A DNA stretch of 64,000 bases, taken from the NCBI GenBank assembly GCA_038078735.1, contig JBBTTI010000003.1, positions 8,538 through 72,537 of the forward strand, in the 5' to 3' direction. Below, piece after piece: positions 1-64,000 of the stretch (positions are counted from its first letter, which is position 1; every line of letters starts with the position of its first letter). A program made the translations under genes and the position numbers. Below the pieces are notes generated by a model. The model was given only the letters and a program-made list of their open reading frames with translations. It was not told the origin of the DNA and ran no database searches. This DNA is from Patescibacteria group bacterium (GTDB taxonomy: Bacteria; Patescibacteriota; Minisyncoccia; Minisyncoccales; CAZWNE01).

Positions 1-1
1 A

Positions 2-691
2 CCTGTTAAGATTATTGCTGAAAAATATAATATTCCTGTTGGACATTCAATGTCTAACATAAAAGACTTGAAACCAGATTTAATTGTGGTGGCTGCTTAT
101 GGTCAGATTTTACCTAAAGAGATTTTGGAAATTCCTAAATATGGCTGTTTAAATGTTCATCCTTCTTTGCTACCAAAGTACAGGGGTGCAACCCCTGTAC
201 AATCTGCTATTCTAAACGGCGATAAGGAAACCGGAGTCAGTATTATTAAAATGGTAGAAAGGGTTGATGCGGGCGGAATAGTATCTAGTATTAAGTGTTT
301 AGTATCCAGAGACGAGACTTATAAAACTCTCTCTGACAAATTAGCGGACTTAGGGACTAAGTCCCTAAGTGAAGTAATCCCAGATTGGGTGGAAGGGAAA
401 ATAAAAGCTTTGCCGCAAGATGAAACAAAAGCGACTTATACGAAAATGATTAAGAAAGAAGATGGACTTATTGACTGGAAGAGCTCAATAGATTATATTG
501 AAAAGCAAGTGCGAGCCTTAAATCCGTGGCCTAGCACCTATACCCTATATAACGGGAAAATATTAAAAATACTAAAGGTAGAAATAACAAACAATAAGCT
601 AATAATAAAAGAGGTCCAGCCGGAAGGAAAAAAACCGATGAATTTTGAAGATTTTCTCCGCGGACATAATGATTTTAAAATACCATGTTAA
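2..691 (+). CDS. fmt: methionyl-tRNA formyltransferase (5' end outside window)
   Basis: Open frame runs to base 2. Translation has Fmt motifs (VAAYGQILPKEIL, NVHPSLLPKYRGATPVQ) and the C-terminal domain. Confidence 0.85.
   Translation, partial: PVKIIAEKYNIPVGHSMSNIKDLKPDLIVVAAYGQILPKEILEIPKYGCLNVHPSLLPKYRGATPVQSAILNGDKETGVSIIKMVERVDAGGIVSSIKCLVSRDETYKTLSDKLADLGTKSLSEVIPDWVEGKIKALPQDETKATYTKMIKKEDGLIDWKSSIDYIEKQVRALNPWPSTYTLYNGKILKILKVEITNNKLIIKEVQPEGKKPMNFEDFLRGHNDFKIPC
349..369. repeat. family D palindrome inside fmt (CTTAGGGACT-a-AGTCCCTAAG)
   Basis: Perfect 10-1-10, in-frame (DLGTKSLSE). A further family-A-like site (GGACATTCAATGTCTAAC) lies at 38..58, also inside fmt. Confidence 0.75.
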
Positions 692-1254
692 CGCATAACG
701 ATTTAAAAAAAGGAATAATCGCTGTCATAGATGGCGAGCCATACGAAATTATTGAATCCCAGTCGGTAAAAATGGCCCAAAGAAGGCCGATTATTCAGTC
801 AAAAATAAAAAATTTAATTACCGGCAGAACAACTGAAAGAAATTTTCAGCAGGGCGATACTTTTGAAGAAGCGGAACTTATAAAACTTGAAAAAAAGTTT
901 TTATATTTTCACAAGGATCGCTATTTTTTTTGCGATGCAGATAATCCTTCAAAAAGATTTGATTTGAGCTTAGAACAAATAGGCCAGGGCGCCAAATTTT
1001 TAAAACCCAACCAAATTATGGAGGTAGTAACTTTTCAAGATAAAATAATCAAAATTTCTTTGCCGATTAAAATTCAACTAAAAGTTATCGAAGCGCCACC
1101 GGGAGTTATGGGAGATCGCGCTCAAGGCGGGACCAAATCCGTTACCTTGGAAAGCGGAGCTCAAATTAATGTCCCTCTTTTTATTGAGCAGGACGACGTT
1201 ATTGAAATCAACACTGAAACCGGCGAGTATACAAAACGAGTTGAGGCGGAATAG
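685..1254 (+). CDS. efp: elongation factor P
   Basis: 189 aa with EF-P fold signature (KMAQRRPIIQSKIKNLITG...). Start overlaps the fmt stop by 7 nt. Confidence 0.9.
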   Translation: MLTHNDLKKGIIAVIDGEPYEIIESQSVKMAQRRPIIQSKIKNLITGRTTERNFQQGDTFEEAELIKLEKKFLYFHKDRYFFCDADNPSKRFDLSLEQIGQGAKFLKPNQIMEVVTFQDKIIKISLPIKIQLKVIEAPPGVMGDRAQGGTKSVTLESGAQINVPLFIEQDDVIEINTETGEYTKRVEAE

Positions 1255-1256
1255 GA

Positions 1257-2270
1257 CTAAGCGTTGTGTTTTATTTCAATAACATCGCCGTCTTGAACGA
1301 TATATTCCTTGCCTTCGGTGCGGATTAAGCCCTTCGCGCGGCTCAGGGCAAAACCGTTTTCATTTAGAAGATCCTGCCAATTTATTACTTCCGCCTTGAT
1401 AAAATGGGTTTCAAAATCGCTGTGGATTTGGCCTGCGGCTTGAGGCGCTGTCTGGCCTTTTTTTATTGTCCAAGCCCGGGTTTCATCCGGTCCAGTTGTA
1501 AAAAAAGTTATTAAACCAAGTATTTCATAAGCTTTTCTAACTAAAATATCCATTTCTGAATCTAAGGGCAGGCCGAGCTCCAATCTTTCTTCTTTGCTTA
1601 AACCGGTGGCTTCAAACTCAGTTAAAATGTCTATTATTAAAAACGGCCAATTATTTTTTTTAAATTCTTCTATTATATTTTGCGGGACTTCTTCATCCCG
1701 GCCATTCAGTAAATATAATCTCGGCTTCATCGTCAGCAGTTGATACGGCTGAATAATTTTTAATTCTTCGGCGCTGAAATTCTGCTCGCTTAAAATTTTC
1801 CCATTTGCCAGAAAATCCTTAACCCTTCCCGGAACTTCTATTTTTTTCTCAACCGTTTCCATATCTTTCAGTATTAATTCCGTATCCAATATCTCCTTAT
1901 CAAATAATGGGTTCACTACCGATTGAGTGTTTATTATGTCTGATTTTAAGAAAGCTCTTAGAATGTAAACAATGGCGTTTGTTTCCCTGATATTAGCCAA
2001 AAATTTATTGCCCAAACCTTCGCCCTTATTGGCTCCTTTGACCAAACCGGCAATGTCAAAAAATTCAATCGTGGTATATATTTTTTTTAGGGATTTAGTT
2101 AATTCGGCCAGTTTATCCACCCTATCATCTGCAACCGCAACCACGCCCACATTTGGGTCAATAGTGCAGAAAGGATAATTCGCTCTATCCACCTGCTTTT
2201 TAGTTATTGTTTCAAAAAGAGTTGACTTGCCCACATTAGGCAAGCCGACTATCCCGATAGATAAAGGCAT
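1257..2270 (-). CDS. ychF: ribosome-binding ATPase YchF (Obg-family GTPase)
   Basis: G1 motif GIVGLPNVGKSTLF and a C-terminal TGS domain. Confidence 0.9.
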   Translation of the reverse strand: MPLSIGIVGLPNVGKSTLFETITKKQVDRANYPFCTIDPNVGVVAVADDRVDKLAELTKSLKKIYTTIEFFDIAGLVKGANKGEGLGNKFLANIRETNAIVYILRAFLKSDIINTQSVVNPLFDKEILDTELILKDMETVEKKIEVPGRVKDFLANGKILSEQNFSAEELKIIQPYQLLTMKPRLYLLNGRDEEVPQNIIEEFKKNNWPFLIIDILTEFEATGLSKEERLELGLPLDSEMDILVRKAYEILGLITFFTTGPDETRAWTIKKGQTAPQAAGQIHSDFETHFIKAEVINWQDLLNENGFALSRAKGLIRTEGKEYIVQDGDVIEIKHNA

Positions 2271-2275
2271 ATATT

Positions 2276-2641
2276 TTATTCCTCGGCTTCTTGTTTAGTC
2301 TTATGGATTGTTCCGTCGGCATGATTTGGCGGAGCATAAATAGTATAGAGTTTAAGCGGTTCGTTTGAAGAAGTATTGATAATATTATGTTTTGTTCCGG
2401 CTGGGACGACTAAAACAAAGCCGTCTTTAATTATTGATTCCTCGCCCTCTAAAATTACTTTACCTGTCCCCTTTTCAAATCTGAAAAACTGATCCAAATT
2501 TTCATGCACTTCCTCCCCTATTTCCTCCAATGGTTTCAAAGACATCAAAACCAACTGGCAATTTTTTGCCGTAAAAATAACTTTTCTAAAAAAATTATTA
2601 TTTCGGACGTCTTGTTCTATATTTGTAATAAATCCCTTCAT
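2276..2641 (-). CDS. cupin-domain protein
   Basis: 121 aa with a cupin-like beta-barrel signature (VLVVPAGTKHNIINTS). Confidence 0.45.
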   Translation of the reverse strand: MKGFITNIEQDVRNNNFFRKVIFTAKNCQLVLMSLKPLEEIGEEVHENLDQFFRFEKGTGKVILEGEESIIKDGFVLVVPAGTKHNIINTSSNEPLKLYTIYAPPNHADGTIHKTKQEAEE

Positions 2642-2650
2642 GTTTTTATC

Positions 2651-3244
2651 TTACCATAGCCATTTGGGAATTGGAATAGCGATTGTCTTTATCTCGTCCT
2701 TTGTTGCTAATTTAAAAGAAATTGAGGTAGCGCAAAGGCAGATGTTTCTATCTTGGCGAACAATAGAATGACCCAATAATTCTAACTGATTGCGAATTTG
2801 GTGGAATCGTCCGGTCTTAAGATTAATCTTAAGAAGAGAGTATTTATTATTAGAAGTAATAACTTCATAGTCAAGTTCGGCTCTTTTTGGTTTACCCGCA
2901 TCGCCTTTTTTAAGAAAATTTACTAAGTTTCCTTTGTTTTGTTTCGGCCTTCCTAAAATCAAGGCGTGATATATTTTCTCAATCGTTCTATTTCTAAATT
3001 GTTCTGAAAGCCGGGAAGCCCCTTTGCTGGTTTTAGCAAATAAAACAATGCCTGAAGCCGGTCTGTCCAAGCGGTGCAGCAAACCCAAAAAGACGTTTCC
3101 GGGCTTCTTATACTTCTCTTTGAGATAAGACTTCACCTCATCCATCAAGCACCTATCGCCCGTAATGTCTCCCTGCGTCAAAACCCCTGCCGGCTTAAAC
3201 ACCGCAATCAAATGATTATCCTCGTATAAAACTTTTAAATCCAT
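2651..3244 (-). CDS. RluA-family pseudouridine synthase
   Basis: HRLDRPASG catalytic motif of RluA/RluD-type synthases. No S4 domain. Confidence 0.75.
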   Translation of the reverse strand: MDLKVLYEDNHLIAVFKPAGVLTQGDITGDRCLMDEVKSYLKEKYKKPGNVFLGLLHRLDRPASGIVLFAKTSKGASRLSEQFRNRTIEKIYHALILGRPKQNKGNLVNFLKKGDAGKPKRAELDYEVITSNNKYSLLKINLKTGRFHQIRNQLELLGHSIVRQDRNICLCATSISFKLATKDEIKTIAIPIPKWLW

Positions 3245-3247
3245 ATT

Positions 3248-4486
3248 TTATACCGCAGATTGGCCGGCGAGAAAACCGGTGCTCCAGCAAAGCTGGAGAT
3301 TATAGCCGCCCGTCGGGCCGTGTAAATTAATAATTTCTCCGGCAAAAAACAAATTTTCAATCAATTTTGATTTCATAGTTTTTGCATCAATCTCTTTTAA
3401 AGAAACGCCTCCTGATGTGATTATCGCCGTTTCAAATCCTAATAACGATAAAACTGTCATTTTTAACCCTTTTAATAATTTAACCAATCCCTGCCTTTCT
3501 TCCTTTGTTATTTCGTTCACTTTTTTCAAGGGATTAATCCCTGATAACTCAATAATAATGGGAATTAATTTTTGAGGCAATAAATCCCTTAAAGAATTCT
3601 TAAAAAATTTCGTCCTATATTTTAGAAAATCGCTTTGAATTCTTTTATCTAGTACTTGTAAGTTAAGGGCGGGTTTCAAATCCAAATTTAATTCTACCTT
3701 ACCTTTATCTAAAAGTTCCCCTACTTTTCCGCTTAAATCCAAAACAATGGGACCGGATATGCCAAAATGAGTAAAAAGAAATTCGCCAAAACGGCTGTCT
3801 TTTTTCTTGCCATTCAGAAAAACCGTCAACTCAACATTTTTTAAAGATAGCCCTTGGGCCATTTTTGGCCAGGCCTCTTTTATTCTCAAAGGAACCAAGG
3901 CCGGTCTTAGTTTTTCAATCTTATGACCTAATTTTTCTGCCCATTGATAGCCGTCGCCCCGAGACCCGGTCTCGGGATACGATTTCCCGCCGGTAGCAAT
4001 AATGTAATTTTTAGCCGCGATTGTTTTATTATTATTTAAAATAATTTTTGCTATCTTATTATTATCTCTAATAATCTCTTTTACTCCGGAATTTGTAATA
4101 ATTTCAACCTCGCTTTTTTTCAGATAATCAATTAATATATCCAGCACATCGCTGGCTTTATCGCTTTCGGGAAATATTCTTTTTCCCCGTTCAATTTTTG
4201 TTTTCAATCCCCTCTTTTCAAAAAATTCAATGGTTTTTTCCACGCTAAGGGCCGCCAAAGGACTTAAAAGAAAATCCCCTTCTCTGCCATATTTTTTAAC
4301 AAGTTCTTGGGGATTGAAATCAGCTCTGGTGATATTGCTTCTCCCTTTTCCGGTAATTAATAATTTCCTGCCCAAAGAAGCGTTTTTTTCCAGCAACGCA
4401 ACTTTTCCTCCCAGCTCTCCGGCCCTTCCTGCCGCCATCATCCCCGCCGGTCCCCCGCCAATAACCACAACATCATAATTGAGCAT
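3248..4486 (-). CDS. NAD(P)/FAD-binding flavoprotein, HI0933/BaiN family
   Basis: N-terminal DVVVIGGGPAGMMAA Rossmann motif followed by GRKLLITGKGRSN, typical of the HI0933-like family. Confidence 0.7.
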   Translation of the reverse strand: MLNYDVVVIGGGPAGMMAAGRAGELGGKVALLEKNASLGRKLLITGKGRSNITRADFNPQELVKKYGREGDFLLSPLAALSVEKTIEFFEKRGLKTKIERGKRIFPESDKASDVLDILIDYLKKSEVEIITNSGVKEIIRDNNKIAKIILNNNKTIAAKNYIIATGGKSYPETGSRGDGYQWAEKLGHKIEKLRPALVPLRIKEAWPKMAQGLSLKNVELTVFLNGKKKDSRFGEFLFTHFGISGPIVLDLSGKVGELLDKGKVELNLDLKPALNLQVLDKRIQSDFLKYRTKFFKNSLRDLLPQKLIPIIIELSGINPLKKVNEITKEERQGLVKLLKGLKMTVLSLLGFETAIITSGGVSLKEIDAKTMKSKLIENLFFAGEIINLHGPTGGYNLQLCWSTGFLAGQSAV

Positions 4487-4500
4487 AAATAGTTTAATTT

Positions 4501-5472
4501 TTAATAATTTGTCGTAATCGTTCGGTGATAAGGCAATAACGGTTCATTTTCTTTAGATAAAACCCATAAAATCCAATCGAGATTACTTGATGTTAAACCC
4601 CTGCCTAAGCCGTTTAATTCCCCAAGGAGCAATTCACAAGCATAAATGGTATTTGTCCTTATTTCTATTTCTTCCCGAGAATTCTTTTCAATTAACTCAT
4701 AATTCGCGAGCTTATTCTTTAATTTTTCACTATAAACTAGTATCCCCTCTGACTCTAAAAGTTGTGGCAACTTATAATCGGCAAATATAGTTAGATCTTC
4801 CATGTTTTTAAAATATCCCGTATTCTTATTTTGAAAAGCGTAATTTATATCACTGACAAATAATTGGGCTCTTTTTAAAAAATATATCTTTTGTCCATTG
4901 GATTCGAAATAATCATTAAAACTTGGGAAATCATTAATAATTAACTCCACAAGTTTATTAACGTTATTTTTTGCCGCCGTAACTAAATTTATAGCCTTGC
5001 CATTATATTTTTCTTGAAGTATTTTAAAGTTTTCTCGGATAATTTCGTGTCGTTCTTTCAACAGTAATAACTCTCCCCTACTCTCAAAAATCTTAGCAAA
5101 TTCGTCAAAAGTTATTTCCGACAAATATGATGCATCAAGTAATTTTTTATCAGCTAAAAACGCTTTTTTAATCGCGTAAGAAAAAGCGTAATAGCCATGC
5201 AGCCACTGGTCGTCTTTTTCAAACTCCCACCGTTTTTTCTCTTGAGTATTCCAAAAACAAAAATTAATACTATCTAGAAAAAAATAGTATTGAACAGTTT
5301 CTTCGGGACTCCCTAAAAATTGCAAGACATTATCCCAGCCAGGAATAGGATATTTTTCAAGTTTTTTTGCTAAAAGAGTAATTTTCGAATTATCTATCCT
5401 AACCGAAGAACTGTTTTTTACAACAGGATCAATTGATCTTAAAATTTTTTCTTTGATAGAAATATTCTCCAT
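4501..5472 (-). CDS. DUF2419/Qng1-like queuosine salvage family protein (tentative)
   Basis: 323 aa. Motif pattern (IPGWDN, FFLDSINFCFW, LHGYYAFSYA) is recalled from the Qng1/DUF2419 family. The assignment is from memory and is not certain. Confidence 0.45.
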   Translation of the reverse strand: MENISIKEKILRSIDPVVKNSSSVRIDNSKITLLAKKLEKYPIPGWDNVLQFLGSPEETVQYYFFLDSINFCFWNTQEKKRWEFEKDDQWLHGYYAFSYAIKKAFLADKKLLDASYLSEITFDEFAKIFESRGELLLLKERHEIIRENFKILQEKYNGKAINLVTAAKNNVNKLVELIINDFPSFNDYFESNGQKIYFLKRAQLFVSDINYAFQNKNTGYFKNMEDLTIFADYKLPQLLESEGILVYSEKLKNKLANYELIEKNSREEIEIRTNTIYACELLLGELNGLGRGLTSSNLDWILWVLSKENEPLLPYHRTITTNY

Positions 5473-5522
5473 AATAAATCTATCATATCAAAAAATCGCC
5501 CCGATGAAAGAGGGACGATTTT

Positions 5523-5580
5523 TTTACTCTATAAATGTCAGGGCCTTGCCTTTTTTGTTCCAGCGGCCGGTTCGGCCGAA
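5523..5580. repeat. 58-bp copy of the helicase 3' end (direct repeat bounding island 1)
   Basis: tttactctataaatgtcagggccttgccttttttgttccagcggccggttcggccga nearly equals 6536..6592, which encodes ...GRTGRWNKKGKALTFIE-stop of the DEAD-box helicase. Confidence 0.8.
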
Positions 5581-5618
5581 TTAAGTGACTCCCGAAGTCG
5601 CTTAACTCCACAAATAGA

Positions 5619-5643
5619 ATGTTAGACACTAAGTACCTAACAT
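5619..5643. repeat. REP-like palindrome, family A (GTTAGACA..TGTCTAAC type, imperfect)
   Basis: atgttagacactaagtacctaacat. Shares the GTTAG..CTAAC arms with copies at 5937, 11598, 36102, 48340, 49009, 55250 and 55651. Confidence 0.7.
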
Positions 5644-5792
5644 CCGACCAGTAGTATAGTAGAGACCCGATCTCTACCTAAGACTTTGGCGATAAAATAA
5701 AAAACCACCCTTCAAATTCATCGGGATGATTTCTTATCCTACGTTATTAAACATTGAATGTTTGATAAACTACAAGTTTCTTTGCTAATAAG

Positions 5793-5917
5793 GGTATTTT
5801 TGAGTTGTCTATCTGGACAAAAGAACTGTTTTTTATAACAGGATCAATCGATCTTAAAATTTTCTCTTTTATAGAAATATTCTCCATAATATATTTATCC
5901 TATCAAAAAATCGCCTG
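5793..5917. pseudogene. duplicated 5'-end fragment of the DUF2419 gene (start codon + first ~30 codons + upstream hairpin)
   Basis: About 125 bp at ~88% identity to 5381..5507 (aagaactgttttttacaacaggatcaattgatcttaaaattttttctttgatagaaatattctccat...). It has no downstream gene body. Confidence 0.75.
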
Positions 5918-5936
5918 CTTGGCGATTCTTGTTGAG

Positions 5937-5961
5937 ATGTTAAACACTGAGTACCTAACAT
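5937..5961. repeat. REP-like palindrome, family A (degenerate)
   Basis: atgttaaacactgagtacctaacat. Confidence 0.6.
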
Positions 5962-6028
5962 TCTATTCTACTGGCACCCTATTGAAGTCAGGCTTCAATA
6001 GAGAGACTTTAACAGAGACTTAAAATAA

Positions 6029-6063
6029 AAAACCACCCTTTAATAAACTCAGGGTGATTTTTT
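6029..6063. terminator. bidirectional rho-independent terminator (A-run, CACCCT/AGGGTG hairpin, T-run)
   Basis: aaaaaaccaccctttaataaactcagggtgatttttt. A diverged paralogous copy lies at 5686..5720. Confidence 0.55.
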
Positions 6064-6214
6064 GTCCTAAATAAATCTTCTTTTGAACACTTACTTAGGG
6101 GAAAGAGAGAAGGGAGGAAAGGTTCTTGTTCTATCCTTAACTTTGTAATTACTCACAAAGGAAGTCCAATTACCCTTTTTAGGATTTCTCCACCTTGCCT
6201 TCTCTCTTATTGGG

Positions 6215-6436
6215 TTACGAGATTGCTTTCATCTGTTTTTGAAAAACTTCTTCTAACAAGCTCTTTGAAAGCTCAAGAAGTTCTTCAGCCGTTACGTGGA
6301 TGGCAACCATCTCTGGTTCCTTCACGGAATTACCAATATTCCGTTTAATATTGGCAATATCCCGAAGAGCCATTTCTTTCCGAAACTGAGCTTTTACAAG
6401 GGCTAAAGCTATCTCGCCTTTTCTCCTCTCGTCCAT
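6215..6436 (-). CDS. hypothetical 73-aa protein carried on island 1
   Basis: Strong SD (aaggaggtgagaacaATG) sits before MDERRKGEIALALVKAQ. The protein is charged, helical and unrecognised, and lies inside the inserted segment. Confidence 0.45.
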   Translation of the reverse strand: MDERRKGEIALALVKAQFRKEMALRDIANIKRNIGNSVKEPEMVAIHVTAEELLELSKSLLEEVFQKQMKAIS

Positions 6437-6536
6437 TGTTCTCACCTCCTTTCTGTAAAAATTTGGAAACGAGAGAGAAACCTTTAAGGTGCTTTGGAAA
6501 GAATTCTACTCTCTTTCCATACCATATGATAACACT

Positions 6537-7736
6537 TTACTCTATAAATGTCAAGGCTTTGCCTTTTTTGTTCCAGCGGCCGGTTCGGCCGATTCTGTGG
6601 ATATATTCGTCAAAAGTCGCCGGCACATCAAAATTAATAACATGGCTGACATCGGCAATATCAAGACCCCTAGCCGCCACATCAGTTGCCACTAAAATTT
6701 GAATACGGCTTTCTTTAAACATAGTTAGGGCTTTTTGGCGCTGGGAGTGATTTTTATTTCCGTGGATGGATTCCGCCCTAAAACCTTTTTGAATAAGTAT
6801 TTTTGAGAGCCGTTCCACTCCGTGCTTGGTTCTGCCGAAAATAAGCACCTTGGTAAATTCCTCTTTAATCAAAAGATTATCAAGAACATCTATTTTATTT
6901 TTACCCCGATCTATTCTGACAATATCCTGATCAACATTACTTGAAGTGTCTCTGGTTTTTACCGAAACTCTTATCGGATTTTTAAGAAATTCTTTGATAA
7001 TTTTTTCCACCGAGTAAGGAATGGTTGCCGAAAAAAACAGCACCTGTTTTTCTTTTGGCAAACCGTTCATTATAAAACGGGTGTCCTGGATAAAACCCAT
7101 ATCAAGCATCCGATCAGCTTCATCCAAAACAACGGTATTAAATCTGGATAAATTAATCATCCTTCTTTCTATCAGGTCCTTGAGCCGGCCGGGCGTGCCG
7201 ATAATTAAATTATAATTATAGCGAAGCTCGGAAATTTGTTTGCCGATGCTCATTCCGCCGACGCAGCAAACGGAAAAAATCCGCATTCCTTTAGTAAAAG
7301 ATTTAAGCTCCTGGTCTATTTGAATGGCCAACTCGCGGGTCGGAGTGACAATCAAAACTTGTTCTTTCGGATTTAATAAAATTTTATTAATAAGGGGTAT
7401 GAGAAAAGCGGCTGTTTTGCCCGTGCCGGTATTGGCAATACCGACAACATCCGAACCGTCAATAATATGAGAAATAATCCGATCTTGGATGGGCGTAGGC
7501 GCATCGTAACCTTTGGCCAAAATAGCCCGAATTATTCGCTGGTCAATTTTAAAATCCTGAAATTTGTGTTCAGATATAAAATTCTCCATTCCTTCTATCT
7601 TTTCAACTACGACTGCTTTATTAATAAATCTTGCCGGATCTATTCTTTCTCCGCGTGAAAACCCCCTTCCTCTAGAAGGGGGCGCTTTAGTCAAGAATTT
7701 TCTTGATCCCGTGTAATGAAAGTTTCTACTATACAT
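6537..7736 (-). CDS. DEAD-box ATP-dependent RNA helicase
   Basis: Q-motif, Walker A GTGKTAAF, DEAD (VLDEAD), SAT and HRIGRTGR motifs. Confidence 0.9.
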   Translation of the reverse strand: MYSRNFHYTGSRKFLTKAPPSRGRGFSRGERIDPARFINKAVVVEKIEGMENFISEHKFQDFKIDQRIIRAILAKGYDAPTPIQDRIISHIIDGSDVVGIANTGTGKTAAFLIPLINKILLNPKEQVLIVTPTRELAIQIDQELKSFTKGMRIFSVCCVGGMSIGKQISELRYNYNLIIGTPGRLKDLIERRMINLSRFNTVVLDEADRMLDMGFIQDTRFIMNGLPKEKQVLFFSATIPYSVEKIIKEFLKNPIRVSVKTRDTSSNVDQDIVRIDRGKNKIDVLDNLLIKEEFTKVLIFGRTKHGVERLSKILIQKGFRAESIHGNKNHSQRQKALTMFKESRIQILVATDVAARGLDIADVSHVINFDVPATFDEYIHRIGRTGRWNKKGKALTFIE

Positions 7737-7758
7737 ATAATAAAATTATACACTATCA

Positions 7759-8868
7759 CTATTGCTTTGTCAATAAATATTGCTTACCCTTTAATTTATC
7801 GGGTAAAAATGACTCTTTGGAGTATTTATCGTAACCGTTGCCGGGATTGTTACGCAGTTCCATGGGAATGGGCAAATTGCCATATTGTTTGACATCGGCC
7901 GTTGCCGCTATATAAGCTTCGTAAGCGCTCCGATCTTTTTTAGCTTGGCATAAATAAACCACTCCGGTTGCCAGATTAATGCCGCATTCAGGCAAACCGA
8001 TTATTTCTACTGCCCTAAAAACATCGTTAGCCACCACCAAGGCCGTAGGCAAAGCTAGGCCGATATCTTCTGAAGCAAAAATAACCATTCTTCTGGCGAT
8101 AAATTTGGGATCTTCCCCCGAATCAATCATCCGCGCCAAATAATACAAAGCCGCATCTGGCTGCGAAGCCCTCATGCTTTTAATAAAAGCGGAAATAGTG
8201 TTGTAATGCTCATCCCCTGCTTTGTCGTATCTTAAAAATTTTGACTGGAGAGCATTTTTTAAATTCTCTTTAGTAATTTCCTTATAAAGTTCTCTAGTAT
8301 TTTCCAGCATAGTTATCGCCTGCCTGGCATCGCCATTGGCCATGTTAATCAGCCAGTCCTCGGCTTCTTTATCCATTTTTAAACCGATTCTCTTGATAAT
8401 GGCTTTCATATTATCTTCTGAAAGTTCGTTCAAAACAAAAACTCGACAGCGAGAAAGCAGAGCCGGGATAACTTCAAAGCTTGGATTTTCAGTTGTCGCG
8501 CCAATCAAGGTAATCTCCCCTCTTTCAACATAAGGCAGTAAAAAATCCTGTTGTGATTTGTTAAAGCGATGGATTTCATCTAAAAATAAAACCTTGGGCA
8601 CTCCCTGCGAATCTTCTTCCAGTAATTTTTTTATATCTGCCTTGCCAGCTGAAACAGCTGATAATTCATAAAGCTTAGCGTCTAAACTATTGGCATATAT
8701 TTTAGCCAAAGTCGTTTTTCCTGTTCCCGGAGGCCCCCACAAAACAAAAGAAAACAAATGCTTTTGCTTTATAGCAACATTCAAGGGCCTATTCTCCCCG
8801 ACCAAATGTTCTTGCCCGACAAATTCCTCCAAATTTTTCGGTCTGATTTTCGACGCCAGCGGTTCCAT
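7759..8868 (-). CDS. rarA: replication-associated recombination protein A (AAA+ ATPase)
   Basis: [11 protein letters not shown] Walker A and a MgsA/RarA-type C-terminal domain. Confidence 0.85.
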
Positions 8869-8943
8869 AAATTTAGCTTACCTTTTCATTTCATCTCCGC
8901 CAAGAGACAACTATTTGGACATCGGATGTCCAAATAGCGTAGG

Positions 8944-9078
8944 CTATTTTTTATTTATGTATTTTAATAAAGCGATTATGCCTAAAACCAACAGGGTAGT
9001 CGCTAAAGTATAGGTAATCCAAGAAAAAAACATCATCCCGCCGCCTGCTCCGCCCATCATATAATTATAATCCATCAT
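8944..9078 (-). CDS. possible 44-aa Met/Gly-rich membrane peptide
   Basis: MMDYNYMMGGAGGGMMFFSWITYTLATTLLVLGIIALLKYINKK. It falls below the ORF-track cutoff, has no clear SD, and hairpins lie just upstream. Confidence 0.2.
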   Translation of the reverse strand: MMDYNYMMGGAGGGMMFFSWITYTLATTLLVLGIIALLKYINKK

Positions 9079-9261
9079 AGATCAAGTCCGCCTCTGGCGG
9101 ACGCAGATAAAGATGAAGCAACAGCTTCATCGCCTAATCGACCTTTCTATATTTTATTATACACTAAATTTTTAATTTATTATCAAACCCCACCAGTAGT
9201 AATAACTATGCTATAGCAATGATATTACTATTCCTAAATTTTATATTTGAATAAATAAGAA

Positions 9262-9292
9262 CGGGTAAACGCGAATGCGTTTACCCGTTTTA
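9262..9292 (+). terminator. hairpin + T-run (GGGTAAACGC..GCGTTTACCC-TTTT)
   Basis: Perfect 11-bp stem followed by tttta. Confidence 0.4.
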
Positions 9293-9374
9293 GCTCAATC
9301 TGTTGCCGAGCTTCTGTTATGCAGAAGCGAAGGCGAAGAAGAGATTTATCTCTTCGCCTAATTGTTTTGGCCAG

Positions 9375-10127
9375 TTATTTCTGGCCGAAGTAACCGGTCA
9401 ACACAGCGATTGGTCCAACCTGGTACTGGGCTAAAGAATTTAGGCCGACAAGTCTTCCTTCTTTATTAAAGTCGGGCTTATCTGTTAAAGGAATTAATCG
9501 GATATCATAACCGTGACCCTTCATACCAGGTGGTGGTCCGGGAGGACCATATTGATTCGCCGGCATACCAAATTCTTTAAAATTAGTCGTTATTTCTAAC
9601 GATCCTGCCGGCATCTTCCCAGGACTCGCGCCTTCAGGCAGTCCGTTAATTTCTGGCGGGAGTAATGCTGCCCAATGTAAGAAAACGTCTCCTGGGAAAG
9701 TACTACAAGGGGGCATTTTCCCATACACAGGCACCTCTTGATTACAAGGAAAGTCAGGATCGGTCATTACCAATAAAAGAGCCTTTGTCCCGACTGGAAT
9801 ACCTCCCCATTTAAGAGGTGGAGAAACCGCTTTTTCGCCTGCATATTTTTGTGGAATCACGCCACCGGATATGAAAGCTGGCGAATATATAAAAAGTTGA
9901 AAACCAGCATCACCTTTCAGACCTGCTGGACCTGCCGGACCACGATCACCGGCTGAGCCAGCTGGACCTCTTTCTCCGGGCGGACCGTTGACTCCGTTTT
10001 TACCTGCCGGCCCTACTGGGCCCATTGGTCCGATTGGACCTTGAGAACCAGTTATCCCGGGTGCCCCTTGGCATGCCACAACTAAAACCAAAATCAGTGC
10101 CAATGCTACCAAGTATATTTTTTTCAC
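9375..10127 (-). CDS. lipoprotein with collagen-like GXY repeats fused to a PEBP (YbhB/YbcL) domain
   Basis: Signal peptide plus lipobox (VVAC). 18 consecutive Gly-X-Y triplets ([25 protein letters not shown]...). C-terminal PEBP motifs ([31 protein letters not shown]). GC content is locally elevated. Confidence 0.7.
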
Positions 10128-10215
10128 CTTTCCTCCTTATTTTTTTACAGATTGAGCTGGGTTGCTGGCGTTATATTAACATCCTCCAAAGCTTTGTCAA
10201 TTAAATTGCTTCTTG

Positions 10216-10244
10216 TTGATGTATTTTAATCCAAGTGGTATATT
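10216..10244 (+). promoter_or_regulatory. sigma70-like promoter (TTGATG-17-TATATT) upstream of the SWIB gene
   Basis: Hexamers at consensus 17-nt spacing, 47 nt before the ATG. Confidence 0.35.
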
Positions 10245-10290
10245 AAGATAGTAAGGTAAAGGTCGGGCAATAAATTTTTAAAAAAATACT

Positions 10291-10545
10291 ATGGCAAAAT
10301 CTAACTCTGCGTTCATGAAGCCGATGAAAATCAGCTCCGAGTTGGCTGAAGTCGTCGGCAAAGGGCCCATGCCCAGATCCGAAGTTGTTAAAAAACTTTG
10401 GGTATATATCAAAAAGAATGCGCTTCAAAATCCCAAGAACAAAAGAAATATACTGGCTGATGCAAAATTGAAGGCGGTATTCAGCGGTAAGGGCGAGGTT
10501 TCGATGTTTGAAATGACCAAGCTTGTTTCAAAACACTTGTCTTAA
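10291..10545 (+). CDS. SWIB/MDM2-domain protein
   Basis: 84 aa aligning to the SWIB fold (SSELAEVVGKGPMPRSEVVKKLWVYIKKNALQNPKNKRNI...MFEMTKLVSKHL). Confidence 0.7.
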   Translation: MAKSNSAFMKPMKISSELAEVVGKGPMPRSEVVKKLWVYIKKNALQNPKNKRNILADAKLKAVFSGKGEVSMFEMTKLVSKHLS

Positions 10546-10557
10546 GTTAAGAATAAG

Positions 10558-10602
10558 AAAGAGCGGATCTACACATGGTGTGCAGAACCGCTCTTTTTTT
10601 TG
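10558..10602 (+). terminator. rho-independent terminator
   Basis: AGAGCGG...CCGCTCT stem followed by an 8-T run. Confidence 0.7.
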
Positions 10603-10637
10603 CGTTAAAAGGGTAAGACGTCAGTCGTCAATAATCA

Positions 10638-11387
10638 TTAATGAACTTTGGCGAGACCAGTTCCTCCCCTAAGATTCGCACCCCCAGTCTTGCAGTAGCC
10701 CTCGATAACTCCGCAGGCATTATTGAAAAGATCCACATTAAAGCCCGATCCATAGGTTTTAGCCATCTCAAGAGAAATATCCCAAGTTTTTATTTGGCCA
10801 TTCTTGAGGAGCTGCTCCAGCACCGTTTTTTTGCAAATAGTATCCATCTGCATCTCGACCCAGGGAGGGCAATAGGGATCCAATCGTTTCTTATACTCTG
10901 CCAGCTTTATCTTGAGTTGGTTTTGACGTTTCTTATCTTCAGGCAAAACAAGAACCGGTGATTCCTTCTCTTTTTCGAGCCTTTCGATGATATTCTGGAG
11001 ATCACCCCGTAAACCTTCTACTATTCTTTCGGGTTTCAGAAAATCTTTAATGATTTCGGGAAGAACCCAGTTTTTTGACTCTTCGCCAGGTTTTGGATTG
11101 GCATCTTTTACGTGAATACGAAAACGTGGACTATCATTAATGCCAATCACGACACCGTCCCATTTGTCTTTCTCTTCCTGGGTAAGTTCCCGGGTCGTAG
11201 CCTTGGGGAATTTAACATTGATGAAGCCGAATCCTTCAACCCAGTTCCCGATGTAATTTTCATCGTCTTCCCCATGGATACTACACAGGTTGGGAGTCTT
11301 GCTACTAATGTCTCCGAGCAGGTGTATAGCTTTTGTTGCCATCATGTAGCGATGCGGTATGTCCTTCCATTTTTTCTCCTCTGCCAT
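10638..11387 (-). CDS. hypothetical protein (249 aa)
   Basis: Long ORF with locally higher GC and no recognisable family. The charged central region is followed by a Cys/Gly-rich C-terminus. Confidence 0.5.
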   Translation of the reverse strand: MAEEKKWKDIPHRYMMATKAIHLLGDISSKTPNLCSIHGEDDENYIGNWVEGFGFINVKFPKATTRELTQEEKDKWDGVVIGINDSPRFRIHVKDANPKPGEESKNWVLPEIIKDFLKPERIVEGLRGDLQNIIERLEKEKESPVLVLPEDKKRQNQLKIKLAEYKKRLDPYCPPWVEMQMDTICKKTVLEQLLKNGQIKTWDISLEMAKTYGSGFNVDLFNNACGVIEGYCKTGGANLRGGTGLAKVH

Positions 11388-11597
11388 TTTGTTTCCCTCC
11401 TTTTTTTATTTATATTAAATCCTATATTAAATGGTTTTATTCAAACCCATCTCTTTTTTAAGTTACGATCTAATAAAAAACAATATCATATTTTTGTAAT
11501 ATTGTCAATGATTTTAGGTAATGTATACAGACATATTGCACTTTTGTAGGTAATCTGGTGGCATATGAAAACTATGCCAAAATCCACAAAAGTGGTT

Positions 11598-11618
11598 GTT
11601 AGACATTGAATGTCTAAC
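11598..11618. repeat. REP-like palindrome, family A (perfect 8-5-8: GTTAGACA ttgaa TGTCTAAC)
   Basis: Perfect inverted repeat in the intergenic space. Confidence 0.8.
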
Positions 11619-11645
11619 ATCCTAATTGTGTCGGGGGGAATGTTT

Positions 11646-13097
11646 TTATTTATCTAAATCAATAATTTCGTCTATCCTTATCTGTTTTACAAACTCCGGA
11701 ATGTGGCTGACTAAAATCATCGCTCCCTCATATTTATTTAAAGCGGCGGCGATAATCGGCAAATGGCGAAAATTAATGTGATTAGTCGGCTCATCCAGAA
11801 TAAGAAGCCCCGGTTTTTGCATCACTATTCTGGCAAAAGACACCAATCCTTTTTGCCCCTCGGATAAACTGCCGATTTTGGAATAAATTAAATCGCCAGT
11901 TATCAAAAAACTTGCGGCCAAAGAACGGAGACTCTCTTCGGAAAAATTTTCAGCCACCGAACTGAGAGAGTGGTAAACTGTGTCATCAAAATTAAGAGTG
12001 GAAAAATCTTGGCGGTAATATCCGACCCTAACATCCGGAGAGATTTTAGCGCCCTTGGCTTTGCCCGAGGCCAAGGATTCAAGCAGCGTGGTCTTGCCGA
12101 TGCCATTGGGCCCAACAAGAAGCAAACGCTCTTTCTTTTTTAAAGAAATACTGACCTCTCGGCGCACTGATTTATAATTTTTCATAACAGAGAAAGAGGT
12201 AATGCTTAAAATTTCTCCGACAATATCCTGCTGAGAAGGAATAATAAATGGCCTGATTGTTTTATCTTCTTTTCTGACTTCAACTTTTTCTTCTTCCATT
12301 GTCTCGGCTTTCTGCCGCATTTTTTTCGCCAAAAATCTCAATTGCCCCCCTTTATGGGCAAAATAATTTGCCTTATCTTTTTTCTCTTGGATTTGTTTTG
12401 CCAACTGGGCGTTTTTTCTGTTTTCTCTTTCTATTCTGGCCTCAATTTCAACCAATAAATCAAAATAATTTCCGATGTACTGCTCAACCTTGCGGGTAAA
12501 TACATCCAAATACAAAACGCCGTGGGTAAACGCATTTAAAAAATTAGTGTCATGAGAAATGACAATGCAGGTTTTTTTATAACCAATGAGGAATTGCGTC
12601 AGCGACGCAATTCCTTCTTTATCAAGGTTATTAGTCGGCTCGTCTAAAAGCAGTATATCGGGATCTTGAATAATAGCCGAAGCCAATAAAAGCCGGGCTT
12701 GCTGACCGCCGGAAAATGATTTGATAATTTTGTCCTTATCGGCAGTAAGATTAACTATTTTAAGGACTTCGTCAATTTTCGGATCAATATCGTATACTTT
12801 TTCCTTAAAACAATTCTGAAAAAATTCTCGGAGAGTTAAATGAAGCGAATCCCGGGGAATTACCTGCTTTGCTTCGGCGACCGTAATTCCGACACCGATA
12901 TTGATCGCTCCGGAGTCGGGTTTAATGGCTCCCGTAATAAGATTAAAAATCGTGCTTTTTCCGGCGCCGTTCTGGCCCATCAAAGTTATTTTTGATCCTT
13001 GCCTGACGGAAAAATCAACCTCATCTAATATGGGTTTATTGCGCCCGTAGGCGAAAGACACTTCACTGAATCTTAATATTTTTTCTCCGTAATTCAT
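11646..13097 (-). CDS. ABC-F family ATPase (two ABC domains, no TMD)
   Basis: Two Walker A sites (GQNGAGKST, GPNGIGKTT), two signature motifs (LSGGQQ, LSEGQK) and a charged linker between them. Confidence 0.85.
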   Translation of the reverse strand: MNYGEKILRFSEVSFAYGRNKPILDEVDFSVRQGSKITLMGQNGAGKSTIFNLITGAIKPDSGAINIGVGITVAEAKQVIPRDSLHLTLREFFQNCFKEKVYDIDPKIDEVLKIVNLTADKDKIIKSFSGGQQARLLLASAIIQDPDILLLDEPTNNLDKEGIASLTQFLIGYKKTCIVISHDTNFLNAFTHGVLYLDVFTRKVEQYIGNYFDLLVEIEARIERENRKNAQLAKQIQEKKDKANYFAHKGGQLRFLAKKMRQKAETMEEEKVEVRKEDKTIRPFIIPSQQDIVGEILSITSFSVMKNYKSVRREVSISLKKKERLLLVGPNGIGKTTLLESLASGKAKGAKISPDVRVGYYRQDFSTLNFDDTVYHSLSSVAENFSEESLRSLAASFLITGDLIYSKIGSLSEGQKGLVSFARIVMQKPGLLILDEPTNHINFRHLPIIAAALNKYEGAMILVSHIPEFVKQIRIDEIIDLDK

Positions 13098-13118
13098 GAT
13101 TAATTACCTTTAACGCAT

Positions 13119-13487
13119 TTAAAAGAATAAGCGAATCGCAAAGAAGCTAAGTATTACGCCCAAAATAGATGTAAAGATATCGTCTAACGAAATACCTTTA
13201 TCTAAAAATTCTTTCCCTCCAGCCAAAATAGCGCCGGCAATCAAAGCTGATGTCAATGAAAAATCATTAGAAGCATTTAGGAAATATTTGTAAAAAGAAA
13301 ATATAATTATTGCGAACAAAATAATTATTCCAACTTTAAAAAAATGATGATACAGACGACCCCACTTGAAGAAAAAATTTATTGGCGATGTTTTTTCGTG
13401 GATATAGCGGTCGGGATCTCTTTTCAAAAACAACCACCCGCCAGCGGCAATTAGAATTAAAATAATTGTTGCTATCCAAATTAACAT
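13119..13487 (-). CDS. small integral membrane protein
   Basis: 122 aa with about 4 predicted TM helices. Confidence 0.45.
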   Translation of the reverse strand: MLIWIATIILILIAAGGWLFLKRDPDRYIHEKTSPINFFFKWGRLYHHFFKVGIIILFAIIIFSFYKYFLNASNDFSLTSALIAGAILAGGKEFLDKGISLDDIFTSILGVILSFFAIRLFF

Positions 13488-13699
13488 AAATTATTAATTA
13501 AAGCTAATTTCTTTTTTCAAGATTATTTGTGCAACCGATATAAAAAGATCCATCGGCACATTCTAAAAGATAAGTGTAAAACATAATCAATGCCTTTCGT
13601 CGTCCCTTATATTACTCGGGACTCCTCAGGGACTTCTTCTTTTTTATATATGGGCCGGAGGCACTGATGAGCCTCCGTCACAAAGGAGGCGAAGAAGTG

Positions 13700-13771
13700 C
13701 TGCCGGGCTAGGAGTCGAACCTAGAATATACGGCTTCAAAGGCCGTTGTCCTACCATTAGACGACCCGGCA
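13700..13771 (-). tRNA. tRNA-Gln (anticodon TTG)
   Basis: Cloverleaf on the minus strand: TGCCGGG acceptor, TAATGGTA D-loop, CTTTGAA anticodon loop, GGTTCGACTCC T-arm. Confidence 0.8.
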
Positions 13772-13774
13772 AAA

Positions 13775-14026
13775 TTAATTATTTTTTCTTAATTCTGTTT
13801 TTTCTCTCGAACCAATTTCTTTTGATTTTAACTGCCATTCCCGCCACATTGCTTCCTTACGACTTCCAAATTCCTCTGACTTGATAAGTATAAACGGTTT
13901 GCGATGTTTTGTAGATTTAACCTTTCCAGAATTATGGGCATTTATTCTATTTTTAAGATTAGAGGTGTATCCAGTATAAAAATTCCCATCTTTTAAACTT
14001 TTCAAAATATATACGTAATAAGCCAT
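13775..14026 (-). CDS. GIY-YIG nuclease-domain protein (YhbQ-like)
   Basis: YYVYILKSLKDGNFYTGYTSNLKNRINAHNSG matches the GIY...YIG...R...N motif set. Confidence 0.75.
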   Translation of the reverse strand: MAYYVYILKSLKDGNFYTGYTSNLKNRINAHNSGKVKSTKHRKPFILIKSEEFGSRKEAMWREWQLKSKEIGSREKTELRKNN

Positions 14027-14039
14027 AGGTTTAGGTCTA

Positions 14040-14095
14040 CGATCCGTAGGGTCCTACCATTAGCCTACGGCCCGTAGGGACGATCCCGCAATGGC
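14040..14095 (-). other. tRNA-like fragment / nested palindromes (CCGTAGG..CTAATGGTAGGAC..CCTACGG)
   Basis: Contains the D-loop string CTAATGGTAGGAC shared with tRNA-Gln but no full cloverleaf. Confidence 0.3.
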
Positions 14096-15192
14096 TAATT
14101 TATACCACAGACTTCAATAATCGCCAACTCTAAGGGCAACTGGGGAATCGGCGAATATTTCATTTTATTTTGGGCTTCAAGAAAAAGGTTTAATATATTT
14201 TGAATTTGCGTTTCGCTGAAGATTGCCGCTTGAGATTTAATTCTTTCAAATTCTTCTTTGGTCAAACCGACAACAAGCGAACTGCTTATTTTTGACAGCA
14301 TAACCTGCCTTAAATAATTAATCAAAGCTTTGGCAAATTCCTGAAAATCTAATCCCTTGTCCCCCGCTTCGTTTAAAAAATCAATGGCTTCTTTCGGTTT
14401 TTTCTGAGCCAAAAAATCGCAAAACTGGGCGATCAGTTCTGTTTCCACTAACCCCAAAATTTCTTTAATATCCTGCGCCTTGAGCTCCCTGCCCAAATCC
14501 CCGGCAAAAGTTATTGTTTGGTCTAGCAGGCTTAAGGCGTCGCGGATAGCTCCGGCCGAATTCAAGGCAATTAATTCTAAAGCCGCTTTCTCTATTTTTA
14601 TTTTCTCTTTTCCGGAAACTATTTCCAGCGATTCTATAATTTCCGGCACCGTCAATTTTCTAAAATCAAACCGCTGGCAACGGGAAATAATTGTCGGAAT
14701 CATTTTATGGATTTCGGTGGTGGCTAAAATAAAAATAGCGTGAGAAGGCGGCTCCTCTAGGGTTTTTAAAAGAGCGTTGGAGGCCTCTTTCGTCAGCTGA
14801 TGCGACTCATCAAAAATAAAAACTTTATATTTTGATTTTGTCGGGACAAATTTTATTCCTTCTTTCAATTCTTTTATTTCGTCTATACCCCGATTGGAGG
14901 CGGCGTCAATTTCAATTATATCCATCGCATTCCCCTGATTAATCTCTAGACAAGAAGGACATTTATTGCATGGTTCTGCTTCGCCTTCTTTTCTATTTTG
15001 ACAATTTAAGGCTTTAGCCAAAAGCCGGGCAATAGTAGTTTTGCCCGAACCGCGGGGACCGTCAAATAAATAAGCGTGGGAAATCAGATTAGCCGAAAGA
15101 GCGTTGGTTAAAGTTTTAACCACGTGCTCCTGGCCGATTACTTCGGCAAAAGTCTGAGGCCTATATTTTCTATATAAAACTAAATTTGCCAT
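14095..15192 (-). CDS. dnaX: DNA polymerase III subunit gamma/tau
   Basis: YRPQTF, GPRGSGKTT and a zinc module (CNKCPSC), with the AAA+ clamp-loader pattern. Confidence 0.9.
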   Translation of the reverse strand: MANLVLYRKYRPQTFAEVIGQEHVVKTLTNALSANLISHAYLFDGPRGSGKTTIARLLAKALNCQNRKEGEAEPCNKCPSCLEINQGNAMDIIEIDAASNRGIDEIKELKEGIKFVPTKSKYKVFIFDESHQLTKEASNALLKTLEEPPSHAIFILATTEIHKMIPTIISRCQRFDFRKLTVPEIIESLEIVSGKEKIKIEKAALELIALNSAGAIRDALSLLDQTITFAGDLGRELKAQDIKEILGLVETELIAQFCDFLAQKKPKEAIDFLNEAGDKGLDFQEFAKALINYLRQVMLSKISSSLVVGLTKEEFERIKSQAAIFSETQIQNILNLFLEAQNKMKYSPIPQLPLELAIIEVCGIN

Positions 15193-15618
15193 CTATTTCT
15201 TAAAGACTATAAACTTGTAGCCGATAAAGTTCCAAGCCATAGCCGCAAACGTGGCGGCCAAGGCGCCGGCGTTGGCCCAAATCTTGGCTGAAATGCCGAG
15301 GGAAGCAAACGGATTACCTATAAAATTTACGACTAAAGAAGCTACTCCGACATTAATTCCAAAACCAATTAAACTGACTATAAAAAATTGTAAAAATTTT
15401 CTGCCGGTACCTTTGAAAGTCCAGAGTTTATTCAGAAAATAAGAATTAATCACCGCAACCGTAAAAGATATCCCCTTAAAAATAGAATACCCCGAACCAG
15501 ACACAATCCCTGTTATAAAAATAAGCAAATTCAAAACCCCTAAATCAATAAGAGTGTTCAAACCGCCGACTAAAACAAATTTAACGGCTTGCCGAATGAC
15601 GATGGGTAAGTTTTGCAT
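15193..15618 (-). CDS. GtrA-family membrane protein
   Basis: 141 aa, 4 TM, GtrA-like N-terminus (FVLVGGLNTLIDLGVLNLL). Confidence 0.65.
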   Translation of the reverse strand: MQNLPIVIRQAVKFVLVGGLNTLIDLGVLNLLIFITGIVSGSGYSIFKGISFTVAVINSYFLNKLWTFKGTGRKFLQFFIVSLIGFGINVGVASLVVNFIGNPFASLGISAKIWANAGALAATFAAMAWNFIGYKFIVFKK

Positions 15619-16207
15619 ATAGATAATAACCGACTATTAAAATTATTAATACTAATATAACCCAATCAAGTTTTCGGAAATAAACTTCCAAATTTTTCCA
15701 ATTTTCTCCGGCGATAAGCCCCGAATAAGTTAAAAGGATAGACCAGGGCAAAGAGCCTAAAAACGTGTAAAGGCAAAATTTAAAAAGGGGCATTCGGGCA
15801 ATTCCGGCCGGCAGAGAAATAAAGGTTCTGACGACTGGTAATAATCTGGAGAAAAATATGCTGGCTGATCCATATTTATTAAACCATTTTTCAGCTCTTT
15901 CCACATCATCCGGCGACACTAAAATATATTTTCCGTATTTTAGAACCAATGCCCTGCCGCCATATCTTCCGATAAAATAAGCGATTAAGGAGCCTGCCAA
16001 ATTTCCGATAGTGCCCCAAAGAATTACCGGCCACCAAGAAAATTTTTCATCCCAGACCAAAAAACCGGAAAACGGCATAATAATTTCCGAAGGAATCGGA
16101 ATCAAAGCGCTTTCCAAAGCCATTAGAATAAATATTCCCCAATACCCCGCGCCGGAAATAAAACTGACAATCCAATTACTTAAAAAAGCCAGTAAATCGT
16201 AAACCAT
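15581..16207 (-). CDS. DedA/SNARE-associated family membrane protein
   Basis: DedA signature regions (GYWGIFILMALESALIPIPSE ... SRLLPVVRTFISLPAG). Confidence 0.8.
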   Translation of the reverse strand: MVYDLLAFLSNWIVSFISGAGYWGIFILMALESALIPIPSEIIMPFSGFLVWDEKFSWWPVILWGTIGNLAGSLIAYFIGRYGGRALVLKYGKYILVSPDDVERAEKWFNKYGSASIFFSRLLPVVRTFISLPAGIARMPLFKFCLYTFLGSLPWSILLTYSGLIAGENWKNLEVYFRKLDWVILVLIILIVGYYLYAKLTHRHSASR

Positions 16208-16252
16208 TTAAAAATTTTACCACAAATTCCCAAAAAGTGCTAAAATAAAAAA

Positions 16253-17686
16253 ATGCTTAAACTTTATAATACTTTATCGCGAAAAAAGGAAATATTGAGA
16301 CCCTTCGCTAAGGCTCAGGGCGAAAAACTAAAGTTTTTCATCTGCGGGCCGACGGTTTATGATTTTTCTCACTTAGGCCACGCCAGAACCTATATTGCTT
16401 TTGATATGATCGTGAAATATCTAAGGCAAAAAGGATATGATGTTTTTTATCTGCAAAACATAACTGATCTTGATGACAAAATCATAAAACGTGCGGAGGA
16501 AAAAAATATTACGCCCCAAAAGTTAGCCAGAGATTTTGAGAAAGAATATTTAAAAGATATTAAGGCCCTTAAAATAACCAGCGTTTCAAAATACGCCAGA
16601 GCCACGGATTATATTAAGGAAATTATCAGTCAGACAGAACGACTTTTGAAAAAGGGTTTTGCCTATCAAATAGAAGACGGAATTTATTTTGATATTTTAA
16701 AATTTAAAGATTACGGCAAACTTTCACGGAGAACGGTTCTCCGGGCCGAAGACGGAGTTTCTCGGATTGATGAAAGTGTTAAAAAAATAAATAAAGGCGA
16801 CTTCTGCTTGTGGAAATTTTCAAAACCAGAAGAACCAACATGGACTAGTCCGTGGGGTCAAGGCCGGCCCGGGTGGCATATTGAAGATACGGCCATTACG
16901 GAAAAGTTCTTTGGATCGCAATACGATATTCACGGCGGCGCCAGAGATCTGATATTTCCCCATCATGAAGCGGAAATATCCCAAATGGAAGCGATTTCCG
17001 GTAAAAAACCTTTGGTAAAATATTGGCTTCATACCGGATTTTTAACCGTCGATGGCCAGAAAATGTCAAAATCACTGGGGAATTTCATTACTATCCAAGA
17101 TTTTCTCAAAAATCACTCGCCCCGCTTACTCCGATTTTTAGTCATAAAAAGCCACTATCGATCTCCGATTGATTATAGTGAGAAAGTTATTTCTCAAACT
17201 AAAAAAGAATTGGAACGGATAGATGAATTTATTGATAAACTATTGAGGCCGAACCTCCATAGTTTAAAATCGGGGAGGTTCGGCCTCTTAAAATTCAAGA
17301 ACGCTTTTGATAACGCTATGAATGATGATTTTAATACGTCAAAGGCAATAGCTGTAATTTTTAATTTGATTAATAAAGGAAACGCTATAATTGCCCAAAA
17401 TAAATTATCTTCTAGCGATGCTAAAAATATTTTAGGCTTTTTAAAAATAATTGATAAATTCTTTGGTTTTATCTTTTGGCAGAAATCCGAAAATAAGCAA
17501 CCTCAGAGGTTGCTTAGCCTAGTTAAGCAACGGCAAAAATATCGGGAACAGGACAATTGGCAAAAAGCTGACGAGATGAGAGAGGAAATTAAAAAACTAG
17601 GATATTCAATAGAAGACACAAGTAAAGGACCAGTAATTAAAAGAAGCTTAGCTTCTCACTTAGAAGCTAAGCTTCTAAGTACCTAA
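16253..17686 (+). CDS. cysS: cysteine--tRNA ligase
   Basis: HLGHARTY and KMSKSLGN class I motifs. The last ~12 codons are encoded by a family B palindrome. Confidence 0.9.
   Translation: MLKLYNTLSRKKEILRPFAKAQGEKLKFFICGPTVYDFSHLGHARTYIAFDMIVKYLRQKGYDVFYLQNITDLDDKIIKRAEEKNITPQKLARDFEKEYLKDIKALKITSVSKYARATDYIKEIISQTERLLKKGFAYQIEDGIYFDILKFKDYGKLSRRTVLRAEDGVSRIDESVKKINKGDFCLWKFSKPEEPTWTSPWGQGRPGWHIEDTAITEKFFGSQYDIHGGARDLIFPHHEAEISQMEAISGKKPLVKYWLHTGFLTVDGQKMSKSLGNFITIQDFLKNHSPRLLRFLVIKSHYRSPIDYSEKVISQTKKELERIDEFIDKLLRPNLHSLKSGRFGLLKFKNAFDNAMNDDFNTSKAIAVIFNLINKGNAIIAQNKLSSSDAKNILGFLKIIDKFFGFIFWQKSENKQPQRLLSLVKQRQKYREQDNWQKADEMREEIKKLGYSIEDTSKGPVIKRSLASHLEAKLLST
17495..17515. repeat. intragenic perfect palindrome AAGCAACCTC-A-GAGGTTGCTT inside cysS
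   Basis: 10-1-10 inverted repeat read in-frame as ...KQPQRLLS... Confidence 0.7.
17642..17676. repeat. REP-like palindrome, family B (AGAAGCTTAGCTTCT cactt AGAAGCTAAGCTTCT), copy 1
   Basis: Perfect 15-bp arms. It forms the C-terminus and stop region of cysS. Near-identical copies lie at 19683 and 33072, with a variant at 32942. Confidence 0.85.
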
Positions 17687-17743
17687 AAATGCTTGTCAGG
17701 ATTTTTTTTCTGTGGTAATTTGAGATATGGTTAATATCTCAAC

Positions 17744-19099
17744 ATGCCAGAGCAATTAATAGACAAACTTCCTCCTCGATCAATTGAAGCCGAGCAATCG
17801 CTTTTAGGCTCTTTATTGTTGGACAAAGACGCCATAATAAGAGTGGCTGACCTTTTGGCGCCTGACTCTTTTTATCAAAAATCTCATCAGGATATTTACA
17901 GAGTTTGCCGGGAACTTTTTGAAAAAGGAGAGCCGATTGATCTTTTATCAGTTTCCAATCGGTTAAAAGACAAAGGGATTTTAGAGCAAGTCGGCGGCAG
18001 CAGTTATCTTTCTGAACTGATAAATATGGTGGCTACTCCGGCCCATGCCGCAAATTACGGGAAAATTGTTCATCGAAAAAGCATCCTGCGCGACTTAATC
18101 AGCGCTTCTCACGATATCTCAAGATTAGGCTATGACGAAAGCGAAGATATTAATGTTCTTTTGGACAAGGCTGAAAAAAGAATTTTTGGCATCGCCCAAA
18201 GCGGTTTGAGCCAAGATTTTGTGCTGGTCAAAACTACCTTGGAAGACGCTTTCACCAGAATAGATCAGTTATCGCGCGAAGGCGCAGGGCTTCGCGGATT
18301 AGCCACCGGCTTTTCGGCTTTAGATAATATTTTGGCCGGTCTGCAAAAATCCGACTTGATAATTTTAGCCGCCAGGCCTTCTCTTGGAAAATCGGCTTTG
18401 GCTTTGAATTTTGCCCTTAATGTCGCTATCAACGAAAAAATACCCGTTGGAGTTTTCTCTTTGGAAATGTCCAAAGATCAAATTGTTGACAGGCTGATTT
18501 CCTCAATCTCAATGGTAGACTTATGGAAAATAAGAACCGGAAAATTATCCCATGAAGGCGAAGATAATGATTTTACTAAAATTAGGGAAGCGATGTCGGT
18601 TTTATCGGAAGCGCCGCTCTATATTGATGATGCTGCCTCACCGACTATCTTGCAAATGAAAGCCATGTGCCGACGATTGCAGGCTTCAAAAGGACTGGGA
18701 TTAGTTGTTGTTGATTACTTGCAATTAGTTGAACCGTTTAATCCGGATGCTCCGCCTGTTCAACAAGTGACAGAGGCTTCCAGGGCATTAAAAGCTTTAG
18801 CCAGAGAATTAAATATTCCGGTTTTGGTTCTTTCCCAGTTATCAAGAGCCGTTGAGAGCAGATCTCCCCAAATTCCCCGTTTAGCCGACTTAAGGCAATC
18901 AGGCAGTATTGAACAAGACGCGGATGTGGTTATGTTCATTTATCGCGAAGACAGATACCGGCCGGAAACCGAGAAAAAAGGAATTGCTGATATTATCATA
19001 GCTAAACACCGCAACGGTCCGGTTGGCCAAGCAGAAGTTTATTTCGATGAAAGAACAGTCACTTTTAGAAATTTAGAAAAAAGATACTCTGAAGAATAA
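17744..19099 (+). CDS. dnaB: replicative DNA helicase
   Basis: DnaB N-terminal domain and RecA-like core (ARPSLGKSALALN Walker A). No intein. Confidence 0.9.
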   Translation: MPEQLIDKLPPRSIEAEQSLLGSLLLDKDAIIRVADLLAPDSFYQKSHQDIYRVCRELFEKGEPIDLLSVSNRLKDKGILEQVGGSSYLSELINMVATPAHAANYGKIVHRKSILRDLISASHDISRLGYDESEDINVLLDKAEKRIFGIAQSGLSQDFVLVKTTLEDAFTRIDQLSREGAGLRGLATGFSALDNILAGLQKSDLIILAARPSLGKSALALNFALNVAINEKIPVGVFSLEMSKDQIVDRLISSISMVDLWKIRTGKLSHEGEDNDFTKIREAMSVLSEAPLYIDDAASPTILQMKAMCRRLQASKGLGLVVVDYLQLVEPFNPDAPPVQQVTEASRALKALARELNIPVLVLSQLSRAVESRSPQIPRLADLRQSGSIEQDADVVMFIYREDRYRPETEKKGIADIIIAKHRNGPVGQAEVYFDERTVTFRNLEKRYSEE

Positions 19100-19677
19100 T
19101 GCACTCCCCTACTATTCAAAAATTAATTGATTTGTTTTCCAAATTTCCAACGGTTGGTTCCAGAACAGCCAGCCGTTTTGTTTTTTATTTATTAGGATTA
19201 AAAAAAGAAGAGGTCAGAGAATTGCTGAATAGCATCGCAGATATCCGAAATAAAGTTAAAATCTGCCCTTCTTGTTTTAATCCATTTGAGCCCTTCGACG
19301 CGACTCAGGGTAAATCCGACGTTTGTTTGATTTGTTCTGATCCAAGACGGAATAAATCTCTTCTTTGTGTTGTGGCTAATGAAACCGACTTAGAGGCGAT
19401 TGAAAAAACAAAAAAATATAAAGGTTTTTATTTTATTTTTGAAAAATTAAGGATTAAGGAATTGGAAAAAAAATTAAAAGAACATCCTGAAATTGAAGAA
19501 ATTATCTTGGCTATGAATTCTACCACTGAAGGCGAAGTCGCGACTTTATATTTACAAAGATTATTGGAACCTTTTAAGAAAAAAACAACTCGCCTTGGGC
19601 GAGGTCTGCCAGTCGGCGGTGAATTGGAATATGCCGACGAAGAAACTCTCTCTTCGGCTTTGGAAGGCAGGAAGTAG
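19099..19677 (+). CDS. recR: recombination protein RecR
   Basis: HhH region, C4 zinc finger (CPSCFN...C..C) and Toprim domain. Confidence 0.9.
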   Translation: MHSPTIQKLIDLFSKFPTVGSRTASRFVFYLLGLKKEEVRELLNSIADIRNKVKICPSCFNPFEPFDATQGKSDVCLICSDPRRNKSLLCVVANETDLEAIEKTKKYKGFYFIFEKLRIKELEKKLKEHPEIEEIILAMNSTTEGEVATLYLQRLLEPFKKKTTRLGRGLPVGGELEYADEETLSSALEGRK

Positions 19678-19682
19678 TTAAA

Positions 19683-19717
19683 AGAAGCTTAGCTTCTCAC
19701 TTAGAAGCTAAGCTTCT
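19683..19717. repeat. REP-like palindrome, family B, copy 2 (between convergent recR and rplU; overlaps the rplU stop codon)
   Basis: Identical 15-5-15 palindrome. Confidence 0.85.
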
Positions 19718-20033
19718 AAGACTTGAGGTCAATGGTTTTAATCTCTACTTCAGTAAATTGCTGACGATGGCCCTTTTTGAGGTGATAGCGTTTTTTGGCT
19801 TTATATTTAAAAATAATTACTTTTTTGGCCTTTCCCTGACTTAGTACTTTTCCCGTCACCTTAGCTCCTTTAACAGTTGGAGATCCGATCTCCAATTTAT
19901 CGTCTTTCTCCAAAAGCAAAACTTCGTCAAAGATAACCTCTTTGCCGTCTTCAATTTCCAGTTTTTCAATTTTAACTTTTTCTCCGGGTTTAACAATATA
20001 TTGCTTTCCCCCGGTTTTAATCACAGCCAACAT
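19716..20033 (-). CDS. rplU: 50S ribosomal protein L21
   Basis: MLAVIKTGGKQYIVKPGEKVKIEKL. Start placed at the internal Met that matches the bL21 N-terminus. Confidence 0.85.
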   Translation of the reverse strand: MLAVIKTGGKQYIVKPGEKVKIEKLEIEDGKEVIFDEVLLLEKDDKLEIGSPTVKGAKVTGKVLSQGKAKKVIIFKYKAKKRYHLKKGHRQQFTEVEIKTIDLKS

Positions 20034-20055
20034 ATTTTCAAATATAGCAAATTGA

Positions 20056-21027
20056 TTATTTTTCGTCAACGAGCTGTTTGGTCTCACCTATTTCTACCAG
20101 TTTTTCTACCTTTTCGTCAAGTAGGGAAAGCCTTTTCTCTGAATCTTCGTAAGCCGAACCGGCATTCTTTATATGGCTTCCCAGCTTCCTAAAGTCATCC
20201 ATCAACTTACTGGCGTCTTGATGGACCTTGGCCAGTTTCTTTAGAATCTCCTGCGTTTGCTTGGAAATTTGAGTGTCTTTAAACCAATGCTCAATTGTTC
20301 GCAGAGTTAAATAAATTGTGTTCGGCGAGGTTAAGATAATTTTTTTAGACCAGGCAAAAGCGGCCACATCCATTTCTTTGCCTAGACTGTTGATTATTTC
20401 ATAATAAATAGCTTCGGCCGGAATATAGATTAAAGCAAAGTCGGTCGTGCCTTCCGAGGGTAAAAGGTATTTTGAACTGATTTCCTGAATCCTATTTTTA
20501 ACGTCTTCTAAAAAGTTTTTTTTGAAAAAATTCTTTTCAATATCAGTCGCAGCGTTGATCATTTTATCAAAATTTTCTGAAGGAAATTTAGAATCAATCG
20601 GCAAAACCCGGCCGTTGGGCAGTTTTAAAACCGCGTCAACCTGTTCGCCCGAAGAAAAAAGATACTGGATTTTATAAAGTTCCTGCGGAAAATGCTGGGA
20701 CAAAATATGCTCCAAGCTGGCCTCGCCCCATTGGCCCCGTAGTTTAGGCGATTTAAAGATATCCTGAAAAGTGGAAACATCTTTTACCGACTCTTCAATC
20801 TGTTTTAAATTATCTTTTATCTGGGTAGTTTCTTTAGTGAAAGAATAGATTTGCTCGTTCATTGTTTTTGACTGCCCCATCATCAAATCCGTCAACCGCC
20901 TCTCTAGATTTAAAATCGCTTCGGATTGCTTTTCATCAGTTCTTGTTTTTTTGCTTAAGAAAAAAAATACCGCAACAAAAACCGCTACCGCTAAAGCTAT
21001 TCCTAAGATTAAAATTAAACTAGTCAT
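20056..21027 (-). CDS. rmuC: DNA recombination protein RmuC
   Basis: N-terminal TM, coiled coil, and the RmuC core (LRGQWGE...LPNGRVLPIDSKFP). Confidence 0.8.
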   Translation of the reverse strand: MTSLILILGIALAVAVFVAVFFFLSKKTRTDEKQSEAILNLERRLTDLMMGQSKTMNEQIYSFTKETTQIKDNLKQIEESVKDVSTFQDIFKSPKLRGQWGEASLEHILSQHFPQELYKIQYLFSSGEQVDAVLKLPNGRVLPIDSKFPSENFDKMINAATDIEKNFFKKNFLEDVKNRIQEISSKYLLPSEGTTDFALIYIPAEAIYYEIINSLGKEMDVAAFAWSKKIILTSPNTIYLTLRTIEHWFKDTQISKQTQEILKKLAKVHQDASKLMDDFRKLGSHIKNAGSAYEDSEKRLSLLDEKVEKLVEIGETKQLVDEK

Positions 21028-21064
21028 AAAATTATTTTAGCATTTTTAAAAATTTAACCAAAAC

Positions 21065-21833
21065 TAGCGAGAAGTGTTCTCGCTAATATTTATTCAATTA
21101 CAACTTGATCAAAATCGGCTAATTCTTTTTTAGATTGCAACCAATCGTTAACAAATCTTTGGCAGCCTTGAACGCCGCCCATTAGTTCGGTTAGAAATTC
21201 CCTGCTGGTTAAAGATGGAAAATTTTTCTCGTCTAAATAATCTATGTAGCTTGACCAGCGATATTTCTTTAAAAATTTTAATACTTTCTGAAAGTCCCCA
21301 CCCTTAATCCCCTTTTCTTTCCAACCCGGAACTATTATCGCCACAGGGTTAGTATGAATATAAACAAAAACGGTCATTAGTTGATTGTCATTTTTAATAT
21401 GAACTAGCTTATATCTTCCATCAAACAAATGTCCGCTTCTTTTATATTTTTTATTATAATATCCGCCGTACCCAGCGCCAAGCTTTCTCATAAATTTACT
21501 AATCCCACCTTCGCCAAGCTGTCTAAGCAATAAATGGATATGATTCGGCATCAAACAAAACGCCAATATCTCCACTAATAGTTTTCTCTTCCTTCTTTTA
21601 TCCCTTTCTAATAGTCCGAGAAATGTTCTCGAACTATTGAAACTTCGACGAAAATTCCATAACGCTGGCGCTTCATCGTTAAATTCAAACAGATCATGAA
21701 TCATCCTAAAATAATCTTTTTCGTCGCGAAAAAGCTTCAAGCCTTCTATCGCTCTGATTACAACATGGTATATTTCTCCAGTAACTAATGGCGGTCGTTT
21801 TGTGGACATATAATGTGCCGAGAAATGTTCTCG
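21065..21833 (-). mobile_element. RAYT/IS200-like unit 1: Y1 transposase gene flanked by CGAGAA..TTCTCG hairpins
   Basis: TAGCGAGAAgtgTTCTCGCTA at 21065..21085, CGAGAAatgTTCTCG at 21819..21833, and an intragenic copy at 21617..21631. Confidence 0.6.
21090..21809 (-). CDS. COG1943 / IS200-like HuH Y1 transposase (REP-associated tyrosine transposase-like)
   Basis: HuH motif LMPNHIHLLL and the YIHTNPV tyrosine motif. Paralogous to 40181..40879. Confidence 0.7.
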   Translation of the reverse strand: MSTKRPPLVTGEIYHVVIRAIEGLKLFRDEKDYFRMIHDLFEFNDEAPALWNFRRSFNSSRTFLGLLERDKRRKRKLLVEILAFCLMPNHIHLLLRQLGEGGISKFMRKLGAGYGGYYNKKYKRSGHLFDGRYKLVHIKNDNQLMTVFVYIHTNPVAIIVPGWKEKGIKGGDFQKVLKFLKKYRWSSYIDYLDEKNFPSLTSREFLTELMGGVQGCQRFVNDWLQSKKELADFDQVVIE

Positions 21834-21863
21834 CTAGTTTATAATAACACAGAACCTTTCTAT

Positions 21864-22814
21864 CTATTTTGTCAAGATTTCGACGATTAAAAATATAATA
21901 TAAATTGCCAACAAGAAAAGGCCTTCTTTTTTGGTGATTTTATGGCCGGTTCTGATGGCTAGTAAAAAAACCAAAGTTGCAATAATTAAAAAGAATCTGG
22001 AAATTAAAAATGGAGAAAAATTAGTAAAGATAATCGGCTGGATTAAGGCCACGATTCCAAGCACCATAGTGGCGGTATTAACTACTCCGCCCATCAGATT
22101 TCCTAAAATCATCCAAGTCTCTCCCCTCTTTACCGAAATAAGGGAGAAAAAAGTTTCCGGCATAGAATTTCCCAATCCGACGATTAGTATTCCGATTAAA
22201 CCCAGAGACATATGAAAAGAATCAGCAAAGAACATCGCTGATTTTATAATTCCTTGAGCGCTAAAAAATAAAATAGCGGTTGCCAAAATAATTAATCCTA
22301 TATTTTTCAAAAAGAACGAAAATTTTGTAGAGATATTTTCTTCATAAACCTTTGTAAATCTTTCCTTTTTTTTGAAAAGCCATGCCGCATAAAGAAAATA
22401 AGATAAAATTAAGACAAAACCGTCAAGTCTGCCCAGAACTCCGTCTATTGCCAGAAAGAACGGCATAAGGGCAAAAATAACGGTAAAAATAGCGGTTGAC
22501 TGAACCACTCGGCTTTCTGCCTCCAACCCCTTTTTTGACATAAAAACAGCTATGGCCATGACTACAGTCAAATCAATAAGATTTCCGCCCATAACATCTC
22601 CAAAAGAAAGCTCGGGAATACCCTGAACAGCAGAAATAATACCCAAAAAAAGATTGGGAGCGGAAGAGGCAAAAGCCATCATAAAAAAAGCGACGATGAA
22701 TTCTTTCCAGCCTAAAAATCTGGCGATATAAGAAAGCGAAGAAACAACCATTTTACTGGAAACGATTATAAAAAAAGTGGAAGCAACAAAAATTAGAATA
22801 TAGAGCCAGATCAT
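21864..22814 (-). CDS. Na+/Ca2+ exchanger (CaCA) family membrane protein
   Basis: Two alpha-repeat signatures (SSAPNLF..., GLGNSMPETFFSL) and about 10 TM helices. Confidence 0.7.
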   Translation of the reverse strand: MIWLYILIFVASTFFIIVSSKMVVSSLSYIARFLGWKEFIVAFFMMAFASSAPNLFLGIISAVQGIPELSFGDVMGGNLIDLTVVMAIAVFMSKKGLEAESRVVQSTAIFTVIFALMPFFLAIDGVLGRLDGFVLILSYFLYAAWLFKKKERFTKVYEENISTKFSFFLKNIGLIILATAILFFSAQGIIKSAMFFADSFHMSLGLIGILIVGLGNSMPETFFSLISVKRGETWMILGNLMGGVVNTATMVLGIVALIQPIIFTNFSPFLISRFFLIIATLVFLLAIRTGHKITKKEGLFLLAIYIIFLIVEILTK

Positions 22815-23857
22815 TTTATTTTTCTTTTTATTTTTTTATACATTAATAAAACCAATATTCCTTCTATGACCAGCGTAATTGAGCCGACGAAACCAATAAT
22901 ATTAATAAAATCTTTCAGCCCGGCCAAAAACAAAATAATCGGAATAAAAGAAACTAAAAACCAAGCTGAAATTTTCGGGATCTTAAAATCATAATAAAGC
23001 ATATTTTTTAAATAGAGACCGACAATAATGAAGGAGGTAAAAGTGGCTAAAAAGCCAAAAAGAAAACCTAACCTTAAAACTCCTTGGCTTAAAAGTCCGG
23101 CTAATCCCGTTAAGCCGAATTCGCTTGTCTGACGGCCGCTGATTCCTAAGATGAAAACAGTAAAAAGAGCATAAACGACGGCGGCAATTAAAATTGAAAT
23201 CAAAATAACCTTTTTTAAACTCTTTTTGTCGCCAATGAGTATTTCTTCTATCTCCGGAATCATTGTCGCCCCCCACAAAGAAAAAATAATCGGTCCGATC
23301 GGCAGAAAAATATTTTGCAAGTTGAAATTGCCAGCCAAAAGATTTTCCGGTCTGAATAATGGCATACCTTTAAAAAAAAGAAAAACCAAGGCGGCTAAAA
23401 ACAAAATTAATCCCCAAAACTCTATCCGGACAATAGCTTTGACCCCGATAAGGATTGACAAAGCGCCTAAGGCAAAATATAAAAACGTATAGAAAAAAAC
23501 GCTGCCGCCTAAAAAATCGCTAAATAAATTTCGCAGAAATTCGCCGCCGACAATCAGATAAGCTAACAAGGAGCCGAAAGAGCCTATCGCTAAACTTAAT
23601 AAAGCCAAACTTCTGGCCCAATTGCCTAAATAAAGTTTAGCATAACCGGGCAAACGCAAAAAATCAGGCGTAGCTAAGGCCACATCGGCATAAAGATAAT
23701 GGATTAATAAAACAAAAAATCCCAAGATAAAAAAATAACCAGCCATAACGACGATGCCCACTTGGGAGGCGATATAAGGCAGAGAAAAAATCCCCACTCC
23801 AATAATCGTTCCCGACAAAGTCGCTGTTGCCAAAATAAAAGTTTTAATCTTAGACAT
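22811..23857 (-). CDS. amino acid permease (Trp/Tyr-permease/HAAAP-like)
   Basis: 348 aa polytopic protein with a HAAAP-like N-terminus (GTIIGVGIFSLPYIAS). Family assignment is approximate. Confidence 0.5.
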   Translation of the reverse strand: MSKIKTFILATATLSGTIIGVGIFSLPYIASQVGIVVMAGYFFILGFFVLLIHYLYADVALATPDFLRLPGYAKLYLGNWARSLALLSLAIGSFGSLLAYLIVGGEFLRNLFSDFLGGSVFFYTFLYFALGALSILIGVKAIVRIEFWGLILFLAALVFLFFKGMPLFRPENLLAGNFNLQNIFLPIGPIIFSLWGATMIPEIEEILIGDKKSLKKVILISILIAAVVYALFTVFILGISGRQTSEFGLTGLAGLLSQGVLRLGFLFGFLATFTSFIIVGLYLKNMLYYDFKIPKISAWFLVSFIPIILFLAGLKDFINIIGFVGSITLVIEGILVLLMYKKIKRKIK

Positions 23858-23996
23858 AATCTAATTGTAATAAAAAAAGGGGCTCATTTAAAGCCCCTCG
23901 GACGCCTACACCTTAAGATAAGAAATAAAAACAGGCGCGCTAACCATTTTTTGATTTCTCCTTTCTTATATTCAGTTGGAAAAGAAACTTTTCCAG

Positions 23997-24071
23997 CGGC
24001 CCCAAGCGGATTTGAACCGCTGTTCCAAGAATGAGAATCTCGTGTCCTAGACCAGGCTAGACGATGGGGCC
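23997..24071 (-). tRNA. tRNA-Glu (anticodon CTC)
   Basis: GGCCCCA acceptor, anticodon stem-loop CGAGA-TTCTCAT-TCTTG, GGTTCAAATCC T-arm. Confidence 0.75.
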
Positions 24072-24075
24072 AAAT

Positions 24076-24122
24076 ACTAAATTTCTAATTACTAATTACT
24101 AATTTCTAATTAACTATTACCA
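24076..24122. repeat. short tandem heptamer repeat (TAATTAC/TAATTTC x ~6)
   Basis: ctaaatttctaattactaattactaatttctaattaactattacc. Confidence 0.5.
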
Positions 24123-24139
24123 AAAAATAAAGAAACTGT

Positions 24140-25711
24140 CTACTGGTAATCGGGAGGAATTTGATAAAGATGAATGATGTAGTCGGCTAAATCGCGGAAA
24201 ATGGGCAGGGCGGAATATCCGGCGGTTTTAGTTTGGGGATCATCCAATTTTACCAAGATTAAAAATTGAGGGTGAAAAGCCGGGAAAAATCCGACAAAAC
24301 TCTGAATTGTCTTATCTGACGAGTATCCCCCCTTTTCGGCAACTTGAGCCGTGCCAGTTTTTCCGGCGATATAATAACCGGGAATCTTAGCTCCCTTAAC
24401 AAGACCATTGTCCACCACGCTGACAAGCATAGAGGTTATTTGGGAAGCAGTTTTGGTGGAAATAATTTGCTCGGAATTTTCCAACGGGAAATTATCAGCC
24501 AAATGCGGCGTCGCTAATTTTCCGCCATTAGCTAAAGCCGAGTAAGCCTTAGCTAATTGCATTAAAGTGACCTGTATCCCCTGACCAAAAGCGGCATTGG
24601 CAAAATTAATTTCGTAGCCCTTTTTAAATTCCTTATTTTGGGAATAAACTTCGCTTAAGTCAGCGCCGGTTCTTTTAAAAAACCCAAATTTTTCCAGATA
24701 TTTCAGAAAAAGATTATTGCCCAGCTGCCTTTCGGCAAAAACAGCGCCGGTGTTGATTGATTTTTCCAGAACATTGGTCATTGTCTGCAATCCATAAACC
24801 TTATCATCGTAATTCTTAATTGAATAACTTCCGATCTGGACTATGCCCGTGTCTGTATATTTCGTATCAGGAGTAATTTTATCCTCTTCTAAGGCAGCGG
24901 CCATTGTAATCGGCTTGAATATCGAGCCGGGTTCAAAAAGCGAAAGAGTGGCTTCATTTTGGAATATTTCTAATTTTTTGTCTTGAGCATATTCTTGATA
25001 AGAATTTGGATTAAAATTAGGAAAATTTGCTAGGGCCAAAATTCTGCCGGAACTTGGCTCTAAAATTAAAATAGACCCTTTGGCAATTTTAAGATTTTGA
25101 GCTGCTGCGCTCAATAATTTCTCGGCATAAAATTGGACATTGTAATCAATGGTCAGATTTAAATCTTTGCCTTTCCCGCCGTTTTTGCCGGTTAAAATAT
25201 TATTATAGTATGCTTCTAAACCATATTGGCCATGAGAATTGGCATCAACAAAACCGATTAATTGAGAGGCCATTGTCTCTTGAGGAAAATAACGGCCCCT
25301 CTCTTCTTTGATATAAATGCCGGATAATTTTGCTTTTTTTAACCCGTCAACTGCTTCGTCGCTGATTCGGTTTTTTATCAAGGAATATAAAGTGCCTTCT
25401 TTATTTAATTTTTCTAAAATAAAATCAACGGGTAAATTTAAAATCTGATTCAAAATTTGAGCTGTTTTTTCCGGATCATTAATTTTAGGCGGCTCGGTAT
25501 AAACCGAAAAAAAACTTTTATTGATAGCTAATGATTCGCCATTTTTAAAAAAAATTTCGCCCCGCTCCCCGTTCTTAATCTTTGACTGCAAAAAAAAGCC
25601 TTCAGATAAGGCCTTGTTTTTTTCTCCTTGAATTATTTGGATACTAACTAGTTGGCCGATAATCGCCAGCCCAAATAAGCAAAGAGCAATAAAAACGATG
25701 TTAGTTCTCAT
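24140..25711 (-). CDS. ftsI: peptidoglycan D,D-transpeptidase (PBP2/FtsI class B PBP)
   Basis: N-terminal TM, dimerisation domain, and transpeptidase motifs (SxxK, SxN, KTG: GSIFKP, KTGTAQ). Sits in the dcw cluster. Confidence 0.85.
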   Translation of the reverse strand: MRTNIVFIALCLFGLAIIGQLVSIQIIQGEKNKALSEGFFLQSKIKNGERGEIFFKNGESLAINKSFFSVYTEPPKINDPEKTAQILNQILNLPVDFILEKLNKEGTLYSLIKNRISDEAVDGLKKAKLSGIYIKEERGRYFPQETMASQLIGFVDANSHGQYGLEAYYNNILTGKNGGKGKDLNLTIDYNVQFYAEKLLSAAAQNLKIAKGSILILEPSSGRILALANFPNFNPNSYQEYAQDKKLEIFQNEATLSLFEPGSIFKPITMAAALEEDKITPDTKYTDTGIVQIGSYSIKNYDDKVYGLQTMTNVLEKSINTGAVFAERQLGNNLFLKYLEKFGFFKRTGADLSEVYSQNKEFKKGYEINFANAAFGQGIQVTLMQLAKAYSALANGGKLATPHLADNFPLENSEQIISTKTASQITSMLVSVVDNGLVKGAKIPGYYIAGKTGTAQVAEKGGYSSDKTIQSFVGFFPAFHPQFLILVKLDDPQTKTAGYSALPIFRDLADYIIHLYQIPPDYQ

Positions 25712-26042
25712 CGACTTTTACTAGAGGAGAGTAAATCTGGATATATTTTGTTTGCTTAGACTTTTCAAAATTTTGGCTTAAAAAATAAGCGTCTAAGTTG
25801 GTCAGTGATTGAATTTTAGAAAAATTAATCTCCAACGCCCCTCTTTGTTTCACTAAATCAGTTAATTTTGTTTGGCTGTCCTTTAAAACATATCTGTCTT
25901 TAGCCAATGATGTCACTTGAAAAATATAAAAAATTAATAAGGAAATAATAAAAATCAAAGATATCGCCCGAAAGAATTTTAAATTCAAATTTGGCTTTAT
26001 AAACACTGAAACCGGAAAATTTAAAGTTAAAGTGGTTGACAT
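25701..26042 (-). CDS. ftsL: cell division protein FtsL-like
   Basis: 113 aa with one TM then a coiled coil, at the ftsL position between rsmH and ftsI. Confidence 0.4.
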   Translation of the reverse strand: MSTTLTLNFPVSVFIKPNLNLKFFRAISLIFIISLLIFYIFQVTSLAKDRYVLKDSQTKLTDLVKQRGALEINFSKIQSLTNLDAYFLSQNFEKSKQTKYIQIYSPLVKVDEN

Positions 26043-26884
26043 AATTTTACTGCGGCTCTTAATTTTGCTGAACGCGCTCTATGATTAATTTTAATTTCTT
26101 GAAAAGATGCAACGACTGGCTTTTTTGTTAAAATTTTTAACGAATCTTGTTTAAAAAAATTTTTAATAATTCTGTCCTCTAGGGAATGGAATGAAATTAC
26201 AATTATTCTGCCATCTTTTTTCAGAACTTCTAAAGATTGCGGCAAGACCTTTTCTAAATTGTTCAATTCATCATTAACCGCTATTCTTAATGCCTGAAAA
26301 GTTCTGGTGGCAATGTTTATTCTTTGACTTTGGTACCAGACAGGGGTGGCTTTTTTTATGATTCCCACAAGCTGGAAAGTATTTTGGATGGGATTTATCT
26401 GCCTTGAGGTTATAATTTCTCTGGCAATCTCCTTAGCAAACTTTTCTTCGCCGAAATCAGTCAAGATTTTTTCTATTTCCAGGGCTGACCAGAAATTTAC
26501 TATTTTTTCTGCGGTTAATTGATTTTCAACGCTATATCTCATGTCCAAGAGTTCTTGTTTTTGAAAACTGAATCCCCTGCCCGATTCTTCCAAATGCCAA
26601 CTGGACATTCCCAAATCAATTAAGACTCCGTCTGCTTTGCCAAATTTTGTTTTTTCAACTATTTCTTTCAGGTTGGTAAAATTATCTTCCGCAAGGACTA
26701 ATCGCTCATGATTCTTAATTCTTAAATTAAAATCTATCCCAAGTACTTTTCCATTAGGCTTTGTTCTTTCGAGAATAGCTGATGTATGCCCGCCTTCGCC
26801 TATTGTGCAATCAATGAAATTCTCGTTTGGCTTTGGGTCAAGATATTCTATAACCTCTTTTTGAAGAACAGGTATATGGTCCAT
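26027..26884 (-). CDS. rsmH: 16S rRNA (cytosine1402-N4)-methyltransferase
   Basis: HIPVLQKEV and DCTIGEGGHT SAM-binding motifs. Confidence 0.9.
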   Translation of the reverse strand: MDHIPVLQKEVIEYLDPKPNENFIDCTIGEGGHTSAILERTKPNGKVLGIDFNLRIKNHERLVLAEDNFTNLKEIVEKTKFGKADGVLIDLGMSSWHLEESGRGFSFQKQELLDMRYSVENQLTAEKIVNFWSALEIEKILTDFGEEKFAKEIAREIITSRQINPIQNTFQLVGIIKKATPVWYQSQRINIATRTFQALRIAVNDELNNLEKVLPQSLEVLKKDGRIIVISFHSLEDRIIKNFFKQDSLKILTKKPVVASFQEIKINHRARSAKLRAAVKLCQPL

Positions 26885-26887
26885 TCT

Positions 26888-27319
26888 TTAAATTCCTAAT
26901 TCTTTTATTTTCCCAGCAATATCCCCTATTTCTCCCTCCACTTTTTTCCTATAAATTTCCCAACTATCGGCATTCCAAATTTCCAATCGGTTGTATAAAC
27001 CGCAAACCACAACATTTTTTACTAAACTGGCGTAATTTTTTAAATAATCCGGCACAAGAATTCTGCCTAATTTATCCAATTCCACTGCCATAGCGCCGGC
27101 CAGCATAATTCTGGCGAATCCCCTGGCTTCCGCTTGCCCAGATGGCAATTTACCCAATTTGTCTGACATAATCTCCCATTCTTTTTGGGTATAAACAACC
27201 AAGCAGTTATCTAGTCCTCTGGTGATGATAACCATTTCGCCGAGTTCCTTGCGAAACTTAGCTGGCAAGGCCAGTCTTTTTTTGGCGTCAATTGTATGGC
27301 GAAATTCTCCTATAAGCAT
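26888..27319 (-). CDS. mraZ: transcriptional regulator MraZ
   Basis: Duplicated MraZ domains (EFRHTIDAKKRLALPAKFR). Confidence 0.9.
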   Translation of the reverse strand: MLIGEFRHTIDAKKRLALPAKFRKELGEMVIITRGLDNCLVVYTQKEWEIMSDKLGKLPSGQAEARGFARIMLAGAMAVELDKLGRILVPDYLKNYASLVKNVVVCGLYNRLEIWNADSWEIYRKKVEGEIGDIAGKIKELGI

Positions 27320-27325
27320 AAATAG

Positions 27326-27366
27326 TTATCCACAGATTAAGGCACTTATCCCACACTTATCCACAA
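27326..27366. promoter_or_regulatory. three TTATCCACA-type boxes (DnaA-box consensus; on the mraZ strand, GTGG(G)ATAAGT direct repeats) immediately upstream of the mraZ start
   Basis: TTATCCACA at 27326, TTATCCCACA at 27346, TTATCCACA at 27358. They resemble MraZ operator GTGG repeats and also the DnaA box. Confidence 0.45.
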
Positions 27367-27502
27367 CGTGCCATTTCATACCCTTATGTATCCTTTATAC
27401 CCCACCTCAAGCCACATCGTCAACAAAATTCCCCACTTCTAAAAATAAGGCTAAAATCAAGATTTATGCACACCTTTTCCCCACCACACATAAATAAAAC
27501 AT

Positions 27503-27585
27503 CAGAGGGGTGTCCTCCGCTGTTTTCTGTGGTTGGCTTAGCCAACCACAACTACTGCTTAATCTGGAAGGTTTCAGGGTTAATT
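27503..27585. repeat. ~83-bp direct repeat (left copy) duplicating the 3' end of the clpB-like gene; boundary of island 2
   Basis: cagagg..tcctccgctgttttctgtggttggcttagccaaccacaactactgcttaatctggaaggtttc is about 93% identical to 29175..29259. This left copy has in-frame stops. Confidence 0.8.
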
Positions 27586-27597
27586 TTTATTCGAAAT

Positions 27598-27618
27598 GAT
27601 AGACGTTCAACGTCTATC
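27598..27618. repeat. REP-like palindrome, GATAGACGTT-c-AACGTCTATC variant
   Basis: Perfect 10-1-10. Sister copy at 35690..35710. Confidence 0.7.
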
Positions 27619-27662
27619 ATTCGTCTATTACTATGTTTATCACTATTTTAATAATAAAAAGG

Positions 27663-27697
27663 CGGCGAGATTTAAAACCTCGCCGCTTTGCGATTAT
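27663..27697 (-). terminator. rho-independent terminator of the island gene
   Basis: AGCGGCGAG..CTCGCCGC hairpin followed by a T-run on the minus strand. Confidence 0.5.
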
Positions 27698-27702
27698 TGA
27701 TA

Positions 27703-28782
27703 TTAACTCAGCTCTCCGATTGCTACGCCACGAAACTGCTTACGCTTTTGAAGACTTTGCTCTTCAAGAATTTTGCGGTTTGCCGGTGTAATGGTAGCAA
27801 TAATATCGCCGATCGAATCGGATTTGCCTTGCGACATTTTGTAGAGATTCGCTATTCCCGCGAGCGTCATCTCCCGACCATCTTTGGCAAAATGGTTAGC
27901 AACCCAAGCGATCATTCTTGCATCCTCACCGACATAAGCGATGTCGGAAAGCGCGAAAACTCGGCCCTTGCCATTAAACATCATTGTCAGACCCTCGCCC
28001 TTGAGCCACTCCACGACCTGAACATCAGTCTGGCTGTCCCCGACATACATCACCCTCCTTTTTGGAATGCCGAATCTTTGACAAACCGTTTCCATTACCT
28101 CCCGCTTCTGGGTTTGGCCAACAGGATGAACCGTCCTTAGTAATCGGCCGACAGGCATATTGTAAACCTTGTCCCAAATAAATCTGGTGAATTCGTCGTA
28201 GTCGGCTTGATGTTCAGGAACGATATCCCCTGTTTCTTTGTAGTAATCAACAACTGGTTTTCTAGCGATTGATACCATGAAGCCCAGGAGTTGCGCTGTT
28301 TCTGTCGCACTGATAGGAATCTCATCAAACCCCGTAACTCTAGTACAGTTGGTCTGACTGAAATTGAATCCCACCTTGTGACAATACGCCCTGACAAACC
28401 ACTCGTAGCTGGTGGAAATCATCCAGACATTGCAGCCGCGACGAAGATCGGTCAAGGCCTCTTTGACAAAAGGCACCACTCGGAGACTCTTACTGGAAAA
28501 ATCTTGTAACCATCGAGAGTCAGCTCCCATCGCCTTGAAGAACGGCAGAACAACTTTCAAGGTATGACCGGAAGAATAGTTTGGGTCTTGGGGAATTAAA
28601 TGACAGTCGCCCCATACGTCATCAATCCCACTAAACCTCGCGTAGGCGCGCTCCCCGATTTCTTTACCTAAGCCGGACTTTTCAGCCAATGCCACCATAA
28701 TCTGTTGAGCATTGTCATTAATGACTTGCGGCCCTTCCAAATCCAGGATAACCCAAATTCCATTTATTTTTACCCACCTCAT
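27703..28782 (-). CDS. hypothetical HAD-like hydrolase-fold protein (atypical motif I) on a GC-rich island
   Basis: 359 aa at about 48% GC. N-terminal WVILDLEGP has DxE in place of DxDG. C-terminal VMYVGDSQTDVQ resembles HAD motif IV. Family assignment is tentative. Confidence 0.4.
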   Translation of the reverse strand: MRWVKINGIWVILDLEGPQVINDNAQQIMVALAEKSGLGKEIGERAYARFSGIDDVWGDCHLIPQDPNYSSGHTLKVVLPFFKAMGADSRWLQDFSSKSLRVVPFVKEALTDLRRGCNVWMISTSYEWFVRAYCHKVGFNFSQTNCTRVTGFDEIPISATETAQLLGFMVSIARKPVVDYYKETGDIVPEHQADYDEFTRFIWDKVYNMPVGRLLRTVHPVGQTQKREVMETVCQRFGIPKRRVMYVGDSQTDVQVVEWLKGEGLTMMFNGKGRVFALSDIAYVGEDARMIAWVANHFAKDGREMTLAGIANLYKMSQGKSDSIGDIIATITPANRKILEEQSLQKRKQFRGVAIGELS

Positions 28783-28789
28783 TTCTCTT

Positions 28790-29099
28790 AACTCCTTTCA
28801 AATTTTTTCCACTGCGGCGTTGATTTCCGCAGTCAGATCGTAGCCGTCTACCAAAAGCGTTCTCCTTTCGGCCAACATTTTTCCGGTTTAAATCGGAGCG
28901 AAGAAAAAGTTACCAAAGGTATTCCGGCCGTTTGGATATTACGAATCATCAAATCGCCGAAACGAGTTTCGCTTTGGTCGCGACTGACAAAGGCAAAACT
29001 TAATTGGAAGTTTTTGGAAATCTCATTAACTAACTCCCAAGCAACCTGGTCCCAAGCTGAAGTAAATACCCCTATTCTAAACATTAAACACCTCCTCAA
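28790..29099 (-). pseudogene. frameshifted formyltransferase-N-terminal-like fragment
   Basis: ORF 28848..29099 (MFRIGVFTSAWDQV...GIPLVTF) stops and the reading continues in another frame (..LLVDGYDLTAEINAAVEKI) up to the next gene's SD. Weak resemblance to PurN/Fmt N-terminal domains. Confidence 0.3.
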
Positions 29100-29174
29100 T
29101 TTTTATTCAGTTTCAAAAGGACTTCTGTCCTCCTTTATGTTTAGATTAACCATAAATCAATAAAAGTCAAACAG

Positions 29175-29259
29175 CAGAGGTCTGTCCTCCGCTGTTTTCT
29201 GTGGTTGGCTAAGCCAACCACAACTACTGCTTAATCTGGAAGGTTTCGGGGTCGATTTC
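29175..29259. repeat. ~83-bp direct repeat (right copy), overlapping the intact clpB-like 3' end and stop
   Basis: See 27503..27585. Includes the GTGGTTGGCTaAGCCAACCAC hairpin. Confidence 0.8.
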
Positions 29260-31761
29260 TACTTTACTGCCGCGCTTTATTTGATCAGAGAGAATGGCTG
29301 TGGCTAGGACATTGCCGATTTTGTCTTGGATAACTCTTTGCATCTGCCTGGCGCCAAAAGTCGGATCATATCCTAATTCCACAATCTTTGCTTTCAACTC
29401 GGGAGTTATAACAAATTCAATTTCCTTTTCCGCTAAATTCTTTTTCAGCTTCTTTAACAGAAGTTCGGCTACGCCTAAAAGATTATTTTTTGATAATGGA
29501 CCAAAGACAACCACTGAATCAAACCTGTTAATAAATTCCGGTCTAAAGATCGCTTTCTCAAAAACAAAATCCAAAAGCTTTGCCTTGACTTGGTCCCAAA
29601 CAGTATTTTCTTTTAACGCTTCGAGAATTATCTGATATCCGGCGTTTGACGTGGCAATAATAATTGAGTTTTTAAAATCAGTTTTCCTGCCCAAACCATC
29701 AGTCAACTGGCCCTCATCCAACACTTGCAAAAATAAATTTAAGATATTGGGATGAGCTTTTTCAATTTCATCTAAAAGTATTAAAGAGAAAGGCGCTTCT
29801 CTAATTTTAGTGGTTAACAACCCCTCTTGGCCGGGAGAACCGATTAAACGGGGAATATCGGCAATGTCTTGGAATTCCGACATATCCAGCCGAATCATTT
29901 TATTTTCCGAACCAAAATAAATTGTGGCCAAGGCCTTAGCTGTTTCAGTTTTGCCAACGCCGGTCGGTCCTAAAAATAAGAACGAACCGATCGTGCCTTT
30001 TCTGATACTGACTTCGGCTCTCGCCCTTCTTAGAGCCGAAGAAACCTCCCTAACAGCCTCTTCTTGATTAATAATCCTCTGATGAATTAAATTTTCCAAA
30101 TTTAAAAGGACTTCTTTTTCTTTTGTTTCTATTTCGCCAACCGGAATCTGGGTTTTTTCTGAAACAATTTTAAAGACATCTTCCGGCAAAAGTATTCTGG
30201 CTTTTTTCTGAGAGGCATAGACTATTATTTCATCCAATAATTTTATTACTTTTTCAGGATTAGTCTGCGAGGGCAAATATTTATCGGAAAGCCGGACGAT
30301 TTCCCGCAAGCTGGAATAAGAAATAAAAATCCTGTATCTTCTTTCCAAAATTAAAGATAAATTCTCTAAAAGCAATAATGTCTCCCGCTCTGAAATTTCC
30401 GCCACTTCAACCTTTTCAAAAAGATCTAAAATAGAAGAATTCTGCTCAATATTTCTGTGAAGGCCCTCAAAAGTGGTGATGGCTATTACCGGGAAATTTG
30501 GCAAAGCCAAGTAGGGCAAAATCACCCCGGAAATATTTAAAAAATTATGAAACTCGTCAATGACTAAAATAATATTTCCGGCAGTCGCTACTTCATTAAA
30601 AATAGCGTTTAAAAGGCTCTCCGGAGCTCCCTGATTGGTCAGACTTGCCAAATCAAGTTGCACTACTCTTTTATAATTAACTTCTTTTAAGCTCTCGCCC
30701 AAAACACTTCTTTTGGCTATAGCCTGAATTATGCTTTTTCTGCCGGACCCCGACTCTCCCACCATCAAAACGTTATTTTTTTCTCTGCGGGATAAAATTC
30801 TTTCTATCGCTTGAATTTCTTTTTGATGGCCGATAGTTTCCGGAAAGCCCTGCCTTTTGACCATATCTGACAAATCAAGAGAAAATTTATCCAAATTTAA
30901 AGTGTATCCGGCTGTCCAGTTTTTTGCCAGAGAGCCCTGTTTTATTAAATTTTTCCATTCCCAGAATTTTTTTCTCTCTTCAATATCTTCTTTCAGCGAC
31001 TGAAGCCACCAATTTAAATTTTTAATATCCTGATTCTTTAAATTAACGGCAACCAAGTACTTTTTGAAAGTAATATCAATTTCGCTGAAGGCCGATATTA
31101 AGTCCCCTACGCCGATTCTTTCTCCTCCTCGGTCTTTAGCGGCCTGAAAAGCAAGTAAAATAACTTTCTGGAAATCAAGGGAAAAAATTTCTTCCCCTGA
31201 ACGAGCTGAAGGGTCTCCCCGGAGCTTATCTAAACAAATTTTCAAGTCTTTTTTTATCCCCTTTAAATATAAAAGGGCCCGGGTAAATATAAAATTAATC
31301 TCCTTGCCGTCTTTAAGCGCAAAATAAAGCAGGGCCTCGGAAGAAATTTCGGCTAATTTTTTCTTGCGGGAAAATTTGATTGCTTCCCAACAAGCATTAG
31401 CCGCCCCAAGACTTAAAAATTCAGCTAAATTTACTCCTTCTTTATAATCTGGCAACCGAGGTTTTTTTAACTCCGACGCGCTTCCTAGCGGTCGGAGCTC
31501 CGATACTGATGGTCGTCGGAGTTTAGTTTTGAAAAAAATTTCCAAAAGCCAAAAAGTAATTGCCGAGGATAGAGTGATTAAGGAAAGCGCCAAAAATCTT
31601 TCCGGGAAGGAACGATAAAAAAGGGCCACCAAGAAAAAGAAAAATAAAGCAAAAAATAACCTTCTGATTAATTTGGCAAATCTGAAAACCGGAGTTTTTC
31701 CCCATTTTACCGCCGTAAATATTTTTGCTTTTTTTAAATTAAAATAGAATTGAGAATCCAT
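29224..31761 (-). CDS. ClpA/ClpB/ClpC-like double AAA+ ATPase with N-terminal TM segments and non-canonical D1 Walker A
   Basis: Clp N-domain repeats. D1 has GESGSGRKS in place of GEPGVGKT, with Walker B DEFH. D2 is canonical (GPTGVGKTE, sensor 2 GAR). The hydrophobic N-terminus is FFALFFFFLVALF. Confidence 0.75.
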   Translation of the reverse strand: MDSQFYFNLKKAKIFTAVKWGKTPVFRFAKLIRRLFFALFFFFLVALFYRSFPERFLALSLITLSSAITFWLLEIFFKTKLRRPSVSELRPLGSASELKKPRLPDYKEGVNLAEFLSLGAANACWEAIKFSRKKKLAEISSEALLYFALKDGKEINFIFTRALLYLKGIKKDLKICLDKLRGDPSARSGEEIFSLDFQKVILLAFQAAKDRGGERIGVGDLISAFSEIDITFKKYLVAVNLKNQDIKNLNWWLQSLKEDIEERKKFWEWKNLIKQGSLAKNWTAGYTLNLDKFSLDLSDMVKRQGFPETIGHQKEIQAIERILSRREKNNVLMVGESGSGRKSIIQAIAKRSVLGESLKEVNYKRVVQLDLASLTNQGAPESLLNAIFNEVATAGNIILVIDEFHNFLNISGVILPYLALPNFPVIAITTFEGLHRNIEQNSSILDLFEKVEVAEISERETLLLLENLSLILERRYRIFISYSSLREIVRLSDKYLPSQTNPEKVIKLLDEIIVYASQKKARILLPEDVFKIVSEKTQIPVGEIETKEKEVLLNLENLIHQRIINQEEAVREVSSALRRARAEVSIRKGTIGSFLFLGPTGVGKTETAKALATIYFGSENKMIRLDMSEFQDIADIPRLIGSPGQEGLLTTKIREAPFSLILLDEIEKAHPNILNLFLQVLDEGQLTDGLGRKTDFKNSIIIATSNAGYQIILEALKENTVWDQVKAKLLDFVFEKAIFRPEFINRFDSVVVFGPLSKNNLLGVAELLLKKLKKNLAEKEIEFVITPELKAKIVELGYDPTFGARQMQRVIQDKIGNVLATAILSDQIKRGSKVEIDPETFQIKQ

Positions 31762-32128
31762 AATAAAAACCGCTGATTAAAAGAAAAGGCAGGGCTAACC
31801 AAGCCAAAAAAATGATTAAACCGGCGGATAATATAAAAACTTCAAATAAAATGCCGGAAATTATTAAAAATACTCTGACGATCGCTCCTAAGATCCGAGA
31901 AATTAAATTAGAGAAAAAAACCTCGAGATATCTTTTGATGTCAAAACCCCTGCCGTAAGACCAGCTGTATCTCCGCCAAGGAGAAAATAGGGTTTTTAAT
32001 AAAAGAGGCAAAGAAAAATAATTAAGTCCGAATTTTAAAAAATTCTTCCATCCGGCTAAAACATTTTTGGGTGACTCCAAAAATTGCCAAACAATATACT
32101 GAAAGATAATATTTTGAGCCATTATCAA
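31739..32128 (-). CDS. small membrane protein, co-operonic with the clpB-like gene
   Basis: 129 aa with 3 TM helices. Overlaps the downstream gene start. Confidence 0.45.
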   Translation of the reverse strand: MIMAQNIIFQYIVWQFLESPKNVLAGWKNFLKFGLNYFSLPLLLKTLFSPWRRYSWSYGRGFDIKRYLEVFFSNLISRILGAIVRVFLIISGILFEVFILSAGLIIFLAWLALPFLLISGFYYGFSILF

Positions 32129-32134
32129 ATTATA

Positions 32135-32458
32135 CTACTCCCTTAAGATACTGTCTAACTCGTCAAGGATATCTTGGGGCACTGGTATGGACTTGCCGAT
32201 TGGACTTCTGGCCGGATACCGCCAAGTACTAATAATTTTTATTTTTGATATTTGATTTTTAATTTTAGTTATCACATACATCAACCATATCTCGGTTGGA
32301 TGTTTCTTGGTGCCGGTAATTTGCATTGCGGCCAAAGTGTCAGGCGCTATCCCCTCTTCTTTTCTGTCGGGCCGACGCAAAACTCGCAGAACCCTTTGTT
32401 CGGAAAGCCGATACTGCCGCATTTTAATTTTTGAATGTTGAGTCCAACTTAATAACAT
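32135..32458 (-). CDS. hypothetical protein (possible small toxin-like fold)
   Basis: About 95-107 aa ending ...KIKIISTWRYP. Weak resemblance to DUF4258-type proteins. Overlaps the prmC 3' end. Confidence 0.35.
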   Translation of the reverse strand: MLLSWTQHSKIKMRQYRLSEQRVLRVLRRPDRKEEGIAPDTLAAMQITGTKKHPTEIWLMYVITKIKNQISKIKIISTWRYPARSPIGKSIPVPQDILDELDSILRE

Positions 32459-33063
32459 TTGAGATAACGATATTTTTTAAATTGGTCTTTAAAAAATTGA
32501 TATTTTTTATAACCGAATTTTTCCAGCATTTTTTTGATATCTTCTTTTTGCAATGGATCGAATTCCATAAAGATCATATTACTTTTGTCTTTAGCTTCTC
32601 TCAAAAATATCTTAATAATATCTAATCCTTTTTCTCCGGAAAAAAGAGCGATGTGCGGTTCTTTTTCCAAAACCGAAAGTTGGACTTCATTGATGCGTTC
32701 CGTTGCTATATAAGGCGGGTTGGCAAAGATGACATCGTATTTTTTCCTTCTGATTTTTTCAAACAAATCTGATTTATAAATTTTATATCTTTTTGGAGAT
32801 ATTCTATTAAGCTTTAAATTAATTTTAATCTGCTTAATCGCGCCTTCATATATATCAACGAAGTCTACTCGACTATTTTTAATATTTTTCAAAACAGCAA
32901 CCCCAATGCATCCCGAACCGGCAAATATATCTAACGCTTTTAGAGGCTTAGCTTCCTTTTGGAAGCTAAGCCTCTTCAGAGCTTTTTCTACCCAGAATTC
33001 AGTTTCAATACGAGGAATCAAAACTTTTTCCCTTAAATCAATTTGACAGTTTAAAAATTTCAT
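32449..33063 (-). CDS. prmC: release factor glutamine N5-methyltransferase PrmC/HemK-like
   Basis: SAM-binding DIFAGSGCIG and the NPPY motif (FANPPYI). An in-frame family-B-variant palindrome lies at 32942..32975. Confidence 0.8.
   Translation of the reverse strand: MKFLNCQIDLREKVLIPRIETEFWVEKALKRLSFQKEAKPLKALDIFAGSGCIGVAVLKNIKNSRVDFVDIYEGAIKQIKINLKLNRISPKRYKIYKSDLFEKIRRKKYDVIFANPPYIATERINEVQLSVLEKEPHIALFSGEKGLDIIKIFLREAKDKSNMIFMEFDPLQKEDIKKMLEKFGYKKYQFFKDQFKKYRYLKCY
32942..32975. repeat. family B variant palindrome (AGAGGCTTAGCTTCC tttt GGAAGCTAAGCCTCT) inside the prmC coding sequence
   Basis: Perfect 15-bp arms, read in-frame as ..KRLSFQKEAKPLKA.. Confidence 0.8.
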
Positions 33064-33071
33064 ATCCCAAA

Positions 33072-33106
33072 AGAAGCTTAGCTTCTCACTTAGAAGCTAA
33101 GCTTCT
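33072..33106. repeat. REP-like palindrome, family B, copy 3 (between the tgt stop and the prmC start)
   Basis: Identical to copies 1 and 2. Confidence 0.85.
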
Positions 33107-33109
33107 AAT

Positions 33110-34258
33110 TTAAAATTTGCCTTGCTTGATTTTATTTCTGATGCCTTCAATGTAAGTGTTGAAAAAATACAGGTTGTGGAAAGTCAGTAATTTTAAGGCA
33201 GTAATTTCTTTAGCCCGAATAAGATGAGAGACATAATTTCTTTTATAATTTTGGCAGACAAGGCAAAAGCACTTTTTGTCTAAAGGATTTTTATCCGTCA
33301 GAAATTTTGTCTTAGCCATATCCATTTTACCACCAGAAGTGAAAGCAATGCCATGCCTGGCGTAATGAGTCGGGATAATGCAATCAACCGTATCAATGCC
33401 ACTTTTAAAAATTTTTATTAAGTCGCCGATATGGCCATTACCCAATAAATGCCTTGGCTTTTCTTCCGGTAAAACTTCGGTAACCCAATTTAACATTTTG
33501 AACATTTCTTTCTTATCAAATCCTAATTCGCCGCCTATGCCAAAACCGTCAAAATCAAGCCCGCTTATAAATTTAGCGCTTTTAATTCTTAAATCTTTAA
33601 ACTTGCCCCCTTGCACAATGCCATATAATGCTTGTTTTGCTTGCCCTGAGCTTGTCGAATGGGATTCAAGACAAATTTTCGCCCAAGAATGAGTCCTCTC
33701 TATTGATCTTTTCGTATACTCGTAATCGGCAATTGGCGGCGGACATTCATCAAAATTAAAAATTATGTCAGCCCCTAACTGCTCTTGTATTTTAATAGAC
33801 TCTTTCGGCCCTAAAAATAATTCACTGCCGTTGATCGGCGATTGGAAAAATACGCCATCTCTGGTAATTTTTAAGGATTTCGGCTGCCTGCCGGATTTAA
33901 TAGATAAAGATTCTTCTTTATTCAACATCTTTCCCATTTTAAAGTCCTTGCCAAAGCCCAGAGAAAAAACTTGATATCCTCCGGAATCGGTCATCAAGGG
34001 CTTTTGCCAATTCATAAATTTATGAAGACCGCCGGCTGATTTCACAATTTTTTCTCCCGGCTTTAAATGTAAATGAAAAGTATTACAAATTAAAATTTGG
34101 CTTTTAGTTTGTTCAACCTCTTCTGAAGTCAAGGTTTTTATAACCGCTTGAGTAGCCACCGGCACCAAACACGGCGTTTCCACCACGCCGTGAGATGTTT
34201 TCAAAATACCTAACCTCGCCCGAGATATTTTAGATTTTTTTAGAATCTTAAAATCCAT
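33110..34258 (-). CDS. tgt: queuine tRNA-ribosyltransferase
   Basis: TGT catalytic region (DSGGYQV, LHLKPGE) and C-terminal zinc site (CFCLVC...H). Confidence 0.9.
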   Translation of the reverse strand: MDFKILKKSKISRARLGILKTSHGVVETPCLVPVATQAVIKTLTSEEVEQTKSQILICNTFHLHLKPGEKIVKSAGGLHKFMNWQKPLMTDSGGYQVFSLGFGKDFKMGKMLNKEESLSIKSGRQPKSLKITRDGVFFQSPINGSELFLGPKESIKIQEQLGADIIFNFDECPPPIADYEYTKRSIERTHSWAKICLESHSTSSGQAKQALYGIVQGGKFKDLRIKSAKFISGLDFDGFGIGGELGFDKKEMFKMLNWVTEVLPEEKPRHLLGNGHIGDLIKIFKSGIDTVDCIIPTHYARHGIAFTSGGKMDMAKTKFLTDKNPLDKKCFCLVCQNYKRNYVSHLIRAKEITALKLLTFHNLYFFNTYIEGIRNKIKQGKF

Positions 34259-34295
34259 TTTATTATCTTATCATAAAACCGAGCCCCGTAAACGT

Positions 34296-34330
34296 GAAAA
34301 GGAGGTGTCGTAGAATTGACACCTCCTTTT
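34296..34330. terminator. perfect 12-bp hairpin (AAAGGAGGTGTC..GACACCTCCTTT) + T-run
   Basis: Lies between the tgt start and the island ORF. Confidence 0.5.
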
Positions 34331-34405
34331 TATTCTTTCGAATTTACCTTAGACCGCTAGCGCGATCTGGGCCGACAAGGCGCCGGCTCTGCCCGGGATT
34401 TCGGG

Positions 34406-35281
34406 CTAAAATTGGTCGTCCGATCCGTCCGCGAAATCATCGTCCGATGTGCGGACTGGGCAAATTGCCGCCTCCAAACTCTGGCGAATTTGGGCGAACC
34501 GCCGGGACTTAGAAATCCCTTTGGTCGCCGCAAGGTCGGCGACGGCCTTCTGGACAGCCAGTTTTAGGATGGCGAGGTCCAGTTTGGACTGAACTACTAT
34601 GGTCTCCGCCATCGCCCTAGCGATCTCCTCCTTGGTCTGCTGTTCTCGCCTTACCTCGGCGAGTTCGGCGGACTTAGAAGAGATTTGCACTTGGAGTTGG
34701 GAAATTTCCGCCCTTAGACCTGAAACGGTTTTCTTTTCCGTCTCAAGGTCGTAATGGAGGCGATTTATTTCCTCTCTTTCCATCGACCGCTCAATTTTAG
34801 TAGTAATCTCCCTACTGTAATCGAACGACTTACCGGTGACCTCTGTAAACCCTCTCCGAAAAAATTCGGCTGCTTGAGCAACTATGACTTCGACTTTCTC
34901 CGAAGCCTTCCCCCACCCCCCTCCAAAGGAAGTGAGAAAACCCTCTACATCATCGAGTACATCCCCATGAGGGGATGTACCACTGGCCCAGCTAGGACTC
35001 TTAATTACTATTTCGACTTTACCATCCCGGCCGGGTCCATTTACCAATTCTCCGGGGCGATAAAAGTCTAGGTAACCCCACAATAGTTTCCCCTCTAAAG
35101 CAATTTTGGCGGCCACGAATAATCCGTGGTCATCATTATGCGTTGGCAACACCCGCAACCTCCGCAACTCAACCCTATCCACCTCCTCCATCCCCGCTAC
35201 CACTGCAGCCACTTCCTCTCCTACTTTGCCAGCGAAAGTCTTTATTTCTTCCACTCTATTATTAATCATCTGGGTTTTCAT
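34406..35281 (-). CDS. hypothetical coiled-coil protein on a GC-rich island
   Basis: 291 aa at about 52% GC against ~35% background. Central coiled coil and an acidic C-terminus. No family recognised. Confidence 0.5.
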   Translation of the reverse strand: MKTQMINNRVEEIKTFAGKVGEEVAAVVAGMEEVDRVELRRLRVLPTHNDDHGLFVAAKIALEGKLLWGYLDFYRPGELVNGPGRDGKVEIVIKSPSWASGTSPHGDVLDDVEGFLTSFGGGWGKASEKVEVIVAQAAEFFRRGFTEVTGKSFDYSREITTKIERSMEREEINRLHYDLETEKKTVSGLRAEISQLQVQISSKSAELAEVRREQQTKEEIARAMAETIVVQSKLDLAILKLAVQKAVADLAATKGISKSRRFAQIRQSLEAAICPVRTSDDDFADGSDDQF

Positions 35282-35689
35282 TTTTTTCGTCCTTTTTCTT
35301 TTCTTTTTCCGCCTTCATTTCTGCAACTCCTTGTCCTGTTTTTTCTTGGCCTCCTTGCCAGAAAAACTCATCAAGTCGTTCAGAAAGCCGATCGGAAATA
35401 TTGCTGCGAAGCAGCAATAAAATGACTAATTAATAATCAGCTTATTGCTACTTCGCAACTCCTTATTAAATTTTTAAAGAAGCTGGTTTCAATGCCTAAA
35501 TTATATCATACTACTCCAACTTTGTCAAGTTTTTGTACTGGTTCACATAATATGATACACCCAGCACTTGAAAAATATGAAAGGCAGGTACAATGGTTGC
35601 CGTATGACAATCTACGGCACAATTCTGCCCGGAGCAGCCGCTATTGCCCGTTCGGCGTTCCTGACAGATAAATTAACGGAGCGTGAGAT

Positions 35690-35710
35690 GATAGACGTTG
35701 AACGTCTATC
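35690..35710. repeat. REP-like palindrome GATAGACGTT-g-AACGTCTATC
   Basis: Perfect 10-1-10, followed by CATTAC as at 27619. Confidence 0.7.
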
Positions 35711-35748
35711 ATTACATTTCTCTCAAAAAAAAGGCACGGTGGAGAAAT

Positions 35749-36009
35749 TCAAGGCCGTGCCCGAGAGATAAGCTCTCCTTGTTGAGGAAGCGATTGAGCA
35801 ATTTTAGCATCTTTCTGAGCTATAGTTATGGCAGTTGCCATTGCTTGCGCCCCTTCTTTTTGTATCAAGTGCACAAATTGTCCAGGCAGAATTTGACCCT
35901 TAATATCATAGCCGTCTTTCCTTACCCAAGGAGCTTCATTTAGAACGAGATAATAGAAGATAAAATGAGATTCCGGAATAGAAATTCTTTTCTGTTTTAT
36001 TCCTAACAA
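35749..36009 (-). CDS. hypothetical small protein (doubtful)
   Basis: 86-aa ORF in the GC-rich island with no family match. May be a gene remnant. Confidence 0.2.
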   Translation of the reverse strand: MLGIKQKRISIPESHFIFYYLVLNEAPWVRKDGYDIKGQILPGQFVHLIQKEGAQAMATAITIAQKDAKIAQSLPQQGELISRARP

Positions 36010-36101
36010 TCTATTGCCTCCTCCATATTTTATTCTAAATAAACTACTAATCTACTAATTAAACTATATTATATATCTCAAATTTAATCAACAATTAGAA
36101 A

Positions 36102-36122
36102 TGTTAGACGTCTGGCGTCTAA
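36102..36122. repeat. REP-like palindrome family A variant GTTAGACG-tctgg-CGTCTAAC
   Basis: Perfect 8-5-8. Identical core at 55651..55671. Confidence 0.8.
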
Positions 36123-36146
36123 CATTACATCGCACAACTTGCGAGA

Positions 36147-36467
36147 TTATTTAATTTCAAAACCATGAAATTCGCCATTATAATTTTCCCAAATGATTTC
36201 CATGTTTTCCACTTTGGCCAGAAAAGGGCCTCTTTTAGCCCATTTTATCATCTCTTCAATTTTATCTTTCTCCCCTTCAAAAATCGCTTCTACCCGGCCG
36301 TCGGCTAAATTAGCCACCTGGCCGGTTAAACCCAATTTTTGGGCCATTTTTTGCGTATTATGCCGATATAAAACACCTTGCACCCTGCCTAAAACAAAAA
36401 TATGAACCCTAATCCTTCGATCGGGATTAGTCCTGAACTTCGTTGAAGGACTTGCTTTTTCTGACAT
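36147..36467 (-). CDS. acyP: acylphosphatase
   Basis: VQGVLYR and GxVxNxxDGSVE-like motifs in a 106-aa protein. Confidence 0.8.
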   Translation of the reverse strand: MSEKASPSTKFRTNPDRRIRVHIFVLGRVQGVLYRHNTQKMAQKLGLTGQVANLADGRVEAIFEGEKDKIEEMIKWAKRGPFLAKVENMEIIWENYNGEFHGFEIK

Positions 36468-36475
36468 AAATTTGT

Positions 36476-36550
36476 GGTGGGCGCTGCTGGGATCGAACCA
36501 GCGACCTCTTCGATGTGAACGAAGCGCGCTACCACTGCGCTAAGCGCCCT
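36476..36550 (-). tRNA. tRNA-Val (anticodon CAC), CCA encoded
   Basis: AGGGCGC acceptor, GCGCAGTGGTAGCGC D-arm, TTCACAT anticodon loop, GGTTCGATCC T-arm, CCA. Confidence 0.85.
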
Positions 36551-36615
36551 TATTATTTATTTTAATCGATTTTTTCAAAAAATAAAGGGGCGCCAAAGCA
36601 CCCCTTTTCCCATCA

Positions 36616-37071
36616 CTAGCGAATTACTATGAAAATAAGCCTGAATAGCATAACCATAGGAAACCAACCGATTATGACCAACCAAGCTGGAGTATTATAT
36701 TTCCAATTACGCGCCTTTAAATTAGGAAGCTCGTGGAATAAAAGGAGTATCAACGTCACAACTATAAACGCTGATAATGACACTCTCAATGATGGCCCCA
36801 TTAGCGCTATTATCCATTCCCAAAGGAGATTTATTGCCACGCCGAAGACTCCCCAGGCTGACACCACAATTGAAAAATATTTCCAACTTAGAAAAGGTTG
36901 CCGGGAGTAATACCATAAATTCATCATTTTTACTCCCACAATGTCAAAAAAGAAACCTCCTATCATACCGAGACAGAAAGAAATTGTCAGTTCTCTCAAC
37001 TCACCCCTGAAATAAGCAACAGTGAGAAGAGTGACACCTAGTGCCCAGACAAACCACCTTACTCTTATCAT
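36616..37071 (-). CDS. membrane protein (4 TM), unknown function
   Basis: 151 aa, strongly hydrophobic. Confidence 0.45.
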   Translation of the reverse strand: MIRVRWFVWALGVTLLTVAYFRGELRELTISFCLGMIGGFFFDIVGVKMMNLWYYSRQPFLSWKYFSIVVSAWGVFGVAINLLWEWIIALMGPSLRVSLSAFIVVTLILLLFHELPNLKARNWKYNTPAWLVIIGWFPMVMLFRLIFIVIR

Positions 37072-37187
37072 TACTCTCTCGCCTACCTTTCTAAAAAGTT
37101 ATTGTAGATAAACTAATTTTAGTATAAATAAAATTAATAAAAAGTCAATCCCATAATGTTTTTTAAAAAATCTGATATAATAAACTA

Positions 37188-39104
37188 ATGCAGATTTTTG
37201 AATTTCATTTTAACCCGAAAGTAAAACCTGATTTAATTTTTAACGCTTTTTGTTTTGAACCGGGAAATATTTACGAAAAACGGCTGGGCGGCCTTTATCT
37301 GGCAGGAGATCTGAAAAACGTTCTGCCCCAAAATATTCATCTTTTAGAACATTTAACCCAAACGATAAAACAACAATATTATAAAAACAGCTTAAAAAAT
37401 CCGGCGAAAGCTCTTCAAGAGGGTTTAAGACTGGGCAATACTTTCTTAGAAAATATTTCCAAAAAAGGAGATGTCAGTTGGCTTGGGAATTTGGATTTTG
37501 CCGCTCTTTCTTTAAAAAACTACGACCTCAATTTTACTAAAACCGGCGAGATAAAAATCTATTTGCTGAGAAAGGGCCAGGTTATTGACATTGATAAACG
37601 ATTAAAATTTGAAGAGATAGATCCTTATCCTTTGAAAATATTCGGCAATATTATTTCCGGAAAACTTTCCGAAGACGACATAATTCTGATTTTAACCGAA
37701 GAACTGCTGGATCCGTTCCAAAAATTACTAACAGAAATTGCCGCCCTATCCCCTTTCAGCGATAAGAAATTGAAAGAAATTTTTAAAAAGAAAGAAGAAA
37801 TCCTTTCAAAAACTTCCGGCCTTTGCCTTTTGATTTCTTTAAGCAGGGCTATTTTGCCCCGCAAGAAAGAAATGATTTTAGGTAACCAGCAACCGAAAGA
37901 ATTTGCTTTTAAAAATATTGTCTCTCCTATTTTAAAAAAAATTAAGAAATTAATAAAAATAAAAAAACCGATTTTCAAATTACCTTCCATTAAATTGCCC
38001 TCTTTTAAAATTACGCTTCCGAAAAAGAACACAATCCTAATCTTAACTTTAATTTTATTTCTAGCCTTAGGTTTCTTTATCTCCCAAAAAGAAGAACAGA
38101 AAAAATTTAAAACTTACCAGGAAACCTTCCTGCAAATCCAACAAAAAATAAACAAAGCTGAAAGTTATTTAATTTTAAAAGACAACCTTCCGCTTCAAGA
38201 GAAAGCCGATTCGCTTTTAAAGGAAAGCCAAAATGATATTTTAAATCTACTAAAAATTTCCTCGACAGCTCCCGCAATTTTTAGGAACCAAATTGACGAG
38301 CTTGAGAAAAAAATCTCTGATAAGCTTTTTACGTTGAATAAACTGACGGAAATTATTGACCCTGAACTGATTTTTGAAACAGACCCCCAAAAATTTATCC
38401 CTCAAAAAATAATTTCAAATAATAATTCTCTTTATCTTTTTAGCCCTTACGTTCAAGGTATCTTTAAAATAAATGGGGAAAAAGGCGAACTTATTAATAA
38501 AAAGTTTAACACGGCGGCTGTTTCCGATAATTTTTTACTGCTTTTTTCCAAACCTAATGAGCTTACTATTTTAAAGGAAGGTCAATTTCAGCAGACAATA
38601 AACATTCAAACCTTATCAAATTATGTTTATAATGATTTTTCTTCTTACCAATTAAATCTTTATTTTTTTGATGAGGAAAAGGGACAAATAATAAAATATT
38701 CTTATTTAGGAGATTATAAGTGGAGTTCTCCCGAAGTTTGGCTTTTATCTTCAACTAAAAAAGCTATCGGAGCAAAATCAATAGCTGTGGCCGGAAGCGC
38801 CTGGATTCTTAATAAAGATAATTCCTTATCCAGGTATTATGCCGGCCAACTGCAAGAAACTTTAAAATTGAATATTTTCCCCGCAGCTAAGGATTTTTCT
38901 AAAATTTTGGCCATCCCCGAGCTTTCTTATATTTATATCTTAGACCCCCAGCAAAAAAGAGTGGTTATAACAAACAGAACTGGCGAAATAATTCGCCAGT
39001 TCCGAAGTGATAAATTCAATAATTTATTGGATTTTACGGTCTCTCAAGACGGAAAAACTATTTATTTGCTCAACGGCTCAAAAGTATACAGAATTCTATT
39101 TTAA
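37188..39104 (+). CDS. large hypothetical membrane protein (cytoplasmic N-domain, one TM, extracytoplasmic C-domain)
   Basis: 638 aa. The N-terminal ~200 aa may be PPM-like ([14 protein letters not shown]). TM at [15 protein letters not shown]. The C-terminal region is repeat/beta-rich. Confidence 0.6.
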
Positions 39105-39518
39105 TTCTACTTTTGCTCCTGCCGCCTCAAATTTCTTTTTCATTTCTTCCGCTTCTTCTTTCTTAACATTCTCTTTCACTACCTGAGGTCCGGCTGCTGA
39201 AGCATCGACTAAGTCTTTAGCTTCCTTCAAGCCCTTTTCAGTGATGTCTCTGACTACCTTGATTACTTCAATCTTTTTGTCGCCGGTAGCAACCAACACA
39301 ACATTGAAAATAGATTTTTCTTCCTCGGCTGGGGCTGCTTGCCCTGAGCCCGTCGAAGGGGCTGCCATCATCGGGGCTGCGGCTGAAACGCCGAATTTCT
39401 TTTCCATTACTTTTACCAATTCCGCTAAATCCAAAACAGAAAGTTTTTCAACATCTTCCACTAACTTTTTGAATTTTTCTGGAACCTCTATTTTTTCTTC
39501 TTTTATTTCATCTGCCAT
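39096..39518 (-). CDS. rplL: 50S ribosomal protein L7/L12
   Basis: N-terminal dimerisation helix, Ala/Pro/Gly-rich hinge and conserved CTD ([23 protein letters not shown]). Confidence 0.9.
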
Positions 39519-39519
39519 A

Positions 39520-40032
39520 TTATTTTTTTATATTAGCTAATATATAAACCAGACCTTTAATGTTTCCTTGCAATACTCTAACAAAACCTGACATCGGACT
39601 GGCAATACTGCCGACTAATCTTGCCAAAAGCTCTTCCCTGCTTGGTAATTGGGCTAAGGCGACTATCTCCTCAATCTCTTTGAATTTATTTTCCAAAAAT
39701 CCGCCTAATATTTTAATGGCCGAATTTTTTTTTGAAAATTGGTAAACGATTCTCGCAGAAGAAACTTCATCATCAAATCCAAAAATCATAGCCACTTCGC
39801 CTGTCAGCTTGTCTTTAGTTATCTCTAATTTATTTTCTTTCAAAGCTAAATTTAAAAGAGTCTTTTTTGCCACCTTCATCTCATTTTTGTCTTTTTTCAA
39901 TTCCTTCCTTAAGCGAGAAATATCTTTTACTTTCAGCCCCGTGAAGTCAACAAAAACCATCGCTTTCTGTTTAGCAATTTTCTCTTTTAAATCTTCGATT
40001 ATTTTTGTCTTCTGATTTTTATTTAACGGCAT
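39520..40032 (-). CDS. rplJ: 50S ribosomal protein L10
   Basis: [18 protein letters not shown]... uL10. Start taken at the second Met. Confidence 0.85.
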
Positions 40033-40157
40033 AAAAAAAACGGCTTCCGCCGCAGGCAATAAAAAATACTCACCTCGAGAGGACTTAAATGCCCCTTGTC
40101 TGCGGATATTTATATATTACTCACCCCAAGATCTTTGTCAAGAGCCGAAGATGAACC

Positions 40158-40939
40158 GTAGATGTTTGACATCTACAAGCCTAATCAATTGATAATTTCC
40201 CAAGAATTTCTTTAGTATTTCTAACTAAAAGAGCATTATAAATAAATTCCTTATAACTTTTATTATTACCAGATGATAGTCCTAAACTATTTCTATCCCC
40301 TTCATCTATAATAAATAGATTACGTTTTAATAAAGTATCCTGAAGACTGCTAAAAGAATAATTTGTAGCAAAATCAAAAGCCTTATCAAATTGTTTAACG
40401 GCCGCCTCTGTCCCTCCGGGATAAAGTTCAATTGGATTCAAAACTTGAATATAAGCGTCAAGATACTGGATATACTCATCATTTTTTATTGTTTTTGACT
40501 TATATGATCCTTGGAAAACTTTCCCCGATTCTTTATATTTTGTATTAATATAATTAGTGAAACCACCACTAAGTTTTTTCATAAACATACTTACTCCGCC
40601 TTCCTTTATTTCTTTTAGCAGCAAGTGAAAATGGTTTGGCATTAAACAAAAAGAGAGAATTTTTACTAACGGTTTTGGCACCGGCCATTCTGCTGGCCTA
40701 CTAAAAGTATTATTTTTTACTTGACGAAAAATATTAGATAAAGAATATTCGTCATTAAAATAACGAAGAATTTTCAAAAAACGCCATTTATCATTATCGT
40801 CTTGTGTAATCGGCATTTTCCGATTACCTCGATTATAAACGTGGATATAATCACCCACCGTAAATGCTTCTTTTCTCATAGGTTTATTTTAATCCAATCC
40901 ATCCGTAGGTGTCAAACCGTAGATGTCAAACATCTACGG
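40158..40939 (-). mobile_element. RAYT/IS200-like unit 2: Y1 transposase gene flanked by GTAGATG..CATCTAC hairpins
   Basis: GTAGATGT-ttg-ACATCTAC at 40158..40176 and CCGTAGATG-tcaaa-CATCTACGG at 40917..40939, plus a degenerate half-copy at 40902..40915. Confidence 0.65.
40181..40879 (-). CDS. COG1943 / IS200-like HuH Y1 transposase (RAYT-like), paralog 2
   Basis: LMPNHFHLLL HuH motif, GGVSMFMKKL, YIQVLNP tyrosine-region motif. Paralogous to 21090..21809. Confidence 0.7.
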   Translation of the reverse strand: MRKEAFTVGDYIHVYNRGNRKMPITQDDNDKWRFLKILRYFNDEYSLSNIFRQVKNNTFSRPAEWPVPKPLVKILSFCLMPNHFHLLLKEIKEGGVSMFMKKLSGGFTNYINTKYKESGKVFQGSYKSKTIKNDEYIQYLDAYIQVLNPIELYPGGTEAAVKQFDKAFDFATNYSFSSLQDTLLKRNLFIIDEGDRNSLGLSSGNNKSYKEFIYNALLVRNTKEILGKLSID

Positions 40940-40952
40940 ATATACGAGTACC

Positions 40953-41789
40953 CTATTTTAAATACTTTGCTCGGGCGAGGTTGTGCTCTTCCAGGGTTCT
41001 ACTGAAAATGGTTTGGCCTTCTTTAGCAGATAAATAATACCAATAAGGGCTGGCTTTGGGATTTAAAGCGGCTAAAATTGATTCTAACCCGGGATTGGCG
41101 ATAGGAGCCGGAGGAAGGCCTCTATTTTTATAAGTCCACATTTCAACATCCACCTGCAAAGGCATACCGACCCTTAATCTTTTCCATAAAAGTCCCGAAA
41201 CTAATTCTTTATCTTCTTGGGTCCTGACTTCTTTTTCTATTAGAGAGGCCATAACAACAATATCATTAGTTATTTTAAGATCAGCCGTCTTTTTTTCAAA
41301 ATTATCTTTCATTATCTTGACAACTTCCTCTCCGGTTGCGCCAAATGGGAGATGATAAGTATCGGGGAAAAGGTATCCTTCCAAATTGTCTCCGGGCAAT
41401 TTCAAGTTTAGAGCTTCTTCAATTTGTTTTTGAGTCCAACCCTCGGGTATAGTTATTGTTATTTTAGCAGTATCGCCGGAAATAATTTTATTGGCAATTT
41501 TAGCAATACTTTCCGAAGGAGAAATAAAATATTTTCCCGCTTGAAGTCTTTTTTGATCCCCCGCTAAAAAAATATAAAAACTAAAAAATAATTTACTGCT
41601 AATCAGCCCTTCTTTCTCTAAGTTTTCAGCAATTTTAAAACTTCCCTGCCCCTTTTCCACAGAAAATATCTGTTCTTTGCCTATTGAAGAAACAGGCAAA
41701 AAAATCCCCCAACTCAAAAACCCGATTAAAACCAACACCAATAAGACTAAATATTTTTTAACTGTTTTTTGAACTTCCATTTTTGCCAA
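40953..41789 (-). CDS. mltG: endolytic murein transglycosylase MltG (YceG family)
   Basis: N-terminal TM and a YceG-like domain (GYLFPDTYHLPF ... catalytic E in LIEKE). Confidence 0.8.
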   Translation of the reverse strand: MAKMEVQKTVKKYLVLLVLVLIGFLSWGIFLPVSSIGKEQIFSVEKGQGSFKIAENLEKEGLISSKLFFSFYIFLAGDQKRLQAGKYFISPSESIAKIANKIISGDTAKITITIPEGWTQKQIEEALNLKLPGDNLEGYLFPDTYHLPFGATGEEVVKIMKDNFEKKTADLKITNDIVVMASLIEKEVRTQEDKELVSGLLWKRLRVGMPLQVDVEMWTYKNRGLPPAPIANPGLESILAALNPKASPYWYYLSAKEGQTIFSRTLEEHNLARAKYLK

Positions 41790-42214
41790 AAGGGAATTTT
41801 ATCTAATATCAAAATGCCGTCTAAATGGTCGATCTCGTGCTGAAAAATTCGGGCTAAAAGCCCCTTGGCTTTTATTTTGATACTCTCCCCTCCTTCTTTT
41901 TGAACTTCAATTTCAACCTCTATCGCTCTTTTTATTTTTAAAAATAATCCCGGAATACAAAGACATCCTTCCTCTTTAATTTCAGTTTCTTCAGATTTTT
42001 TTATAATTTTCGGATTTAAAAACGCTTCTTTCTCAACGATAATTATTCTTTTTAATTCGCCGATTTGAGGAGCAGCTAATCCTACCCCTTGAGCGTGCTG
42101 AAGAGTTTCTTTCATATTAAAAATCAACTCCTTAATTTCAGGAGTTATCTCTTTTACTTCTTTCGCCTTCTTTCTCAAAATAGGATCGCCAAATTTTTTA
42201 ATTTTCAGTACCAT
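41747..42214 (-). CDS. def: peptide deformylase
   Basis: GVGLAAPQIG, EGCLCIPG and HEIDHLDG motifs. Start taken at the internal Met. Confidence 0.85.
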   Translation of the reverse strand: MVLKIKKFGDPILRKKAKEVKEITPEIKELIFNMKETLQHAQGVGLAAPQIGELKRIIIVEKEAFLNPKIIKKSEETEIKEEGCLCIPGLFLKIKRAIEVEIEVQKEGGESIKIKAKGLLARIFQHEIDHLDGILILDKIPFWQKWKFKKQLKNI

Positions 42215-42503
42215 TAAAGTTTGATTTTTTAGTAATGATTTTATAAATATTTTCAATAAAGTCGCCGCCGGCGTAGCCAATAATAAAGCCGAGCGCCGGG
42301 GTAAATAAACCCTCTAAAGTGAAACCGATTTCTTTAATGGCTATCACCGAAATCAGACCGACTGCTCCTGAAAGAAAACTCATCGCTAAAAAATAGCCTA
42401 ATTTAAAAGGCGTATTTTTATAAGAAAACTGATGTTTGATAAAGCCGATTAAACCCCTTAACACCCCGCCGCCAAATCCGGCAATTAAAATATAAAAATA
42501 CAT
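42198..42503 (-). CDS. small membrane protein
   Basis: 101 aa with 3 TM helices. Confidence 0.4.
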   Translation of the reverse strand: MYFYILIAGFGGGVLRGLIGFIKHQFSYKNTPFKLGYFLAMSFLSGAVGLISVIAIKEIGFTLEGLFTPALGFIIGYAGGDFIENIYKIITKKSNFNGTEN

Positions 42504-42506
42504 AGT

Positions 42507-42872
42507 TTAAGATATTTTATGCAATATTTTATACCAGTCCGGATAAGAAAATATCCCCTGGATTATCAGTCCGGTTAAAAAACCTGATCCTAAAAACAAT
42601 AAAACGCCGGGTATTTTGTATTTTTTGGCCAAATAAGAAAACATAAAAATTAAAATCGCCAAGCTTATCAGCCAATGATGCAAATGTAATTGCCAGTCTC
42701 CAAAATTAAAAGTATTAAATTGGAATCTGCCCTGTTCTCCGGCCGATCCTCCGCTAAAAAATCTGCCCGTAAGATAGCCTGGGGCCAAACCAAAATAAGT
42801 TTCCAGCCGGGAAAAAATTCTGAGAATAAAGAAAATAATTTTTTCCTTAAATATCTTAAAGATTATTGCCAT
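42507..42872 (-). CDS. small membrane protein
   Basis: 121 aa with 3 TM helices. Abuts tRNA-Trp. Confidence 0.4.
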   Translation of the reverse strand: MAIIFKIFKEKIIFFILRIFSRLETYFGLAPGYLTGRFFSGGSAGEQGRFQFNTFNFGDWQLHLHHWLISLAILIFMFSYLAKKYKIPGVLLFLGSGFLTGLIIQGIFSYPDWYKILHKIS

Positions 42873-42943
42873 CGGGGACGCCAGGATTCGAACCTAGAAC
42901 TCTTCTTTTGGAGAGAAGAAGTTTACCATTAGCCTACGCCCCC
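42873..42943 (-). tRNA. tRNA-Trp (anticodon CCA)
   Basis: GGGGGCG acceptor, anticodon stem-loop CTTCT-CTCCAAA-AGAAG, GGTTCGAATCC T-arm. Confidence 0.75.
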
Positions 42944-42954
42944 TCTCTACTAAA

Positions 42955-43116
42955 TTATTTTTTTCCTTCTTTGTGCAAGGTATGCTTTTTGCACCATTTG
43001 CAGTATTTTTTCAATTCTAACTTCTTCTCACCTGCCTTTTTGGATTTGTGAGTGTAGTAATTGATTCTCTTGCAAGCTTCACAAATAAGTTTTATAAACG
43101 GTTTTTTTGTCGCCAT
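42955..43116 (-). CDS. rpmG: 50S ribosomal protein L33
   Basis: 53 aa [27 protein letters not shown]...[17 protein letters not shown] with the Cys4 pattern. Not in the supplied ORF track because it is under 60 aa. Confidence 0.8.
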
Positions 43117-43143
43117 GGATTTGTATTATGTTAATTATTTATG

Positions 43144-43216
43144 AGCCCACGCGCAGATTTGCACTGCGGACCTCATCATTACCAATGATGTGCTCTACTG
43201 GCTGAGCTACATGGGC
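43144..43216 (-). tRNA. tRNA-Thr (anticodon GGT)
   Basis: GCCCATG acceptor, GCTCAGCCAGTAGAGC D-arm, anticodon loop TTGGTAA. Confidence 0.8.
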
Positions 43217-43218
43217 GT

Positions 43219-43302
43219 TGGGCAGGGAGGGATTCGAACCCCCGAAGTCCAGAGGACGACAGATTTACAGTCTGTTGCGATTGACCGCTCCGCCACCTGC
43301 CC
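43219..43302 (-). tRNA. tRNA-Tyr (anticodon GTA), type II with long variable arm
   Basis: GGGCAGG acceptor, anticodon loop CTGTAAA, long variable arm, GGTTCGAATCC T-arm. Confidence 0.8.
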
Positions 43303-43330
43303 CTGCAAAATCATCTTATCAAAATTTTCT

Positions 43331-44008
43331 TTAATTGCCAATATTTTTGCCGTATCTTGATCGCCACTCCTGAATTTTTTTGTGGTTGCCCGAAATCAAA
43401 ACCTTGGGCACTCGCCACTTTTTAAAAATTTCGGGGCGCGTATATTGCGGATATTCAATAAAGCCTTTAGTTTTTGTAATTCTCTCTTTCAATAATTGAG
43501 GTTTGCCCAAGACTCCGGGGATTAATCTTGCTACTGTTTCCGTTAAAACCATTGCCGGCAATTCCCCGCCCATCAAATCATAATCCCCTATTGATAATTC
43601 CATATCTGCCAAATTTTTTGCCACTCTTTCATCCACCCCTTCGTATCTGCCGCAAATCATAATAATCTGATTTAATTTTGAAAGTTTGTAAGCAATCTGC
43701 TGATTAAATTTTTTCCCGCGAGGAGTAAATAAAACCACTTTTCGCTTAGAGGGACTTAGTCCCTTTTTTAAGGGACTAAGTCCCTTAACGGCTTTATATA
43801 TCGGTTCGATTTTTAGTACCATACCAAGGCCCCCGCCAAATGGCCGATCGTCAACCGTCCGGTGGACATCGGATGTCCACTTCCTTAGATTATGGACATT
43901 AATCTTGATCAATTTTTTTGCTTGGGCTCTGGCAATTAAGCTCTCGCTTAAGTAAGAACTGAATAAATTTGGAAAAATTGTTATTATGTCAAAAGAAAGC
44001 CGCGCCAT
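43331..44008 (-). CDS. trmD: tRNA (guanine37-N1)-methyltransferase
   Basis: SPOUT knot motifs (HRTVDDRPFGGGLGMV, ICGRYEGVDERV, IGDYDLMGGELPAM). Confidence 0.9.
   Translation of the reverse strand: MARLSFDIITIFPNLFSSYLSESLIARAQAKKLIKINVHNLRKWTSDVHRTVDDRPFGGGLGMVLKIEPIYKAVKGLSPLKKGLSPSKRKVVLFTPRGKKFNQQIAYKLSKLNQIIMICGRYEGVDERVAKNLADMELSIGDYDLMGGELPAMVLTETVARLIPGVLGKPQLLKERITKTKGFIEYPQYTRPEIFKKWRVPKVLISGNHKKIQEWRSRYGKNIGN
43750..43785. repeat. family D palindrome inside trmD (AGGGACTTAGTCCCTT tttt AAGGGACTAAGTCCCT)
   Basis: 16-bp perfect arms. Each arm is itself a GGGACT-t-AGTCCC palindrome. Read in-frame as KGLSPLKKGLSPSKRK. Confidence 0.8.
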
Positions 44009-44051
44009 CTTATGATAATAGCACGGCTTTCTGAATTAGTAAACCTTAGGT

Positions 44052-44372
44052 TTACAGCTTAAGTTCGTCTAAATCTCCGCCGGCTGAGGGAGCTGTCCTC
44101 TCGCGAGGAACCCTCGTACTGCCTTCCGGTTCTTCGATCTTCAAATTCACTCTAGCGTGATTTTTAAGACCGACAATTCGAACCAAGGATCTTATTCCTC
44201 TGGCAGTATTGCCTTCCTTGCCGATAACCACTCCCATGTCTTCGGGATTCACTTTCAAAGAAAGTAGAACTCCCATTTCGTCAACCTTGCGGTCGACTTT
44301 GACATCATCGGGATTATCAACCAGGGCTTTGATTATAAATTCAAGAAATTCCTGATCAGATGATTTTGCCAT
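44052..44372 (-). CDS. KH-domain RNA-binding protein (KhpA/YlqC-like)
   Basis: GxxG KH motif (VIGKEGNTARGIR) in a 106-aa protein within the rpsP-trmD operon. Confidence 0.75.
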   Translation of the reverse strand: MAKSSDQEFLEFIIKALVDNPDDVKVDRKVDEMGVLLSLKVNPEDMGVVIGKEGNTARGIRSLVRIVGLKNHARVNLKIEEPEGSTRVPRERTAPSAGGDLDELKL

Positions 44373-44474
44373 AGTCTCTTCGGTTTTATCTTTTAATTCT
44401 TATATTCAAGCGACCTTTACTTGTATTGATATTTTATTCCTTCCAAATCCTTTGTCAACCCCTTAAAAAACTTT

Positions 44475-44530
44475 CCCATCTTTCAGCCCACCCTTCGGCT
44501 CGCTTAAGGCAAGCCAATGATGAGCTGAAA
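44475..44530. repeat. CCCATCTTTCAGCC...ATGAGCTGAAA element, copy 1
   Basis: 7-bp closing stem TTTCAGC/GCTGAAA around a variable insert. Copies 2 and 3 are at 48371 and 49064. Confidence 0.65.
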
Positions 44531-44596
44531 TTGGGAGGCGAGACAAAAGAGTAAGCTCCCTTCCGTTTCGCCTCAGATTTGGCGTAGGTAAAACGT

Positions 44597-44980
44597 CTAT
44601 TCCGAAAGATAATCTTTATAATTTTCCCTTACAGCATATCCTAATTTTTTTGCTGCTTTGCAGGGTTTCCGGAACTCGGTTTCAATGCGCTCTTTTAATA
44701 TTAGCTCCCTCTCCATTTTCATACGATAATTCGTTATTCTTTGGCCTATATCGATAGGAGGAGGCGCTCCTTGCATAAACTGTTCAAGTCTCCAATCTTC
44801 TTTCATGGCTTTATTGAGAATGCGCATGCGCTCAGAAAGTTTAGAGTCAACAATTTTTTGTTCCCCTTCCCGCTCTTTAGGGTTCAATGAGGGTTTAAAT
44901 CCAAAATATTCCCTGAACTCCCTTAAGAGCCAAAATTGAAAGATTCCCCGGATAATACCCTTAATAAGTCTCTTATTCAT
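44597..44980 (-). CDS. hypothetical protein (127 aa)
   Basis: Charged helical protein between rpsP and the KH gene, at the position where rimM would be expected. Not RimM-like. Confidence 0.45.
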   Translation of the reverse strand: MNKRLIKGIIRGIFQFWLLREFREYFGFKPSLNPKEREGEQKIVDSKLSERMRILNKAMKEDWRLEQFMQGAPPPIDIGQRITNYRMKMERELILKERIETEFRKPCKAAKKLGYAVRENYKDYLSE

Positions 44981-45101
44981 TTTATCCCCCTTATTAAAAA
45001 GCTATTTCTAATTTTTTTTATATCATAACTAAATAATTTGTCAATGGGCGAAGCTCCATTTATGGAGCGAGACGAAAGATGAGAGTCGTAACTCTCATCG
45101 C

Positions 45102-45130
45102 ACAAAAACCCCCAACATATCGTCGGGGGC
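45102..45130 (-). terminator. rho-independent terminator after rpsP
   Basis: GCCCCCGACGATATGTTGGGGG + TTTTTG on the minus strand. Confidence 0.6.
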
Positions 45131-45153
45131 TAATAAACTTAGAAACTCCGTTT

Positions 45154-45465
45154 CTAAGTAGCGGGAACTGGGGCGGGAGCTGCGACTGGGGGCTTCTTGC
45201 TCTTCCTCTGCAAAGGAATTTTTTTGGCTTCAATAATCTTTTCGGCAATAAACAAATTATGAATCGTTGGCGAGGGCTGAGCGCCTATTCCCAACCAATA
45301 TTTTATTCTTTCTATTTTAAAACCCTTTTCCTTAGTTCGGGAATTATAAAATCCGACTTCCTCGGTAAAACGGCCGCTTTTGGGCGGATTTTTCTTATCG
45401 GTTACCACTATCTTAAATGACGGCTGATTTTTTTTACCTACTCTAAATAATCTTATTGTTAACAT
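45154..45465 (-). CDS. rpsP: 30S ribosomal protein S16
   Basis: MLTIRLFRVGKKNQPSFKIVVTDKKNPPKSGRF. Confidence 0.9.
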   Translation of the reverse strand: MLTIRLFRVGKKNQPSFKIVVTDKKNPPKSGRFTEEVGFYNSRTKEKGFKIERIKYWLGIGAQPSPTIHNLFIAEKIIEAKKIPLQRKSKKPPVAAPAPVPAT

Positions 45466-45471
45466 ATATGG

Positions 45472-46164
45472 TTACCAGTTATTTATTTTTAAACCATTTT
45501 TGGCGGCTACTTCTTCCGCTTCCTGCTTAGAAGAACCTTCTCCCTTGGCTATTAATTTTTCTCCTAAAAATACTCCGATGACAAAATTTTTAGCGTGATC
45601 CGGACCCTGTTCGCCCAGAACTTTATAAATTGGAGTGATCTTACTTATTTCCTGGGCCTGCTCCTGAAAGTGCGATTTGGCATCCCGGAAAAGTTTGTTC
45701 TCCAATATTTTCGGCAGTTCTTTAATCAAAACTTTGTCAATAAACTCTTTTGATTTTTTATAACCTTGATCAAGATAGACTGCGCCGGTAAATGACTCAA
45801 AACTGTTGGCCAGAATATAATCCCTTGCCTTGCCAAGATTGTCTTTGGACTCGCCCTTGGAAAGCAATAAATAATCATTGAATCCGAGCTCTTTAGCAGT
45901 CTTGGATAAAGTGTCGGCATTGACCAACGCCGCTCGCCAAGTTGTTAATTCTCCTTCCGGTTCTTTGGGAAATTCTTTGTAAAGATACTCTGTTACCGCC
46001 AGCTCCAATACGGCATCGCCTAAAAATTCCATTCTTTCATTATGCGCCAAATAAAAGGTCGGGTTTTCGTTCAGATAAGAGCGATGGGTAAATGCCTGAG
46101 TTAACAAGTCCTTATTTTTAAATTTCAAACCTAATTTTTTTTCTAAACCCGAGAAATCTTGCAT
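45472..46164 (-). CDS. rnc: ribonuclease III
   Basis: RNase III signature ERMEFLGDAVLE plus a C-terminal dsRBD. Confidence 0.9.
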   Translation of the reverse strand: MQDFSGLEKKLGLKFKNKDLLTQAFTHRSYLNENPTFYLAHNERMEFLGDAVLELAVTEYLYKEFPKEPEGELTTWRAALVNADTLSKTAKELGFNDYLLLSKGESKDNLGKARDYILANSFESFTGAVYLDQGYKKSKEFIDKVLIKELPKILENKLFRDAKSHFQEQAQEISKITPIYKVLGEQGPDHAKNFVIGVFLGEKLIAKGEGSSKQEAEEVAAKNGLKINNW

Positions 46165-46165
46165 A

Positions 46166-46585
46166 CTATTTATCTATTTCTTTATACACCGTGCCCAATA
46201 CTCCGTTAATAAATTTCCCTGAATTTTCTCCGCCAAAACTCTTGGCCAATTCTATGGCTTCGTTAATCGCCACCTTTGGAGGCACGGCAGTTTTGTCTTC
46301 ATATAAAAGTTCGTACAACCCCATCCTTAAAACATTCCTGTCTATAATTGAAATTTGATCAATCGGCCATTGGGGCGCGGCTTTTTCAATAATTTTATCT
46401 ATTTCCTGTATGTGCTGGACTATGCCCGTCACCAACTGCCAAGTAAATGACTTATCTTCCAGCCCGGGTCCGAACTCCCCTATATTTCTTTCCGTAATTT
46501 TTTGCAAATCAGATTTCTTTTCAGAAAAATCCCATTCATATAACGACTGCATTGCTATTGAACGCGATAAATGTCTGCTTGCCAT
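46166..46585 (-). CDS. nusB: transcription antitermination factor NusB
   Basis: All-helical NusB fold motifs ([22 protein letters not shown]). Confidence 0.85.
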
Positions 46586-46586
46586 A

Positions 46587-46880
46587 CTATTTTTTGCTAA
46601 GCCCTTCCCAATTTAATGGTTTTTCTTTTCCAATTGTTTTCCCTTCGGCTTCCTTGACGGCCATCTCTCTTTCTTTCATCTTTCTTTCTTTTTTATTTAA
46701 TTTCTTTAAAACATCTATCGCCTCCACCCCTTTGTAATATCCGCAACTATGGCAAACCGTATGCGCCAAAACCGCCTTGCCGCATTTCGGGCAGACAGCT
46801 TTGCCGGGATTCGCCAAAAAAATATGCATCCTTCTTCTATTTCTCCTATTTTTTGTATGCCTTTGTTTAGGTTGAGCCAT
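46587..46880 (-). CDS. rpmF: 50S ribosomal protein L32 (with Lys/Glu-rich C-terminal extension)
   Basis: RRRMHIFL...[22 protein letters not shown] zinc ribbon. Confidence 0.8.
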
Positions 46881-46882
46881 AG

Positions 46883-47557
46883 TCAGAATTTGAAACTATT
46901 TCTATGTATAGCACATCGTCCAAATCTTTTCAACATTTCAAGGTGTAATTTCGTTCCATAGCCCTTATGAAGATCAAATCGGTATTTTGGGAACTTTTTA
47001 TGATACTTGAGCATTATTCTGTCCCTCGTCACTTTGGCTAAAATTGAAGCCGCGGCGCAGGAAAAAACTTTTTCATCGCCCTTCACGATTAGTTTGTAGT
47101 TTATAATTTTTAGTTTATAGTTTTTGATATTATTGCCGTCTATTATCAAAAAATCGGGCTTCAACTTTTTAATCGCTCTTGCCATCGCTAACTCTGCCGC
47201 ATTTTTAATATTAATCTTATCTATGATTTTTTCTGAAACAATGCCAATCCCCCATCTTATATTTTTATCTTTTGTTATTAAGTTATAAAAAAATTCCCGC
47301 TGTTTTGCAGATAATTGCTTTGAGTCCCTAATTTTTAGGAGAACGCTTCTCCCTTGGAGAAACGTTCTCCAATTTATTATCACCGCTCCTGCCACCACCG
47401 GCCCGGCCAACGGCCCACGGCCGGCCTCATCCAACCCAGCCACATTCTTAAATCCTTTTTTCCACAATTTTTTTTCTTCCGCTAGTGTCGCATACCGCAT
47501 GTTTTTTATTTTAGCACAAAAAAAGATGGGAAAGTTAGATAAATCTAACTTTCCCAT
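46883..47557 (-). CDS. rnhB: ribonuclease HII
   Basis: GLDEAGRGPLAGPVVAGAVI and later DSK...AASILAK motifs. The true start may be the internal Met (MRYATLAEEK). Confidence 0.85.
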   Translation of the reverse strand: MGKLDLSNFPIFFCAKIKNMRYATLAEEKKLWKKGFKNVAGLDEAGRGPLAGPVVAGAVIINWRTFLQGRSVLLKIRDSKQLSAKQREFFYNLITKDKNIRWGIGIVSEKIIDKINIKNAAELAMARAIKKLKPDFLIIDGNNIKNYKLKIINYKLIVKGDEKVFSCAAASILAKVTRDRIMLKYHKKFPKYRFDLHKGYGTKLHLEMLKRFGRCAIHRNSFKF

Positions 47558-47569
47558 CCTAAGGACTAA

Positions 47570-47761
47570 TTACCAAAGATCCTTATTCTTTTCGAGCCAC
47601 TCTTCGGCTCTTGGGTTATTTTTCACTTGAGCAATCGCTCTAGTAAAAGATTGTTTTACCTCCGTCCGAAGAGTCCCATTTCCACCGATAGCTTCCACCC
47701 TATCTGTGAATTTCATTTCTGTAAGAGTAAGGTATTTTTGATTTTTTTCTGTCTTTCTCAT
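47570..47761 (-). CDS. small hypothetical protein (~63 aa), translationally coupled to the upstream ORF
   Basis: GGAGG SD. The start abuts the stop of 47765..48181. Higher GC. Confidence 0.35.
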   Translation of the reverse strand: MRKTEKNQKYLTLTEMKFTDRVEAIGGNGTLRTEVKQSFTRAIAQVKNNPRAEEWLEKNKDLW

Positions 47762-47764
47762 CAC

Positions 47765-48181
47765 TTACTCCTCCGCACTCATTCGGTCCGCGCCACATTT
47801 AGAGCAATAGCGCTGACCTACCACTACTAAATGTTCGCAAACAGGATGTTTCTCTAATTTTTGGGGAATAATCTCCCCAGCGCGCGAATGAGGTGAGTAA
47901 CGAGCGTCTTTTAACTCTACTAATACCCCGGGTAAAAGCTCAATCATATCGCCCGTCAAATCCCAAAAATCCCTCTTTTTTATACGTACCACATGTCTTT
48001 TCCCATTCTTAAGAGTAATTTCGACATCCCCACCCCTAAGAAAAGCGGTCATAAGATCCAGCTCCCCTGGGCCGTTAACGATTTCAACTTTATCTAAAAC
48101 ACCACTAGCCATAACGGCTTCCTCCTTTAGAAATACTGCGCATTTTCTCTCCCATAACGGTGAGAGTGCGGATTTCTCCAT
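47765..48181 (-). CDS. hypothetical protein with C-terminal Cys/His cluster
   Basis: Up to 138 aa, ending ..HPVCEHLVVVGQRYCSKCGADR, a zinc-ribbon-like cluster. About 50% GC. Confidence 0.4.
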   Translation of the reverse strand: MEKSALSPLWERKCAVFLKEEAVMASGVLDKVEIVNGPGELDLMTAFLRGGDVEITLKNGKRHVVRIKKRDFWDLTGDMIELLPGVLVELKDARYSPHSRAGEIIPQKLEKHPVCEHLVVVGQRYCSKCGADRMSAEE

Positions 48182-48339
48182 AGCAGCGAACTAAACACTA
48201 ATTTTATAATGTCCACTTCGCCGCTATAAAGATTTTTTTAAAGAGCCTACCAGTAAACTTTCATTAAATATAACACATATTGAACAATTTGGTAAGCCAT
48301 ATAAATTAAGTTTGATTTTTTATTATTCGTGTTAGGGTT

Positions 48340-48360
48340 GTTAGGTACTCAGTATCTAAC
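48340..48360. repeat. REP-like palindrome family A (GTTAGGTACT-c-AGTATCTAAC)
   Basis: Preceded by a gttagg half-site. Immediately 5' of CCCATCTTTCAGCC copy 2. Confidence 0.7.
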
Positions 48361-48370
48361 ATGTGCCTAT

Positions 48371-48409
48371 CCCATCTTTCAGCCTACAAATTTATTTATG
48401 AGCTGAAAA
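48371..48409. repeat. CCCATCTTTCAGCC...ATGAGCTGAAA element, copy 2
   Basis: Identical core to copy 3. Confidence 0.7.
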
Positions 48410-48484
48410 GTGGAGGAAAACAGATATTGCCGATATTAAATCTGTTTTCCTAGAGGTGCCCCTGTCGGCACAGGAACTTAATTT

Positions 48485-48661
48485 TTAATGCCTCAGTGCA
48501 TACCATAATGCAACTGCAATAAAAATTACAAGCATTACCAAAATTATGATCATGACAATCTCGCCCAAGGGATTGCCAAGCCAGTTCATTAGTAATTTAG
48601 TTAAAATTATTGTTAGGAGCACAATTATTGCTCCTCGTAATCCCTTTATTTTCTTTTTCAT
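48485..48661 (-). CDS. 58-aa two-TM membrane peptide
   Basis: MKKKIKGLRGAIIVLLTIILTKLLMNWLGNPLGEIVMIIILVMLVIFIAVALWYALRH with SD GAGGAAAAAATG. Under the ORF-track cutoff. Confidence 0.35.
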   Translation of the reverse strand: MKKKIKGLRGAIIVLLTIILTKLLMNWLGNPLGEIVMIIILVMLVIFIAVALWYALRH

Positions 48662-48689
48662 TTTTTCCTCACTTTATTTTATTTTTCAG

Positions 48690-48990
48690 TCCGCCAAGGC
48701 GAACTGCTATTGCCAAAGAACCATCTTAATTGATATAGGTGGGAGTTGTCGCAAGCCGGTCTGGCTTAACCCGACAACTCCCAACTTATTTTAGAGGAAG
48801 GCTTCGAACTTTTCCTTGCGGAAACCAGCGAAAAATATAGAATGGCACGCTTCTATATTTTAGCCGGAAGTCCGAGCCGTCTATCTGCAATCGCAATACA
48901 GGATGGCCCGACCGTACGTGCCAAACTTCGGTTGTGGGCCAGATAGACATTCCTTCCTCTCGGAAATTCCCGATATAGAAACTTCCGAAA
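48690..48990. ncRNA. densely nested structured region (candidate ncRNA or long structured 5' leader)
   Basis: Long-range GAGGAAGG/CCTTCCTC closure around GTCTATCTG/CAGATAGAC, GGCCC/GGGCC, TATAGAA/TTCTATA and TTTCC-GCAA-GGAAA helices, plus a 12-bp GGGAGTTGTCG/CGACAACTCCC stem. Strand undetermined. Confidence 0.35.
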
Positions 48991-49008
48991 AAAAAGATAT
49001 TTTAGGTT

Positions 49009-49029
49009 GTTAGATACTCAGTACCTAAC
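49009..49029. repeat. REP-like palindrome family A (GTTAGATACT-c-AGTACCTAAC)
   Basis: Immediately 5' of CCCATCTTTCAGCC copy 3. Confidence 0.7.
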
Positions 49030-49063
49030 ACGTGTCTATCCAATAATTTATAATTTGTTGATT

Positions 49064-49102
49064 CCCATCTTTCAGCCTACAAATTTATTTATGAGCTGAA
49101 AA
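49064..49102. repeat. CCCATCTTTCAGCC...ATGAGCTGAAA element, copy 3
   Basis: Followed by a GAGGAGTT..AACTCCTC hairpin and a GC-hairpin/T-run. Confidence 0.7.
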
Positions 49103-49171
49103 TGAGAGAGGAGTTGTTTTATTTTATGCCGAAACTCCTCTTCAACTTCGCCCGTTCGGCCCGGGCTTTTT

Positions 49172-49447
49172 TTATTTCACGCAGCGTAGCTGCTCACTAT
49201 TGGTATTGGGTGACGCTAAACGAAAACATATGATTCCACCCATAAGAGGATCGTAATACCTGTAGAGATTCGGATTTTTCGCTACAAGCACCCAACCTGT
49301 AATTTCTTCCGTGGGTGGCACGGGTATTGGCACGAGCATCTTAGGTGCACATGCACCCAAGAAAACTGAAATAGCAACCAAAAAGATTCCAAGCAAGATT
49401 ATCCTCACGATTTCCTCCTTATATATTCCTCTTCCTTTTACCGACAC
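49172..49447 (-). CDS. small lipoprotein, hypothetical
   Basis: Signal peptide with lipobox LGAC. 91 aa. Confidence 0.4.
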   Translation of the reverse strand: MSVKGRGIYKEEIVRIILLGIFLVAISVFLGACAPKMLVPIPVPPTEEITGWVLVAKNPNLYRYYDPLMGGIICFRLASPNTNSEQLRCVK

Positions 49448-49489
49448 ACTTCGGCGCCAAGAAATGAGGTTATTTCTCTTAAAGAACTG

Positions 49490-49861
49490 CTACGCCTCCT
49501 TTGAAATTATTTTTATAGGATAAGGGTAATTTTCTTTTACCCTTCCTATGAACTCGTCCTCCTTGTCTTTCGGCAGGACGACCATAATGCCATCCGGGGC
49601 GGCATAACGAAGAACATAAAATGATTTCTCCCCCGCCAGCGAGAAGGCCGTTCTCACTAAAGAGTTAAAATATTCAATAGTGAAAGGGACTCTTCTTTTC
49701 GGATTTATGGAAATCCGAACGTAGTTGGGAAGAAATCCGTTCTCCTCATCCGCCCGAACACCCCTAGTTATCTCAATCTCTAAAGGCATGACTTGCCCTC
49801 CTCTCTTTCTTTTATTTATGCCCATAGTATAGCATGGTGATTTTGACATGTCAAGTGGCAA
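49490..49861 (-). CDS. hypothetical protein
   Basis: 123-aa ORF. The likely real start is the internal MPLEIEITRG. No family recognised. Confidence 0.35.
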   Translation of the reverse strand: MPLDMSKSPCYTMGINKRKRGGQVMPLEIEITRGVRADEENGFLPNYVRISINPKRRVPFTIEYFNSLVRTAFSLAGEKSFYVLRYAAPDGIMVVLPKDKEDEFIGRVKENYPYPIKIISKEA

Positions 49862-49937
49862 GCCCCTTCAATTTTTGCTTTTAGAAAACAATTTCTGTAA
49901 GATAAACAATGCGATGCCAATATGCTAATACATACTA

Positions 49938-50333
49938 ATGATACAAATAAAAAATAATAAATTAATCTATCCTGAATTATCTTATTTAATTACGGGAATA
50001 TGCTTTGAGGCGCATAACAAATTAGGGAGATATGCTAGAGAAAAACAATATGGCGATTTATTGGAACAAAAGTTTAAAGAAATAAAAATTCCCTACAAAA
50101 GAGAGTTAAGGATATTTAAAACTGGCAATACAATAGATTTCCTTATTGATGATAAAATTCTTTTAGAATTAAAAGCGAAACCGTTGATTGTCAAAGAAGA
50201 TTATTATCAAACGCAAAGATATTTACAGTCGCTTAATATAAAACTCGCCTTATTAATAAATTTTCGGAACCGCTATTTAAAACCAAATAGAATTATAAGG
50301 ATAGATACTGATATAAAAAATAAATTTCTCTAA
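49938..50333 (+). CDS. GxxExxY-family protein (PD-(D/E)xK nuclease-like fold)
   Basis: LSYLITGICFEAHNKLG..EKQYGDLLEQ... then DFLIDDKILLELKAK..LINF. Matches the GxxExxY family layout. Confidence 0.75.
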   Translation: MIQIKNNKLIYPELSYLITGICFEAHNKLGRYAREKQYGDLLEQKFKEIKIPYKRELRIFKTGNTIDFLIDDKILLELKAKPLIVKEDYYQTQRYLQSLNIKLALLINFRNRYLKPNRIIRIDTDIKNKFL

Positions 50334-50375
50334 AATTAGTATCATTAGTATTAATTCGTATATTAGCATCGATTT

Positions 50376-53300
50376 ATGAAGTTTACTCATTTACATGTTC
50401 ACTCTCATTACTCTCTTTTGGACGGCTTGCCGAAGATTGACCAGCTTTTGGATTATGTCAAAGAACTGGGAATGGATTCGGTGGCTTTAACCGACCACGG
50501 AGTAATTTACGGCGCCGTGGAATTTTATAAAAAAGCCAAAGCCAAAGGAATCAAACCAATCATTGGCTGTGAAATGTATGTTGCTTTTGAAGGAATGCAC
50601 CAGGAGAGGCCCAATATAGATGATAAAAAATACCATTTAATTTTATTGGTAAAAAATGAAACCGGCTATAAGAATTTAGTTAAACTTATTACCAAAGCCC
50701 AGCTTGAAGGATTTTATTACAAACCCAGAATTGATGAAGAACTTTTAGCTCAACATGCCGAGGGATTAATCGGCCTGACTGCTTGTTTACAGGGCAAAAT
50801 CCCCCGCTTGATTCTGTCCGGTAAAATTGATGAAGCTGAAAAAATCGCTTTGAAATATCAAACAATTTTCGGCAAAGATAATTTTTATCTGGAACTGCAA
50901 AGCCATCCCAATATTCCGGCTCAAGATAAAGTCAATAAAGTATTAATTTCTCTTTCTAAAAAATTAAATATTCCTTTAGTTGCCACCACTGACTGCCATT
51001 ACCTTCGGCCCGAAGACAGCGATGCCCAGGATGTTTTAATGCTCATAAACACCGGAGCCGATATCAATGACCCCGAACGTTTAACAATGAAGGGAGAAGA
51101 CTTTTCTATGCACTCTGCGGAGCGCATGGCAGAAGATTTTAAGGAAATTCCCGAAGCCATTGAAAATACCCAAAAAATTAAAGACGCCTGTAATTTTGAA
51201 TTTAAATTAGGCGAAATAAAACTTCCTTCTTTCCCCGTGCCAGATAATAAAACGCCAGACGATTATTTAAAAGAACTTTGTTATGAACGATTGGAAAAAA
51301 GATTTCCGGAAAAATCAAAAGAAGTTATTGACCGGTTGGAATATGAACTATCAACGATTGCCAAGTTCGGGTTTGCCCCATATTTTTTAATTGTCCAAGA
51401 TTTCGTTAATTGGGCCAAACAGAACCGAATCGTTGTCGGTCCGGGCAGGGGTTCGGCCGGAGGCTCGTTAACAGCTTATGTTTTGGGAATTACCAATATT
51501 GATCCATTAAAATATAATCTTTTATTTGAAAGATTTTTGAATCCCGGTCGCAGCGCTTCGCCGCCCGATATTGATTTGGATTTTACCGATAGAAGAAGAG
51601 ATGAAGTGATAAATTATGTTGCCGAAAAATACGGCCGAGACAAGGTTTCCCAGATTATTACTTTCGGCACAATGGCCGCCCGAGCTGTTATTCGCGATGT
51701 CGGCCGGGCTTTGGCCTATCCTTACAGTTTTTGCGACCAACTGGCTAAAATGGTTCCTTTTGGTATGACTCTTGATCAAGCATTGGCCAACGTTGCTGAT
51801 TTACGAAAAATATATCTTGAAGATTCGCAAGCTCAAAAATTAATTGATTTTGCTAAAAAACTGGAAGGCGTCGCCCGCCACGCTTCCACCCATGCCTGCG
51901 GCGTGGTTATTTCCAAGGAACCCTTGGACAATATTATTCCTTTACAGCACCCGACCCAAAATGATAAAAACATTGTTACCCAATATGAGATGCATTCAAT
52001 TGAAGATTTGGGAATTTTGAAAATGGATTTTCTTGGTTTAAAAAACTTAACGATTATTGAAGATGCTTTAGCCAGAATTTATAAAGTACAGAATAAATCA
52101 ATTGATATTGAGAATATCCCATTAGATGATAAAGCAACTTTCAAATTATTTCAAAAAGCCGAGACGGTCGGCGTTTTTCAATTAGAATGTTTGTCAGGAG
52201 ATACTATTATTTCAAATACTACAATTAAAAAATTATATGAAAGAAAAAATAAAAAAAGATTGACATCTATCTATTTGGATGAAGGCAAGGTTCATTTGAA
52301 TAAAATTATTGATGTTTTTGAAAGTGGTGAAAAGGATGTTTATTCTTTGATCACGGAGAATAATTGGTATATTAAGTCAACTAAAAATCATTATTTTTTA
52401 ACAAAAGATGGCTGGAAAAAATTAGAAAATATAAAGCCGAACGACGAAGTTTTAATTGGTAATAAGGCCAAACATTTAATTTATAATAACTGTGAAACAT
52501 GCGGAAAACAAATAAGCGGACAAAAAGAAGGTAAAAGCAAATTTTGTTACCATTGTTCGGCTATTTTTTACAAGAATCCAAGTAAAAGAGAATCGAGAGA
52601 AAAAATTAGTGCGGCAAGAATAAAGTTTTATCAGCAAGGTGGTAGGCCTTGGAATATCGGAATAACTACTGAAAATAACGAAGTCTGGAAAAGAACTGCT
52701 AAAAAAATATCTCAAGCGCTAAAGGGCAGAAGCCTAGAAGAATTATGGGGGAAAGAAAGAGCAGAATATTTTAAACAATCTCATTCGAAGAGGATGAGGG
52801 GAGAAAATAATCCTATGTTCGGGAAAAAATGCCCTCATCGAAAAGGTGGCTTTAGAGAAGATTTGAAACATTATGTTCGCTCTACCTGGGAAGCAGATTT
52901 TGCCCGAATTTTAAAACTTAAAAATTTAGATTATCAATATGAACCATCAACTTTTAAATTAACAAGGCGAAATGGAGAAATCCTCCATTACACGCCGGAT
53001 TTTTATGTTAAATCTAATAATACTTTCTATGAGATTAAAGGCTTCCTTAGAGATTTAGACGAAGAAAAAATGGAATTATTTCAACGGCAATATCCGCAAT
53101 ATAATTTTATAATAATCAACACAACTAAATTCGCTGAATTTGCCCTACAATATAAAACACTGGTTAATTGGGAATGTCCGCAAATACCAAAGAAAAATTA
53201 CGAATTTATTAAAGTAAAAAAAATAAAATATAGCGGGCGAGAAAAAACTTACGATATTAAGATGCAGTCGCCGGGCAATAATTTTGTAGCTAACGGTTTT

Positions 53301-54674
53301 ATAGTTCACAATAGCGACGGTATGCGCCGATATTTGAAAGAATTAAAACCAAACGGCTTAGACGATATTATTGCCATGGTCGCCCTTTACCGACCTGGTC
53401 CGATGCAGTTTATTCCTGATTATATTTCCGGGAAACAAGGGGAAAAAATGATTGAATATATACATCCCAAATTAAAACCGATTTTGGAAGAGACTTACGG
53501 CATTTGCGTTTATCAGGAACAAGTTATGAGAATTGCCAGGGATTTAGCCGGGTTTTCTATGTCAGAAGCCGATATTTTAAGAAAAGCCATCGGTAAAAAA
53601 ATCAAAAAACTTCTAATGGATCAGGAAGAAAAATTTATTAAAGGCTGCGAAAAAAACGAAATTCCGAACAATATCGCCCAGAAAATCTGGCGCTGGATTG
53701 AGCCGTTTGCCCAATATTCATTCAATAAATCTCACGCTACGGCTTACGCTTTAATCGCCTACCAAACCGCCTATTTAAAAACTAATTTCCCGGCTGAGTT
53801 TATGGCTTCATTTTTAACTTCGGAAAAAGCTGACGTAGAAAGAATCGGCTTCATAATCGGCGAATGCAAAAAAATGGGTTTGGAAGTTTTAGCTCCCGAT
53901 ATTAATGAAAGTTTTGCCTTTTTTAGCGTGGTTCCTCAAAGAAACCAAATCCGCTTTGGGCTAACTGCCATAAAAAATGTTGGAGAAAATATTGTTAAGG
54001 CTATTGTTGAAGAAAGAAAACAAAATGGCCCTTATCTCTCAATCTCCGATTTTGTCAGCCGAGTTAATTCTAAAGACTTGAATAAAAAATCATTAGAAAG
54101 TTTAATCAAAGCCGGCGCTTTTGATAAATTTACCGAAAGAAACCAATTATTGCAGAATATGGAAAAATTATTGGAATCGGCCAGAGAAACTCAGAAAAAT
54201 AAAAACAACGGCCAGCAAGGTCTTTTCCAAGGAATTTCTCAAAATACTGATTTTTCTCTTCAGCCGGCAGTTTTGGCTACTAAAGCGGAAAAGCTGGCTT
54301 GGGAAAAAGAATTACTGGGATTATTTGTCAGCTCGCATCCTTTGGAAAATTTCAGCAAGATTTTAGAAGAAAAAACTCAGAGCATTGAGAAAATAAAGGC
54401 TAATTTTACAAAGTTAGTTCGCAAGCCGGTTAAAATTGGCGGGATAATTTCTTCAATCAAAAAAATTATCACCAAAACCGGCCGGCCGATGTTTTTTATG
54501 AACTTAGAAGATATGAAAGACAAAATTGAAGTGGTCGTTTTTCCTAACGCCATTGAAAGAAACCCCTCGGCCTTTCAGGAAAATAAAATCGTTTTTATTT
54601 CAGGCAGAGTTGACGACCGAAACGGCACGCCCAAAGTCATCTGCGAATCAATAGAAGAAATTATTGAAAGCTAA
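50376..54674 (+). CDS. dnaE: DNA polymerase III alpha subunit, interrupted by an intein
   Basis: PHP domain (HLHVHSHYSLLDG), palm/fingers motifs, OB fold. The host sequence ..VGVFQLE / SDGMRRYLKEL.. is split by a 375-aa insertion. Confidence 0.9.
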   Translation: MKFTHLHVHSHYSLLDGLPKIDQLLDYVKELGMDSVALTDHGVIYGAVEFYKKAKAKGIKPIIGCEMYVAFEGMHQERPNIDDKKYHLILLVKNETGYKNLVKLITKAQLEGFYYKPRIDEELLAQHAEGLIGLTACLQGKIPRLILSGKIDEAEKIALKYQTIFGKDNFYLELQSHPNIPAQDKVNKVLISLSKKLNIPLVATTDCHYLRPEDSDAQDVLMLINTGADINDPERLTMKGEDFSMHSAERMAEDFKEIPEAIENTQKIKDACNFEFKLGEIKLPSFPVPDNKTPDDYLKELCYERLEKRFPEKSKEVIDRLEYELSTIAKFGFAPYFLIVQDFVNWAKQNRIVVGPGRGSAGGSLTAYVLGITNIDPLKYNLLFERFLNPGRSASPPDIDLDFTDRRRDEVINYVAEKYGRDKVSQIITFGTMAARAVIRDVGRALAYPYSFCDQLAKMVPFGMTLDQALANVADLRKIYLEDSQAQKLIDFAKKLEGVARHASTHACGVVISKEPLDNIIPLQHPTQNDKNIVTQYEMHSIEDLGILKMDFLGLKNLTIIEDALARIYKVQNKSIDIENIPLDDKATFKLFQKAETVGVFQLECLSGDTIISNTTIKKLYERKNKKRLTSIYLDEGKVHLNKIIDVFESGEKDVYSLITENNWYIKSTKNHYFLTKDGWKKLENIKPNDEVLIGNKAKHLIYNNCETCGKQISGQKEGKSKFCYHCSAIFYKNPSKRESREKISAARIKFYQQGGRPWNIGITTENNEVWKRTAKKISQALKGRSLEELWGKERAEYFKQSHSKRMRGENNPMFGKKCPHRKGGFREDLKHYVRSTWEADFARILKLKNLDYQYEPSTFKLTRRNGEILHYTPDFYVKSNNTFYEIKGFLRDLDEEKMELFQRQYPQYNFIIINTTKFAEFALQYKTLVNWECPQIPKKNYEFIKVKKIKYSGREKTYDIKMQSPGNNFVANGFIVHNSDGMRRYLKELKPNGLDDIIAMVALYRPGPMQFIPDYISGKQGEKMIEYIHPKLKPILEETYGICVYQEQVMRIARDLAGFSMSEADILRKAIGKKIKKLLMDQEEKFIKGCEKNEIPNNIAQKIWRWIEPFAQYSFNKSHATAYALIAYQTAYLKTNFPAEFMASFLTSEKADVERIGFIIGECKKMGLEVLAPDINESFAFFSVVPQRNQIRFGLTAIKNVGENIVKAIVEERKQNGPYLSISDFVSRVNSKDLNKKSLESLIKAGAFDKFTERNQLLQNMEKLLESARETQKNKNNGQQGLFQGISQNTDFSLQPAVLATKAEKLAWEKELLGLFVSSHPLENFSKILEEKTQSIEKIKANFTKLVRKPVKIGGIISSIKKIITKTGRPMFFMNLEDMKDKIEVVVFPNAIERNPSAFQENKIVFISGRVDDRNGTPKVICESIEEIIES
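52188..53312 (+). mobile_element. DnaE intein (Cys1...His-Asn, +1 Ser) with embedded zinc-ribbon / 3x NUMOD3-like / PD-(D/E)xK-like endonuclease module
   Basis: Block A CLSGDTII, block B TKNHYF (TxxH), blocks F/G YDIKMQSPGNNFVANGFIVHN. Insert has CETCG...CYHC, three repeats such as SREKISAARIKF, AKKISQALKGR and HSKRMRGENNPMFGKK, then HYTPDFYV...YEIKG. Confidence 0.85.
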
Positions 54675-54724
54675 AACCGTTGACATCGATTTGCAAAATG
54701 ATAAACTAAAAATAGAATTAAAAT

Positions 54725-54973
54725 ATGTCTAAAAGATTACAAAAAATTTCATCGTACTATGCGGTTTTTGATCTAGCCCAAGAGGGCGGATATAACGTTT
54801 CTTTCCCGGATTTTCCCGGCTGTGTTACCTTTGGAAAAACCTTTGAAGAATCTAAAAAAATGGCAAAAGAAGTATTGGAACTTTGGCTTGAAGAACTTTC
54901 ATCTCAAAAAGAGGAAATCCCGATTAAAACTTTTAGACCGATTATTGATGAAGTAGAAGTCGCTCTTCCTTAA
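54725..54973 (+). CDS. hicB: HicB-family antitoxin (short form)
   Basis: YYAVFDLAQEGGYNVSFPDFPGCVTFGKTFEESKKMAKEVLELWLEE matches the HicB/UPF0150 fold. Confidence 0.75.
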   Translation: MSKRLQKISSYYAVFDLAQEGGYNVSFPDFPGCVTFGKTFEESKKMAKEVLELWLEELSSQKEEIPIKTFRPIIDEVEVALP

Positions 54974-54976
54974 ATT

Positions 54977-55189
54977 ATGAAGCCGCTTGCCACTGGTAAA
55001 TTGATAAAAATCTTAAAAGAAAACGATTTTGTATTATCTCGCCAAAAAGGCAGTCATCAAATTTGGAAAAACCTAAAAACCAACATAATCGTTCCTGTTC
55101 CTCTGCACGGTAAATCAAATCCTATCCACCTCGGAACATTTATCGCCATAATAAAACAATCAAAAATTCCAAAAGAAAAATTTAAATAA
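54977..55189 (+). CDS. hicA: HicA-family mRNA interferase toxin
   Basis: LKENDFVLSRQKGSHQIWKN...VPVPLHGKSNPIHLGTFIAIIKQSKI matches the YcfA/HicA fold. Confidence 0.75.
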   Translation: MKPLATGKLIKILKENDFVLSRQKGSHQIWKNLKTNIIVPVPLHGKSNPIHLGTFIAIIKQSKIPKEKFK

Positions 55190-55200
55190 ATTATTTCTAT

Positions 55201-55237
55201 AAAAAACAGCTCCGCCAAAACGGAACTGTTTTTTTAT
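55201..55237 (+). terminator. rho-independent terminator after hicA
   Basis: AAAAAACAGCTCCG..CGGAACTGTTTTTTT. Confidence 0.65.
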
Positions 55238-55249
55238 AGGGATGTTAGT

Positions 55250-55270
55250 GTTAGGTACTCAGTGTCTAAC
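55250..55270. repeat. REP-like palindrome family A (GTTAGGTACT-c-AGTGTCTAAC)
   Basis: Preceded by a gttag half-site. Confidence 0.7.
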
Positions 55271-55650
55271 ATCCTAACCGGCGCCTATTGTAACTCTACC
55301 CAAAGAGTTGTGAGAACCATCGCTAGCCTCGAAAAAAATACTATTATCATTGACCAAAACGGTCAATGATGGCAGTCCTAGACTGCCTAAGCGATGGGCC
55401 TCAGTTCGGAATGATTCCCAATTATCGCGAAGTAACCTCTCCGCCCTTTTGGCTGCCATATCGAATTCCATTTTTTCCTCCTTCTCACGCCTGCCTAAAT
55501 AGGTCAGGACTTATAGAGTACAAGGCCGCTATTTCCCTAGCGGCGAGATGAACACCAGCGGAGAACCGTTCTCCGTTAAGCTGACGATCATTTCGCCGCC
55601 AAGGAATTTTATAAAAGAGCTTTCCCAAATCTGAATTCGCAATTTAGAAT

Positions 55651-55683
55651 GTTAGACGTCTGGCGTCTAACACCACGTCTAAC
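55651..55683. repeat. REP-like palindrome family A variant (GTTAGACG-tctgg-CGTCTAAC + extra CGTCTAAC arm)
   Basis: Same core as 36102..36122. Confidence 0.8.
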
Positions 55684-55744
55684 AACATTTCGAACTAAGA
55701 TTTAGTGTGGGGCGAGAAGCATTTTATTGCTCCTGCCCCACTTT

Positions 55745-55978
55745 TTAACCACCCTTTTTTCCTCCTTTCTTCCCCCTCAGCCGACCCATGGCCCAGCCGA
55801 TAAGGAAAATAAAAATGGTTATTGTTAGCAACGGTTGCCATACCGCTGCTATCGCCCTCGCTAAGAGGGCTCCGAACCAATGTGGGTTGACGATAAATAC
55901 TATCGCCGCCAACCCCACCACCACCCACAGCGTCCTCCTCGGGTCCCCAAGGAGAAAAGATACCCATCTCCTTCGCAT
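55745..55978 (-). CDS. 77-aa two-TM membrane protein on a GC-rich islet
   Basis: Strong SD (AAGGAGGGAAAATG). MRRRWVSFLLGDPRRTLWVVVGLAAIVFIV...GKKGGKKGG. About 55% GC. Confidence 0.4.
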   Translation of the reverse strand: MRRRWVSFLLGDPRRTLWVVVGLAAIVFIVNPHWFGALLARAIAAVWQPLLTITIFIFLIGWAMGRLRGKKGGKKGG

Positions 55979-56166
55979 TTTCCCTCCTTAAAAAATCTTT
56001 TTATTTTTCTATAATTTCTTACCGTTTTTTCGCGGCAGCGAGGTGGCCTCTCTTTGACATAAAGCCCGAAAGGCCACTTCGCTACTGCGAATATTTATAG
56101 TATAGCATACTGCCTTGAACTTGTCAAGGGATTTAACAACCGCTGGTTTTATGCTATTATAATGAA

Positions 56167-57864
56167 ATGGAAAAAATAGAGACAATCAGGCATTCGTTGG
56201 CGCATATTCTGGCTTATGCGGTTCAGGACCTTTGGCCTGCAACCAAATTTGGCATGGGGCCTGCCATTGATAACGGCTTCTATTATGATTTTGACTTTCC
56301 CTTCCCTATTTCCGAAACCGACTTGGTGAAAATTGAGAAAAAAATGCGAGAGTTACTACGGCAAAACATCACTTTTGAAAGAAAGGAAATTGCCAAAGAT
56401 AAGGCAAATATTTTATTTAAAAACCAGCCATATAAACTTGAACTCATAAAAGATACAGAGAACGGGTCTCTGTATGTTTACCGAAGTGGCGAATTTACGG
56501 ACTTATGCAAGGGCCCTCACATTGACTCAACAAAGGAAATCCCGTTTGACGGATTTAAGCTGACCAAACTTGCCGGGGCTTACTGGCGGGGTTCAGAAAA
56601 AAATAAAATGCTGACAAGAATTTATGGCGTGGCATTTACAACAAAAAAAGAACTGGAAAAATATATCAAACTTCAAGAAGAAGCCGGAAAACGAGACCAC
56701 AAAAAAATTGGCGAGAAATTAGATTTATTCAGCTTTCATCCTGAAGCCCCAGGAATGGCATTTTGGCATCCGAAAGGGATGATTCTTTGGAATGAACTGG
56801 AAAAATTTGGAAAAGACTTAAGAAAAAAATACGGCTCTAAAGAAATTCAGACTCCCCAGCTTGCCAAGAAAATTTTATGGGATACATCCGGGCATTGGGA
56901 TCATTATAAAGACAATATGTTTTATTTTGATGTTGAAAAAGAAACCTACTGCCTCAAACCGATGGATTGCCCGTTTAATATTAAAATTTATCAGACCAAA
57001 CCGCGATCGTATAAAGAACTCCCAATCAGATACACCGAAATTGGCAGGGTTATGAGAAATGAAAAATCCGGCGAGCTCAACGGTCTATTTAGAGTTAGGG
57101 CTATCACCCAAGATGATGCTCATATATTTGCCGCCAAAGACCAGGTAGAAAAAGAAATTTCCACTCTTTTGAAAATGGTGAAAGAATACTATCGGGCATT
57201 CAAAATTAAGCCTGAATTCTTTTTCTCTACTCGCCCCGACGACTTTATGGGAGAGATACCTATTTGGGATAAAGCGGAAGAAAATCTCAAAAACGCCCTC
57301 AAAAAAGAAAAAATCATTTATGGGGTCAAGGAAAAAGACGGGGCTTTTTACGGACCAAAAATTGACATAAATATAAAAGACGCTATCGGAAGATCGTGGC
57401 AGTTAGCTACTATTCAGCTGGACTTTCAACTGCCGCAAAGATTTAATTTAGAATATACGAACGAGAAAGGAGACAGGGAAAAACCAGTCATGATCCACGC
57501 CGCTATTTTCGGATCATTTGAAAGATTTATCGGAATATTAATTGAACATTTAAACGGCGATCTTCCTTTTTGGCTGTCCCCTGTTCAGGTGGAAATAATT
57601 AATATCGGAAAATCGCAATCAAAATACGCCAAAGATATTTTGAAACAATTGGAAGAAATTAGCATAAGGGCGGAAATTGCCAAAGAAGATATGACTCTCG
57701 GCAAACGCATTCGAGAAGCTGAAATGCAAAAAATTCCCTATATTTTGATTATCGGCGATAAAGAAGTTAAGGCAAAGTCCATTAGCGTAAGACAAAGAGG
57801 AAAGGGTGACTTAGGAGCAATGAAATTGAGCAAATTCATAAAAAAAGTTAAGCTAGAAGCATGA
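56167..57864 (+). CDS. thrS: threonine--tRNA ligase (no TGS/N1 domain)
   Basis: Editing-domain HSLAHIL, class II motifs (FRVRAITQDDAHIF, GSFERFIG) and anticodon-binding domain. Confidence 0.9.
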   Translation: MEKIETIRHSLAHILAYAVQDLWPATKFGMGPAIDNGFYYDFDFPFPISETDLVKIEKKMRELLRQNITFERKEIAKDKANILFKNQPYKLELIKDTENGSLYVYRSGEFTDLCKGPHIDSTKEIPFDGFKLTKLAGAYWRGSEKNKMLTRIYGVAFTTKKELEKYIKLQEEAGKRDHKKIGEKLDLFSFHPEAPGMAFWHPKGMILWNELEKFGKDLRKKYGSKEIQTPQLAKKILWDTSGHWDHYKDNMFYFDVEKETYCLKPMDCPFNIKIYQTKPRSYKELPIRYTEIGRVMRNEKSGELNGLFRVRAITQDDAHIFAAKDQVEKEISTLLKMVKEYYRAFKIKPEFFFSTRPDDFMGEIPIWDKAEENLKNALKKEKIIYGVKEKDGAFYGPKIDINIKDAIGRSWQLATIQLDFQLPQRFNLEYTNEKGDREKPVMIHAAIFGSFERFIGILIEHLNGDLPFWLSPVQVEIINIGKSQSKYAKDILKQLEEISIRAEIAKEDMTLGKRIREAEMQKIPYILIIGDKEVKAKSISVRQRGKGDLGAMKLSKFIKKVKLEA

Positions 57865-59450
57865 TTATATCTCAACAAACGCAAAAATTAATCCAGCGCT
57901 ACCAAGCCTGGCAAAGGGGTCTGGAACCGGCCAAACAAGGAACGGCGGTTATTCATGTGGACGAAGTTGCCTCAAAAGTGGCGGTTTTTTACGAAAAAAT
58001 CCGAGGAGTGATTGATTGGCGGGAAGAACATTTATTCAGAAGAGCCGGGATAGAAAGAATTTTGAAAAGAAGGCTGTTTTTGACAAAAACCGGCGAAAAT
58101 TTAGCCGAATCTTTTGTTTTAGAACTAATTCGCGGAGGATATTTTCCAAATGACCGAATAGAAGAAACGAAAATTCAAGATGTCCAACGGATTCTTGATA
58201 AATATATTTTTATTCTTCAGAAGAGCCGCGCCATTAGCGGAGAAAAAATAAAATTTCAACTTTATGACTGGCTGCTTTCTTTGGCAGCTTGTGAAGTGGA
58301 AGAAATTTTAGAGCCCAACCGCCGAGAACGGGCTTTGATTGAATTTATGGAAGAATCAATGCGGGAAAAAATAATTGCTCCGACCGGAATGCCAGACAGC
58401 GAAAAAAATACTCAAATTTCAATCGGCGTGCAGCAAGCTCTGTTCAAATTAGATAAAAACACCATCAGCTATCAACTCTTAAAAGAGAAATATCCCGATT
58501 GGTTCAATTTACCGCAACTCCGGCTTGAAGAAATCAGCCAAAATATCTATTCAATCTGGAAGACTATTGAAAAAGACCTTGCCCACCCTTTGGCCGGAAA
58601 ATTCTATAAGATTTTAGAAAGATATGATACTCCATATTTAATTTTGGGCGATGTCCTTTCTGTTGATCCTCAAAAAGCGCAAGAAATGATTTTGGATACC
58701 GGAACTCTGGAGGGCGCGATAAAAGAAACTTATTCTAAAAGATTACATAAATTAAGCTCCCGATTAAAAAAAGCAGCTATTTTCAGCACTATTTCAATTT
58801 TTCTGACTAAAATGGTGCTGGCATTCATCGCCGAAATTCCCGTTGATATATATATATTACACAATCAACTTAATCTGCAAGCTCTGGGATTAAGCGTTAT
58901 TATCCCCCCCCTCTTAATGTTTGCTATGGTTCTTAGTATCAAGCCCCCGAAGAAAAGCAATTTAGAAAAAGTAATAATGGAAACTACCAAAATAATTTTT
59001 ACAACAGAAAAAAAAGATAATTATAAAATTTACGCTACCAAAAAACGGGGATTTCTTTTAAGCGCGATAATCTTTATTGTCTATCTTATTACTTTCTTTG
59101 TGTCTTTCGCATTTATTTTATGGTCCCTGGATAAATTAAGTTTTGGGTTGATGTCTAAAATAATATTTATCATCTTCTTCTCTCTTATCTTTTTTGCCGG
59201 AGCAAAAATCAGAGAGAGATCGAAAGAATTGACGGTTGAAGAAGAAAAAGGCGGATTATTTTCTTTTTTATTTGATTCTTTTTCTTTGCCATTTTTACGT
59301 TTAGGGCAATGGCTCTCCGGGCAATGGACGAGATTCAATATAGTTATGGTTATGATCACGGCTTTAATTGATATGCCATTCCATCTTTTCACCGAACTCT
59401 TGGAACAATGGCGTTATTTTATCAAAGAAAAAAAAGATGAAATACGATAG
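57861..59450 (+). CDS. hypothetical protein: ~330-aa cytoplasmic domain + ~6 TM C-terminal domain
   Basis: 529 aa, ATGA-overlapped with the thrS stop. No family recognised. Confidence 0.55.
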   Translation: MIISQQTQKLIQRYQAWQRGLEPAKQGTAVIHVDEVASKVAVFYEKIRGVIDWREEHLFRRAGIERILKRRLFLTKTGENLAESFVLELIRGGYFPNDRIEETKIQDVQRILDKYIFILQKSRAISGEKIKFQLYDWLLSLAACEVEEILEPNRRERALIEFMEESMREKIIAPTGMPDSEKNTQISIGVQQALFKLDKNTISYQLLKEKYPDWFNLPQLRLEEISQNIYSIWKTIEKDLAHPLAGKFYKILERYDTPYLILGDVLSVDPQKAQEMILDTGTLEGAIKETYSKRLHKLSSRLKKAAIFSTISIFLTKMVLAFIAEIPVDIYILHNQLNLQALGLSVIIPPLLMFAMVLSIKPPKKSNLEKVIMETTKIIFTTEKKDNYKIYATKKRGFLLSAIIFIVYLITFFVSFAFILWSLDKLSFGLMSKIIFIIFFSLIFFAGAKIRERSKELTVEEEKGGLFSFLFDSFSLPFLRLGQWLSGQWTRFNIVMVMITALIDMPFHLFTELLEQWRYFIKEKKDEIR

Positions 59451-60426
59451 GCGAAAATACTGGATTATTACATATGGCTGCCAAATGAATGAGTCTGATT
59501 CCGAACGAATTTCTTCAGTCTTGGAAAAAAAAGGTTATTCTGCGGCTTCAACAATAAATGAAGCCGATTTTATTGCGGTCAATATGTGCTCAGTCAGACA
59601 ATCGGCGACAGATAGAGTTTTTGGCATCGGTCAAAAATTGATTAAACTAAAAACAAAAAATCCAAAAATAAAAACTGTCCTGACCGGATGCATACTCAAA
59701 TCTGATAAAATAAAATTCCACAAAATTTTTGATGAAATTTGGAATAAAAAAACTTTACTTAGCGACAGACCATCTTCTTATATTCCAATTTCTAACGGTT
59801 GTAACAATAACTGCAGTTATTGCGTTGTACCATTAACGCGAGGCCGCTTAATTTGCCGACCTCACAAAAAAATATTAACAGAAATTAAAAATGCCGTAAA
59901 AAATGACTTAAAAGAAATTTGGCTTTTGGGCCAGAACGTTAATGATTATAATTCAGAAGGTGTAAATTTCGCAAAACTCCTGAAAATGGCGAGTAATATT
60001 CCGGGAGATTTCCAAGTCAGATTTATGTCGCCTCATCCTGCTTATTTTACCAATGAGTTGATTGACACCATGGCTAAACATAAAAAAATAGCCCGCTATT
60101 TGAATCTGCCCGTGCAATCGGGCGATAATAAAATTTTAAAAGCAATGAATAGGCCATATACGGTTCTACAATATAAAAATTTAGTTAAAAAAATCAGAAA
60201 AAAAATCCCCGATATCAATCTTTCCACGGATATTATCGTCGGCTTTCCCGGAGAAACAAAAAAACAATTTGAAAATACGGTAAAACTTTTTAAGGAAATA
60301 AAATATGATATGGCCTATATTTCTAAATATTCTTCCCGCACCGGCACTGCCGCCTTTAAATTAAAAGATAATATCCCTATAAAAGAAAAAAAACGAAGAT
60401 GGAAAATCTTAAACGACTTATTGTAG
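59437..60426 (+). CDS. miaB: radical-SAM methylthiotransferase (MiaB/RimO family; TRAM domain reduced)
   Basis: MTTase N-domain (YWIITYGCQMNESDSE) and radical SAM CNNNCSYC. Adjacent to miaA. Confidence 0.8.
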   Translation: MKYDRRKYWIITYGCQMNESDSERISSVLEKKGYSAASTINEADFIAVNMCSVRQSATDRVFGIGQKLIKLKTKNPKIKTVLTGCILKSDKIKFHKIFDEIWNKKTLLSDRPSSYIPISNGCNNNCSYCVVPLTRGRLICRPHKKILTEIKNAVKNDLKEIWLLGQNVNDYNSEGVNFAKLLKMASNIPGDFQVRFMSPHPAYFTNELIDTMAKHKKIARYLNLPVQSGDNKILKAMNRPYTVLQYKNLVKKIRKKIPDINLSTDIIVGFPGETKKQFENTVKLFKEIKYDMAYISKYSSRTGTAAFKLKDNIPIKEKKRRWKILNDLL

Positions 60427-61250
60427 TTTTAGGACCGACGGGTTCGGGGAAGTCGAATTTAGCCGTTAAGCTTGCCAAAAAGTTCAATGGCGAGGTGATT
60501 TCGGCTGATTCGCGCCAAATTTATAAGGGTATGGACATCGGCACGGGAAAAATAACTAAAAAAGAAATGGAAGGTATCCCCCATCATCTTATAGATGTCG
60601 TTTCTCCCAAAAGAAGATTTACTGTTACCCAATACAGAAATTTAGCCCTTCGGGCTATAAATAAAATTTTTAAGAAAAATAAAATTCCCGTTCTTTGCGG
60701 CGGTACCGGTTTTTACATTCAATCTGTGGTTGACGGAATAGTGATTCCGGAAGTTAAGCCTGATTGGAAATTAAGAAAAAAACTGGAAAAAAAATCAGTA
60801 AAAGAATTGCATAAACTATTAAAAAAGCTTGATCCCGAAAGAGCAAAATCTATTGATAAATTTAATCCCAGAAGAGTAATCCGGGCTATAGAAATTATAA
60901 TGAAAACCGGAAAACCGATTCCGGAATTAAAGAAAAACCCTCTACCATATTCGGTCTTAATCATTGGACTGAAACTGACAAAAAATGAACTTGAAAAAAG
61001 AATCAAACAAAGAGTAGAAAAAATGATTAAGCTTGGATTGGAAAAAGAAGCAAAAAAATTTCTTGCGCCGATAATCGGTTATCAAGAATGGTCTCTGCCC
61101 AACCCCAAAGATTTAATTATTCAACACACTATTCAGTATGCCAAGCGCCAAATGACTTGGTTCAAAAAAGATAAGAGAATTATTTGGTTAAAAACTCAAA
61201 AAGAAGCTGAGAAGCTAACTAAGAAATTTCTGCAAAATATCTCCCACTAG
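60399..61250 (+). CDS. miaA: tRNA dimethylallyltransferase
   Basis: P-loop GPTGSGKS and the DSRQIYKGMDIGTGK motif. Confidence 0.9.
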   Translation: MENLKRLIVVLGPTGSGKSNLAVKLAKKFNGEVISADSRQIYKGMDIGTGKITKKEMEGIPHHLIDVVSPKRRFTVTQYRNLALRAINKIFKKNKIPVLCGGTGFYIQSVVDGIVIPEVKPDWKLRKKLEKKSVKELHKLLKKLDPERAKSIDKFNPRRVIRAIEIIMKTGKPIPELKKNPLPYSVLIIGLKLTKNELEKRIKQRVEKMIKLGLEKEAKKFLAPIIGYQEWSLPNPKDLIIQHTIQYAKRQMTWFKKDKRIIWLKTQKEAEKLTKKFLQNISH

Positions 61251-62594
61251 TTTGGGATTAGCCCGGCCCTTGCTTTTGGCCATTACTTGGCCGGCTAAAA
61301 ATTGTAGAACATTAGTTTTGCCTTTTTTATAGTCTTCCATTGCTTTTGGATTTTGTGAAATAACTTCTTTAATAATTTTTTCCAAATCTCCTTCGCCGCT
61401 CATCTGCTCCAATCCTCTCTCTTTTATAACTTCCGAGGGCTGTTTTGTTGTTATTTCGGGTAAAATTTCTTTGGCTGTCGTTTTAGATATCTTTCCGTCT
61501 TTTATCAAAGTTATCATCTGTGAAAAATTTTCAGACGGGATATTATAGTTTTTTATTTCAGTGTTGATTAAGAAATCTGCCGCTGATTTAATTAAATCAA
61601 AAGATAAGCCCTTAGCAACTGCTTCAAAATACTCTCCTAAGTTTTTATCGTAAACCAGAACATCGACATTTTTCTCGTCTAACCCGTAATCTTTGATAAA
61701 TCTTTCTTTTCTTTGTTGGGGTAATTCGGGAATTTCTGACCTAATCTTATCAATAAAATCTGCTGTAAAATGCAAGGGCGGCAAATCTGGCTCAGAGAAA
61801 TATCGGTAATCATGCGCCGACTCTTTTTCTCTTTGGCTAACCGTTATCCCTTTCAGATCATCCCAGCCGCGAGTTTCCTGAATGATTTTTTCTCCCTTAT
61901 CCAATAATTCCGTCTGCCTTTTAATTTCATAATCAGCTGCTCGTTCTACTGAACGAAAAGAATTTAAATTTTTAATTTCTGTCTTAGTACCTAATTCCTT
62001 ACTTTTTGAAATGGATAAGTTAATTTCAACTCTCATCTGTCCTTTTTCCATATCAGCGTCGGAAACATCAAGATAATGCATAATCAGATGCAAATCTTGG
62101 GCAAATTGCCTCGCTTCCTTAGCCGAAGCGATATCCGGCTCTGTCACTAATTCCATTAAAGGAACTCCTGCCCTGTTAAAATCAACCAAGGAATAGTCTT
62201 TTTCGTGGATTAATCTTCCCGTATCTTCTTCAAGGTGAATTTCCCTTATTCTTATGCGCTTAGTTTCTTTTAGTTTAAGATATCCGTTTTTGCATAATGG
62301 TTCGTAAAGCTGACTGATTTGATAACCCTTTGGCAAGTCGGGATAGAAATAATTTTTTCTATCAAACTTGGAAAATTCCGGAATCTGACAATTTAAAGAC
62401 AGCCCTGTTTTGATAACTTTTCTCACCGCTTCTTCGTTGATTACCGGGAGAGTTCCGGGCTGGGCCGTACAGATGGGACAGATATTAACATTGGGGTTGC
62501 GCTCATCGGGATTATTTGAACAAGAACAGAACATTTTGCTCTTTGTATTCAATTCAATATGGATTTCAAGGCCAATAGTAGGCTGATATGTCAT
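61215..62594 (-). CDS. gatB: Asp/Glu-tRNA amidotransferase subunit B
   Basis: GLEIHIELNTKSKMFCSC, followed by the GatB/YqeY C-terminal domain. Confidence 0.9.
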   Translation of the reverse strand: MTYQPTIGLEIHIELNTKSKMFCSCSNNPDERNPNVNICPICTAQPGTLPVINEEAVRKVIKTGLSLNCQIPEFSKFDRKNYFYPDLPKGYQISQLYEPLCKNGYLKLKETKRIRIREIHLEEDTGRLIHEKDYSLVDFNRAGVPLMELVTEPDIASAKEARQFAQDLHLIMHYLDVSDADMEKGQMRVEINLSISKSKELGTKTEIKNLNSFRSVERAADYEIKRQTELLDKGEKIIQETRGWDDLKGITVSQREKESAHDYRYFSEPDLPPLHFTADFIDKIRSEIPELPQQRKERFIKDYGLDEKNVDVLVYDKNLGEYFEAVAKGLSFDLIKSAADFLINTEIKNYNIPSENFSQMITLIKDGKISKTTAKEILPEITTKQPSEVIKERGLEQMSGEGDLEKIIKEVISQNPKAMEDYKKGKTNVLQFLAGQVMAKSKGRANPKLVGDILQKFLS

Positions 62595-63256
62595 AATTTT
62601 TTTGATTCTTCCACTATTTCCACTCCGGAAGACGTGCCGATAATATCTGCGCCAGCTTCCAGCATTATTTTAACATCAGACAGTGTTCTCACCGCGCCAG
62701 AGGCCTTAACTAAAATTCCCGGAGCCGATTCCCGCATAATCTTTATATGTTTGGCTTTTTCCGCCAACTCGGCATTGTCTAAAGGATCTTCAATTGTGGC
62801 GGTTTTAACGTAAATTGCCCCGGATTCTTTCACCATTTCCGAAGCCTTTTTTATTTCTTCATCAGTCAGATATCCTGAGCCGATTATAACTTTAGTCGGT
62901 AAAATTCTGCATAATTCTTTTAAATCTTCTGACACTTCCTGGTATTTTTTATTTTTAAAACTATCTATCTGCATCACCAGTTCAATTTCATCGGAACCGT
63001 CTTTTTTGGCCTGCTCGGCTATTTTTATTCTTTCTTCGTGAGAGCTGGCGCCAGTCGGCGCATCAACCAAAGTTGTGACCTTAACGCCAGAATCCTTTAA
63101 AAATTCTTTGGCCCATTTTGTATGTTCAGGATAAACACAAAACGCCCGAAAATCGTATTCCTCGGCCTCCTGGCAAACCTTTTTTATTTCATCCTCCCCC
63201 GCTCCCTTTTTTAAAAATGTTTGGTCTACTATTTTAGCAATATTTTCCATACTCAA
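62591..63256 (-). CDS. deoC: deoxyribose-phosphate aldolase-like (DeoC family)
   Basis: TIM-barrel aldolase pattern with the Schiff-base Lys region (YVKTAT) and a DeoC-like N-terminus. Confidence 0.7.
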   Translation of the reverse strand: MSMENIAKIVDQTFLKKGAGEDEIKKVCQEAEEYDFRAFCVYPEHTKWAKEFLKDSGVKVTTLVDAPTGASSHEERIKIAEQAKKDGSDEIELVMQIDSFKNKKYQEVSEDLKELCRILPTKVIIGSGYLTDEEIKKASEMVKESGAIYVKTATIEDPLDNAELAEKAKHIKIMRESAPGILVKASGAVRTLSDVKIMLEAGADIIGTSSGVEIVEESKKL

Positions 63257-63293
63257 ATTTTAGCAAAATTTCCCCAAAATAAAAAGCTCCCAA

Positions 63294-63917
63294 TCACTTG
63301 GGAGCTGCCTTTTTATAATATCGGCAATCTTTAACTTCCGGACATTTACCATAAGTGATGCACTGCGGTTCAGCCCACTCTTTGAAAGCTGGTATAGTGT
63401 CTTTTATATATTTCGCGATCTGCCAGGCGATAATTCTAATTTCCCATTGGGCTTCAACACAGGTTCTCTTTCCTTTAGTATGCCAACTTAATTGGGTTGT
63501 TATGCCGGCCGGTAAAAATCCTCTTAAAATATCAAAGGCTCTGGCTTTAATCGCTTTTTTATAAACAATTTCGTCGTCTGCTTCTTTTTTAGGATACTTG
63601 CCCGCCAAAAATTCCTCCATTATCGGCAAACTTTCTAAATAAAATTTCATCCAGTTTTGAAACACAGCCCTTGATTGGTCAGTTGCAATCGGGTCGATTA
63701 TCGGTTGTTGTGACATATCTACATAACGAGTGCTTGTTTCTTGACCACTATATAATGGCCAATCCTGGATTGCCTTATCGCCAAGAATGCTGATGCCTTC
63801 AATAAATATTGTCGTGCTGCCGCAATCAGCAATGCTTGCGTGACCGTAGCCAACGTAAAATTGCTCCATGAATTTGCCTGAACCTGTTTTTTTTACTTTT
63901 TCAACATGTTCTGCCAC
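63294..63917 (-). CDS. ThyX-family (flavin-dependent thymidylate synthase-like) protein with divergent RHR motif
   Basis: Aligns to the ThyX core (GYGHASIADCG...SGQETSTRY). DWP replaces RHR. GTG start. An in-frame TGA lies 5 codons upstream, near the window edge. Confidence 0.5.
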   Translation of the reverse strand: MAEHVEKVKKTGSGKFMEQFYVGYGHASIADCGSTTIFIEGISILGDKAIQDWPLYSGQETSTRYVDMSQQPIIDPIATDQSRAVFQNWMKFYLESLPIMEEFLAGKYPKKEADDEIVYKKAIKARAFDILRGFLPAGITTQLSWHTKGKRTCVEAQWEIRIIAWQIAKYIKDTIPAFKEWAEPQCITYGKCPEVKDCRYYKKAAPK

Positions 63918-64000
63918 GCTTTGCGGACTTCAGGAATAAAGCGCTTGCATCATTGCTATATCCTCCGGCGGAAATTCATCGTATACAAATATTTTTGCCA

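Follow-up and report, generated by a model that had tools for sequence, protein, structure and literature searches.

Palindromes lying in frame inside conserved housekeeping genes of a groundwater Patescibacteria genome are probably copies of several short REP-like hairpin families, which populate this genome and its relatives along with hairpin-flanked HUH/Y1 (RAYT-like) genes. The stretch of DNA analysed here (the window) is 64,000 nucleotides long, and long open reading frames (ORFs) make up approximately 82% of it. As we read it, hairpin-repeat/Y1 systems would still be active in a genome with so little non-coding DNA. Short peptides of core translation and repair enzymes can be added or rewritten by a process at the DNA level, which at times overrides consensus residues. 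As regards annotation, repeats may be the source of lineage-specific inserts and C-terminal tails in proteins of Patescibacteria, and where substitutions cluster in an alignment, one event that made a palindrome may account for them in place of several independent mutations. REPs inside genes have precedents (Rickettsia RPEs, GTAG/CGTC REPs), and a literature search found no account of such intragenic hairpin repeats in Patescibacteria.

Palindromes exceed chance expectation in the whole window and inside genes

Perfect palindromes with stems of at least 9, 10, 11 and 13 bp number 46, 30, 21 and 10 in the entire window, as compared to 6.2, 1.7, 0.5 and 0.03 in dinucleotide-preserving shuffles. 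Within the 61 ORFs of at least 100 aa, to which the intragenic count refers, 22, 15, 9 and 4 were observed versus 3.8, 1.15, 0.48 and 0.075 after synonymous-codon shuffling, which keeps the protein. Per unit length, sequence outside long ORFs contains about five times as many hairpins as sequence inside; given the encoded proteins, they are about 13-fold over-represented in ORFs. The intragenic copies are in frame and without stop codons, and on folding all elements form stable single-stranded DNA hairpins (z -5.4 to -8.2).

In-frame, stop-free copies occur in unrelated conserved genes, namely fmt, trmD, cysS, prmC and rnhB in the window and LigA, GltX, LepA, UvrA, Tgt, MiaA, GDH and others in other contigs. 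Gene identities were assigned by NCBIfam (fmt 233 bits, trmD 270, cysS 492, prmC/HemK family 146), the PrmC score lying over the HemK-family cutoff and under the PrmC equivalog cutoff. The intragenic elements of the window are as follows (strand given where assigned):

36..58, fmt: family A-like hairpin TGTTGGACATT-C-AATGTCTAACA, 10 of 11 pairs
178..200, fmt: singleton, perfect 10-3-10 palindrome GTACAGGGGT-GCA-ACCCCTGTAC, encoding KYRGATPVQ
348..370, fmt: perfect 11-1-11 palindrome ACTTAGGGACT-A-AGTCCCTAAGT, with the family C core AGGGACTAAGTCCCT
17245..17287, cysS: perfect 14-15-14 inverted repeat in a variable region, aa 332-345
17494..17516, cysS: 11-1-11 palindrome TAAGCAACCTC-A-GAGGTTGCTTA, no length change
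17637..17684, plus strand, cysS: C-terminal tail, family B unit TTAAAAGAAGCTTAGCTTCTCACTTAGAAGCTAAGCTTCTAAGT, read through as RSLASHLEAKLLST*
32942..32975, minus strand, prmC: 15-4-15 family B variant, encoding KRLSFQKEAKPL
43742..43789, minus strand, trmD: patch of 48 nt, GTTAAGGGACTTAGTCCCTTAAAAAAGGGACTAAGTCCCTCTAAGCGA, a family C inverted doublet with a 16-4-16 palindrome at 43750-43785
43862..43880, trmD: 9-1-9 hairpin GTGGACATCGGATGTCCAC within the conserved WT.D.HRTVDD motif
47338..47370, minus strand, rnhB (RNase HII): double hairpin GGAGAACGTTTCTCC-AAG-GGAGAAGCGTTCTCC, encoding RTFLQGRSVLL

Five of these had been cited in an earlier reading made from the letters of the window only (the sequence-only reading). 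All five are present with small corrections: the stem at fmt 348-370 is one pair longer than first given (349..369), and the element placed at fmt 38..58, which had been called perfect, pairs at 10 of 11 positions. The string given for it has 18 nt and is too short to fill 38-58. The elements at cysS 17245-17287, rnhB 47338-47370, fmt 178-200 and trmD 43862-43880 had been missed, as had two Y1 transposase genes. The statement that such palindromes are unexpected in coding DNA holds, with 15 intragenic stems of at least 10 bp against 1.15 under synonymous-codon shuffling, and the proposed shuffling check agrees: chance does not reach the observed frequency in either type of shuffle.

It is true that the genome is AT-rich (38% GC) and that peptides such as LNxVK or LGAKLL can have palindromic coding DNA. 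Nevertheless, an origin by chance, composition, codon usage or faulty assembly has a negligible probability. Counts exceed those in dinucleotide and synonymous-codon shuffles 13- to 50-fold, which rules out chance and composition, and identical elements occur in several independent assemblies and runs, which rules out an assembly artefact; the trmD sequence is one that recurs in this way and is therefore not an artefact. Contamination by sequencing linkers is likewise ruled out by conservation in frame and in orthologous slots, with variable spacers.

Repeat families and their units

Most of the repeats are inverted hairpin doublets (mini-REPINs) of about 33-48 nt. Elements of families B, C and E and of the rnhB type have the form X-spacer-revcomp(X), with T at the centre of the first hairpin and A at that of the second. 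The families comprise multiple near-identical copies with defined unit ends. Members in the window that lie between genes or outside long ORFs include:

11597..11619: family A hairpin TGTTAGACATT-G-AATGTCTAACA
19678..19721, plus strand: family B unit between the convergent recR and rplU
27528..27550: family D hairpin TGTGGTTGGCTTAGCCAACCACA, outside any ORF of at least 100 aa, with a partner at 29200-29222
33067..33108, plus strand: family B unit between the 3' end of tgt and the start of prmC

Families A and D each have several copies within the window, related copies of family A lying at 8911-8937, 27595-27621, 35688-35712, 36100-36126 and 55650-55672. The family D hairpin 27528-27550 has counterparts elsewhere: it lies within cysS of a relative (L012) and makes up the tail of Pth in L105. 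A family B 35-mer is present in three identical copies in the window, and at least 12 further units were found in contigs of the same sample (Hainich H14), giving at least 15 near-identical units in total. The unit reads (T)CGTTAAAA-GAAGCTTAGCTTCTCACTTAGAAGCTAAGCTTC-TAAGTTT; its spacer and ends are conserved and the flanks diverge beyond it. The family B doublet occurs in frame in more than 15 different genes (LigA, GltX, MiaA, LepA, Tgt, UvrA, CysS, RNase HII, GDH, DprA, Pth and others), including those of unrelated metagenomes, and its 13-bp hairpin is identical in hosts whose CysS proteins are only about 40% identical. Copies of family C came to light in trmD and fmt only, none of them intergenic, and the 146 loci examined contain no donor for it.

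Exact matches connect non-orthologous positions, namely a 15-mer common to fmt and trmD, a 17-mer common to trmD 43862-43880 and the intergenic copy 8911-8937, and an 18-mer common to fmt 36-58 and the intergenic copy 11597-11619 (21 of 23 nt identical overall). These shared 15-18-mers and the multi-copy units substantiate the proposal that the palindromes belong to dispersed REP-like families. Several coding palindromes are singletons with no relatives elsewhere.

Families B, C and D have no GTAG or CGTC head and have in common the pattern AGRRR-CTNAG-YYYCT with its CTNAG centre. Restriction-site effects were considered in view of the centres CTNAG/GCTNAGC, but many distinct stems speak against one recognition site. 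The T-run of the B unit is found on one strand only (minus), an orientation that suits tgt and rplU and not cysS; simple intrinsic terminators appear unlikely on this ground and would also leave the intragenic copies unexplained.

Added and overwritten peptides

The sequence-only reading had proposed insertion or capture of REPs into ORFs. Comparison with orthologues divides the elements: the trmD patch, the cysS tail, rnhB and, in other contigs, GltX and the cysS of L012 are longer than their counterparts, while fmt 348-370, cysS 17494-17516 and trmD 43862-43880 are of equal length and the prmC segment is common to relatives. The proposal is supported in part: the former are in-frame additions, the three equal-length cases are not.

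In trmD, the 48-nt patch takes the place of 27 nt of the sibling allele, with a net gain of 7 aa; 43750-43785 encodes KGLSPLKKGLSPS. The in-frame addition proposed earlier is real, but DNA alignment (27 nt to 48 nt) rules out a clean insertion in favour of a replacement. Strains without the element share approximately 99% DNA identity elsewhere, and their peptide agrees with the family consensus. The element is thus a presence/absence polymorphism among otherwise nearly identical strains in an aquifer, and the event is recent. Neither arm of the doublet is present in the ancestral-type allele. Mapped on a weak structural model (mean pLDDT 62.6), the insert falls at a helix end and a low-confidence loop before strand 89-95. 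The second trmD hairpin, 43862-43880, overwrites its target at the same length, and the clade reads SDVH where the consensus is KDRH. A cluster look-up for near-identical protein variants returned singletons only.

In cysS, a 15-5-15 palindrome occupies 17642-17676 and encodes RSLASHLEAKLLS ahead of the stop; an 11-1-11 is nested at 17658-17680. The stop codon is displaced, and the protein runs approximately 12 residues past the normal ...IKK[LI] end. The earlier derivation of the final cysS codons from a family B element was therefore correct. At 17494-17516, by contrast with the insertion proposed there, alignments with PDB homologues and relatives are gapless; the palindrome is a same-length overwrite that, like those in fmt and trmD, changes residues conserved elsewhere. 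This slot is occupied by other perfect palindromes in relatives, one of family D in L012 and one of the form 13-1-13 in L024. The left part of the inverted repeat 17245-17287, AACTATTGAGGCCGAACCTCSATAGTT, recurs in the same-sample contig L104.

The fmt palindrome 348-370 was not an insertion either. It aligns without indels to the conserved DKLAELGxxxL segment in PDB homologues and relatives, and native codons are overwritten at the same length (DLGTKSLS versus the consensus DLGAKLLS). The closest relative has a different, B-like near-palindrome in this slot, and more distant relatives have little or none. At fmt 36-58, the relative L147 has a different perfect 9-1-9. At fmt 178-200, three sequenced relatives read GPSPIQ with no palindrome detected.

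The rnhB doublet sits in a loop that exceeds its counterpart in T. maritima RNase HII by 8 aa, and L129 has a B doublet in the same loop. Its 13-nt core is common to a hairpin at L012 8863-8885, within a stop-free frame (L012 8254-9216) that matches a Y1 protein. A B doublet adds 10 aa to GltX in other contigs, and a palindrome at 4331-4359 adds 7 aa to the cysS of L012. The slots in cysS, fmt and RNase HII hold different palindromes in different genomes.

For prmC, the reading as a lineage-specific insert did not stand: relatives of 65-83% identity keep both the peptide LSFQKEAK(L/P)L and its palindromic DNA. The palindrome persists in them with compensatory changes. Of the cells in this slot, 94% are paired versus 23-61% in slid controls, and 4 of 15 pairs have changes on both sides. 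The element is ancient. The trmD gene with and without its element in one aquifer is a dated natural experiment and the prmC slot a deep one; the two cases allow the study of how palindromes enter coding DNA, persist there and are kept perfect.

Y1 transposase genes

Two Y1 genes in the window exceed the Pfam threshold for Y1_Tnp and contain the HUH motif:

40158..40939, minus strand: Y1 (RAYT-like) gene 40181-40879 with inverted GTAG-bearing hairpins GTAGATGTTTGACATCTAC (40158-40176) and CCGTAGATGTCAAACATCTACGG (40917-40939)
21065..21837, minus strand: second Y1 (RAYT-like) gene 21090-21809 with flanking TAGCGAGAAGTGTTCTCGCTA (21065-21085) and CGAGAAATGTTCTCG (21819-21833)

Their products are divergent proteins of approximately 230 aa. 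The best NCBIfam match of both is the 'REP-associated tyrosine transposase' NF047646, with 35 and 44 bits versus a cutoff of 80. By the catalytic Tyr, they match the RAYT motif NP[LV][RK]xG no more than approximately (YIQVLNPIEL, YIHTNPVAII). The hairpins 40158 and 40917 contain GTAG (CCGTAGATGT), as does L012 (GTAGAGA); neither of the two window hairpins has another copy within the window.

Y1 genes between inverted hairpins were found not only in the window but also in L132, L012, L092, L107 and L104. In L107, which is another organism, family B hairpins flank the Y1 gene. Among same-sample contigs, A-type hairpins stand on both sides of a Y1 gene in L104; in L113 only one side of the Y1 gene is visible, and it has such a hairpin. 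No Y1 gene with family B or C hairpin flanks was found in Hainich sequence totalling about 240 kb.

Origin of the palindromes

We favour a REP-like origin. Units would be copied to new sites via single-stranded hairpin intermediates handled by Y1 enzymes, and selection would remove all copies except those that are in frame, free of stops and situated in a tolerant loop or at the end of a protein. After arrival the arms would stay perfectly complementary, and a hairpin may replace a related one or native sequence that resembles it; both upkeep and overwriting would probably proceed by gene conversion and by repair templated on the hairpin (template switching). The peptides would be by-products, with RSLAS..EAKLL, KLSF..EAKL and GLSP..GLSP simply representing open frames of the hairpins.

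Several observations count against this explanation. The Y1 proteins of the window are only putatively RAYT-like, scoring under the NCBIfam RAYT cutoff; families B, C and D are without the GTAG/CGTC head, and family C has no intergenic donor. The trmD event also deleted 27 nt, and same-length overwrites are impossible by transposition. IS200/IS605-type transposition is not known to delete target DNA as at trmD. REPs normally diverge fast, and a 13-bp hairpin identical across distant hosts is unusual for them.

Alternatively, the palindromes may arise in situ, template switching (quasi-palindrome correction, inverted duplication) making or perfecting hairpins from native coding DNA, with the 'families' being secondary or reflecting similar starting sequences. 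The mechanism is documented (PMC8794818, PMC7202029), also for coding sequence (PMC8604942). The clearest case is L012 cysS 4331-4359: the right arm is the native GGT AGG CCC G of the GRPGWH motif, identical in 9 of 9 aligned sequences, and the left arm is its reverse complement, which points to a de novo inverted duplication and not to a foreign element. At fmt 348-370, pairing increases from none (L148) over weak (L147) and 10 of 11 pairs (L010) to 11 of 11 in the window, and the singleton at fmt 178-200 has 8 clustered differences in 23 nt from the closest relative L010, compared to approximately 8% overall. The coding palindromes without relatives elsewhere fit this origin as well. However, one switch does not alter both arms, yet both differ from the relatives at fmt 348-370 and at fmt 178-200, and both arms of the trmD doublet are absent from the ancestral-type allele. 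Nor does an origin in situ agree with the exact 15-18-mers common to unrelated loci, or with family B, whose units at unrelated loci are nearly identical and keep their spacer and ends, and whose doublet occurs in over 15 genes. As a general account we consider it unlikely.

Still less probable, though not negligible, is that the hairpins are selected cis-elements, i.e. protein-binding sites or RNA/DNA structures acting in transcription, mRNA processing, translation or replication, so that selection and not mobility keeps them perfect. The prmC slot would agree with this, as its palindrome is kept by compensatory pairs while neighbouring codons vary synonymously. So would the recurrence of different palindromes in the same cysS, fmt and RNase HII slots, the invariance of the 13-bp B hairpin across distant hosts and, on our reading, two of the three B units of the window, which are placed and oriented by their T-run to follow the minus-strand genes tgt and rplU. 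On the other hand, the elements have no common position (trmD codon 75, fmt approximately 155, cysS 332, 414 and the stop, prmC 30), and the many unrelated hairpin sequences make a single binding protein unlikely. The trmD element is missing from near-identical strains, and hairpins override conserved residues, e.g. DRH to DVH in TrmD. An Rfam scan of the window found six tRNAs only and no family matching the hairpins.

Inteins were set aside, the inserts measuring only 7-12 aa, as were diversity-generating retroelements, for which no template repeat or reverse transcriptase was noticed incidentally.

Relation to known systems

Palindromic elements described in Rickettsia by Ogata and colleagues in 2000 reportedly lie in frame in unrelated genes. 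Likewise, Paquin, Laforest and Lang are said to have described in 2000 small, mobile double-hairpin elements of fungal mitochondria, situated in coding regions and between genes. The latter resemble the present elements in having two hairpins and in their coding and intergenic sites, but they are mitochondrial, have no sequence relation and no Y1 transposase.

The favoured REP-like origin has its closest parallel in REP/REPIN-RAYT systems, in which RAYT genes are flanked by inverted REPs (Nunvar 2010, PMC2817692; for REPINs see Bertels & Rainey 2011, PMC3116915). Common to both are many-copy short hairpin repeats, often inverted doublets, Y1/HUH transposase genes between inverted hairpins, several systems per genome and most copies just 3' of genes. 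In contrast, the units described here fall well short of REP size (hairpins of 15-23 bp, doublets of 33-48 nt) and are perfect instead of imperfect, families B, C and D are headless, the Y1 proteins are divergent and sub-cutoff, a large share of copies is intragenic, and one hairpin sequence is common to distantly related hosts.

Intragenic GTAG/CGTC REPs have been documented (Di Nocera 2013, PMC3733652). With these and the Rickettsia elements, the present repeats share in-frame sites in housekeeping genes that are unrelated to each other (among them uvrA, uvrB and genes of replication or repair), dimers that encode short peptides, and copies at ORF ends. They differ in size, with 33-48 nt versus about 100-150 bp for RPE-1 and about 7-12 extra residues versus 20-30 for the REP dimers (PMC3733652), and also in the Patescibacteria host, the same-length overwrites and the persistence of slots with compensatory evolution. 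Template-switch mutagenesis (PMC8794818; PMC7202029; PMC8604942) offers a likeness in clustered changes that make or perfect inverted repeats and in the native arm of L012 cysS, but multi-copy families with unit ends and the trmD patch, with both arms foreign, are not accounted for. Mitochondrial genes of Nematomorpha contain perfect inverted repeats in functional coding genes with both arms translated (PMC6649704). Those palindromes, however, reach 284 bp, are organellar and do not form dispersed families, and the abstract describes no transposase association.

A bolder reading, which we regard as a tentative possibility, is that the 13-bp doublet GAAGCT(T/A)AGCTTC and its compensated variants are a coding-compatible mini-element that spreads among distantly related uncultivated bacteria and colonises conserved sites of essential genes, where a dedicated hairpin-copying mechanism would keep it perfect in the same protein slot for a very long time. 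If true, it would represent a protein-invading REPIN lineage with its own maintenance system and possibly a structural DNA or RNA role, and not ordinary REP spill-over. On this reading, the genes colonised would be those of aminoacyl-tRNA synthetases, UvrA, LigA, RNase H and LepA, and Y1 transposase genes would themselves be among them.

Palindromes in coding sequence

The identities of fmt, trmD and cysS were confirmed by NCBIfam, as was that of a short HemK/PrmC-family methyltransferase; fmt is partial, the window beginning inside it. Exact matches to the TrmD protein were found in Hainich groundwater assemblies (well H14) and in one NCBI MAG, 'Patescibacteria group bacterium'. All palindromes that the sequence-only reading had cited in these four genes were recovered, displaced by at most one or two bases. 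The fmt hairpin placed at 38-58 exists, but its true span is 36-58 with one mismatch, hence it is imperfect.

Perfect stems with loops of at most 8 were counted. For stems of at least 9, 10, 11 and 13, the whole window contained 46, 30, 21 and 10 palindromes, against 6.2, 1.7, 0.5 and 0.03 expected from dinucleotide-preserving shuffles. The 61 ORFs of at least 100 aa contained 22, 15, 9 and 4, against 3.8, 1.15, 0.48 and 0.075 in synonymous-codon shuffles that keep the proteins. Chance, the alternative for which shuffling had been proposed, does not account for coding counts so far above the shuffled ones. Since synonymous shuffles give few palindromes, the coding palindromes are a DNA-level feature and not a product of the amino-acid sequence. 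Density was about five-fold higher outside long ORFs than inside (about 2.1 versus 0.42 per kb). Every tested element gave a stable single-stranded DNA hairpin (dG -9 to -18 kcal/mol, z -5.4 to -8.2), and Rfam returned six tRNAs in the window and no match to any hairpin. Among 80 cysS loci palindrome density was patchy: the majority had 0-0.2 per kb, and 0.4-0.7 per kb was reached in the window, in the relative's contig L012 and in a small number of further loci.

Hairpin families and their spread

Family A: hairpins TTAGAC/TTGGAC...GTCTAA/GTCCAA
Family B: AGAAGCTTAGCTTCT-CACTT-AGAAGCTAAGCTTCT; three identical copies, at the cysS 3' end, in the recR/rplU gap and in the tgt/prmC gap
Family C: architecture as family B, with compensated stems AGGGACT-T-AGTCCCT
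Family D: TGTGGTTGGCT-W-AGCCAACCACA

Family B is an inverted doublet of a 7-1-7 hairpin (stem-loop-stem lengths). Relatives carry further types, AGAAACT-N-AGTTTCT, the shared form being AGRRR-CTNAG-YYYCT. Family C was seen only inside two genes, trmD and fmt. A metagenome scan with the B doublet yielded 49 loci, including at least 12 more units in contigs of the H14 sample. The H14 units share about 45 nt, (T)CGTTAAAA-GAAGCTTAGCTTCTCACTTAGAAGCTAAGCTTC-TAAGTTT, with unrelated flanks beyond, and family B thus carries the signature of a recently copied, dispersed element. Its hairpin is invariant across distant hosts, and at least one doublet host is only a remote relation of the clade to which the window belongs, with a CysS that shares about 40% identity with the fetched Patescibacteria sequences. 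In the metagenome loci the doublet lies in frame in LigA, MiaA, LepA, GltX, Tgt, UvrA, CysS, GDH, DprA, Pth and RNase HI; in GltX it adds 10 aa between catalytic motifs. As read from the sequences, each hairpin has two frames without stops, which give the peptides RSLAS..EAKLL, GSLAS..EAKLP and KLSF..KLSF; the remaining frame has TAG or TAA.

The Pth of an H14 contig (L105) holds an internal B doublet (RSLASKREAKLL) and ends in ...SVVGLANHK, a translated family D hairpin, so that one small protein has two repeat-derived segments. In the window, family D hairpins at 27528-27550 and 29200-29222, in opposite orientation (centre T versus A), enclose 1.65 kb in which a small ORF accompanies a HAD-hydrolase-like one (27703-28782); this segment may be a hairpin-bounded cassette.

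Units added in loops and at gene ends

43742-43789: trmD patch of 48 nt, GTTAAG...CTAAGCGA
47338-47370: rnhB doublet, read as RTFLQGRSVLL, in a loop that exceeds its T. maritima RNase HII counterpart by 8 aa

The TrmD loop is 6 aa shorter in PDB homologues than in the window. The nearest relatives, P0002 and P0003, come from other samples of the Hainich aquifer, the latter from well H43; they have 218 aa versus 225, and their loop reads KAIKAVKKSGAK, as in the wider family. At the DNA level they match the window at about 99% throughout, save that 27 nt are replaced by 48 nt in the latter, which makes the event recent and polymorphic between samples. The proposed insertion holds as to the extra residues, but the event was a replacement and not a clean insertion. 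In length and end motifs (GTTAA...CTAAG) the patch matches a B-type unit, but its stems are those of family C. A weak AlphaFold model tentatively places it at a helix end and in a low-confidence loop before strand 89-95. The RNase HII loop bears a B doublet also in the fetched contig L129.

CysS relatives end in ...GPKIKK[LI], beyond which the window runs on as SLASHLEAKLLST, a translated family B unit; the C-terminal codons do come from a B element, as had been read. The closest relative has another extension and another hairpin in this slot, with conserved downstream intergenic sequence.

An old palindrome in prmC

The prmC palindrome had been taken for a lineage-specific insert. It is old: both the peptide, LSFQKEAK(L/P)L, common to relatives down to 65% identity, and the DNA palindrome are present in relatives. 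The palindrome is kept while adjacent codons change synonymously. Its arms are AGAGGC...GCCTCT in the window and its sibling, the compensatory pair AGAAGC...GCTTCT in a JGI groundwater contig and a Nealsonbacteria MAG, and GAAACTCAGTTTC...GAAACTGAGTTTC in another relative. Over six sequences 94% of cells were paired and 4 of 15 pairs had changed on both sides; slid controls gave 23-61%. The homologue itself (32449-33063, 204 aa) begins at about residue 88 of T. maritima HemK and misses the N-terminal helical domain; its relatives are equally short.

Same-length hairpins in fmt, cysS and trmD

Insertion was also proposed for fmt and for the internal 11-1-11 of cysS, and in neither is it borne out. 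Fmt residues 116-123 and the DKLAELGxxxL segment of Fmt structures and relatives can be aligned gaplessly, so nothing was inserted, and the length of cysS is unchanged. At this site, fmt 348-370, the closest relative (85% aa identity) has ACTTAG-GAGCT-A-AGCTT-CTAAGT, with 10 of 11 pairs and a single base different from family B's right hairpin. In the window the sequence is ACTTAG-GGACT-A-AGTCC-CTAAGT, with five differences from that relative spread over both arms; the window's A-to-T and L-to-S changes are off consensus and produce the exact 15-mer of the trmD element. In farther relatives the palindrome is weak or absent, and LGAKLL is encoded. At fmt 178-200 a 10-3-10 is found in the window alone, where 8 of 23 nt differ from the closest relative (L010), against about 8% overall. 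The 36-58 hairpin matches an intergenic family A copy in 21 of 23 nt; in the same slot the fetched L147 fmt has a different perfect 9-1-9, which recurs in the window's rplU save for the central loop base.

Nealsonbacteria Fmt P0178, 59% identical overall, shares with the window an exact 21-residue stretch, KYRGATPVQSAILNGDKETGV (residues ~59-80); closer relatives have KYRGPSPIQ instead, and the shared stretch may reflect a recombination patch or convergence. Upstream of the window's start, an 11-residue segment (DKPVGRKQIIT-like; P0125/P0126, alignment A3) is absent from the window's Fmt and its closest relative and present in all other aligned relatives.

The internal cysS slot is occupied in L012 by a 13-1-13 hairpin of family D (SVVGLANH), in L014 by a D-like copy that has decayed and in L024 by a further 13-1-13; most relatives compared have no hairpin there. 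Four perfect palindromes with stems of 12 or more are present in the L012 gene. One of them brings seven extra residues immediately ahead of the GRPGWH motif (identical in nine of nine aligned sequences), and the native GRPG codons make up its right arm, an arrangement that looks like local inverted duplication rather than import. In trmD, a second palindrome (43862-43880) lies in the WT.D.HRTVDD motif with length unchanged. It has 17 nt in common with the intergenic copy 8911-8937 and falls on SDVH, a site that reads KDRH in other relatives.

A hairpin family of the relative genome's own, TGTTGAAGTC-W-GACTTCAACA, occurs at L012 4740-4764 and 4775-4799, L010 10220-10240 and L011 5754-5774. The two L012 copies adjoin inside cysS, and one right arm coincides with the DFNK codons.

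Y1 transposase genes

40181-40879: Y1_Tnp protein with HUH motifs
21090-21809: its paralogue, likewise a Y1_Tnp protein with HUH motifs

Both proteins (~230 aa) are IS200-like/RAYT-like; among curated families they match 'REP-associated tyrosine transposase' best, with a score under the cutoff. Each gene is surrounded by its own hairpin type, CCGTAGATGT-CAA-ACATCTACGG with its inverse, and GCGAGAA-GTG-TTCTCGC types. In L107 the same protein family is bordered by family B hairpins, the downstream doublet lying inside the adjacent RNase HI ORF. A-type hairpins flank a Y1 gene in L104 and lie beside one in L113, where a single side is visible; both contigs are from the H14 sample. L132, L012 and L092 have Y1 genes with their own inverted hairpins. 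The rnhB doublet shares a 13-nt core with the hairpin at L012 8863-8885, inside a stop-free frame (8254-9216) that matches a Y1 protein. A transposase gene bordered by inverted hairpin repeats is the defining layout of REP/RAYT systems (PMC2817692); the layout found here agrees with it. The RAYT-specific motif is only approximate. We infer that the Y1 enzymes act on these hairpins.

The sibling strain has an extra Y1 copy immediately downstream of prmC (L092 1326-2015), where the window has none. In L099, L133 and L141, RAYT-like ORFs hold an in-frame B doublet (SKLSFGYPKLSF / WKLSFGSPKLSF) in a variable region before the HUH motif.

Interpretation

Intragenic palindromic elements are known from Rickettsia (RPEs). 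Intragenic REPs, with a bias to repair and replication genes, have also been described (PMC3733652). For Patescibacteria our literature search found no account of intragenic hairpin repeats of this sort. The findings are best read as a REP/REPIN-like system that comprises several families of hairpins and more than one RAYT-like gene, and whose hairpin copies also get into ORFs. The intragenic copies show three outcomes: addition of a unit in loops or at ends (trmD, rnhB, cysS tail; GltX and others in relatives), which fits mobility; long residence with compensatory evolution (prmC); and conversion, at unchanged length, of native sequence or of an earlier hairpin (fmt, the internal cysS site, the trmD motif). 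The last needs copying between similar hairpins or template switching, the best reading also of the GRPGWH case in L012 (cf. PMC8794818).

Other repeats in the window

In a variable region of cysS lies a 14-15-14 repeat (17245-17287), the left part of which is found again in another H14 contig. A perfect 16-2-16, GATGGGAAAGTTAGAT-AA-ATCTAACTTTCCCATC (47525-47558), overlaps the annotated rnhB start; the RNase HII match starts only at residue ~25-37, and the real start may be downstream. In a k-mer list, stretches of 50-77 nt were repeated nearby (5400-5476 / 5821-5899 and 5523-5579 / 6536-6592). They include one end of each of two ORFs, the 5' end for 4501-5472 and the 3' end for 6537-7736, which suggests local segmental duplication or gene-end remnants.

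Follow-up and report, generated by a model that had tools for sequence, protein, structure and literature searches.

In a 64,000-nucleotide stretch of DNA from a Patescibacteria group bacterium (the whole stretch is called the window hereafter), an insert lies between a DEAD-box RNA helicase gene and a Q_salvage (DUF2419) gene, bounded by two copies of the helicase 3′ end. With roughly even confidence, we regard this insert, island 1, as the mosaic scar of integrase-independent recombination with the DNA of diverged relatives, and the helicase/Q_salvage region as a recombination hotspot. Recombination between diverged alleles of the locus is preferred to an integrase because it predicts the fragments A′ and M of the insert (Table 1), neither of which is predicted by the integrase model. 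The terminal codons of the helicase, which are highly conserved, would have been the site at which incoming DNA paired with the chromosome; this DNA would have supplied its own copy of them (B′), joined to a small autonomous gene, the ORF73 unit, which the donor relatives would have carried at the same locus. The resident end (B) would have been shifted ~1 kb downstream without losing its connection to the terminator and Q_salvage. Pairing may have led to Campbell-type integration, in which one crossover with a circularised fragment duplicates exactly the homologous segment, or to an illegitimate join anchored by homology. To bring A′, the 5′ end of the donor lineage's Q_salvage, and M, the 3′ remnant of an older unit, one or more additional events of this kind would have been required. 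By which route recombination occurred, how many events there were and in what order, and which side was imported are all inferred in this way.

Table 1. Features of island 1 and of its flanking genes (positions in the window; a dot marks a feature given no strand).
Feature	Position	Strand	Basis or remark
Q_salvage (DUF2419) gene, intact	4501..5472	-	Pfam Q_salvage 2.7e-74; 78.9% nt identical to L109
Native terminator hairpin, behind the helicase stop in the empty-site order	5494..5520	-	-12.2 kcal/mol; aligns to the L109 intergenic terminator
B, distal 57-nt repeat; displaced helicase 3′ end, still codes for IGRTGRWNKKGKALTFIE and stop	5523..5579	-	contiguous with native terminator and Q_salvage
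M, remnant of the 3′ end of a second ORF73 unit	5580..5763	-	T/T′ identity, folds
Components of M: hairpin x	5580-5612
Components of M: palindrome P	5613-5644
Components of M: last ~15 nt of unit, and T	5693-5741
Components of M: decayed hairpin	5745-5773
term′ and A′: hairpin 5908-5928, Q_salvage upstream region, first ~41 codons of a diverged Q_salvage allele	5764..5935	-	152-nt alignment
P′, REP-like palindrome, TGTTAG-N11-CTAACA family	5936..5967	.	repeat comparison, motif count
T′, terminator of the ORF73 unit, hairpin between A-run and U-run	6021..6069	.	-19.5 kcal/mol, z = -4.9; 80% identical to T
ORF73 unit: promoter, ~75-nt 5′ UTR, ORF, ~150-nt structured 3′ UTR, terminator T′	6021..6559	-	DNA identity across contexts; fold
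Structured RNA domain of the 3′ UTR, conserved; invariant closing stem AAGAGAGAAGG/CCTTCTCTCTT	6103..6208	-	RNAalifold
ORF73, 73-aa all-helical protein	6215..6436	-	homologues, codon pattern, AlphaFold2
B′, proximal 57-nt repeat; functional last 17.7 helicase codons and stop	6536..6592	-	sequence comparison
DEAD-box RNA helicase, 399 aa, intact, conserved gene upstream of the insert	6537..7736	-	Pfam DEAD 2.4e-48, Helicase_C 2.1e-34

B and B′ form a direct repeat with 55 of 57 positions identical and two copies in the window. Its last 34 nt (5546-5579 and 6559-6592) are the same in both copies. This core occurs twice in the window, with no occurrence expected by chance, and among the 119 loci fetched it is confined to helicase 3′ ends and to the displaced copy in L001, a contig that represents the same locus as the window. 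In B′, the helicase stop codon and the last 17.7 codons occupy 6537-6592. A preliminary description of this DNA had reported direct repeats duplicating the terminal codons of the helicase; they are present, with a length of 57 and not 58 nt, and the distribution of the core agrees with a repeat specific to the locus rather than generic. Both differences between B and B′ are synonymous (AAG/AAA and CTG/TTG) and B retains a complete reading frame, for which reasons B would be a gene end that was functional until recently. The divergence of B/B′ is 3.5%, lower than the 16% of A/A′, A being the resident counterpart of A′. Stronger constraint on helicase motif VI would explain this difference; at the same 57 sites, the window and L109 differ at 5 positions. 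A younger duplication of B would fit equally. At the joint of hairpin x with B, no more than ~2-3 nt (AAT) might be argued as microhomology.

The empty site is observed in L109, a related species in which the helicase is followed by a 52-nt terminator, Q_salvage, HI0933 and PseudoU_synth. The alignment of L109 to the window covers 7745 to 6536 (helicase and B′), resumes at 5579 (B) and is uninterrupted down to 2714, and the helicase end of L109 can be aligned to B′ and to B. Because L109 is colinear on both sides, the window is described as 956 extra bp plus a 57-bp duplication, an empty site being seen in L109 only, a different species. The comparison with a relative that had been called for thus gives the expected result, namely extra DNA over an empty site, with the intact gene end adjoining the insert and the displaced copy adjoining the original downstream DNA. 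The predicted indel polymorphism among close relatives is also found, as L117, L004 and the window differ at the locus. In L117, HI0933 begins 7 nt past the helicase stop, with neither the unit nor Q_salvage. L004 has the helicase and the ORF73 unit (its contig stops within the ORF, the far side of the insert lying outside its sequence), and the window has the unit and Q_salvage. In L119, 131 nt separate the helicase from Q_salvage.

Such colinearity on both sides of the joint is what homologous pairing would leave, and a divergence signature of two lineages, in small numbers, is carried by A′ and B/B′. Discordance across the joint points the same way. The helicase of the window is 93.5% identical in nucleotides to that of L117, 92.8% to that of L004 and 83.2% to that of L109. 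For HI0933, the identity is 84.4% to L117, itself a rearranged locus, and 80.2% to the outgroup L109. The two flanks therefore seem to disagree phylogenetically. Likewise, the unit of L004 is ~95% identical to that of the window through B′, the leader and the start of the ORF but ~69% identical further inside the ORF, and is mosaic.

The interior of the insert is also a mosaic and not one cargo element. All the elements listed between the repeats in the preliminary description are there, but its "cargo" is not a single element. The duplicated 5′ end of the DUF2419 gene extends over 152 nt instead of 125 bp: 5349-5500 and 5764-5915 are 84% identical, and the alignment spans the Q_salvage start codon, ~41 codons and the upstream region. 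A′ has a 46-aa open frame (5747..5887) and its own terminator hairpin. Over codons 1-38, 12 of the 18 differences between A and A′ are at third positions, and the four amino-acid changes of A′ are states found in orthologues. When changes are polarised, 9 are derived in A, 12 in A′ and 2 are ambiguous. Distances per 144 nt are 23 for A-A′, 25 for A-L109 and 26 for A′-L109, that is, about equal. On these grounds, with ~20 substitutions and individual tests at p roughly 0.04-0.07, A′ looks like the orthologue of another lineage rather than a decaying local copy. A local pseudogene copy should show a far longer branch, and the pattern of A′ therefore counts against decay. Within M, T contains TAGGATAAGAAATCA, to be compared with the end of the unit, TAGGACAAAAAATCA. 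A′ and B appear to be inert leftovers.

A purely local history may be imagined, with tandem duplication of the junction between the helicase end and the Q_salvage start, insertion of the unit and of REP/terminator modules, a 92-nt deletion and decay, gene conversion keeping B and B′ similar. It would profit from the head-to-tail alignment of the units A-B-P-T and A′-P′-T′ (spacing 415/318/328 nt) and from the recurrence of REP-like palindromes and terminators throughout the window. We consider it unlikely, however: derived changes are not overrepresented in A′, whose distance to the outgroup is no greater than that of A, the differences of A′ have the third-position bias, and the B/B′ and A/A′ pairs look unequal in age. 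In-situ tandem duplication would have left one novel junction and neutrally decaying copies of equal age. There is no single clean junction here, 184 nt of filler and a 600-nt insert intervening, and the discordance of the flanks and the L004 mosaic would not be explained. In a variant of this history, the duplication would be old and both Q_salvage copies would long have been functional.

Because the two halves of the locus resemble different alleles, one may also suspect the assembly itself. Co-occurring strain alleles, one bearing the unit and the other empty, would have been joined in series via the identical 34-nt core, an exact repeat longer than k = 31 at which the Logan contigs break exactly. 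Such an artefact is extremely improbable. The arrangement is not peculiar to one assembly: throughout the region, the independent ENA contig L001 has 99.98% identity to the window, the same linear order being obtained in two independent large-k assemblies, and Logan contigs of four runs are continuous over 5550-6588 at 100% identity, including the A′|M and M|B-core junctions. Moreover, variants specific to B′ are linked with the unit on one unitig, and a simple mix of alleles would not yield the A′|M junction. The Logan unitigs fit a circle or an integrated copy alike.

The ORF73 unit would be a stand-alone transcription unit with its own predicted terminator. From the -35 box to the terminator, it is 78-86% identical in DNA in L084, L086, L089-L108, L112 and L115, with unrelated flanks, and it occurs in at least five unrelated Patescibacteria contexts, a distribution suggesting that it relocates as a whole, from promoter to terminator. 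Its whole-unit fold has z = -7.0. The best promoter match in the region is at 6554..6526 (TTGACA-17-TATCAT, with TG upstream, 11/12). The synonymous CTG>TTG change in B′ yields the perfect TTGACA, and this hexamer, inside the last helicase codons, serves as the predicted -35 box of the unit. A strong ribosome-binding site had been noted for the 73-aa ORF; GGAGGTG is indeed found 6-7 nt ahead of the ATG, and the distribution of variable columns over codon positions 1/2/3 (26/14/51) argues that ORF73 is coding. There are 24 close homologues (67-89% identity) in a family of 226 clusters, and AlphaFold2 predicts four helices (pLDDT 75). ORF73 has no match in Pfam, NCBIfam, PHROGs, PADLOC or the PDB (by sequence profile; Foldseek gave nothing usable), nor have ten distant members of the family in Pfam.

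The 3′ UTR is more conserved than the coding sequence. For its structured domain, RNAalifold on 6 sequences gives 52 pairs, 5 of them with compensatory changes, and a second hairpin (6066-6099) comes after this domain. Rfam searches of the whole window at gathering thresholds and of 5300-6800 at E <= 5 returned only tRNAs and chance matches (E > 1), with no covariance-model match to the UTRs of the unit. The unit with its structured 3′ UTR is thus an uncharacterised family. A metagenome scan with a 25-base pattern of the 3′ UTR retrieved one contig, already among those compared. In the other genomes, no gene-3′-end repeats bracket the unit. What is seen around it are repeated promoter/boundary elements (L086, L110), a 102-nt inverted repeat (L115) and, in L112, a tRNA-end repeat that is near the unit without bracketing it. 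In L084 and L086, a candidate degenerate helicase end ahead of the unit (local alignment, p ~0.01 against shuffles) owed its score mostly to TTGACA and was judged not robust, as it is missing in L099, L112 and L115. Had it held, it would have favoured a mobile circle carrying B.

The preliminary description had attributed the insert to a mechanism of the kind used by integrative elements that target tRNA genes or gene 3′ ends. Its remark that the locus has no integrase is verified: no integrase, transposase or RAYT is found in the island, in a Pfam scan of 40 ORFs of the window or in the Pfam annotation precomputed for L001, which covers ~215-12376 of the window. The same ORF scan and annotation gave no sign of the distant integrase or RAYT that had been suggested, and the mechanism itself loses ground on further counts. 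In 75 further helicase loci, each examined over as much as 6 kb downstream, no second copy of the last 60 nt of the gene was found, so that recurrent use of an att site is not seen across genomes. Viral contigs gave 0 matches to the DNA pattern of the unit, to the protein profile or to the repeat core. A literature search for cassettes with direct repeats in Patescibacteria found no papers.

Island 1 could still be a CIME-like, integrase-less remnant or satellite of a site-specific element, B and B′ being attL and attR and a tyrosine integrase being encoded elsewhere or on a helper. The flanking repeats do share, as att sites would, a segment of identity with the 3′ end of the target gene; they span this end, the intact copy adjoins the insert, the 34-nt core is perfectly conserved, and a relative has the empty site. 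Island 2 of the window resembles island 1 in its outer topology and carries foreign cargo rich in GC, and a classical tRNA 3′-end duplication lies nearby in L112, so that integrative elements may be active in the clade. This origin nevertheless seems improbable in view of the missing integrase in the island and the window ORFs checked, the 75 unduplicated helicase loci, the absence of repeat and cargo from the viral contigs and the ORF73 units of other genomes, which have no comparable att-like repeats. In addition, the insert includes part of Q_salvage, the chromosomal gene downstream, in the version of another lineage, as well as a second unit of which half is deleted.

Two REP palindromes and two paralogous bidirectional terminators had been described between the repeats, and both pairs are recovered. 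T, like T′, is a hairpin between an A-run and a U-run (-18.8 kcal/mol, z = -4.0). The palindromes (5620-5642 and 5938-5960) belong to one family, of which 11 copies occur in the window for 0 expected. Being short, multi-copy, intergenic and far above chance, it is of the REP type, and the copies inspected adjoin or directly trail terminators. At island 2, repeats of 98 nt (27492-27589 and 29164-29261, 90% identical) cover the last 13 codons of a ClpB-like gene and its terminator region. The island exists with the outer topology reported, but an integrative mechanism common to both islands is not supported. In islands 1 and 2, the distal repeat has a palindrome at a distance of 7-40 nt, and in island 3 both repeat copies are adjoined by one. 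This placement could hint at a site-directed process. It counts against the recombination reading, because random recombination predicts no such pattern.

Palindromes and adjacent terminators might then be signals for an unrecognised recombinase (RAYT-like or integron-like) inserting cassettes behind genes, with duplication of the gene end as a by-product. Their concentration in variable intergenic regions and near the repeats of islands 1-3 would suit this idea, as would the related genomes L110 and L086, in which small genes are arrayed between repeated terminator/promoter elements. We nonetheless hold it to be very unlikely. Neither a RAYT nor an integron integrase is present among the window ORFs scanned, the distance to the repeats varies, the ORF73 units of other genomes have no palindromes, and a position just behind terminators is ordinary for REP elements. 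The hairpins, near-perfect over 23 nt, are unlike attC sites (57 nt or more, imperfect), which, together with the lack of an integrase, rules against an integron gene cassette. More broadly, there is a small chance that the clade moves promoter-to-terminator cassettes behind conserved genes via a dedicated trans-acting system, the signals being gene-3′-end segments and/or REP-like palindromes. If so, islands 1-3 and the cassette arrays of L110 and L086 would be products of one new integrase-less mechanism of cassette mobility.

The recombination reading has its own costs. Two or more events are required, RecA-mediated crossover would have had to rely on a homology of 57 nt, which is short, and the sequences compared contain no donor allele, that is, neither a full-length Q_salvage with an A′-type 5′ end nor a unit followed by T-h-P-x. 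On this reading, the locus would be a concrete example, open to dating, of how recombination moves genes among diverged lineages of uncultured groundwater Patescibacteria. An integrase need not be assumed wherever a small insert lies between duplicated gene 3′ ends, a point relevant to automated callers of islands and att sites. ORF73 is a conserved small-protein gene that changes genomic position between genomes and has a 3′ UTR with covarying structure; neither the protein nor the RNA has an annotation, and both occur widely in the phylum (226 protein clusters). Under the minority reading, repeat-bounded cassettes would point to a new mobility system in a phylum with poorly known mobile elements.

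Several known systems may be compared with this locus. Like REP/BIME elements, the P family consists of short, multi-copy, intergenic palindromes just downstream of terminators, with compensatory variation in the stem; unlike them, it has no RAYT in the window, is lineage-specific and shows an unexplained link to variable regions. With CIMEs and genomic islands at gene 3′ ends, island 1 shares an integrase-less insert and direct repeats that include the gene 3′ end, and composite inserts are possible there by accretion. It differs from them in having no cognate integrase (within the window), no recurrent site use and no internal att copy, and in carrying a piece of Q_salvage, the downstream gene of the chromosome, that comes from another lineage.

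The minimal mobile elements of Neisseria, reportedly described by Saunders and Snyder in 2002, also offer a parallel. There as here, close relatives carry different genes within one and the same pair of conserved neighbours, the states at this locus being helicase|HI0933, helicase|Q_salvage and helicase|unit+Q_salvage. Mobility genes are lacking in both cases and exchange is presumed to occur via flanking homology. However, classical minimal mobile elements are exchanged by clean double crossover and leave no duplicated gene ends, which are present here.

An experimental case comes from E. coli, where a circular molecule that integrated by single crossover left duplications of 109-950 bp of the homologous segment, with lacZ ends (PMC3240628). 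As in that system, the insert of island 1 is flanked by a direct duplication of just the homologous segment, and a functional gene end would have been rebuilt from the incoming copy with no site-specific recombinase. On the other hand, the homology is 57 nt here, the circle is hypothetical, and the mosaic insert would require an earlier rearrangement. A further parallel is homology-facilitated illegitimate recombination (HFIR), together with the homology-anchored displacement proposed as the origin of orphaned 3′ regions in Rhs, CDI and T6SS effector-immunity loci (PMC5361080 and the work it cites). In these loci too, conserved upstream sequence is the anchor with new DNA directly behind it, the old downstream part is shifted and kept as an orphan with a piece of the conserved 3′ region, and repeated events build arrays. 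At the present locus, by contrast, a housekeeping helicase provides the anchor, and the cargo is a tiny stand-alone gene instead of a toxin-tip/immunity pair. Read in the light of these two systems, the locus would be a recombination scar of a known kind.

In the preliminary description, DNA was proposed to be inserted between the DEAD-box helicase and Q_salvage (DUF2419) genes, and a related species with an empty site bears this out. In that species (L109; 83% and 79% nucleotide identity to the window for helicase and Q_salvage, respectively), the order is helicase, 52-nt terminator, Q_salvage, HI0933 and PseudoU_synth, and the alignment follows window positions 7745-6536, then passes unbroken into 5579-2714. 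Because L109 is colinear without the insert, the window holds 956 extra bp and a 57-bp duplication. Both the observation and the insertion are real. In another locus, L119, the helicase-Q_salvage spacer is 131 nt long. A chimeric assembly is very improbable, since unitigs of four runs, and two assemblies as well, pass through the internal junctions without interruption. The window is chromosomal DNA of low GC (about 38%) from an uncultured member of the Patescibacteria (candidate phyla radiation), and its checked genes are housekeeping ones (DnaB, CysRS, TGT, PBP, MraZ/RsmH, ClpB-like, ribosomal proteins, ThrRS, GatB, MiaA). L001, a Hainich groundwater contig in ENA, carries the same locus at 99.98% identity; the sole gap between the two lies in the repeat region of a 250-aa protein with a collagen-like G-x-y repeat and a PEBP domain.

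Coordinates of island 1, its parts and related features (window positions unless a comparison locus is named)
Feature	Positions	Remarks
B', proximal repeat	6536-6592	intact helicase end
B, distal repeat	5523-5579	displaced copy
A, start of intact Q_salvage	5349-5500	
A', diverged copy of A	5764-5915	
ORF73 unit	6021-6559	minus strand
ORF73	6215..6436	
Predicted promoter of the unit	6554..6526	TTGACA-17-TATCAT, upstream TG
3' UTR structured domain	6103-6208	
3' UTR hairpin	6066-6099	
ORF73 unit, L084	L084:5878-6388	in array of small genes
ORF73 unit, L086	L086:5876-6386	in array of small genes
ORF73 unit, L099	L099:3472-3899	between IS481-like transposase and 5S rRNA, as throughout L089-L108
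ORF73 unit, L112	L112:2636-3103	after tRNA and FtsX
ORF73 unit, L115	L115:1948-2427	upstream of gpsA
Variable small-gene array	L086:4600-7320	
Transposase to 5S rRNA region	L099:2326-4230	
tRNA-end repeat region	L112:2328-2514	
Inverted repeats	L115:1715-1816 and 2520-2621	102 nt, 98% complementary
Small-gene array	L110:6884-10990	Nealsonbacteria GCA_043822605
Helicase-HI0933 junction	L117:2143-2192	
Island 2	27590-29163	whole feature 27492-29261
Third duplicated boundary	48336-48409 and 49005-49102	
REP-like palindromes, TGTTAG-N11-CTAACA	37, 5620, 5938, 11597, 27597, 35689, 36102, 48339, 49008, 55249, 55650	
Second palindromic family	17632-17679, 19673-19720, 33062-33109	48 nt
Collagen-like/PEBP protein	9375-10127	minus strand
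Window-L001 gap	~9948-9964	

The flanking direct repeats described earlier are indeed present, as 57-nt copies identical at 55 positions, and B' is, as had been claimed, the true end of the gene for the 399-aa helicase. The helicase end of L109 aligns with both copies. The two differences are both synonymous. B is still a clean gene end: it retains the complete coding sequence of the helicase tail and runs seamlessly into a terminator of the empty-site type and Q_salvage. A 34-nt identical core of the repeats occurs exactly twice in the window and, among the 119 fetched loci, at helicase 3' ends only, plus the displaced copy in L001. On the minus strand, helicase and B' are followed by a block comprising the ORF73 unit (a promoter-to-terminator gene unit), the terminator T', a hairpin and the palindrome P', and then by a terminator and A' (about 41 codons). 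Next come a second block (decayed hairpin, terminator T, hairpin, palindrome P and hairpin x), B, a terminator, A and Q_salvage. The terminators had been reported as paralogous, and the T and T' hairpins are 80% identical, each flanked by an A-run and a U-run; the two palindromes, also reported, belong to an 11-copy family of which no copy is expected by chance.

The duplicate of the Q_salvage 5' end, likewise recognized before, covers 152 nt at 84% identity. Within codons 1-38, 12 of 18 differences between A and A' fall at third positions, and the four amino-acid changes of A' are states present in orthologues. When L109, L119 and L110 serve as outgroups to polarise the changes, 9 prove derived in A and 12 in A', with 2 ambiguous. 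The three sequences A, A' and L109 lie at roughly equal distances from one another (23, 25 and 26 differences per 144 nt). A' does not look like a decaying local copy. A terminator and an upstream region of its own accompany it, adjoining P' and the ORF73 unit, and this, with the divergence pattern, suggests that A' was once part of a working Q_salvage from another lineage already having the unit here. M, the stretch between A' and B, is the leftover 3' end of a second ORF73 unit, 20-25% diverged, whose last ~15 nt are included in T. Local duplications only, followed by insertions and gene conversion, are an unlikely origin of the island; both the branch lengths seen for A' and the inequality of the divergences contradict it.

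The locus also varies among close relatives. Helicases are 92-93.5% identical across the lineages of the window, L117/L118 and L004, and all three arrangements differ: ORF73 unit and Q_salvage in the window, the same leader and an ORF73 homologue in L004, whose unit is a mosaic, and neither unit nor Q_salvage in L117/L118. In L117, the closest relative, 7 nt separate the helicase stop codon from an HI0933-like start downstream. As Q_salvage is missing there, variation at this locus extends to the queuosine-salvage gene itself. Identity between the window and L117 is 93.5% for helicase and 84.4% for HI0933, and with the outgroup L109 the corresponding values are 83.2% and 80.2%; the flanks of island 1 disagree in relationship.

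The ORF73 unit is 78-86% conserved in DNA from sigma-70 promoter through terminator, and its flanks are unrelated from context to context. In it, a leader of ~75 nt precedes the ORF and a 3' UTR of ~150 nt follows it. Its predicted promoter is the top promoter match of the region, with the -35 box within helicase L-T codons. The small ORF singled out earlier for its ribosome binding is indeed preceded by a strong Shine-Dalgarno sequence and is coding, with 26/14/51 variable columns by codon position. Conservation is higher in the 3' UTR (29% variable columns) than in the ORF (41%). The consensus structure of the 3' UTR has 52 pairs, 5 with compensatory changes among six sequences; for the fold of the unit as a whole, z = -7. 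The UTRs have no match in Rfam. The protein, predicted to form four helices (pLDDT 75), yielded neither a fold nor a family match; the family it belongs to, of ~226 clusters, is without annotation and has no member in viral contigs. In L086, every small gene of the array, ORF73 unit included, has the same 35-70-nt promoter-like repeat TTGACTTTTTGTAAAAACAGAGCCAGAG upstream. Inverted repeats bracket the unit in L115, one arm lying directly upstream of gpsA. In L112, a 22-nt copy of the tRNA 3' end (91% identical) lies 114 nt downstream of the tRNA gene, a classical integrative-element footprint enclosing only ~92 nt; the unit begins 120 nt further on. In L089-L108, Rifle-type groundwater contigs, the DNA beyond the IS481-like (rve) transposase varies, and the 23S gene of the rRNA operon has several LAGLIDADG-encoding introns.

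Nothing points to a dedicated site or enzyme behind island 1. A second copy of the helicase 3' end was found in 0 of 75 other helicase loci, no integrase, transposase or RAYT in island 1, the scanned window ORFs or the L001 annotation, and no virus-borne copy of repeat or cargo in the viral contig collection scanned. Island 2, behind the ClpB-like gene, has the same outer topology, as had been proposed: its 98-nt repeats, 90% identical, span 13 ClpB-like codons and the terminator region. They enclose ~1.6 kb of higher GC (0.43-0.47) that contains a HAD-like gene (359 aa) and an orphan ORF (83 aa). Beside the distal repeat stand a terminator and a palindrome. A recombinational route common to both islands is plausible. 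The outer topology and island 2 would also fit a CIME-like case of att-type recombination, with the integrase supplied in trans, but this is improbable and leaves A', M and the absence of recurrence unaccounted for.

The anatomy suggests yet another agent, an unknown recombinase directed by the palindromes: in islands 1 and 2 the distal repeat has one at a distance of 7-40 nt, in island 3 one adjoins both repeat copies, and repeat-bounded cassette arrays occur in L110 and L086. Such a recombinase is quite a remote prospect. The duplicated boundary of island 3 consists of a palindrome and a 40-nt hairpin element, 100% identical, in copies 669-693 nt apart with no confident gene in between. Stem variants of the REP-like palindromes are compensatory, copies cluster in variable intergenic regions and those inspected adjoin or closely follow terminators; no RAYT was seen in the window. 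A second family (AAGAAGCTTAGCTTCTCACTTAGAAGCTAAGCTTCT, 85-98% identical) occurs at gene ends. In L110, about five small genes, mostly for membrane proteins, lie between Q_salvage and fpg, separated by 70-110-nt direct repeats including a terminator and the promoter-like GATAGGATA; Q_salvage itself is preceded by the same boundary element.

The preliminary description had pointed, for island 1, to an insertion mechanism like that of integrative elements, which rebuilds the target gene end. This is only partly right: the rebuilding of the gene end by incoming DNA stands, but the most likely mechanism is homologous pairing. We would give about an even chance to an integration in which DNA of a diverged relative paired within the conserved 3' end of the helicase gene, independently of any site-specific recombinase. 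The incoming DNA would have brought B' and the ORF73 unit, displacing the resident end B with the DNA downstream of it. Exactly this kind of duplication of the homologous segment would result from single crossover of a circularised fragment; alternatively, a homology-anchored illegitimate join may be envisaged. Whatever their order and direction, two events of this kind would reproduce the whole layout, one leaving x joined to B and a second joining A' to the middle of an older unit. This reading is limited by parental alleles that were not recovered, A' statistics of ~20 substitutions and the shortness of the 57-nt homology. The scar type is already known, so that novelty is modest; most worth pursuing are the ORF73 unit, including the structured 3' UTR, and the variable regions associated with palindromes. 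Homology-anchored illegitimate joining is the origin proposed for orphaned 3' regions at Rhs and T6SS loci (PMC5361080). In E. coli, single crossover of a circular fragment gave duplications of the homologous segment of 109-950 bp (PMC3240628), whereas the homology here is 57 nt.

What the first reader, a model, noticed from the sequence alone, without database searches (positions are those of the whole stretch)
9375..10127. Secreted lipoprotein fusing 18 collagen-like GXY triplets to a PEBP (YbhB/YbcL) domain
A signal peptide and lipobox are followed by an uninterrupted 54-residue (G-X-Y)18 tract rich in Pro, then a complete PEBP domain.

Bacterial collagen-like proteins usually present globular domains on a triple-helical stalk. 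A PEBP cargo domain on such a stalk is unusual and could be a surface-displayed ligand-binding or host-interaction protein. The locally high GC is partly explained by Gly/Pro codons.
Basis: partly seen in the sequence, partly recalled or inferred. Interest (0 to 1): 0.55.

Follow-up and report, generated by a model that had tools for sequence, protein, structure and literature searches.

The report
Collagen-stalked PEBP lipoprotein of a Patescibacterium
A groundwater ultra-small bacterium encodes a real but very rare membrane-anchored protein in which a short collagen-like spacer starts one residue after the lipid anchor and carries a PEBP-type ligand-binding domain; the architecture is solid, but triple-helix formation and the ligand are unproven.

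Summary
The gene is on the minus strand (9375..10127, 250 aa). The GXY tract has 19 uninterrupted triplets (residues 21-77), not 18.

Pfam scores both domains above threshold (PBP 65.9 bits, Collagen 36.5 bits). The AF2 model of residues 78-250 matches YbhB, YbcL, CT736 and Rv2140c (TM 0.73-0.81). A lipobox (VVAC) sits one residue before the first Gly.

The exact protein is an NCBI 'hypothetical protein' of a Patescibacteria MAG and recurs unchanged in Hainich groundwater assemblies.

The fusion is rare. Only 8 such proteins were found among about 5.8 billion clusters and 1.8 billion representatives. At least two Patescibacteria lineages carry it. Their nearest relatives, mostly Gemmatimonadota lipoproteins, have a disordered linker where the collagen tract sits.

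An otherwise 97-100 % identical sister strain carries a PEBP half that is only 52 % identical, with saturated synonymous sites. The breakpoint lies inside the collagen tract, so the cargo has been swapped by recombination.

The most likely role is a lipid-anchored surface PEBP pocket held about 16 nm from the membrane. Trimerisation and the ligand remain untested. I rate it a new variant of known kinds, of moderate interest.

The parts
10173..10200 (-). sigma-70-like promoter candidate (TTGACA-16 nt-TAATAT with TG)
   Evidence: Consensus scan, 10 of 12 matches. This is a consensus match only.
10132..10137 (-). Shine-Dalgarno AGGAGG, 4 nt before the GTG start
   Evidence: Read from the sequence. 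The same GTG start is used in the sister-strain locus L001.
10071..10127 (-). Type II (lipoprotein) signal peptide, residues 1-19, with lipobox V-V-A-C19
   Evidence: Sequence. The Cys is conserved at the end of the h-region in every signal-bearing homologue (alignment A1). It fits the [LVI][ASTVI][GAS]C definition quoted in PMC12462473.
9897..10067 (-). Collagen-like tract, 19 uninterrupted G-X-Y triplets (residues 21-77); Pro in 8 of 19 X positions
   Evidence: Pfam Collagen 36.5 bits against a cut-off of 27.2. The DNA is not tandemly repeated.
9950..9965 (-). Approximate 5' recombination breakpoint between the conserved signal and N-terminal collagen module and the divergent cargo half, near codons 55-59
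   Evidence: Window versus L001: nucleotide identity falls from about 90 % to 50-65 % at about 9958. dS is 0.32 upstream, and synonymous sites are saturated downstream.
9378..9896 (-). PEBP (YbhB/YbcL-type) domain, residues 78-250. Motifs: DPDFP 123-127, H151-W152, GPPGPPPG 194-201, H205-G-Y207
   Evidence: Pfam PBP 65.9 bits. AF2 pLDDT is mostly above 85. Foldseek hits 1vi3, 1fux, 1fjj, 3n08 and 4beg at E 1e-10 to 1e-12. PDB profile hits at E 1e-22 to 6e-27. Motif positions.
9690..9746 (-). Subfamily-specific insertion between DPDxP and HW (residues 128-146, [19 protein letters not shown]). This allele alone has two Cys here (C128, C141)
   Evidence: The insertion is absent from YbhB, YbcL and CT736 in the profile alignment and from P0016-P0023. 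Cys positions. A disulphide is inferred, not shown.
9375..9377 (-). stop codon
9260..9289 (-). intrinsic-terminator-like hairpin (13-bp stem, 7 GC pairs) about 85 nt after the stop

Best explanation
This is a monocistronic gene for an extracytoplasmic lipoprotein of a groundwater Patescibacterium.

Proposed mechanism:
1. The protein is exported by Sec. The lipobox Cys19 is lipidated and becomes the N-terminus, anchoring the protein in the outer face of the cell membrane (inferred from sequence).
2. The collagen-like tract starts one residue later. It occupies exactly the position that a 10-40-residue disordered linker occupies in the closest relatives, so it acts as the spacer or stalk (shown by alignment).
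3. If it is triple-helical, it is a rod of about 16 nm (57 residues x 0.286 nm). That would hold the C-terminal domain away from the membrane, within or beyond the wall layer.
4. I think it is somewhat more likely than not that three chains, concentrated and put in register by their adjacent lipid anchors, form a marginally stable hydroxyproline-free triple helix at groundwater temperature. This would give a trivalent display, as in collectins, C1q or BclA (inferred, not tested).
5. The cargo is a divergent YbhB/YbcL-type PEBP domain that keeps the canonical anion-binding pocket motifs and has a subfamily-specific loop beside the pocket. It most likely binds a small anionic or phosphorylated ligand, or a partner protein, outside the cell. 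The ligand is unknown.
6. The cargo-encoding half is exchangeable. A sister strain carries a very different PEBP allele joined within the collagen tract. This is typical of exposed surface proteins.
For: Gene reality and expression signals. The identical protein with 0 SNPs occurs in at least 8 contigs from several samples.

Domains:
- Pfam hits for both domains.
- AF2 model with a confident PEBP part.
- Foldseek TM 0.73-0.81 (normalised to target) to YbhB, YbcL, CT736 and Rv2140c.
- PDB profile hits.
- Pocket motifs are invariant across 19 family members: D123, D125, H151, W152, P196, P198, P199, H205, Y207.

Lipoprotein: the lipobox Cys is conserved in all homologues that have a signal peptide.

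Stalk role:
- In Gemmatimonadota and other relatives (P0004-P0015, P0291) the same position holds an Ala/Ser/Gly/Asp-rich linker.
- Fusion members carry 6-19 triplets, so tract length varies.

Constraint on the collagen pattern:
- 101 triplets in 8 proteins have no interruption.
- Pro occupies 53 of 101 X positions but only 16 of 101 Y positions.
- The DNA is non-repetitive.
- The tract starts one residue after the Cys in 6 of 8 proteins.
- The same Cys-then-collagen arrangement occurs in proteins with other cargos: P0063, P0064, P0098, P0119.

Feasibility: hydroxyproline-free Scl2 fragments of 75-237 residues melt at 23.5-35.6 C, and folding depends on chain concentration (PMC7824840).

Cargo exchange:
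- The flanking genes are 96.8-100 % identical to L001 in protein, but the PEBP part only 52 %.
- Breakpoint at about 9958.
- dS is 0.10-0.33 in the flanks and N-terminal collagen, against pS 0.76 (saturated) in PEBP.
- The L001 allele has foreign-looking GC3 (0.54 against a background of 0.37), while the window allele is native at 0.36.
- The P0002 PEBP groups with the high-GC P0003, not with P0001.
- L001 and L002 are identical and come from two independent runs.
Against: - No trimerisation domain is present. Solved bacterial PEBPs are not known as trimers (my knowledge).
- The tract joins the first PEBP strand with no linker, so three heads would have to pack or the last triplets would have to fray.
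- 57 residues with 18 % Pro and only 12 % charged residues is shorter and less charged than proven bacterial collagens.
- One family member (P0133) has only 6 triplets, too short for a stable helix. The family function therefore does not strictly need a triple helix.
- AF2, run on a single chain, gives pLDDT below 50 for the tract.
- No Lgt or LspA was recognisable in the 64-kb window, and this is the only lipobox ORF in it.
- No conserved neighbours or operon point to a ligand.
- The protein falls below the NCBIfam YbhB/YbcL subfamily cut-off (40.2 against 57.75).
- The Arg of the HRY motif is Gly here.
- The cargo-swap inference rests on two alleles only.
Confidence: 0.6

Rival explanations
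1. The G-X-Y tract never forms a triple helix. It is a monomeric, extended, polyproline-II-like low-complexity spacer that took the place of the usual disordered linker. The protein would work as a monovalent tethered PEBP domain.
For: - The closest relatives use plainly disordered linkers at the same place.
- The tract varies from 6 to 19 triplets, and 6 is too short for a helix.
- There is no trimerisation module.
- Charge content is low at 0-12 %.
- AF2 confidence for the tract is low.
Against: A mere spacer does not need Gly at every third residue. Yet 101 triplets in 8 diverged proteins contain no break. Pro is biased to X (53) over Y (16), and the DNA is not a young tandem repeat. The tract scores above Pfam's Collagen cut-off. 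Adjacent lipid anchors would supply local concentration and register.
Confidence: 0.33
2. The PEBP cargo acts as a tethered protease inhibitor that protects the cell surface. Some PEBP-family proteins do this (yeast Tfs1 with carboxypeptidase Y). The protease-resistant collagen tract would then be a fitting tether. This rival concerns the cargo's function only and is compatible with the architecture described above.
For: The fold search and the PDB profile both reach the carboxypeptidase Y inhibitor 1wpx_B (Foldseek E 8.8e-4; profile E 9e-6). The review PMC8793217 lists protease inhibition among reported PEBP activities. The location is extracytoplasmic.
Against: The match to 1wpx_B is far weaker than to YbhB, YbcL and CT736, whose functions are unknown. 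No protease gene is linked. No inhibitory loop could be identified.
Confidence: 0.12
3. The protein is not lipidated. The signal peptide is removed by signal peptidase I and the collagen-PEBP protein is released, or retained in the wall, as a soluble protein.
For: No Lgt or LspA motif was found in the window, and there is no other lipobox ORF in it. Lipoprotein processing in this lineage was not verified.
Against: Cys at the end of the h-region is conserved in every homologue from several phyla. The VVAC sequence fits the lipobox rule. The 64-kb window is only a small part of the genome.
Confidence: 0.1

Closest known systems
E. coli YbhB / YbcL, C. trachomatis CT736, M. tuberculosis Rv2140c (bacterial PEBP family, PF01161)
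   Same: Same fold and pocket motifs: DPDxP, HW and GPxPPxGxxH-x-Y. Foldseek TM is 0.73-0.81. Profile E-values are 1e-22 to 6e-27 over the full domain. YbcL is also extracytoplasmic (periplasmic; PMC8793217).
   Different: - About 20-25 % identity.
- A 13-17-residue insertion next to the pocket.
- The Arg of HRY is replaced.
- Below the TIGR00481 cut-off.
- Lipid-anchored rather than soluble.
- Carries a collagen tract that none of the solved proteins has.
Lipoprotein PEBPs of Gemmatimonadota/Longimicrobiales and related MAGs (P0004-P0015; loci L006-L011)
   Same: These are the nearest sequence relatives, about 47 % identical over the PEBP domain. They share the insertion (EVPVYGxMPPPGT), the lipobox Cys and the overall length.
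   Different: Their Cys-to-domain linker is a disordered Ala/Ser/Gly/Asp-rich stretch, not G-X-Y repeats. They come from high-GC diderm lineages.
Bacterial collagen-like surface proteins (Scl1/Scl2 of S. pyogenes, Lcl of Legionella, BclA of B. anthracis)
   Same: Uninterrupted hydroxyproline-free G-X-Y repeats form a stalk between an anchor and a globular domain. Pro is enriched in X. Repeat number varies between alleles.
   Different: - Not a member of these families: NCBIfam Scl and Lcl models score 33-38 bits against cut-offs of 325-500.
- Much shorter: 19 triplets, against about 79 in Scl2.
- Low charge.
- Anchored by an N-terminal lipid rather than LPXTG or the exosporium.
- No recognised trimerising head (V domain or C1q-like domain).
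Animal 'defence collagens' (collectins such as MBL, ficolins, C1q, adiponectin): analogy only
   Same: Short collagen stalks of about 20 triplets (my knowledge) carry C-terminal ligand-binding heads. Trimerisation converts weak binding sites into avid ones.
   Different: There is no homology. Those heads trimerise by themselves or through a coiled-coil neck, the stalks are hydroxylated, and the proteins are soluble oligomers rather than lipoproteins.
Synthetic lipidated collagen-model peptides ('peptide-amphiphiles'): analogy only, from my own knowledge
   Same: Lipid tails placed directly at the N-terminus of a short G-X-Y peptide align the chains and raise triple-helix stability. Here the lipidated Cys is one residue from the first Gly in 6 of 8 family members.
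   Different: Those are man-made and usually contain hydroxyproline. No natural counterpart is established. My literature search did not retrieve the primary papers.

Membership tests
PEBP / YbhB-YbcL family (Pfam PF01161) | Profile match above Pfam's gathering threshold | tested here: met
   65.9 bits against 24, residues 91-222
PEBP / YbhB-YbcL family (Pfam PF01161) | PEBP fold (two-sheet beta core with C-terminal element), superposable on solved members | tested here: met
   AF2 pLDDT is mostly above 85 for residues 78-250. Foldseek hits 1vi3, 1fux, 1fjj, 3n08 and 4beg at E 7e-12 to 3e-10, TM (target-normalised) 0.73-0.81.
PEBP / YbhB-YbcL family (Pfam PF01161) | Pocket signature motifs DPDxP, His of the HW motif, GPxPPxGxxH(R)Y | tested here: met
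   D123-P-D-F-P127, H151-W152, G194PPGPPPG201 and H205-G-Y207 are present. They are invariant across the subfamily. Only the Arg of HRY is substituted: Gly here, Ala or Lys in relatives.
PEBP / YbhB-YbcL family (Pfam PF01161) | NCBIfam YbhB/YbcL subfamily model TIGR00481 above its cut-off | tested here: not met
   40.2 bits against 57.75. The YbhB and YbcL equivalog models score 30-33 bits against 226-277. The protein is a divergent branch, not an orthologue of YbhB or YbcL.
PEBP / YbhB-YbcL family (Pfam PF01161) | Binding of an anionic or phosphoryl ligand in the pocket | not testable with these tools
   Needs biochemistry or a structure.
Bacterial collagen-like proteins (Pfam PF01391) | Uninterrupted (G-X-Y)n and a profile match above threshold | tested here: met
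   19 triplets, residues 21-77. 36.5 bits against 27.2.
Bacterial collagen-like proteins (Pfam PF01391) | Formation of a homotrimeric triple helix | not testable with these tools
   Only single-chain prediction is offered, and the tract has pLDDT below 50. Indirect evidence for: 101 unbroken triplets in 8 homologues and Pro biased to X. Indirect evidence against: short length, low charge and a 6-triplet member.
Bacterial collagen-like proteins (Pfam PF01391) | An adjacent protein domain that nucleates trimerisation (V domain, C1q-like head, coiled coil) | tested here: not met
   The only other module is PEBP. The tract abuts the lipobox Cys on one side and the first PEBP strand on the other. 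The lipid anchor is proposed as a substitute, by inference.
Scl1/Scl2, Lcl adhesin families (NCBIfam NF038329, NF038330, NF046116) | Equivalog model score above cut-off; LPXTG anchor for Scl | tested here: not met
   32.6-37.5 bits against cut-offs of 325-500, matching the G-X-Y tract only. The C-terminus, GYFGQK, has no LPXTG.
Bacterial lipoproteins (Lgt/LspA substrates) | Lipobox [LVI][ASTVI][GAS]C after a positive n-region and a hydrophobic h-region | tested here: met
   [19 protein letters not shown]19. The rule is as quoted in PMC12462473.
Bacterial lipoproteins (Lgt/LspA substrates) | Conservation of the lipobox Cys in homologues | tested here: met
   The Cys aligns in all homologues that retain a signal peptide, and in P0121, P0133, P0290 and P0144.
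Bacterial lipoproteins (Lgt/LspA substrates) | Lgt and LspA encoded by the organism | tested here: inconclusive
   A motif scan of the 64-kb window found neither. The rest of the genome was not available.

The most novel reading that the evidence does not exclude
A natural 'lipidated collagen'. The acylated Cys directly abutting the G-X-Y tract would act as the registration and nucleation knot that lets a short, hydroxyproline-free tract fold into a triple helix without any protein trimerisation domain.

The result would be a rigid stalk of about 16 nm showing three PEBP pockets. An ultra-small, lipid-auxotrophic Patescibacterium could use it for multivalent capture of phospholipid head-groups, or other phosphorylated molecules, from its host or surroundings.

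The cargo domain would be swapped between strains by recombination inside the collagen repeat. The same lipid-plus-collagen module would serve as a general display platform for other cargos (P0063, P0064, P0098, P0119).
Probability: 0.12. Interest if true: 0.8.

Novelty: new variant of a known kind. Interest (0 to 1): 0.45.

Why it matters
Bacterial PEBP proteins have no settled function, and they are rarely fused to anything. A clade that is lipid-anchored, extracytoplasmic and mounted on a collagen-like spacer fixes where the domain acts: outside the cell, at a set distance from the membrane. It also gives a handle for ligand hunting.

For collagen biology, a lipid anchor placed one residue from a short hydroxyproline-free tract is a testable natural case of anchor-assisted triple-helix formation. 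It may also be a general display module in uncultured bacteria.

For Patescibacteria, exposed proteins with exchangeable heads are candidates for host or phage interaction, which is the least understood part of their biology.

None of this is demonstrated. At present this is a well-documented rare architecture plus one clear case of allelic cargo replacement.

Tried and rejected
- **Assembly chimera for the divergent sister allele: rejected.** L001 and L002 come from two independent runs and are identical over 3252 bp. Both junctions are flanked by near-identical sequence.
- **In-situ fast evolution or DGR-type mutagenesis of the PEBP half: rejected.** Synonymous sites are saturated (pS 0.76) along the whole 170-codon domain, while the flanks have dS 0.1-0.33. 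I made no explicit search for a reverse transcriptase.
- **The window's own gene as a recent foreign import: not supported.** Its GC3 of 0.36 equals the background. The sister allele looks imported instead.
- **Recent tandem DNA duplication as the cause of the G-X-Y periodicity: rejected**.
- **Operon or neighbourhood clues to function: none.** The neighbours are RarA, SWIB, an ABC-F ATPase, a DEAD helicase and queuosine salvage. Context is not conserved in other carriers.
- **Phage or defence origin: no support.**
  - There is no relative in IMG/VR and no PADLOC hit.
  - PHROG hits are generic collagen segments of tail fibres, plus one PEBP family of unknown function.
- **Collagen tracts in 80 PEBP loci of GTDB species representatives: none found**. 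The scan pattern did not match the window's own sequence, so this genome set was not exhaustively tested.
- **JGI metagenome scan:** only one truncated locus.
- **Second word-seeded protein search:** it was swamped by collagen words and added only P0290 and P0291.
- **Taxon names by exact look-up:** none returned for the other fusion carriers. A UvrB search placed L087 in Patescibacteria.
- **Lgt/LspA motif search in the window:** negative.
- **Literature searches:**
  - Collagen-like proteins in Patescibacteria/CPR returned nothing relevant.
  - The general bacterial collagen-like architecture search did not mention PEBP.
  - The bacterial PEBP searches and the YbhB review mention no collagen fusion.
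  - PMC3099711 and PMC4096566 are not held.
- **AFDB fold library:** unavailable.
- **Rfam:** nothing at 5000-11000.
Full report
**1. The observation**

The ORF at 9375..10127 is real, but it lies on the minus strand.
- It starts with GTG, four bases after an AGGAGG Shine-Dalgarno sequence.
- It has its own promoter-like site (TTGACA-16-TAATAT, 10200..10173) and a strong hairpin terminator (9289..9260).
- The neighbouring genes are unrelated housekeeping genes: RarA/MgsA at 7759..8868 and a divergently oriented SWIB gene at 10291..10545. Further out lie an ABC-F ATPase, a DEAD helicase, queuosine salvage and DNA polymerase III gamma/tau. The gene is therefore monocistronic.

The 250-residue product begins [19 protein letters not shown], with a lipobox V-V-A-C19.
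- After one residue (Q20) come 19 uninterrupted G-X-Y triplets (residues 21-77).
- This is the only such tract in any frame of the window.
- Pfam finds Collagen (36.5 bits, cut-off 27.2) and PBP/PEBP (65.9 bits, cut-off 24).
- The raised GC comes from codon positions 1 and 2 (0.79 and 0.71 in the tract). GC3 is 0.29-0.36, which equals the window background of 0.367 +/- 0.059.

**2. The cargo domain**

An AF2 model built on a 19-sequence alignment has pLDDT mostly above 85 for residues 78-250 and below 50 for the collagen tract.
- Foldseek against the PDB puts E. coli YbhB (1vi3, 1fjj) and YbcL (1fux), Chlamydia CT736 (3n08) and M. tuberculosis Rv2140c (4beg) on top, with E 7e-12 to 3e-10 and target-normalised TM 0.73-0.81.
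- A family profile hits the same chains at E 6e-27 to 4e-22 over the full domain.
- The pocket motifs are present and invariant in the subfamily: DPDFP 123-127, H151-W152, GPPGPPPG 194-201 and H205-x-Y207.
- Two things set the subfamily apart. One is a 13-17-residue insertion between DPDxP and HW (EVPVYGxMPPPGT; here [19 protein letters not shown], with two Cys unique to this allele). The other is loss of the Arg of the HRY motif.
- The protein stays below NCBIfam's YbhB/YbcL subfamily cut-off (40.2 against 57.75) and far below the Scl and Lcl adhesin models.

It is therefore a divergent PEBP-family member. It is not an orthologue of YbhB or YbcL, and not an Scl- or Lcl-type adhesin.

**3. Organism and distribution**

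The exact protein is NCBI 'MAG: hypothetical protein AAB451_00655 [Patescibacteria group bacterium]'.
- It recurs, with no nucleotide difference in the gene, in at least 8 contigs. These include Hainich well H14 assemblies from 0.2- and 0.1-um filters.

Searches covered about 5.8 billion protein clusters and 1.84 billion representatives read exhaustively by HMMER. Only eight proteins have the architecture lipobox plus G-X-Y tract plus PEBP:

| Protein | Triplets |
|---|---|
| P0001 (this one) | 19 |
| P0002 | 15 |
| P0003 | 12 |
| P0121 | 10 |
| P0271 | 11 |
| P0290 | 10-11 |
| P0133 | 6 |
| P0144 (truncated fragment) | 17 |

- Their contigs range from 38 to 58 % GC.
- The 28-kb contig carrying P0133 is patescibacterial by its UvrB. 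The best named hits, at 75-77 % identity, are Nealsonbacteria and Patescibacteria. At least two Patescibacteria lineages therefore carry the fusion.
- The nearest collagen-free relatives (about 47 % identity) are lipoproteins of Longimicrobiales, Gemmatimonadales and similar MAGs. They have an Ala/Ser/Gly/Asp-rich linker of 10-40 residues between the lipobox Cys and the domain.
- P0291 is the collagen-free sister of P0290 and P0133.
- No relative was found in IMG/VR.

The collagen tract therefore sits exactly in the linker position of a pre-existing lipoprotein family. Its length has changed repeatedly, or it has been gained and lost.

A review of YbhB homologues states that fusions are infrequent and does not list collagen (PMC8793217). 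My other literature searches found no description of this architecture.

**4. Is the tract a triple helix?**

This could not be tested directly, because only single chains can be modelled.

Evidence for:
- 101 triplets in eight diverged proteins have no interruption.
- Pro takes 53 of 101 X positions but only 16 of 101 Y positions. Y is mostly Ala or Gln.
- The DNA is not a young tandem repeat.
- The tract contains stabilising features known from model peptides (my knowledge): GPx triplets, Arg in Y (GER, GDR) and one K-G-D pair.

Evidence against:
- 57 residues is short for a hydroxyproline-free helix. Scl2 fragments of 75-237 residues melt at 23.5-35.6 C (PMC7824840).
- Charged residues are only 12 %.
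- No trimerising domain exists.
- P0133 has just six triplets.

One anatomical regularity is suggestive. In 6 of 8 members the first Gly is two residues after the lipidated Cys. The same Cys-then-collagen arrangement occurs in proteins with unrelated, unannotated cargos: P0063, P0064, P0098 and P0119.

Triple-helix folding depends on chain concentration (PMC7824840). Membrane-inserted lipid tails next to the tract would concentrate and align the chains. From my own knowledge, synthetic lipidated collagen peptides are stabilised in this way, and groundwater at roughly 10 C would tolerate a low melting point.

I put the triple helix at somewhat above even odds. If it forms, it is a rod of about 16 nm.

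**5. An unexpected finding: the cargo half is exchangeable**

Locus L001 is syntenic with the window. L002 is identical to it and comes from a second, independent run.
- Protein identity in the flanks is 96.8 % for the 249-aa neighbour, 100 % for SWIB and 98.9 % for RarA. The PEBP domain is only 52 % identical.
- Nucleotide identity is about 90 % through the signal peptide and the first 12 or so triplets. It drops to 50-65 % at about position 9958, inside the collagen tract, and recovers partly after the stop codon.
- By Nei-Gojobori counts, the flanks and N-terminal collagen part have dS 0.10-0.33 and dN 0.04 or less. The PEBP part has pS 0.76 (saturated) and dN 0.45.
- This rules out local fast evolution and points to recombination with an anciently diverged allele.
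- The L001 PEBP part has GC3 0.54, against about 0.37 background. It groups with the high-GC P0003 rather than with P0001. The window's allele has native GC3 (0.36) and sits on a long separate branch.

The sister strain therefore appears to have imported its cargo, and the window carries the resident, strongly diverged version. With two alleles this is a clear single case, not yet a pattern. It fits an exposed surface protein.

**6. Most likely mechanism**

Shown:
- A real, conserved, independently transcribed gene.
- A lipobox with a conserved Cys.
- A collagen-pattern tract in the linker position.
- A complete PEBP fold with an intact pocket signature.
- Allelic replacement of the cargo.

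Inferred:
- Export and lipidation at Cys19.
- A spacer or stalk role for the tract, probably as a lipid-registered homotrimer.
- Extracellular binding of an anionic or phosphorylated ligand, or of a partner protein, by the PEBP pocket and its adjacent subfamily loop.
- Avidity gained through trivalency.

The ligand is unknown. The genomic context gives no hint, and bacterial PEBP function is itself unsettled.

Rivals:
- A monomeric PPII-like spacer (about 0.33).
- A tethered protease inhibitor as the cargo function (about 0.12). This rests on weak similarity to the carboxypeptidase Y inhibitor 1wpx_B.
- A non-lipidated secreted form (about 0.1). No Lgt or LspA was found in the window.

**7. 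Verdict**

The protein is a new variant built from known parts: a PEBP lipoprotein clade whose linker has become collagen-like. It is very rare in current sequence space and, as far as I could search, undescribed.

Interest is moderate at 0.45. The architecture and the cargo swap are solid. The attractive ideas, namely a natural lipid-nucleated mini-collagen and multivalent ligand capture by an ultra-small symbiont, remain untested.

Noticed in passing
window 8869-9374, and L001 2096-2944: The roughly 500-bp non-coding stretch between the PEBP gene and RarA holds extra hairpins (8910-8938, 9112-9131). It is the second variable part of the locus. The sister strain L001 has about 300 extra bases here with a 99-aa Cys-rich ORF that is absent from the window.
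   Followed up: partly
window 5349-5500 / 5764-5915 and 5523-5579 / 6536-6592: There are two direct repeats. A 152-nt repeat (84 %) duplicates the 5' end of the queuosine-salvage gene, leaving a 46-aa remnant ORF at 5747-5887. A 57-nt repeat (96 %) duplicates the 3' end of the DEAD-helicase gene. Together they bracket about 1 kb that looks like an insertion or segmental duplication and contains a 76-aa ORF (6215-6445).
   Followed up: partly
window 10638-11387 (-): A 249-aa protein two genes upstream, beyond the SWIB gene, is 96.8 % conserved in the sister strain. It has no Pfam, PHROG or PADLOC match.
   Followed up: no
loci L016, L018, L019, L021, L025, L028, L032, L044, L050, L076: In Alphaproteobacteria (Rhodospirillales, Hyphomicrobiales, Paracoccus and others) the PEBP domain is the C-terminus of proteins of about 725-760 aa that begin with an ABC-transporter ATPase sequence. 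This is a different and apparently widespread PEBP fusion.
   Followed up: no
proteins P0063, P0064, P0098, P0119: Other environmental proteins also have a lipobox Cys followed within 1-4 residues by a long collagen tract, then a C-terminal region with no confident Pfam domain (P0063 has only a sub-threshold CBM_5_12 match). This suggests a general 'lipid anchor + collagen stalk' display module.
   Followed up: partly
protein P0122 (1295 aa): This giant protein has about six tandem PEBP domains followed by repeated Ig-like segments. P0126, P0140 and P0151 are double-PEBP lipoproteins or secreted proteins. Extracytoplasmic PEBP arrays exist.
   Followed up: no
window 9375-10127, PHROG scan: The PEBP part matches a phage protein family of unknown function (phrog_5139, E 1.3e-8). 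This fits with YbcL being prophage-encoded in E. coli. The collagen part matches many phage tail-fibre families, though only through the G-X-Y segment.
   Followed up: no
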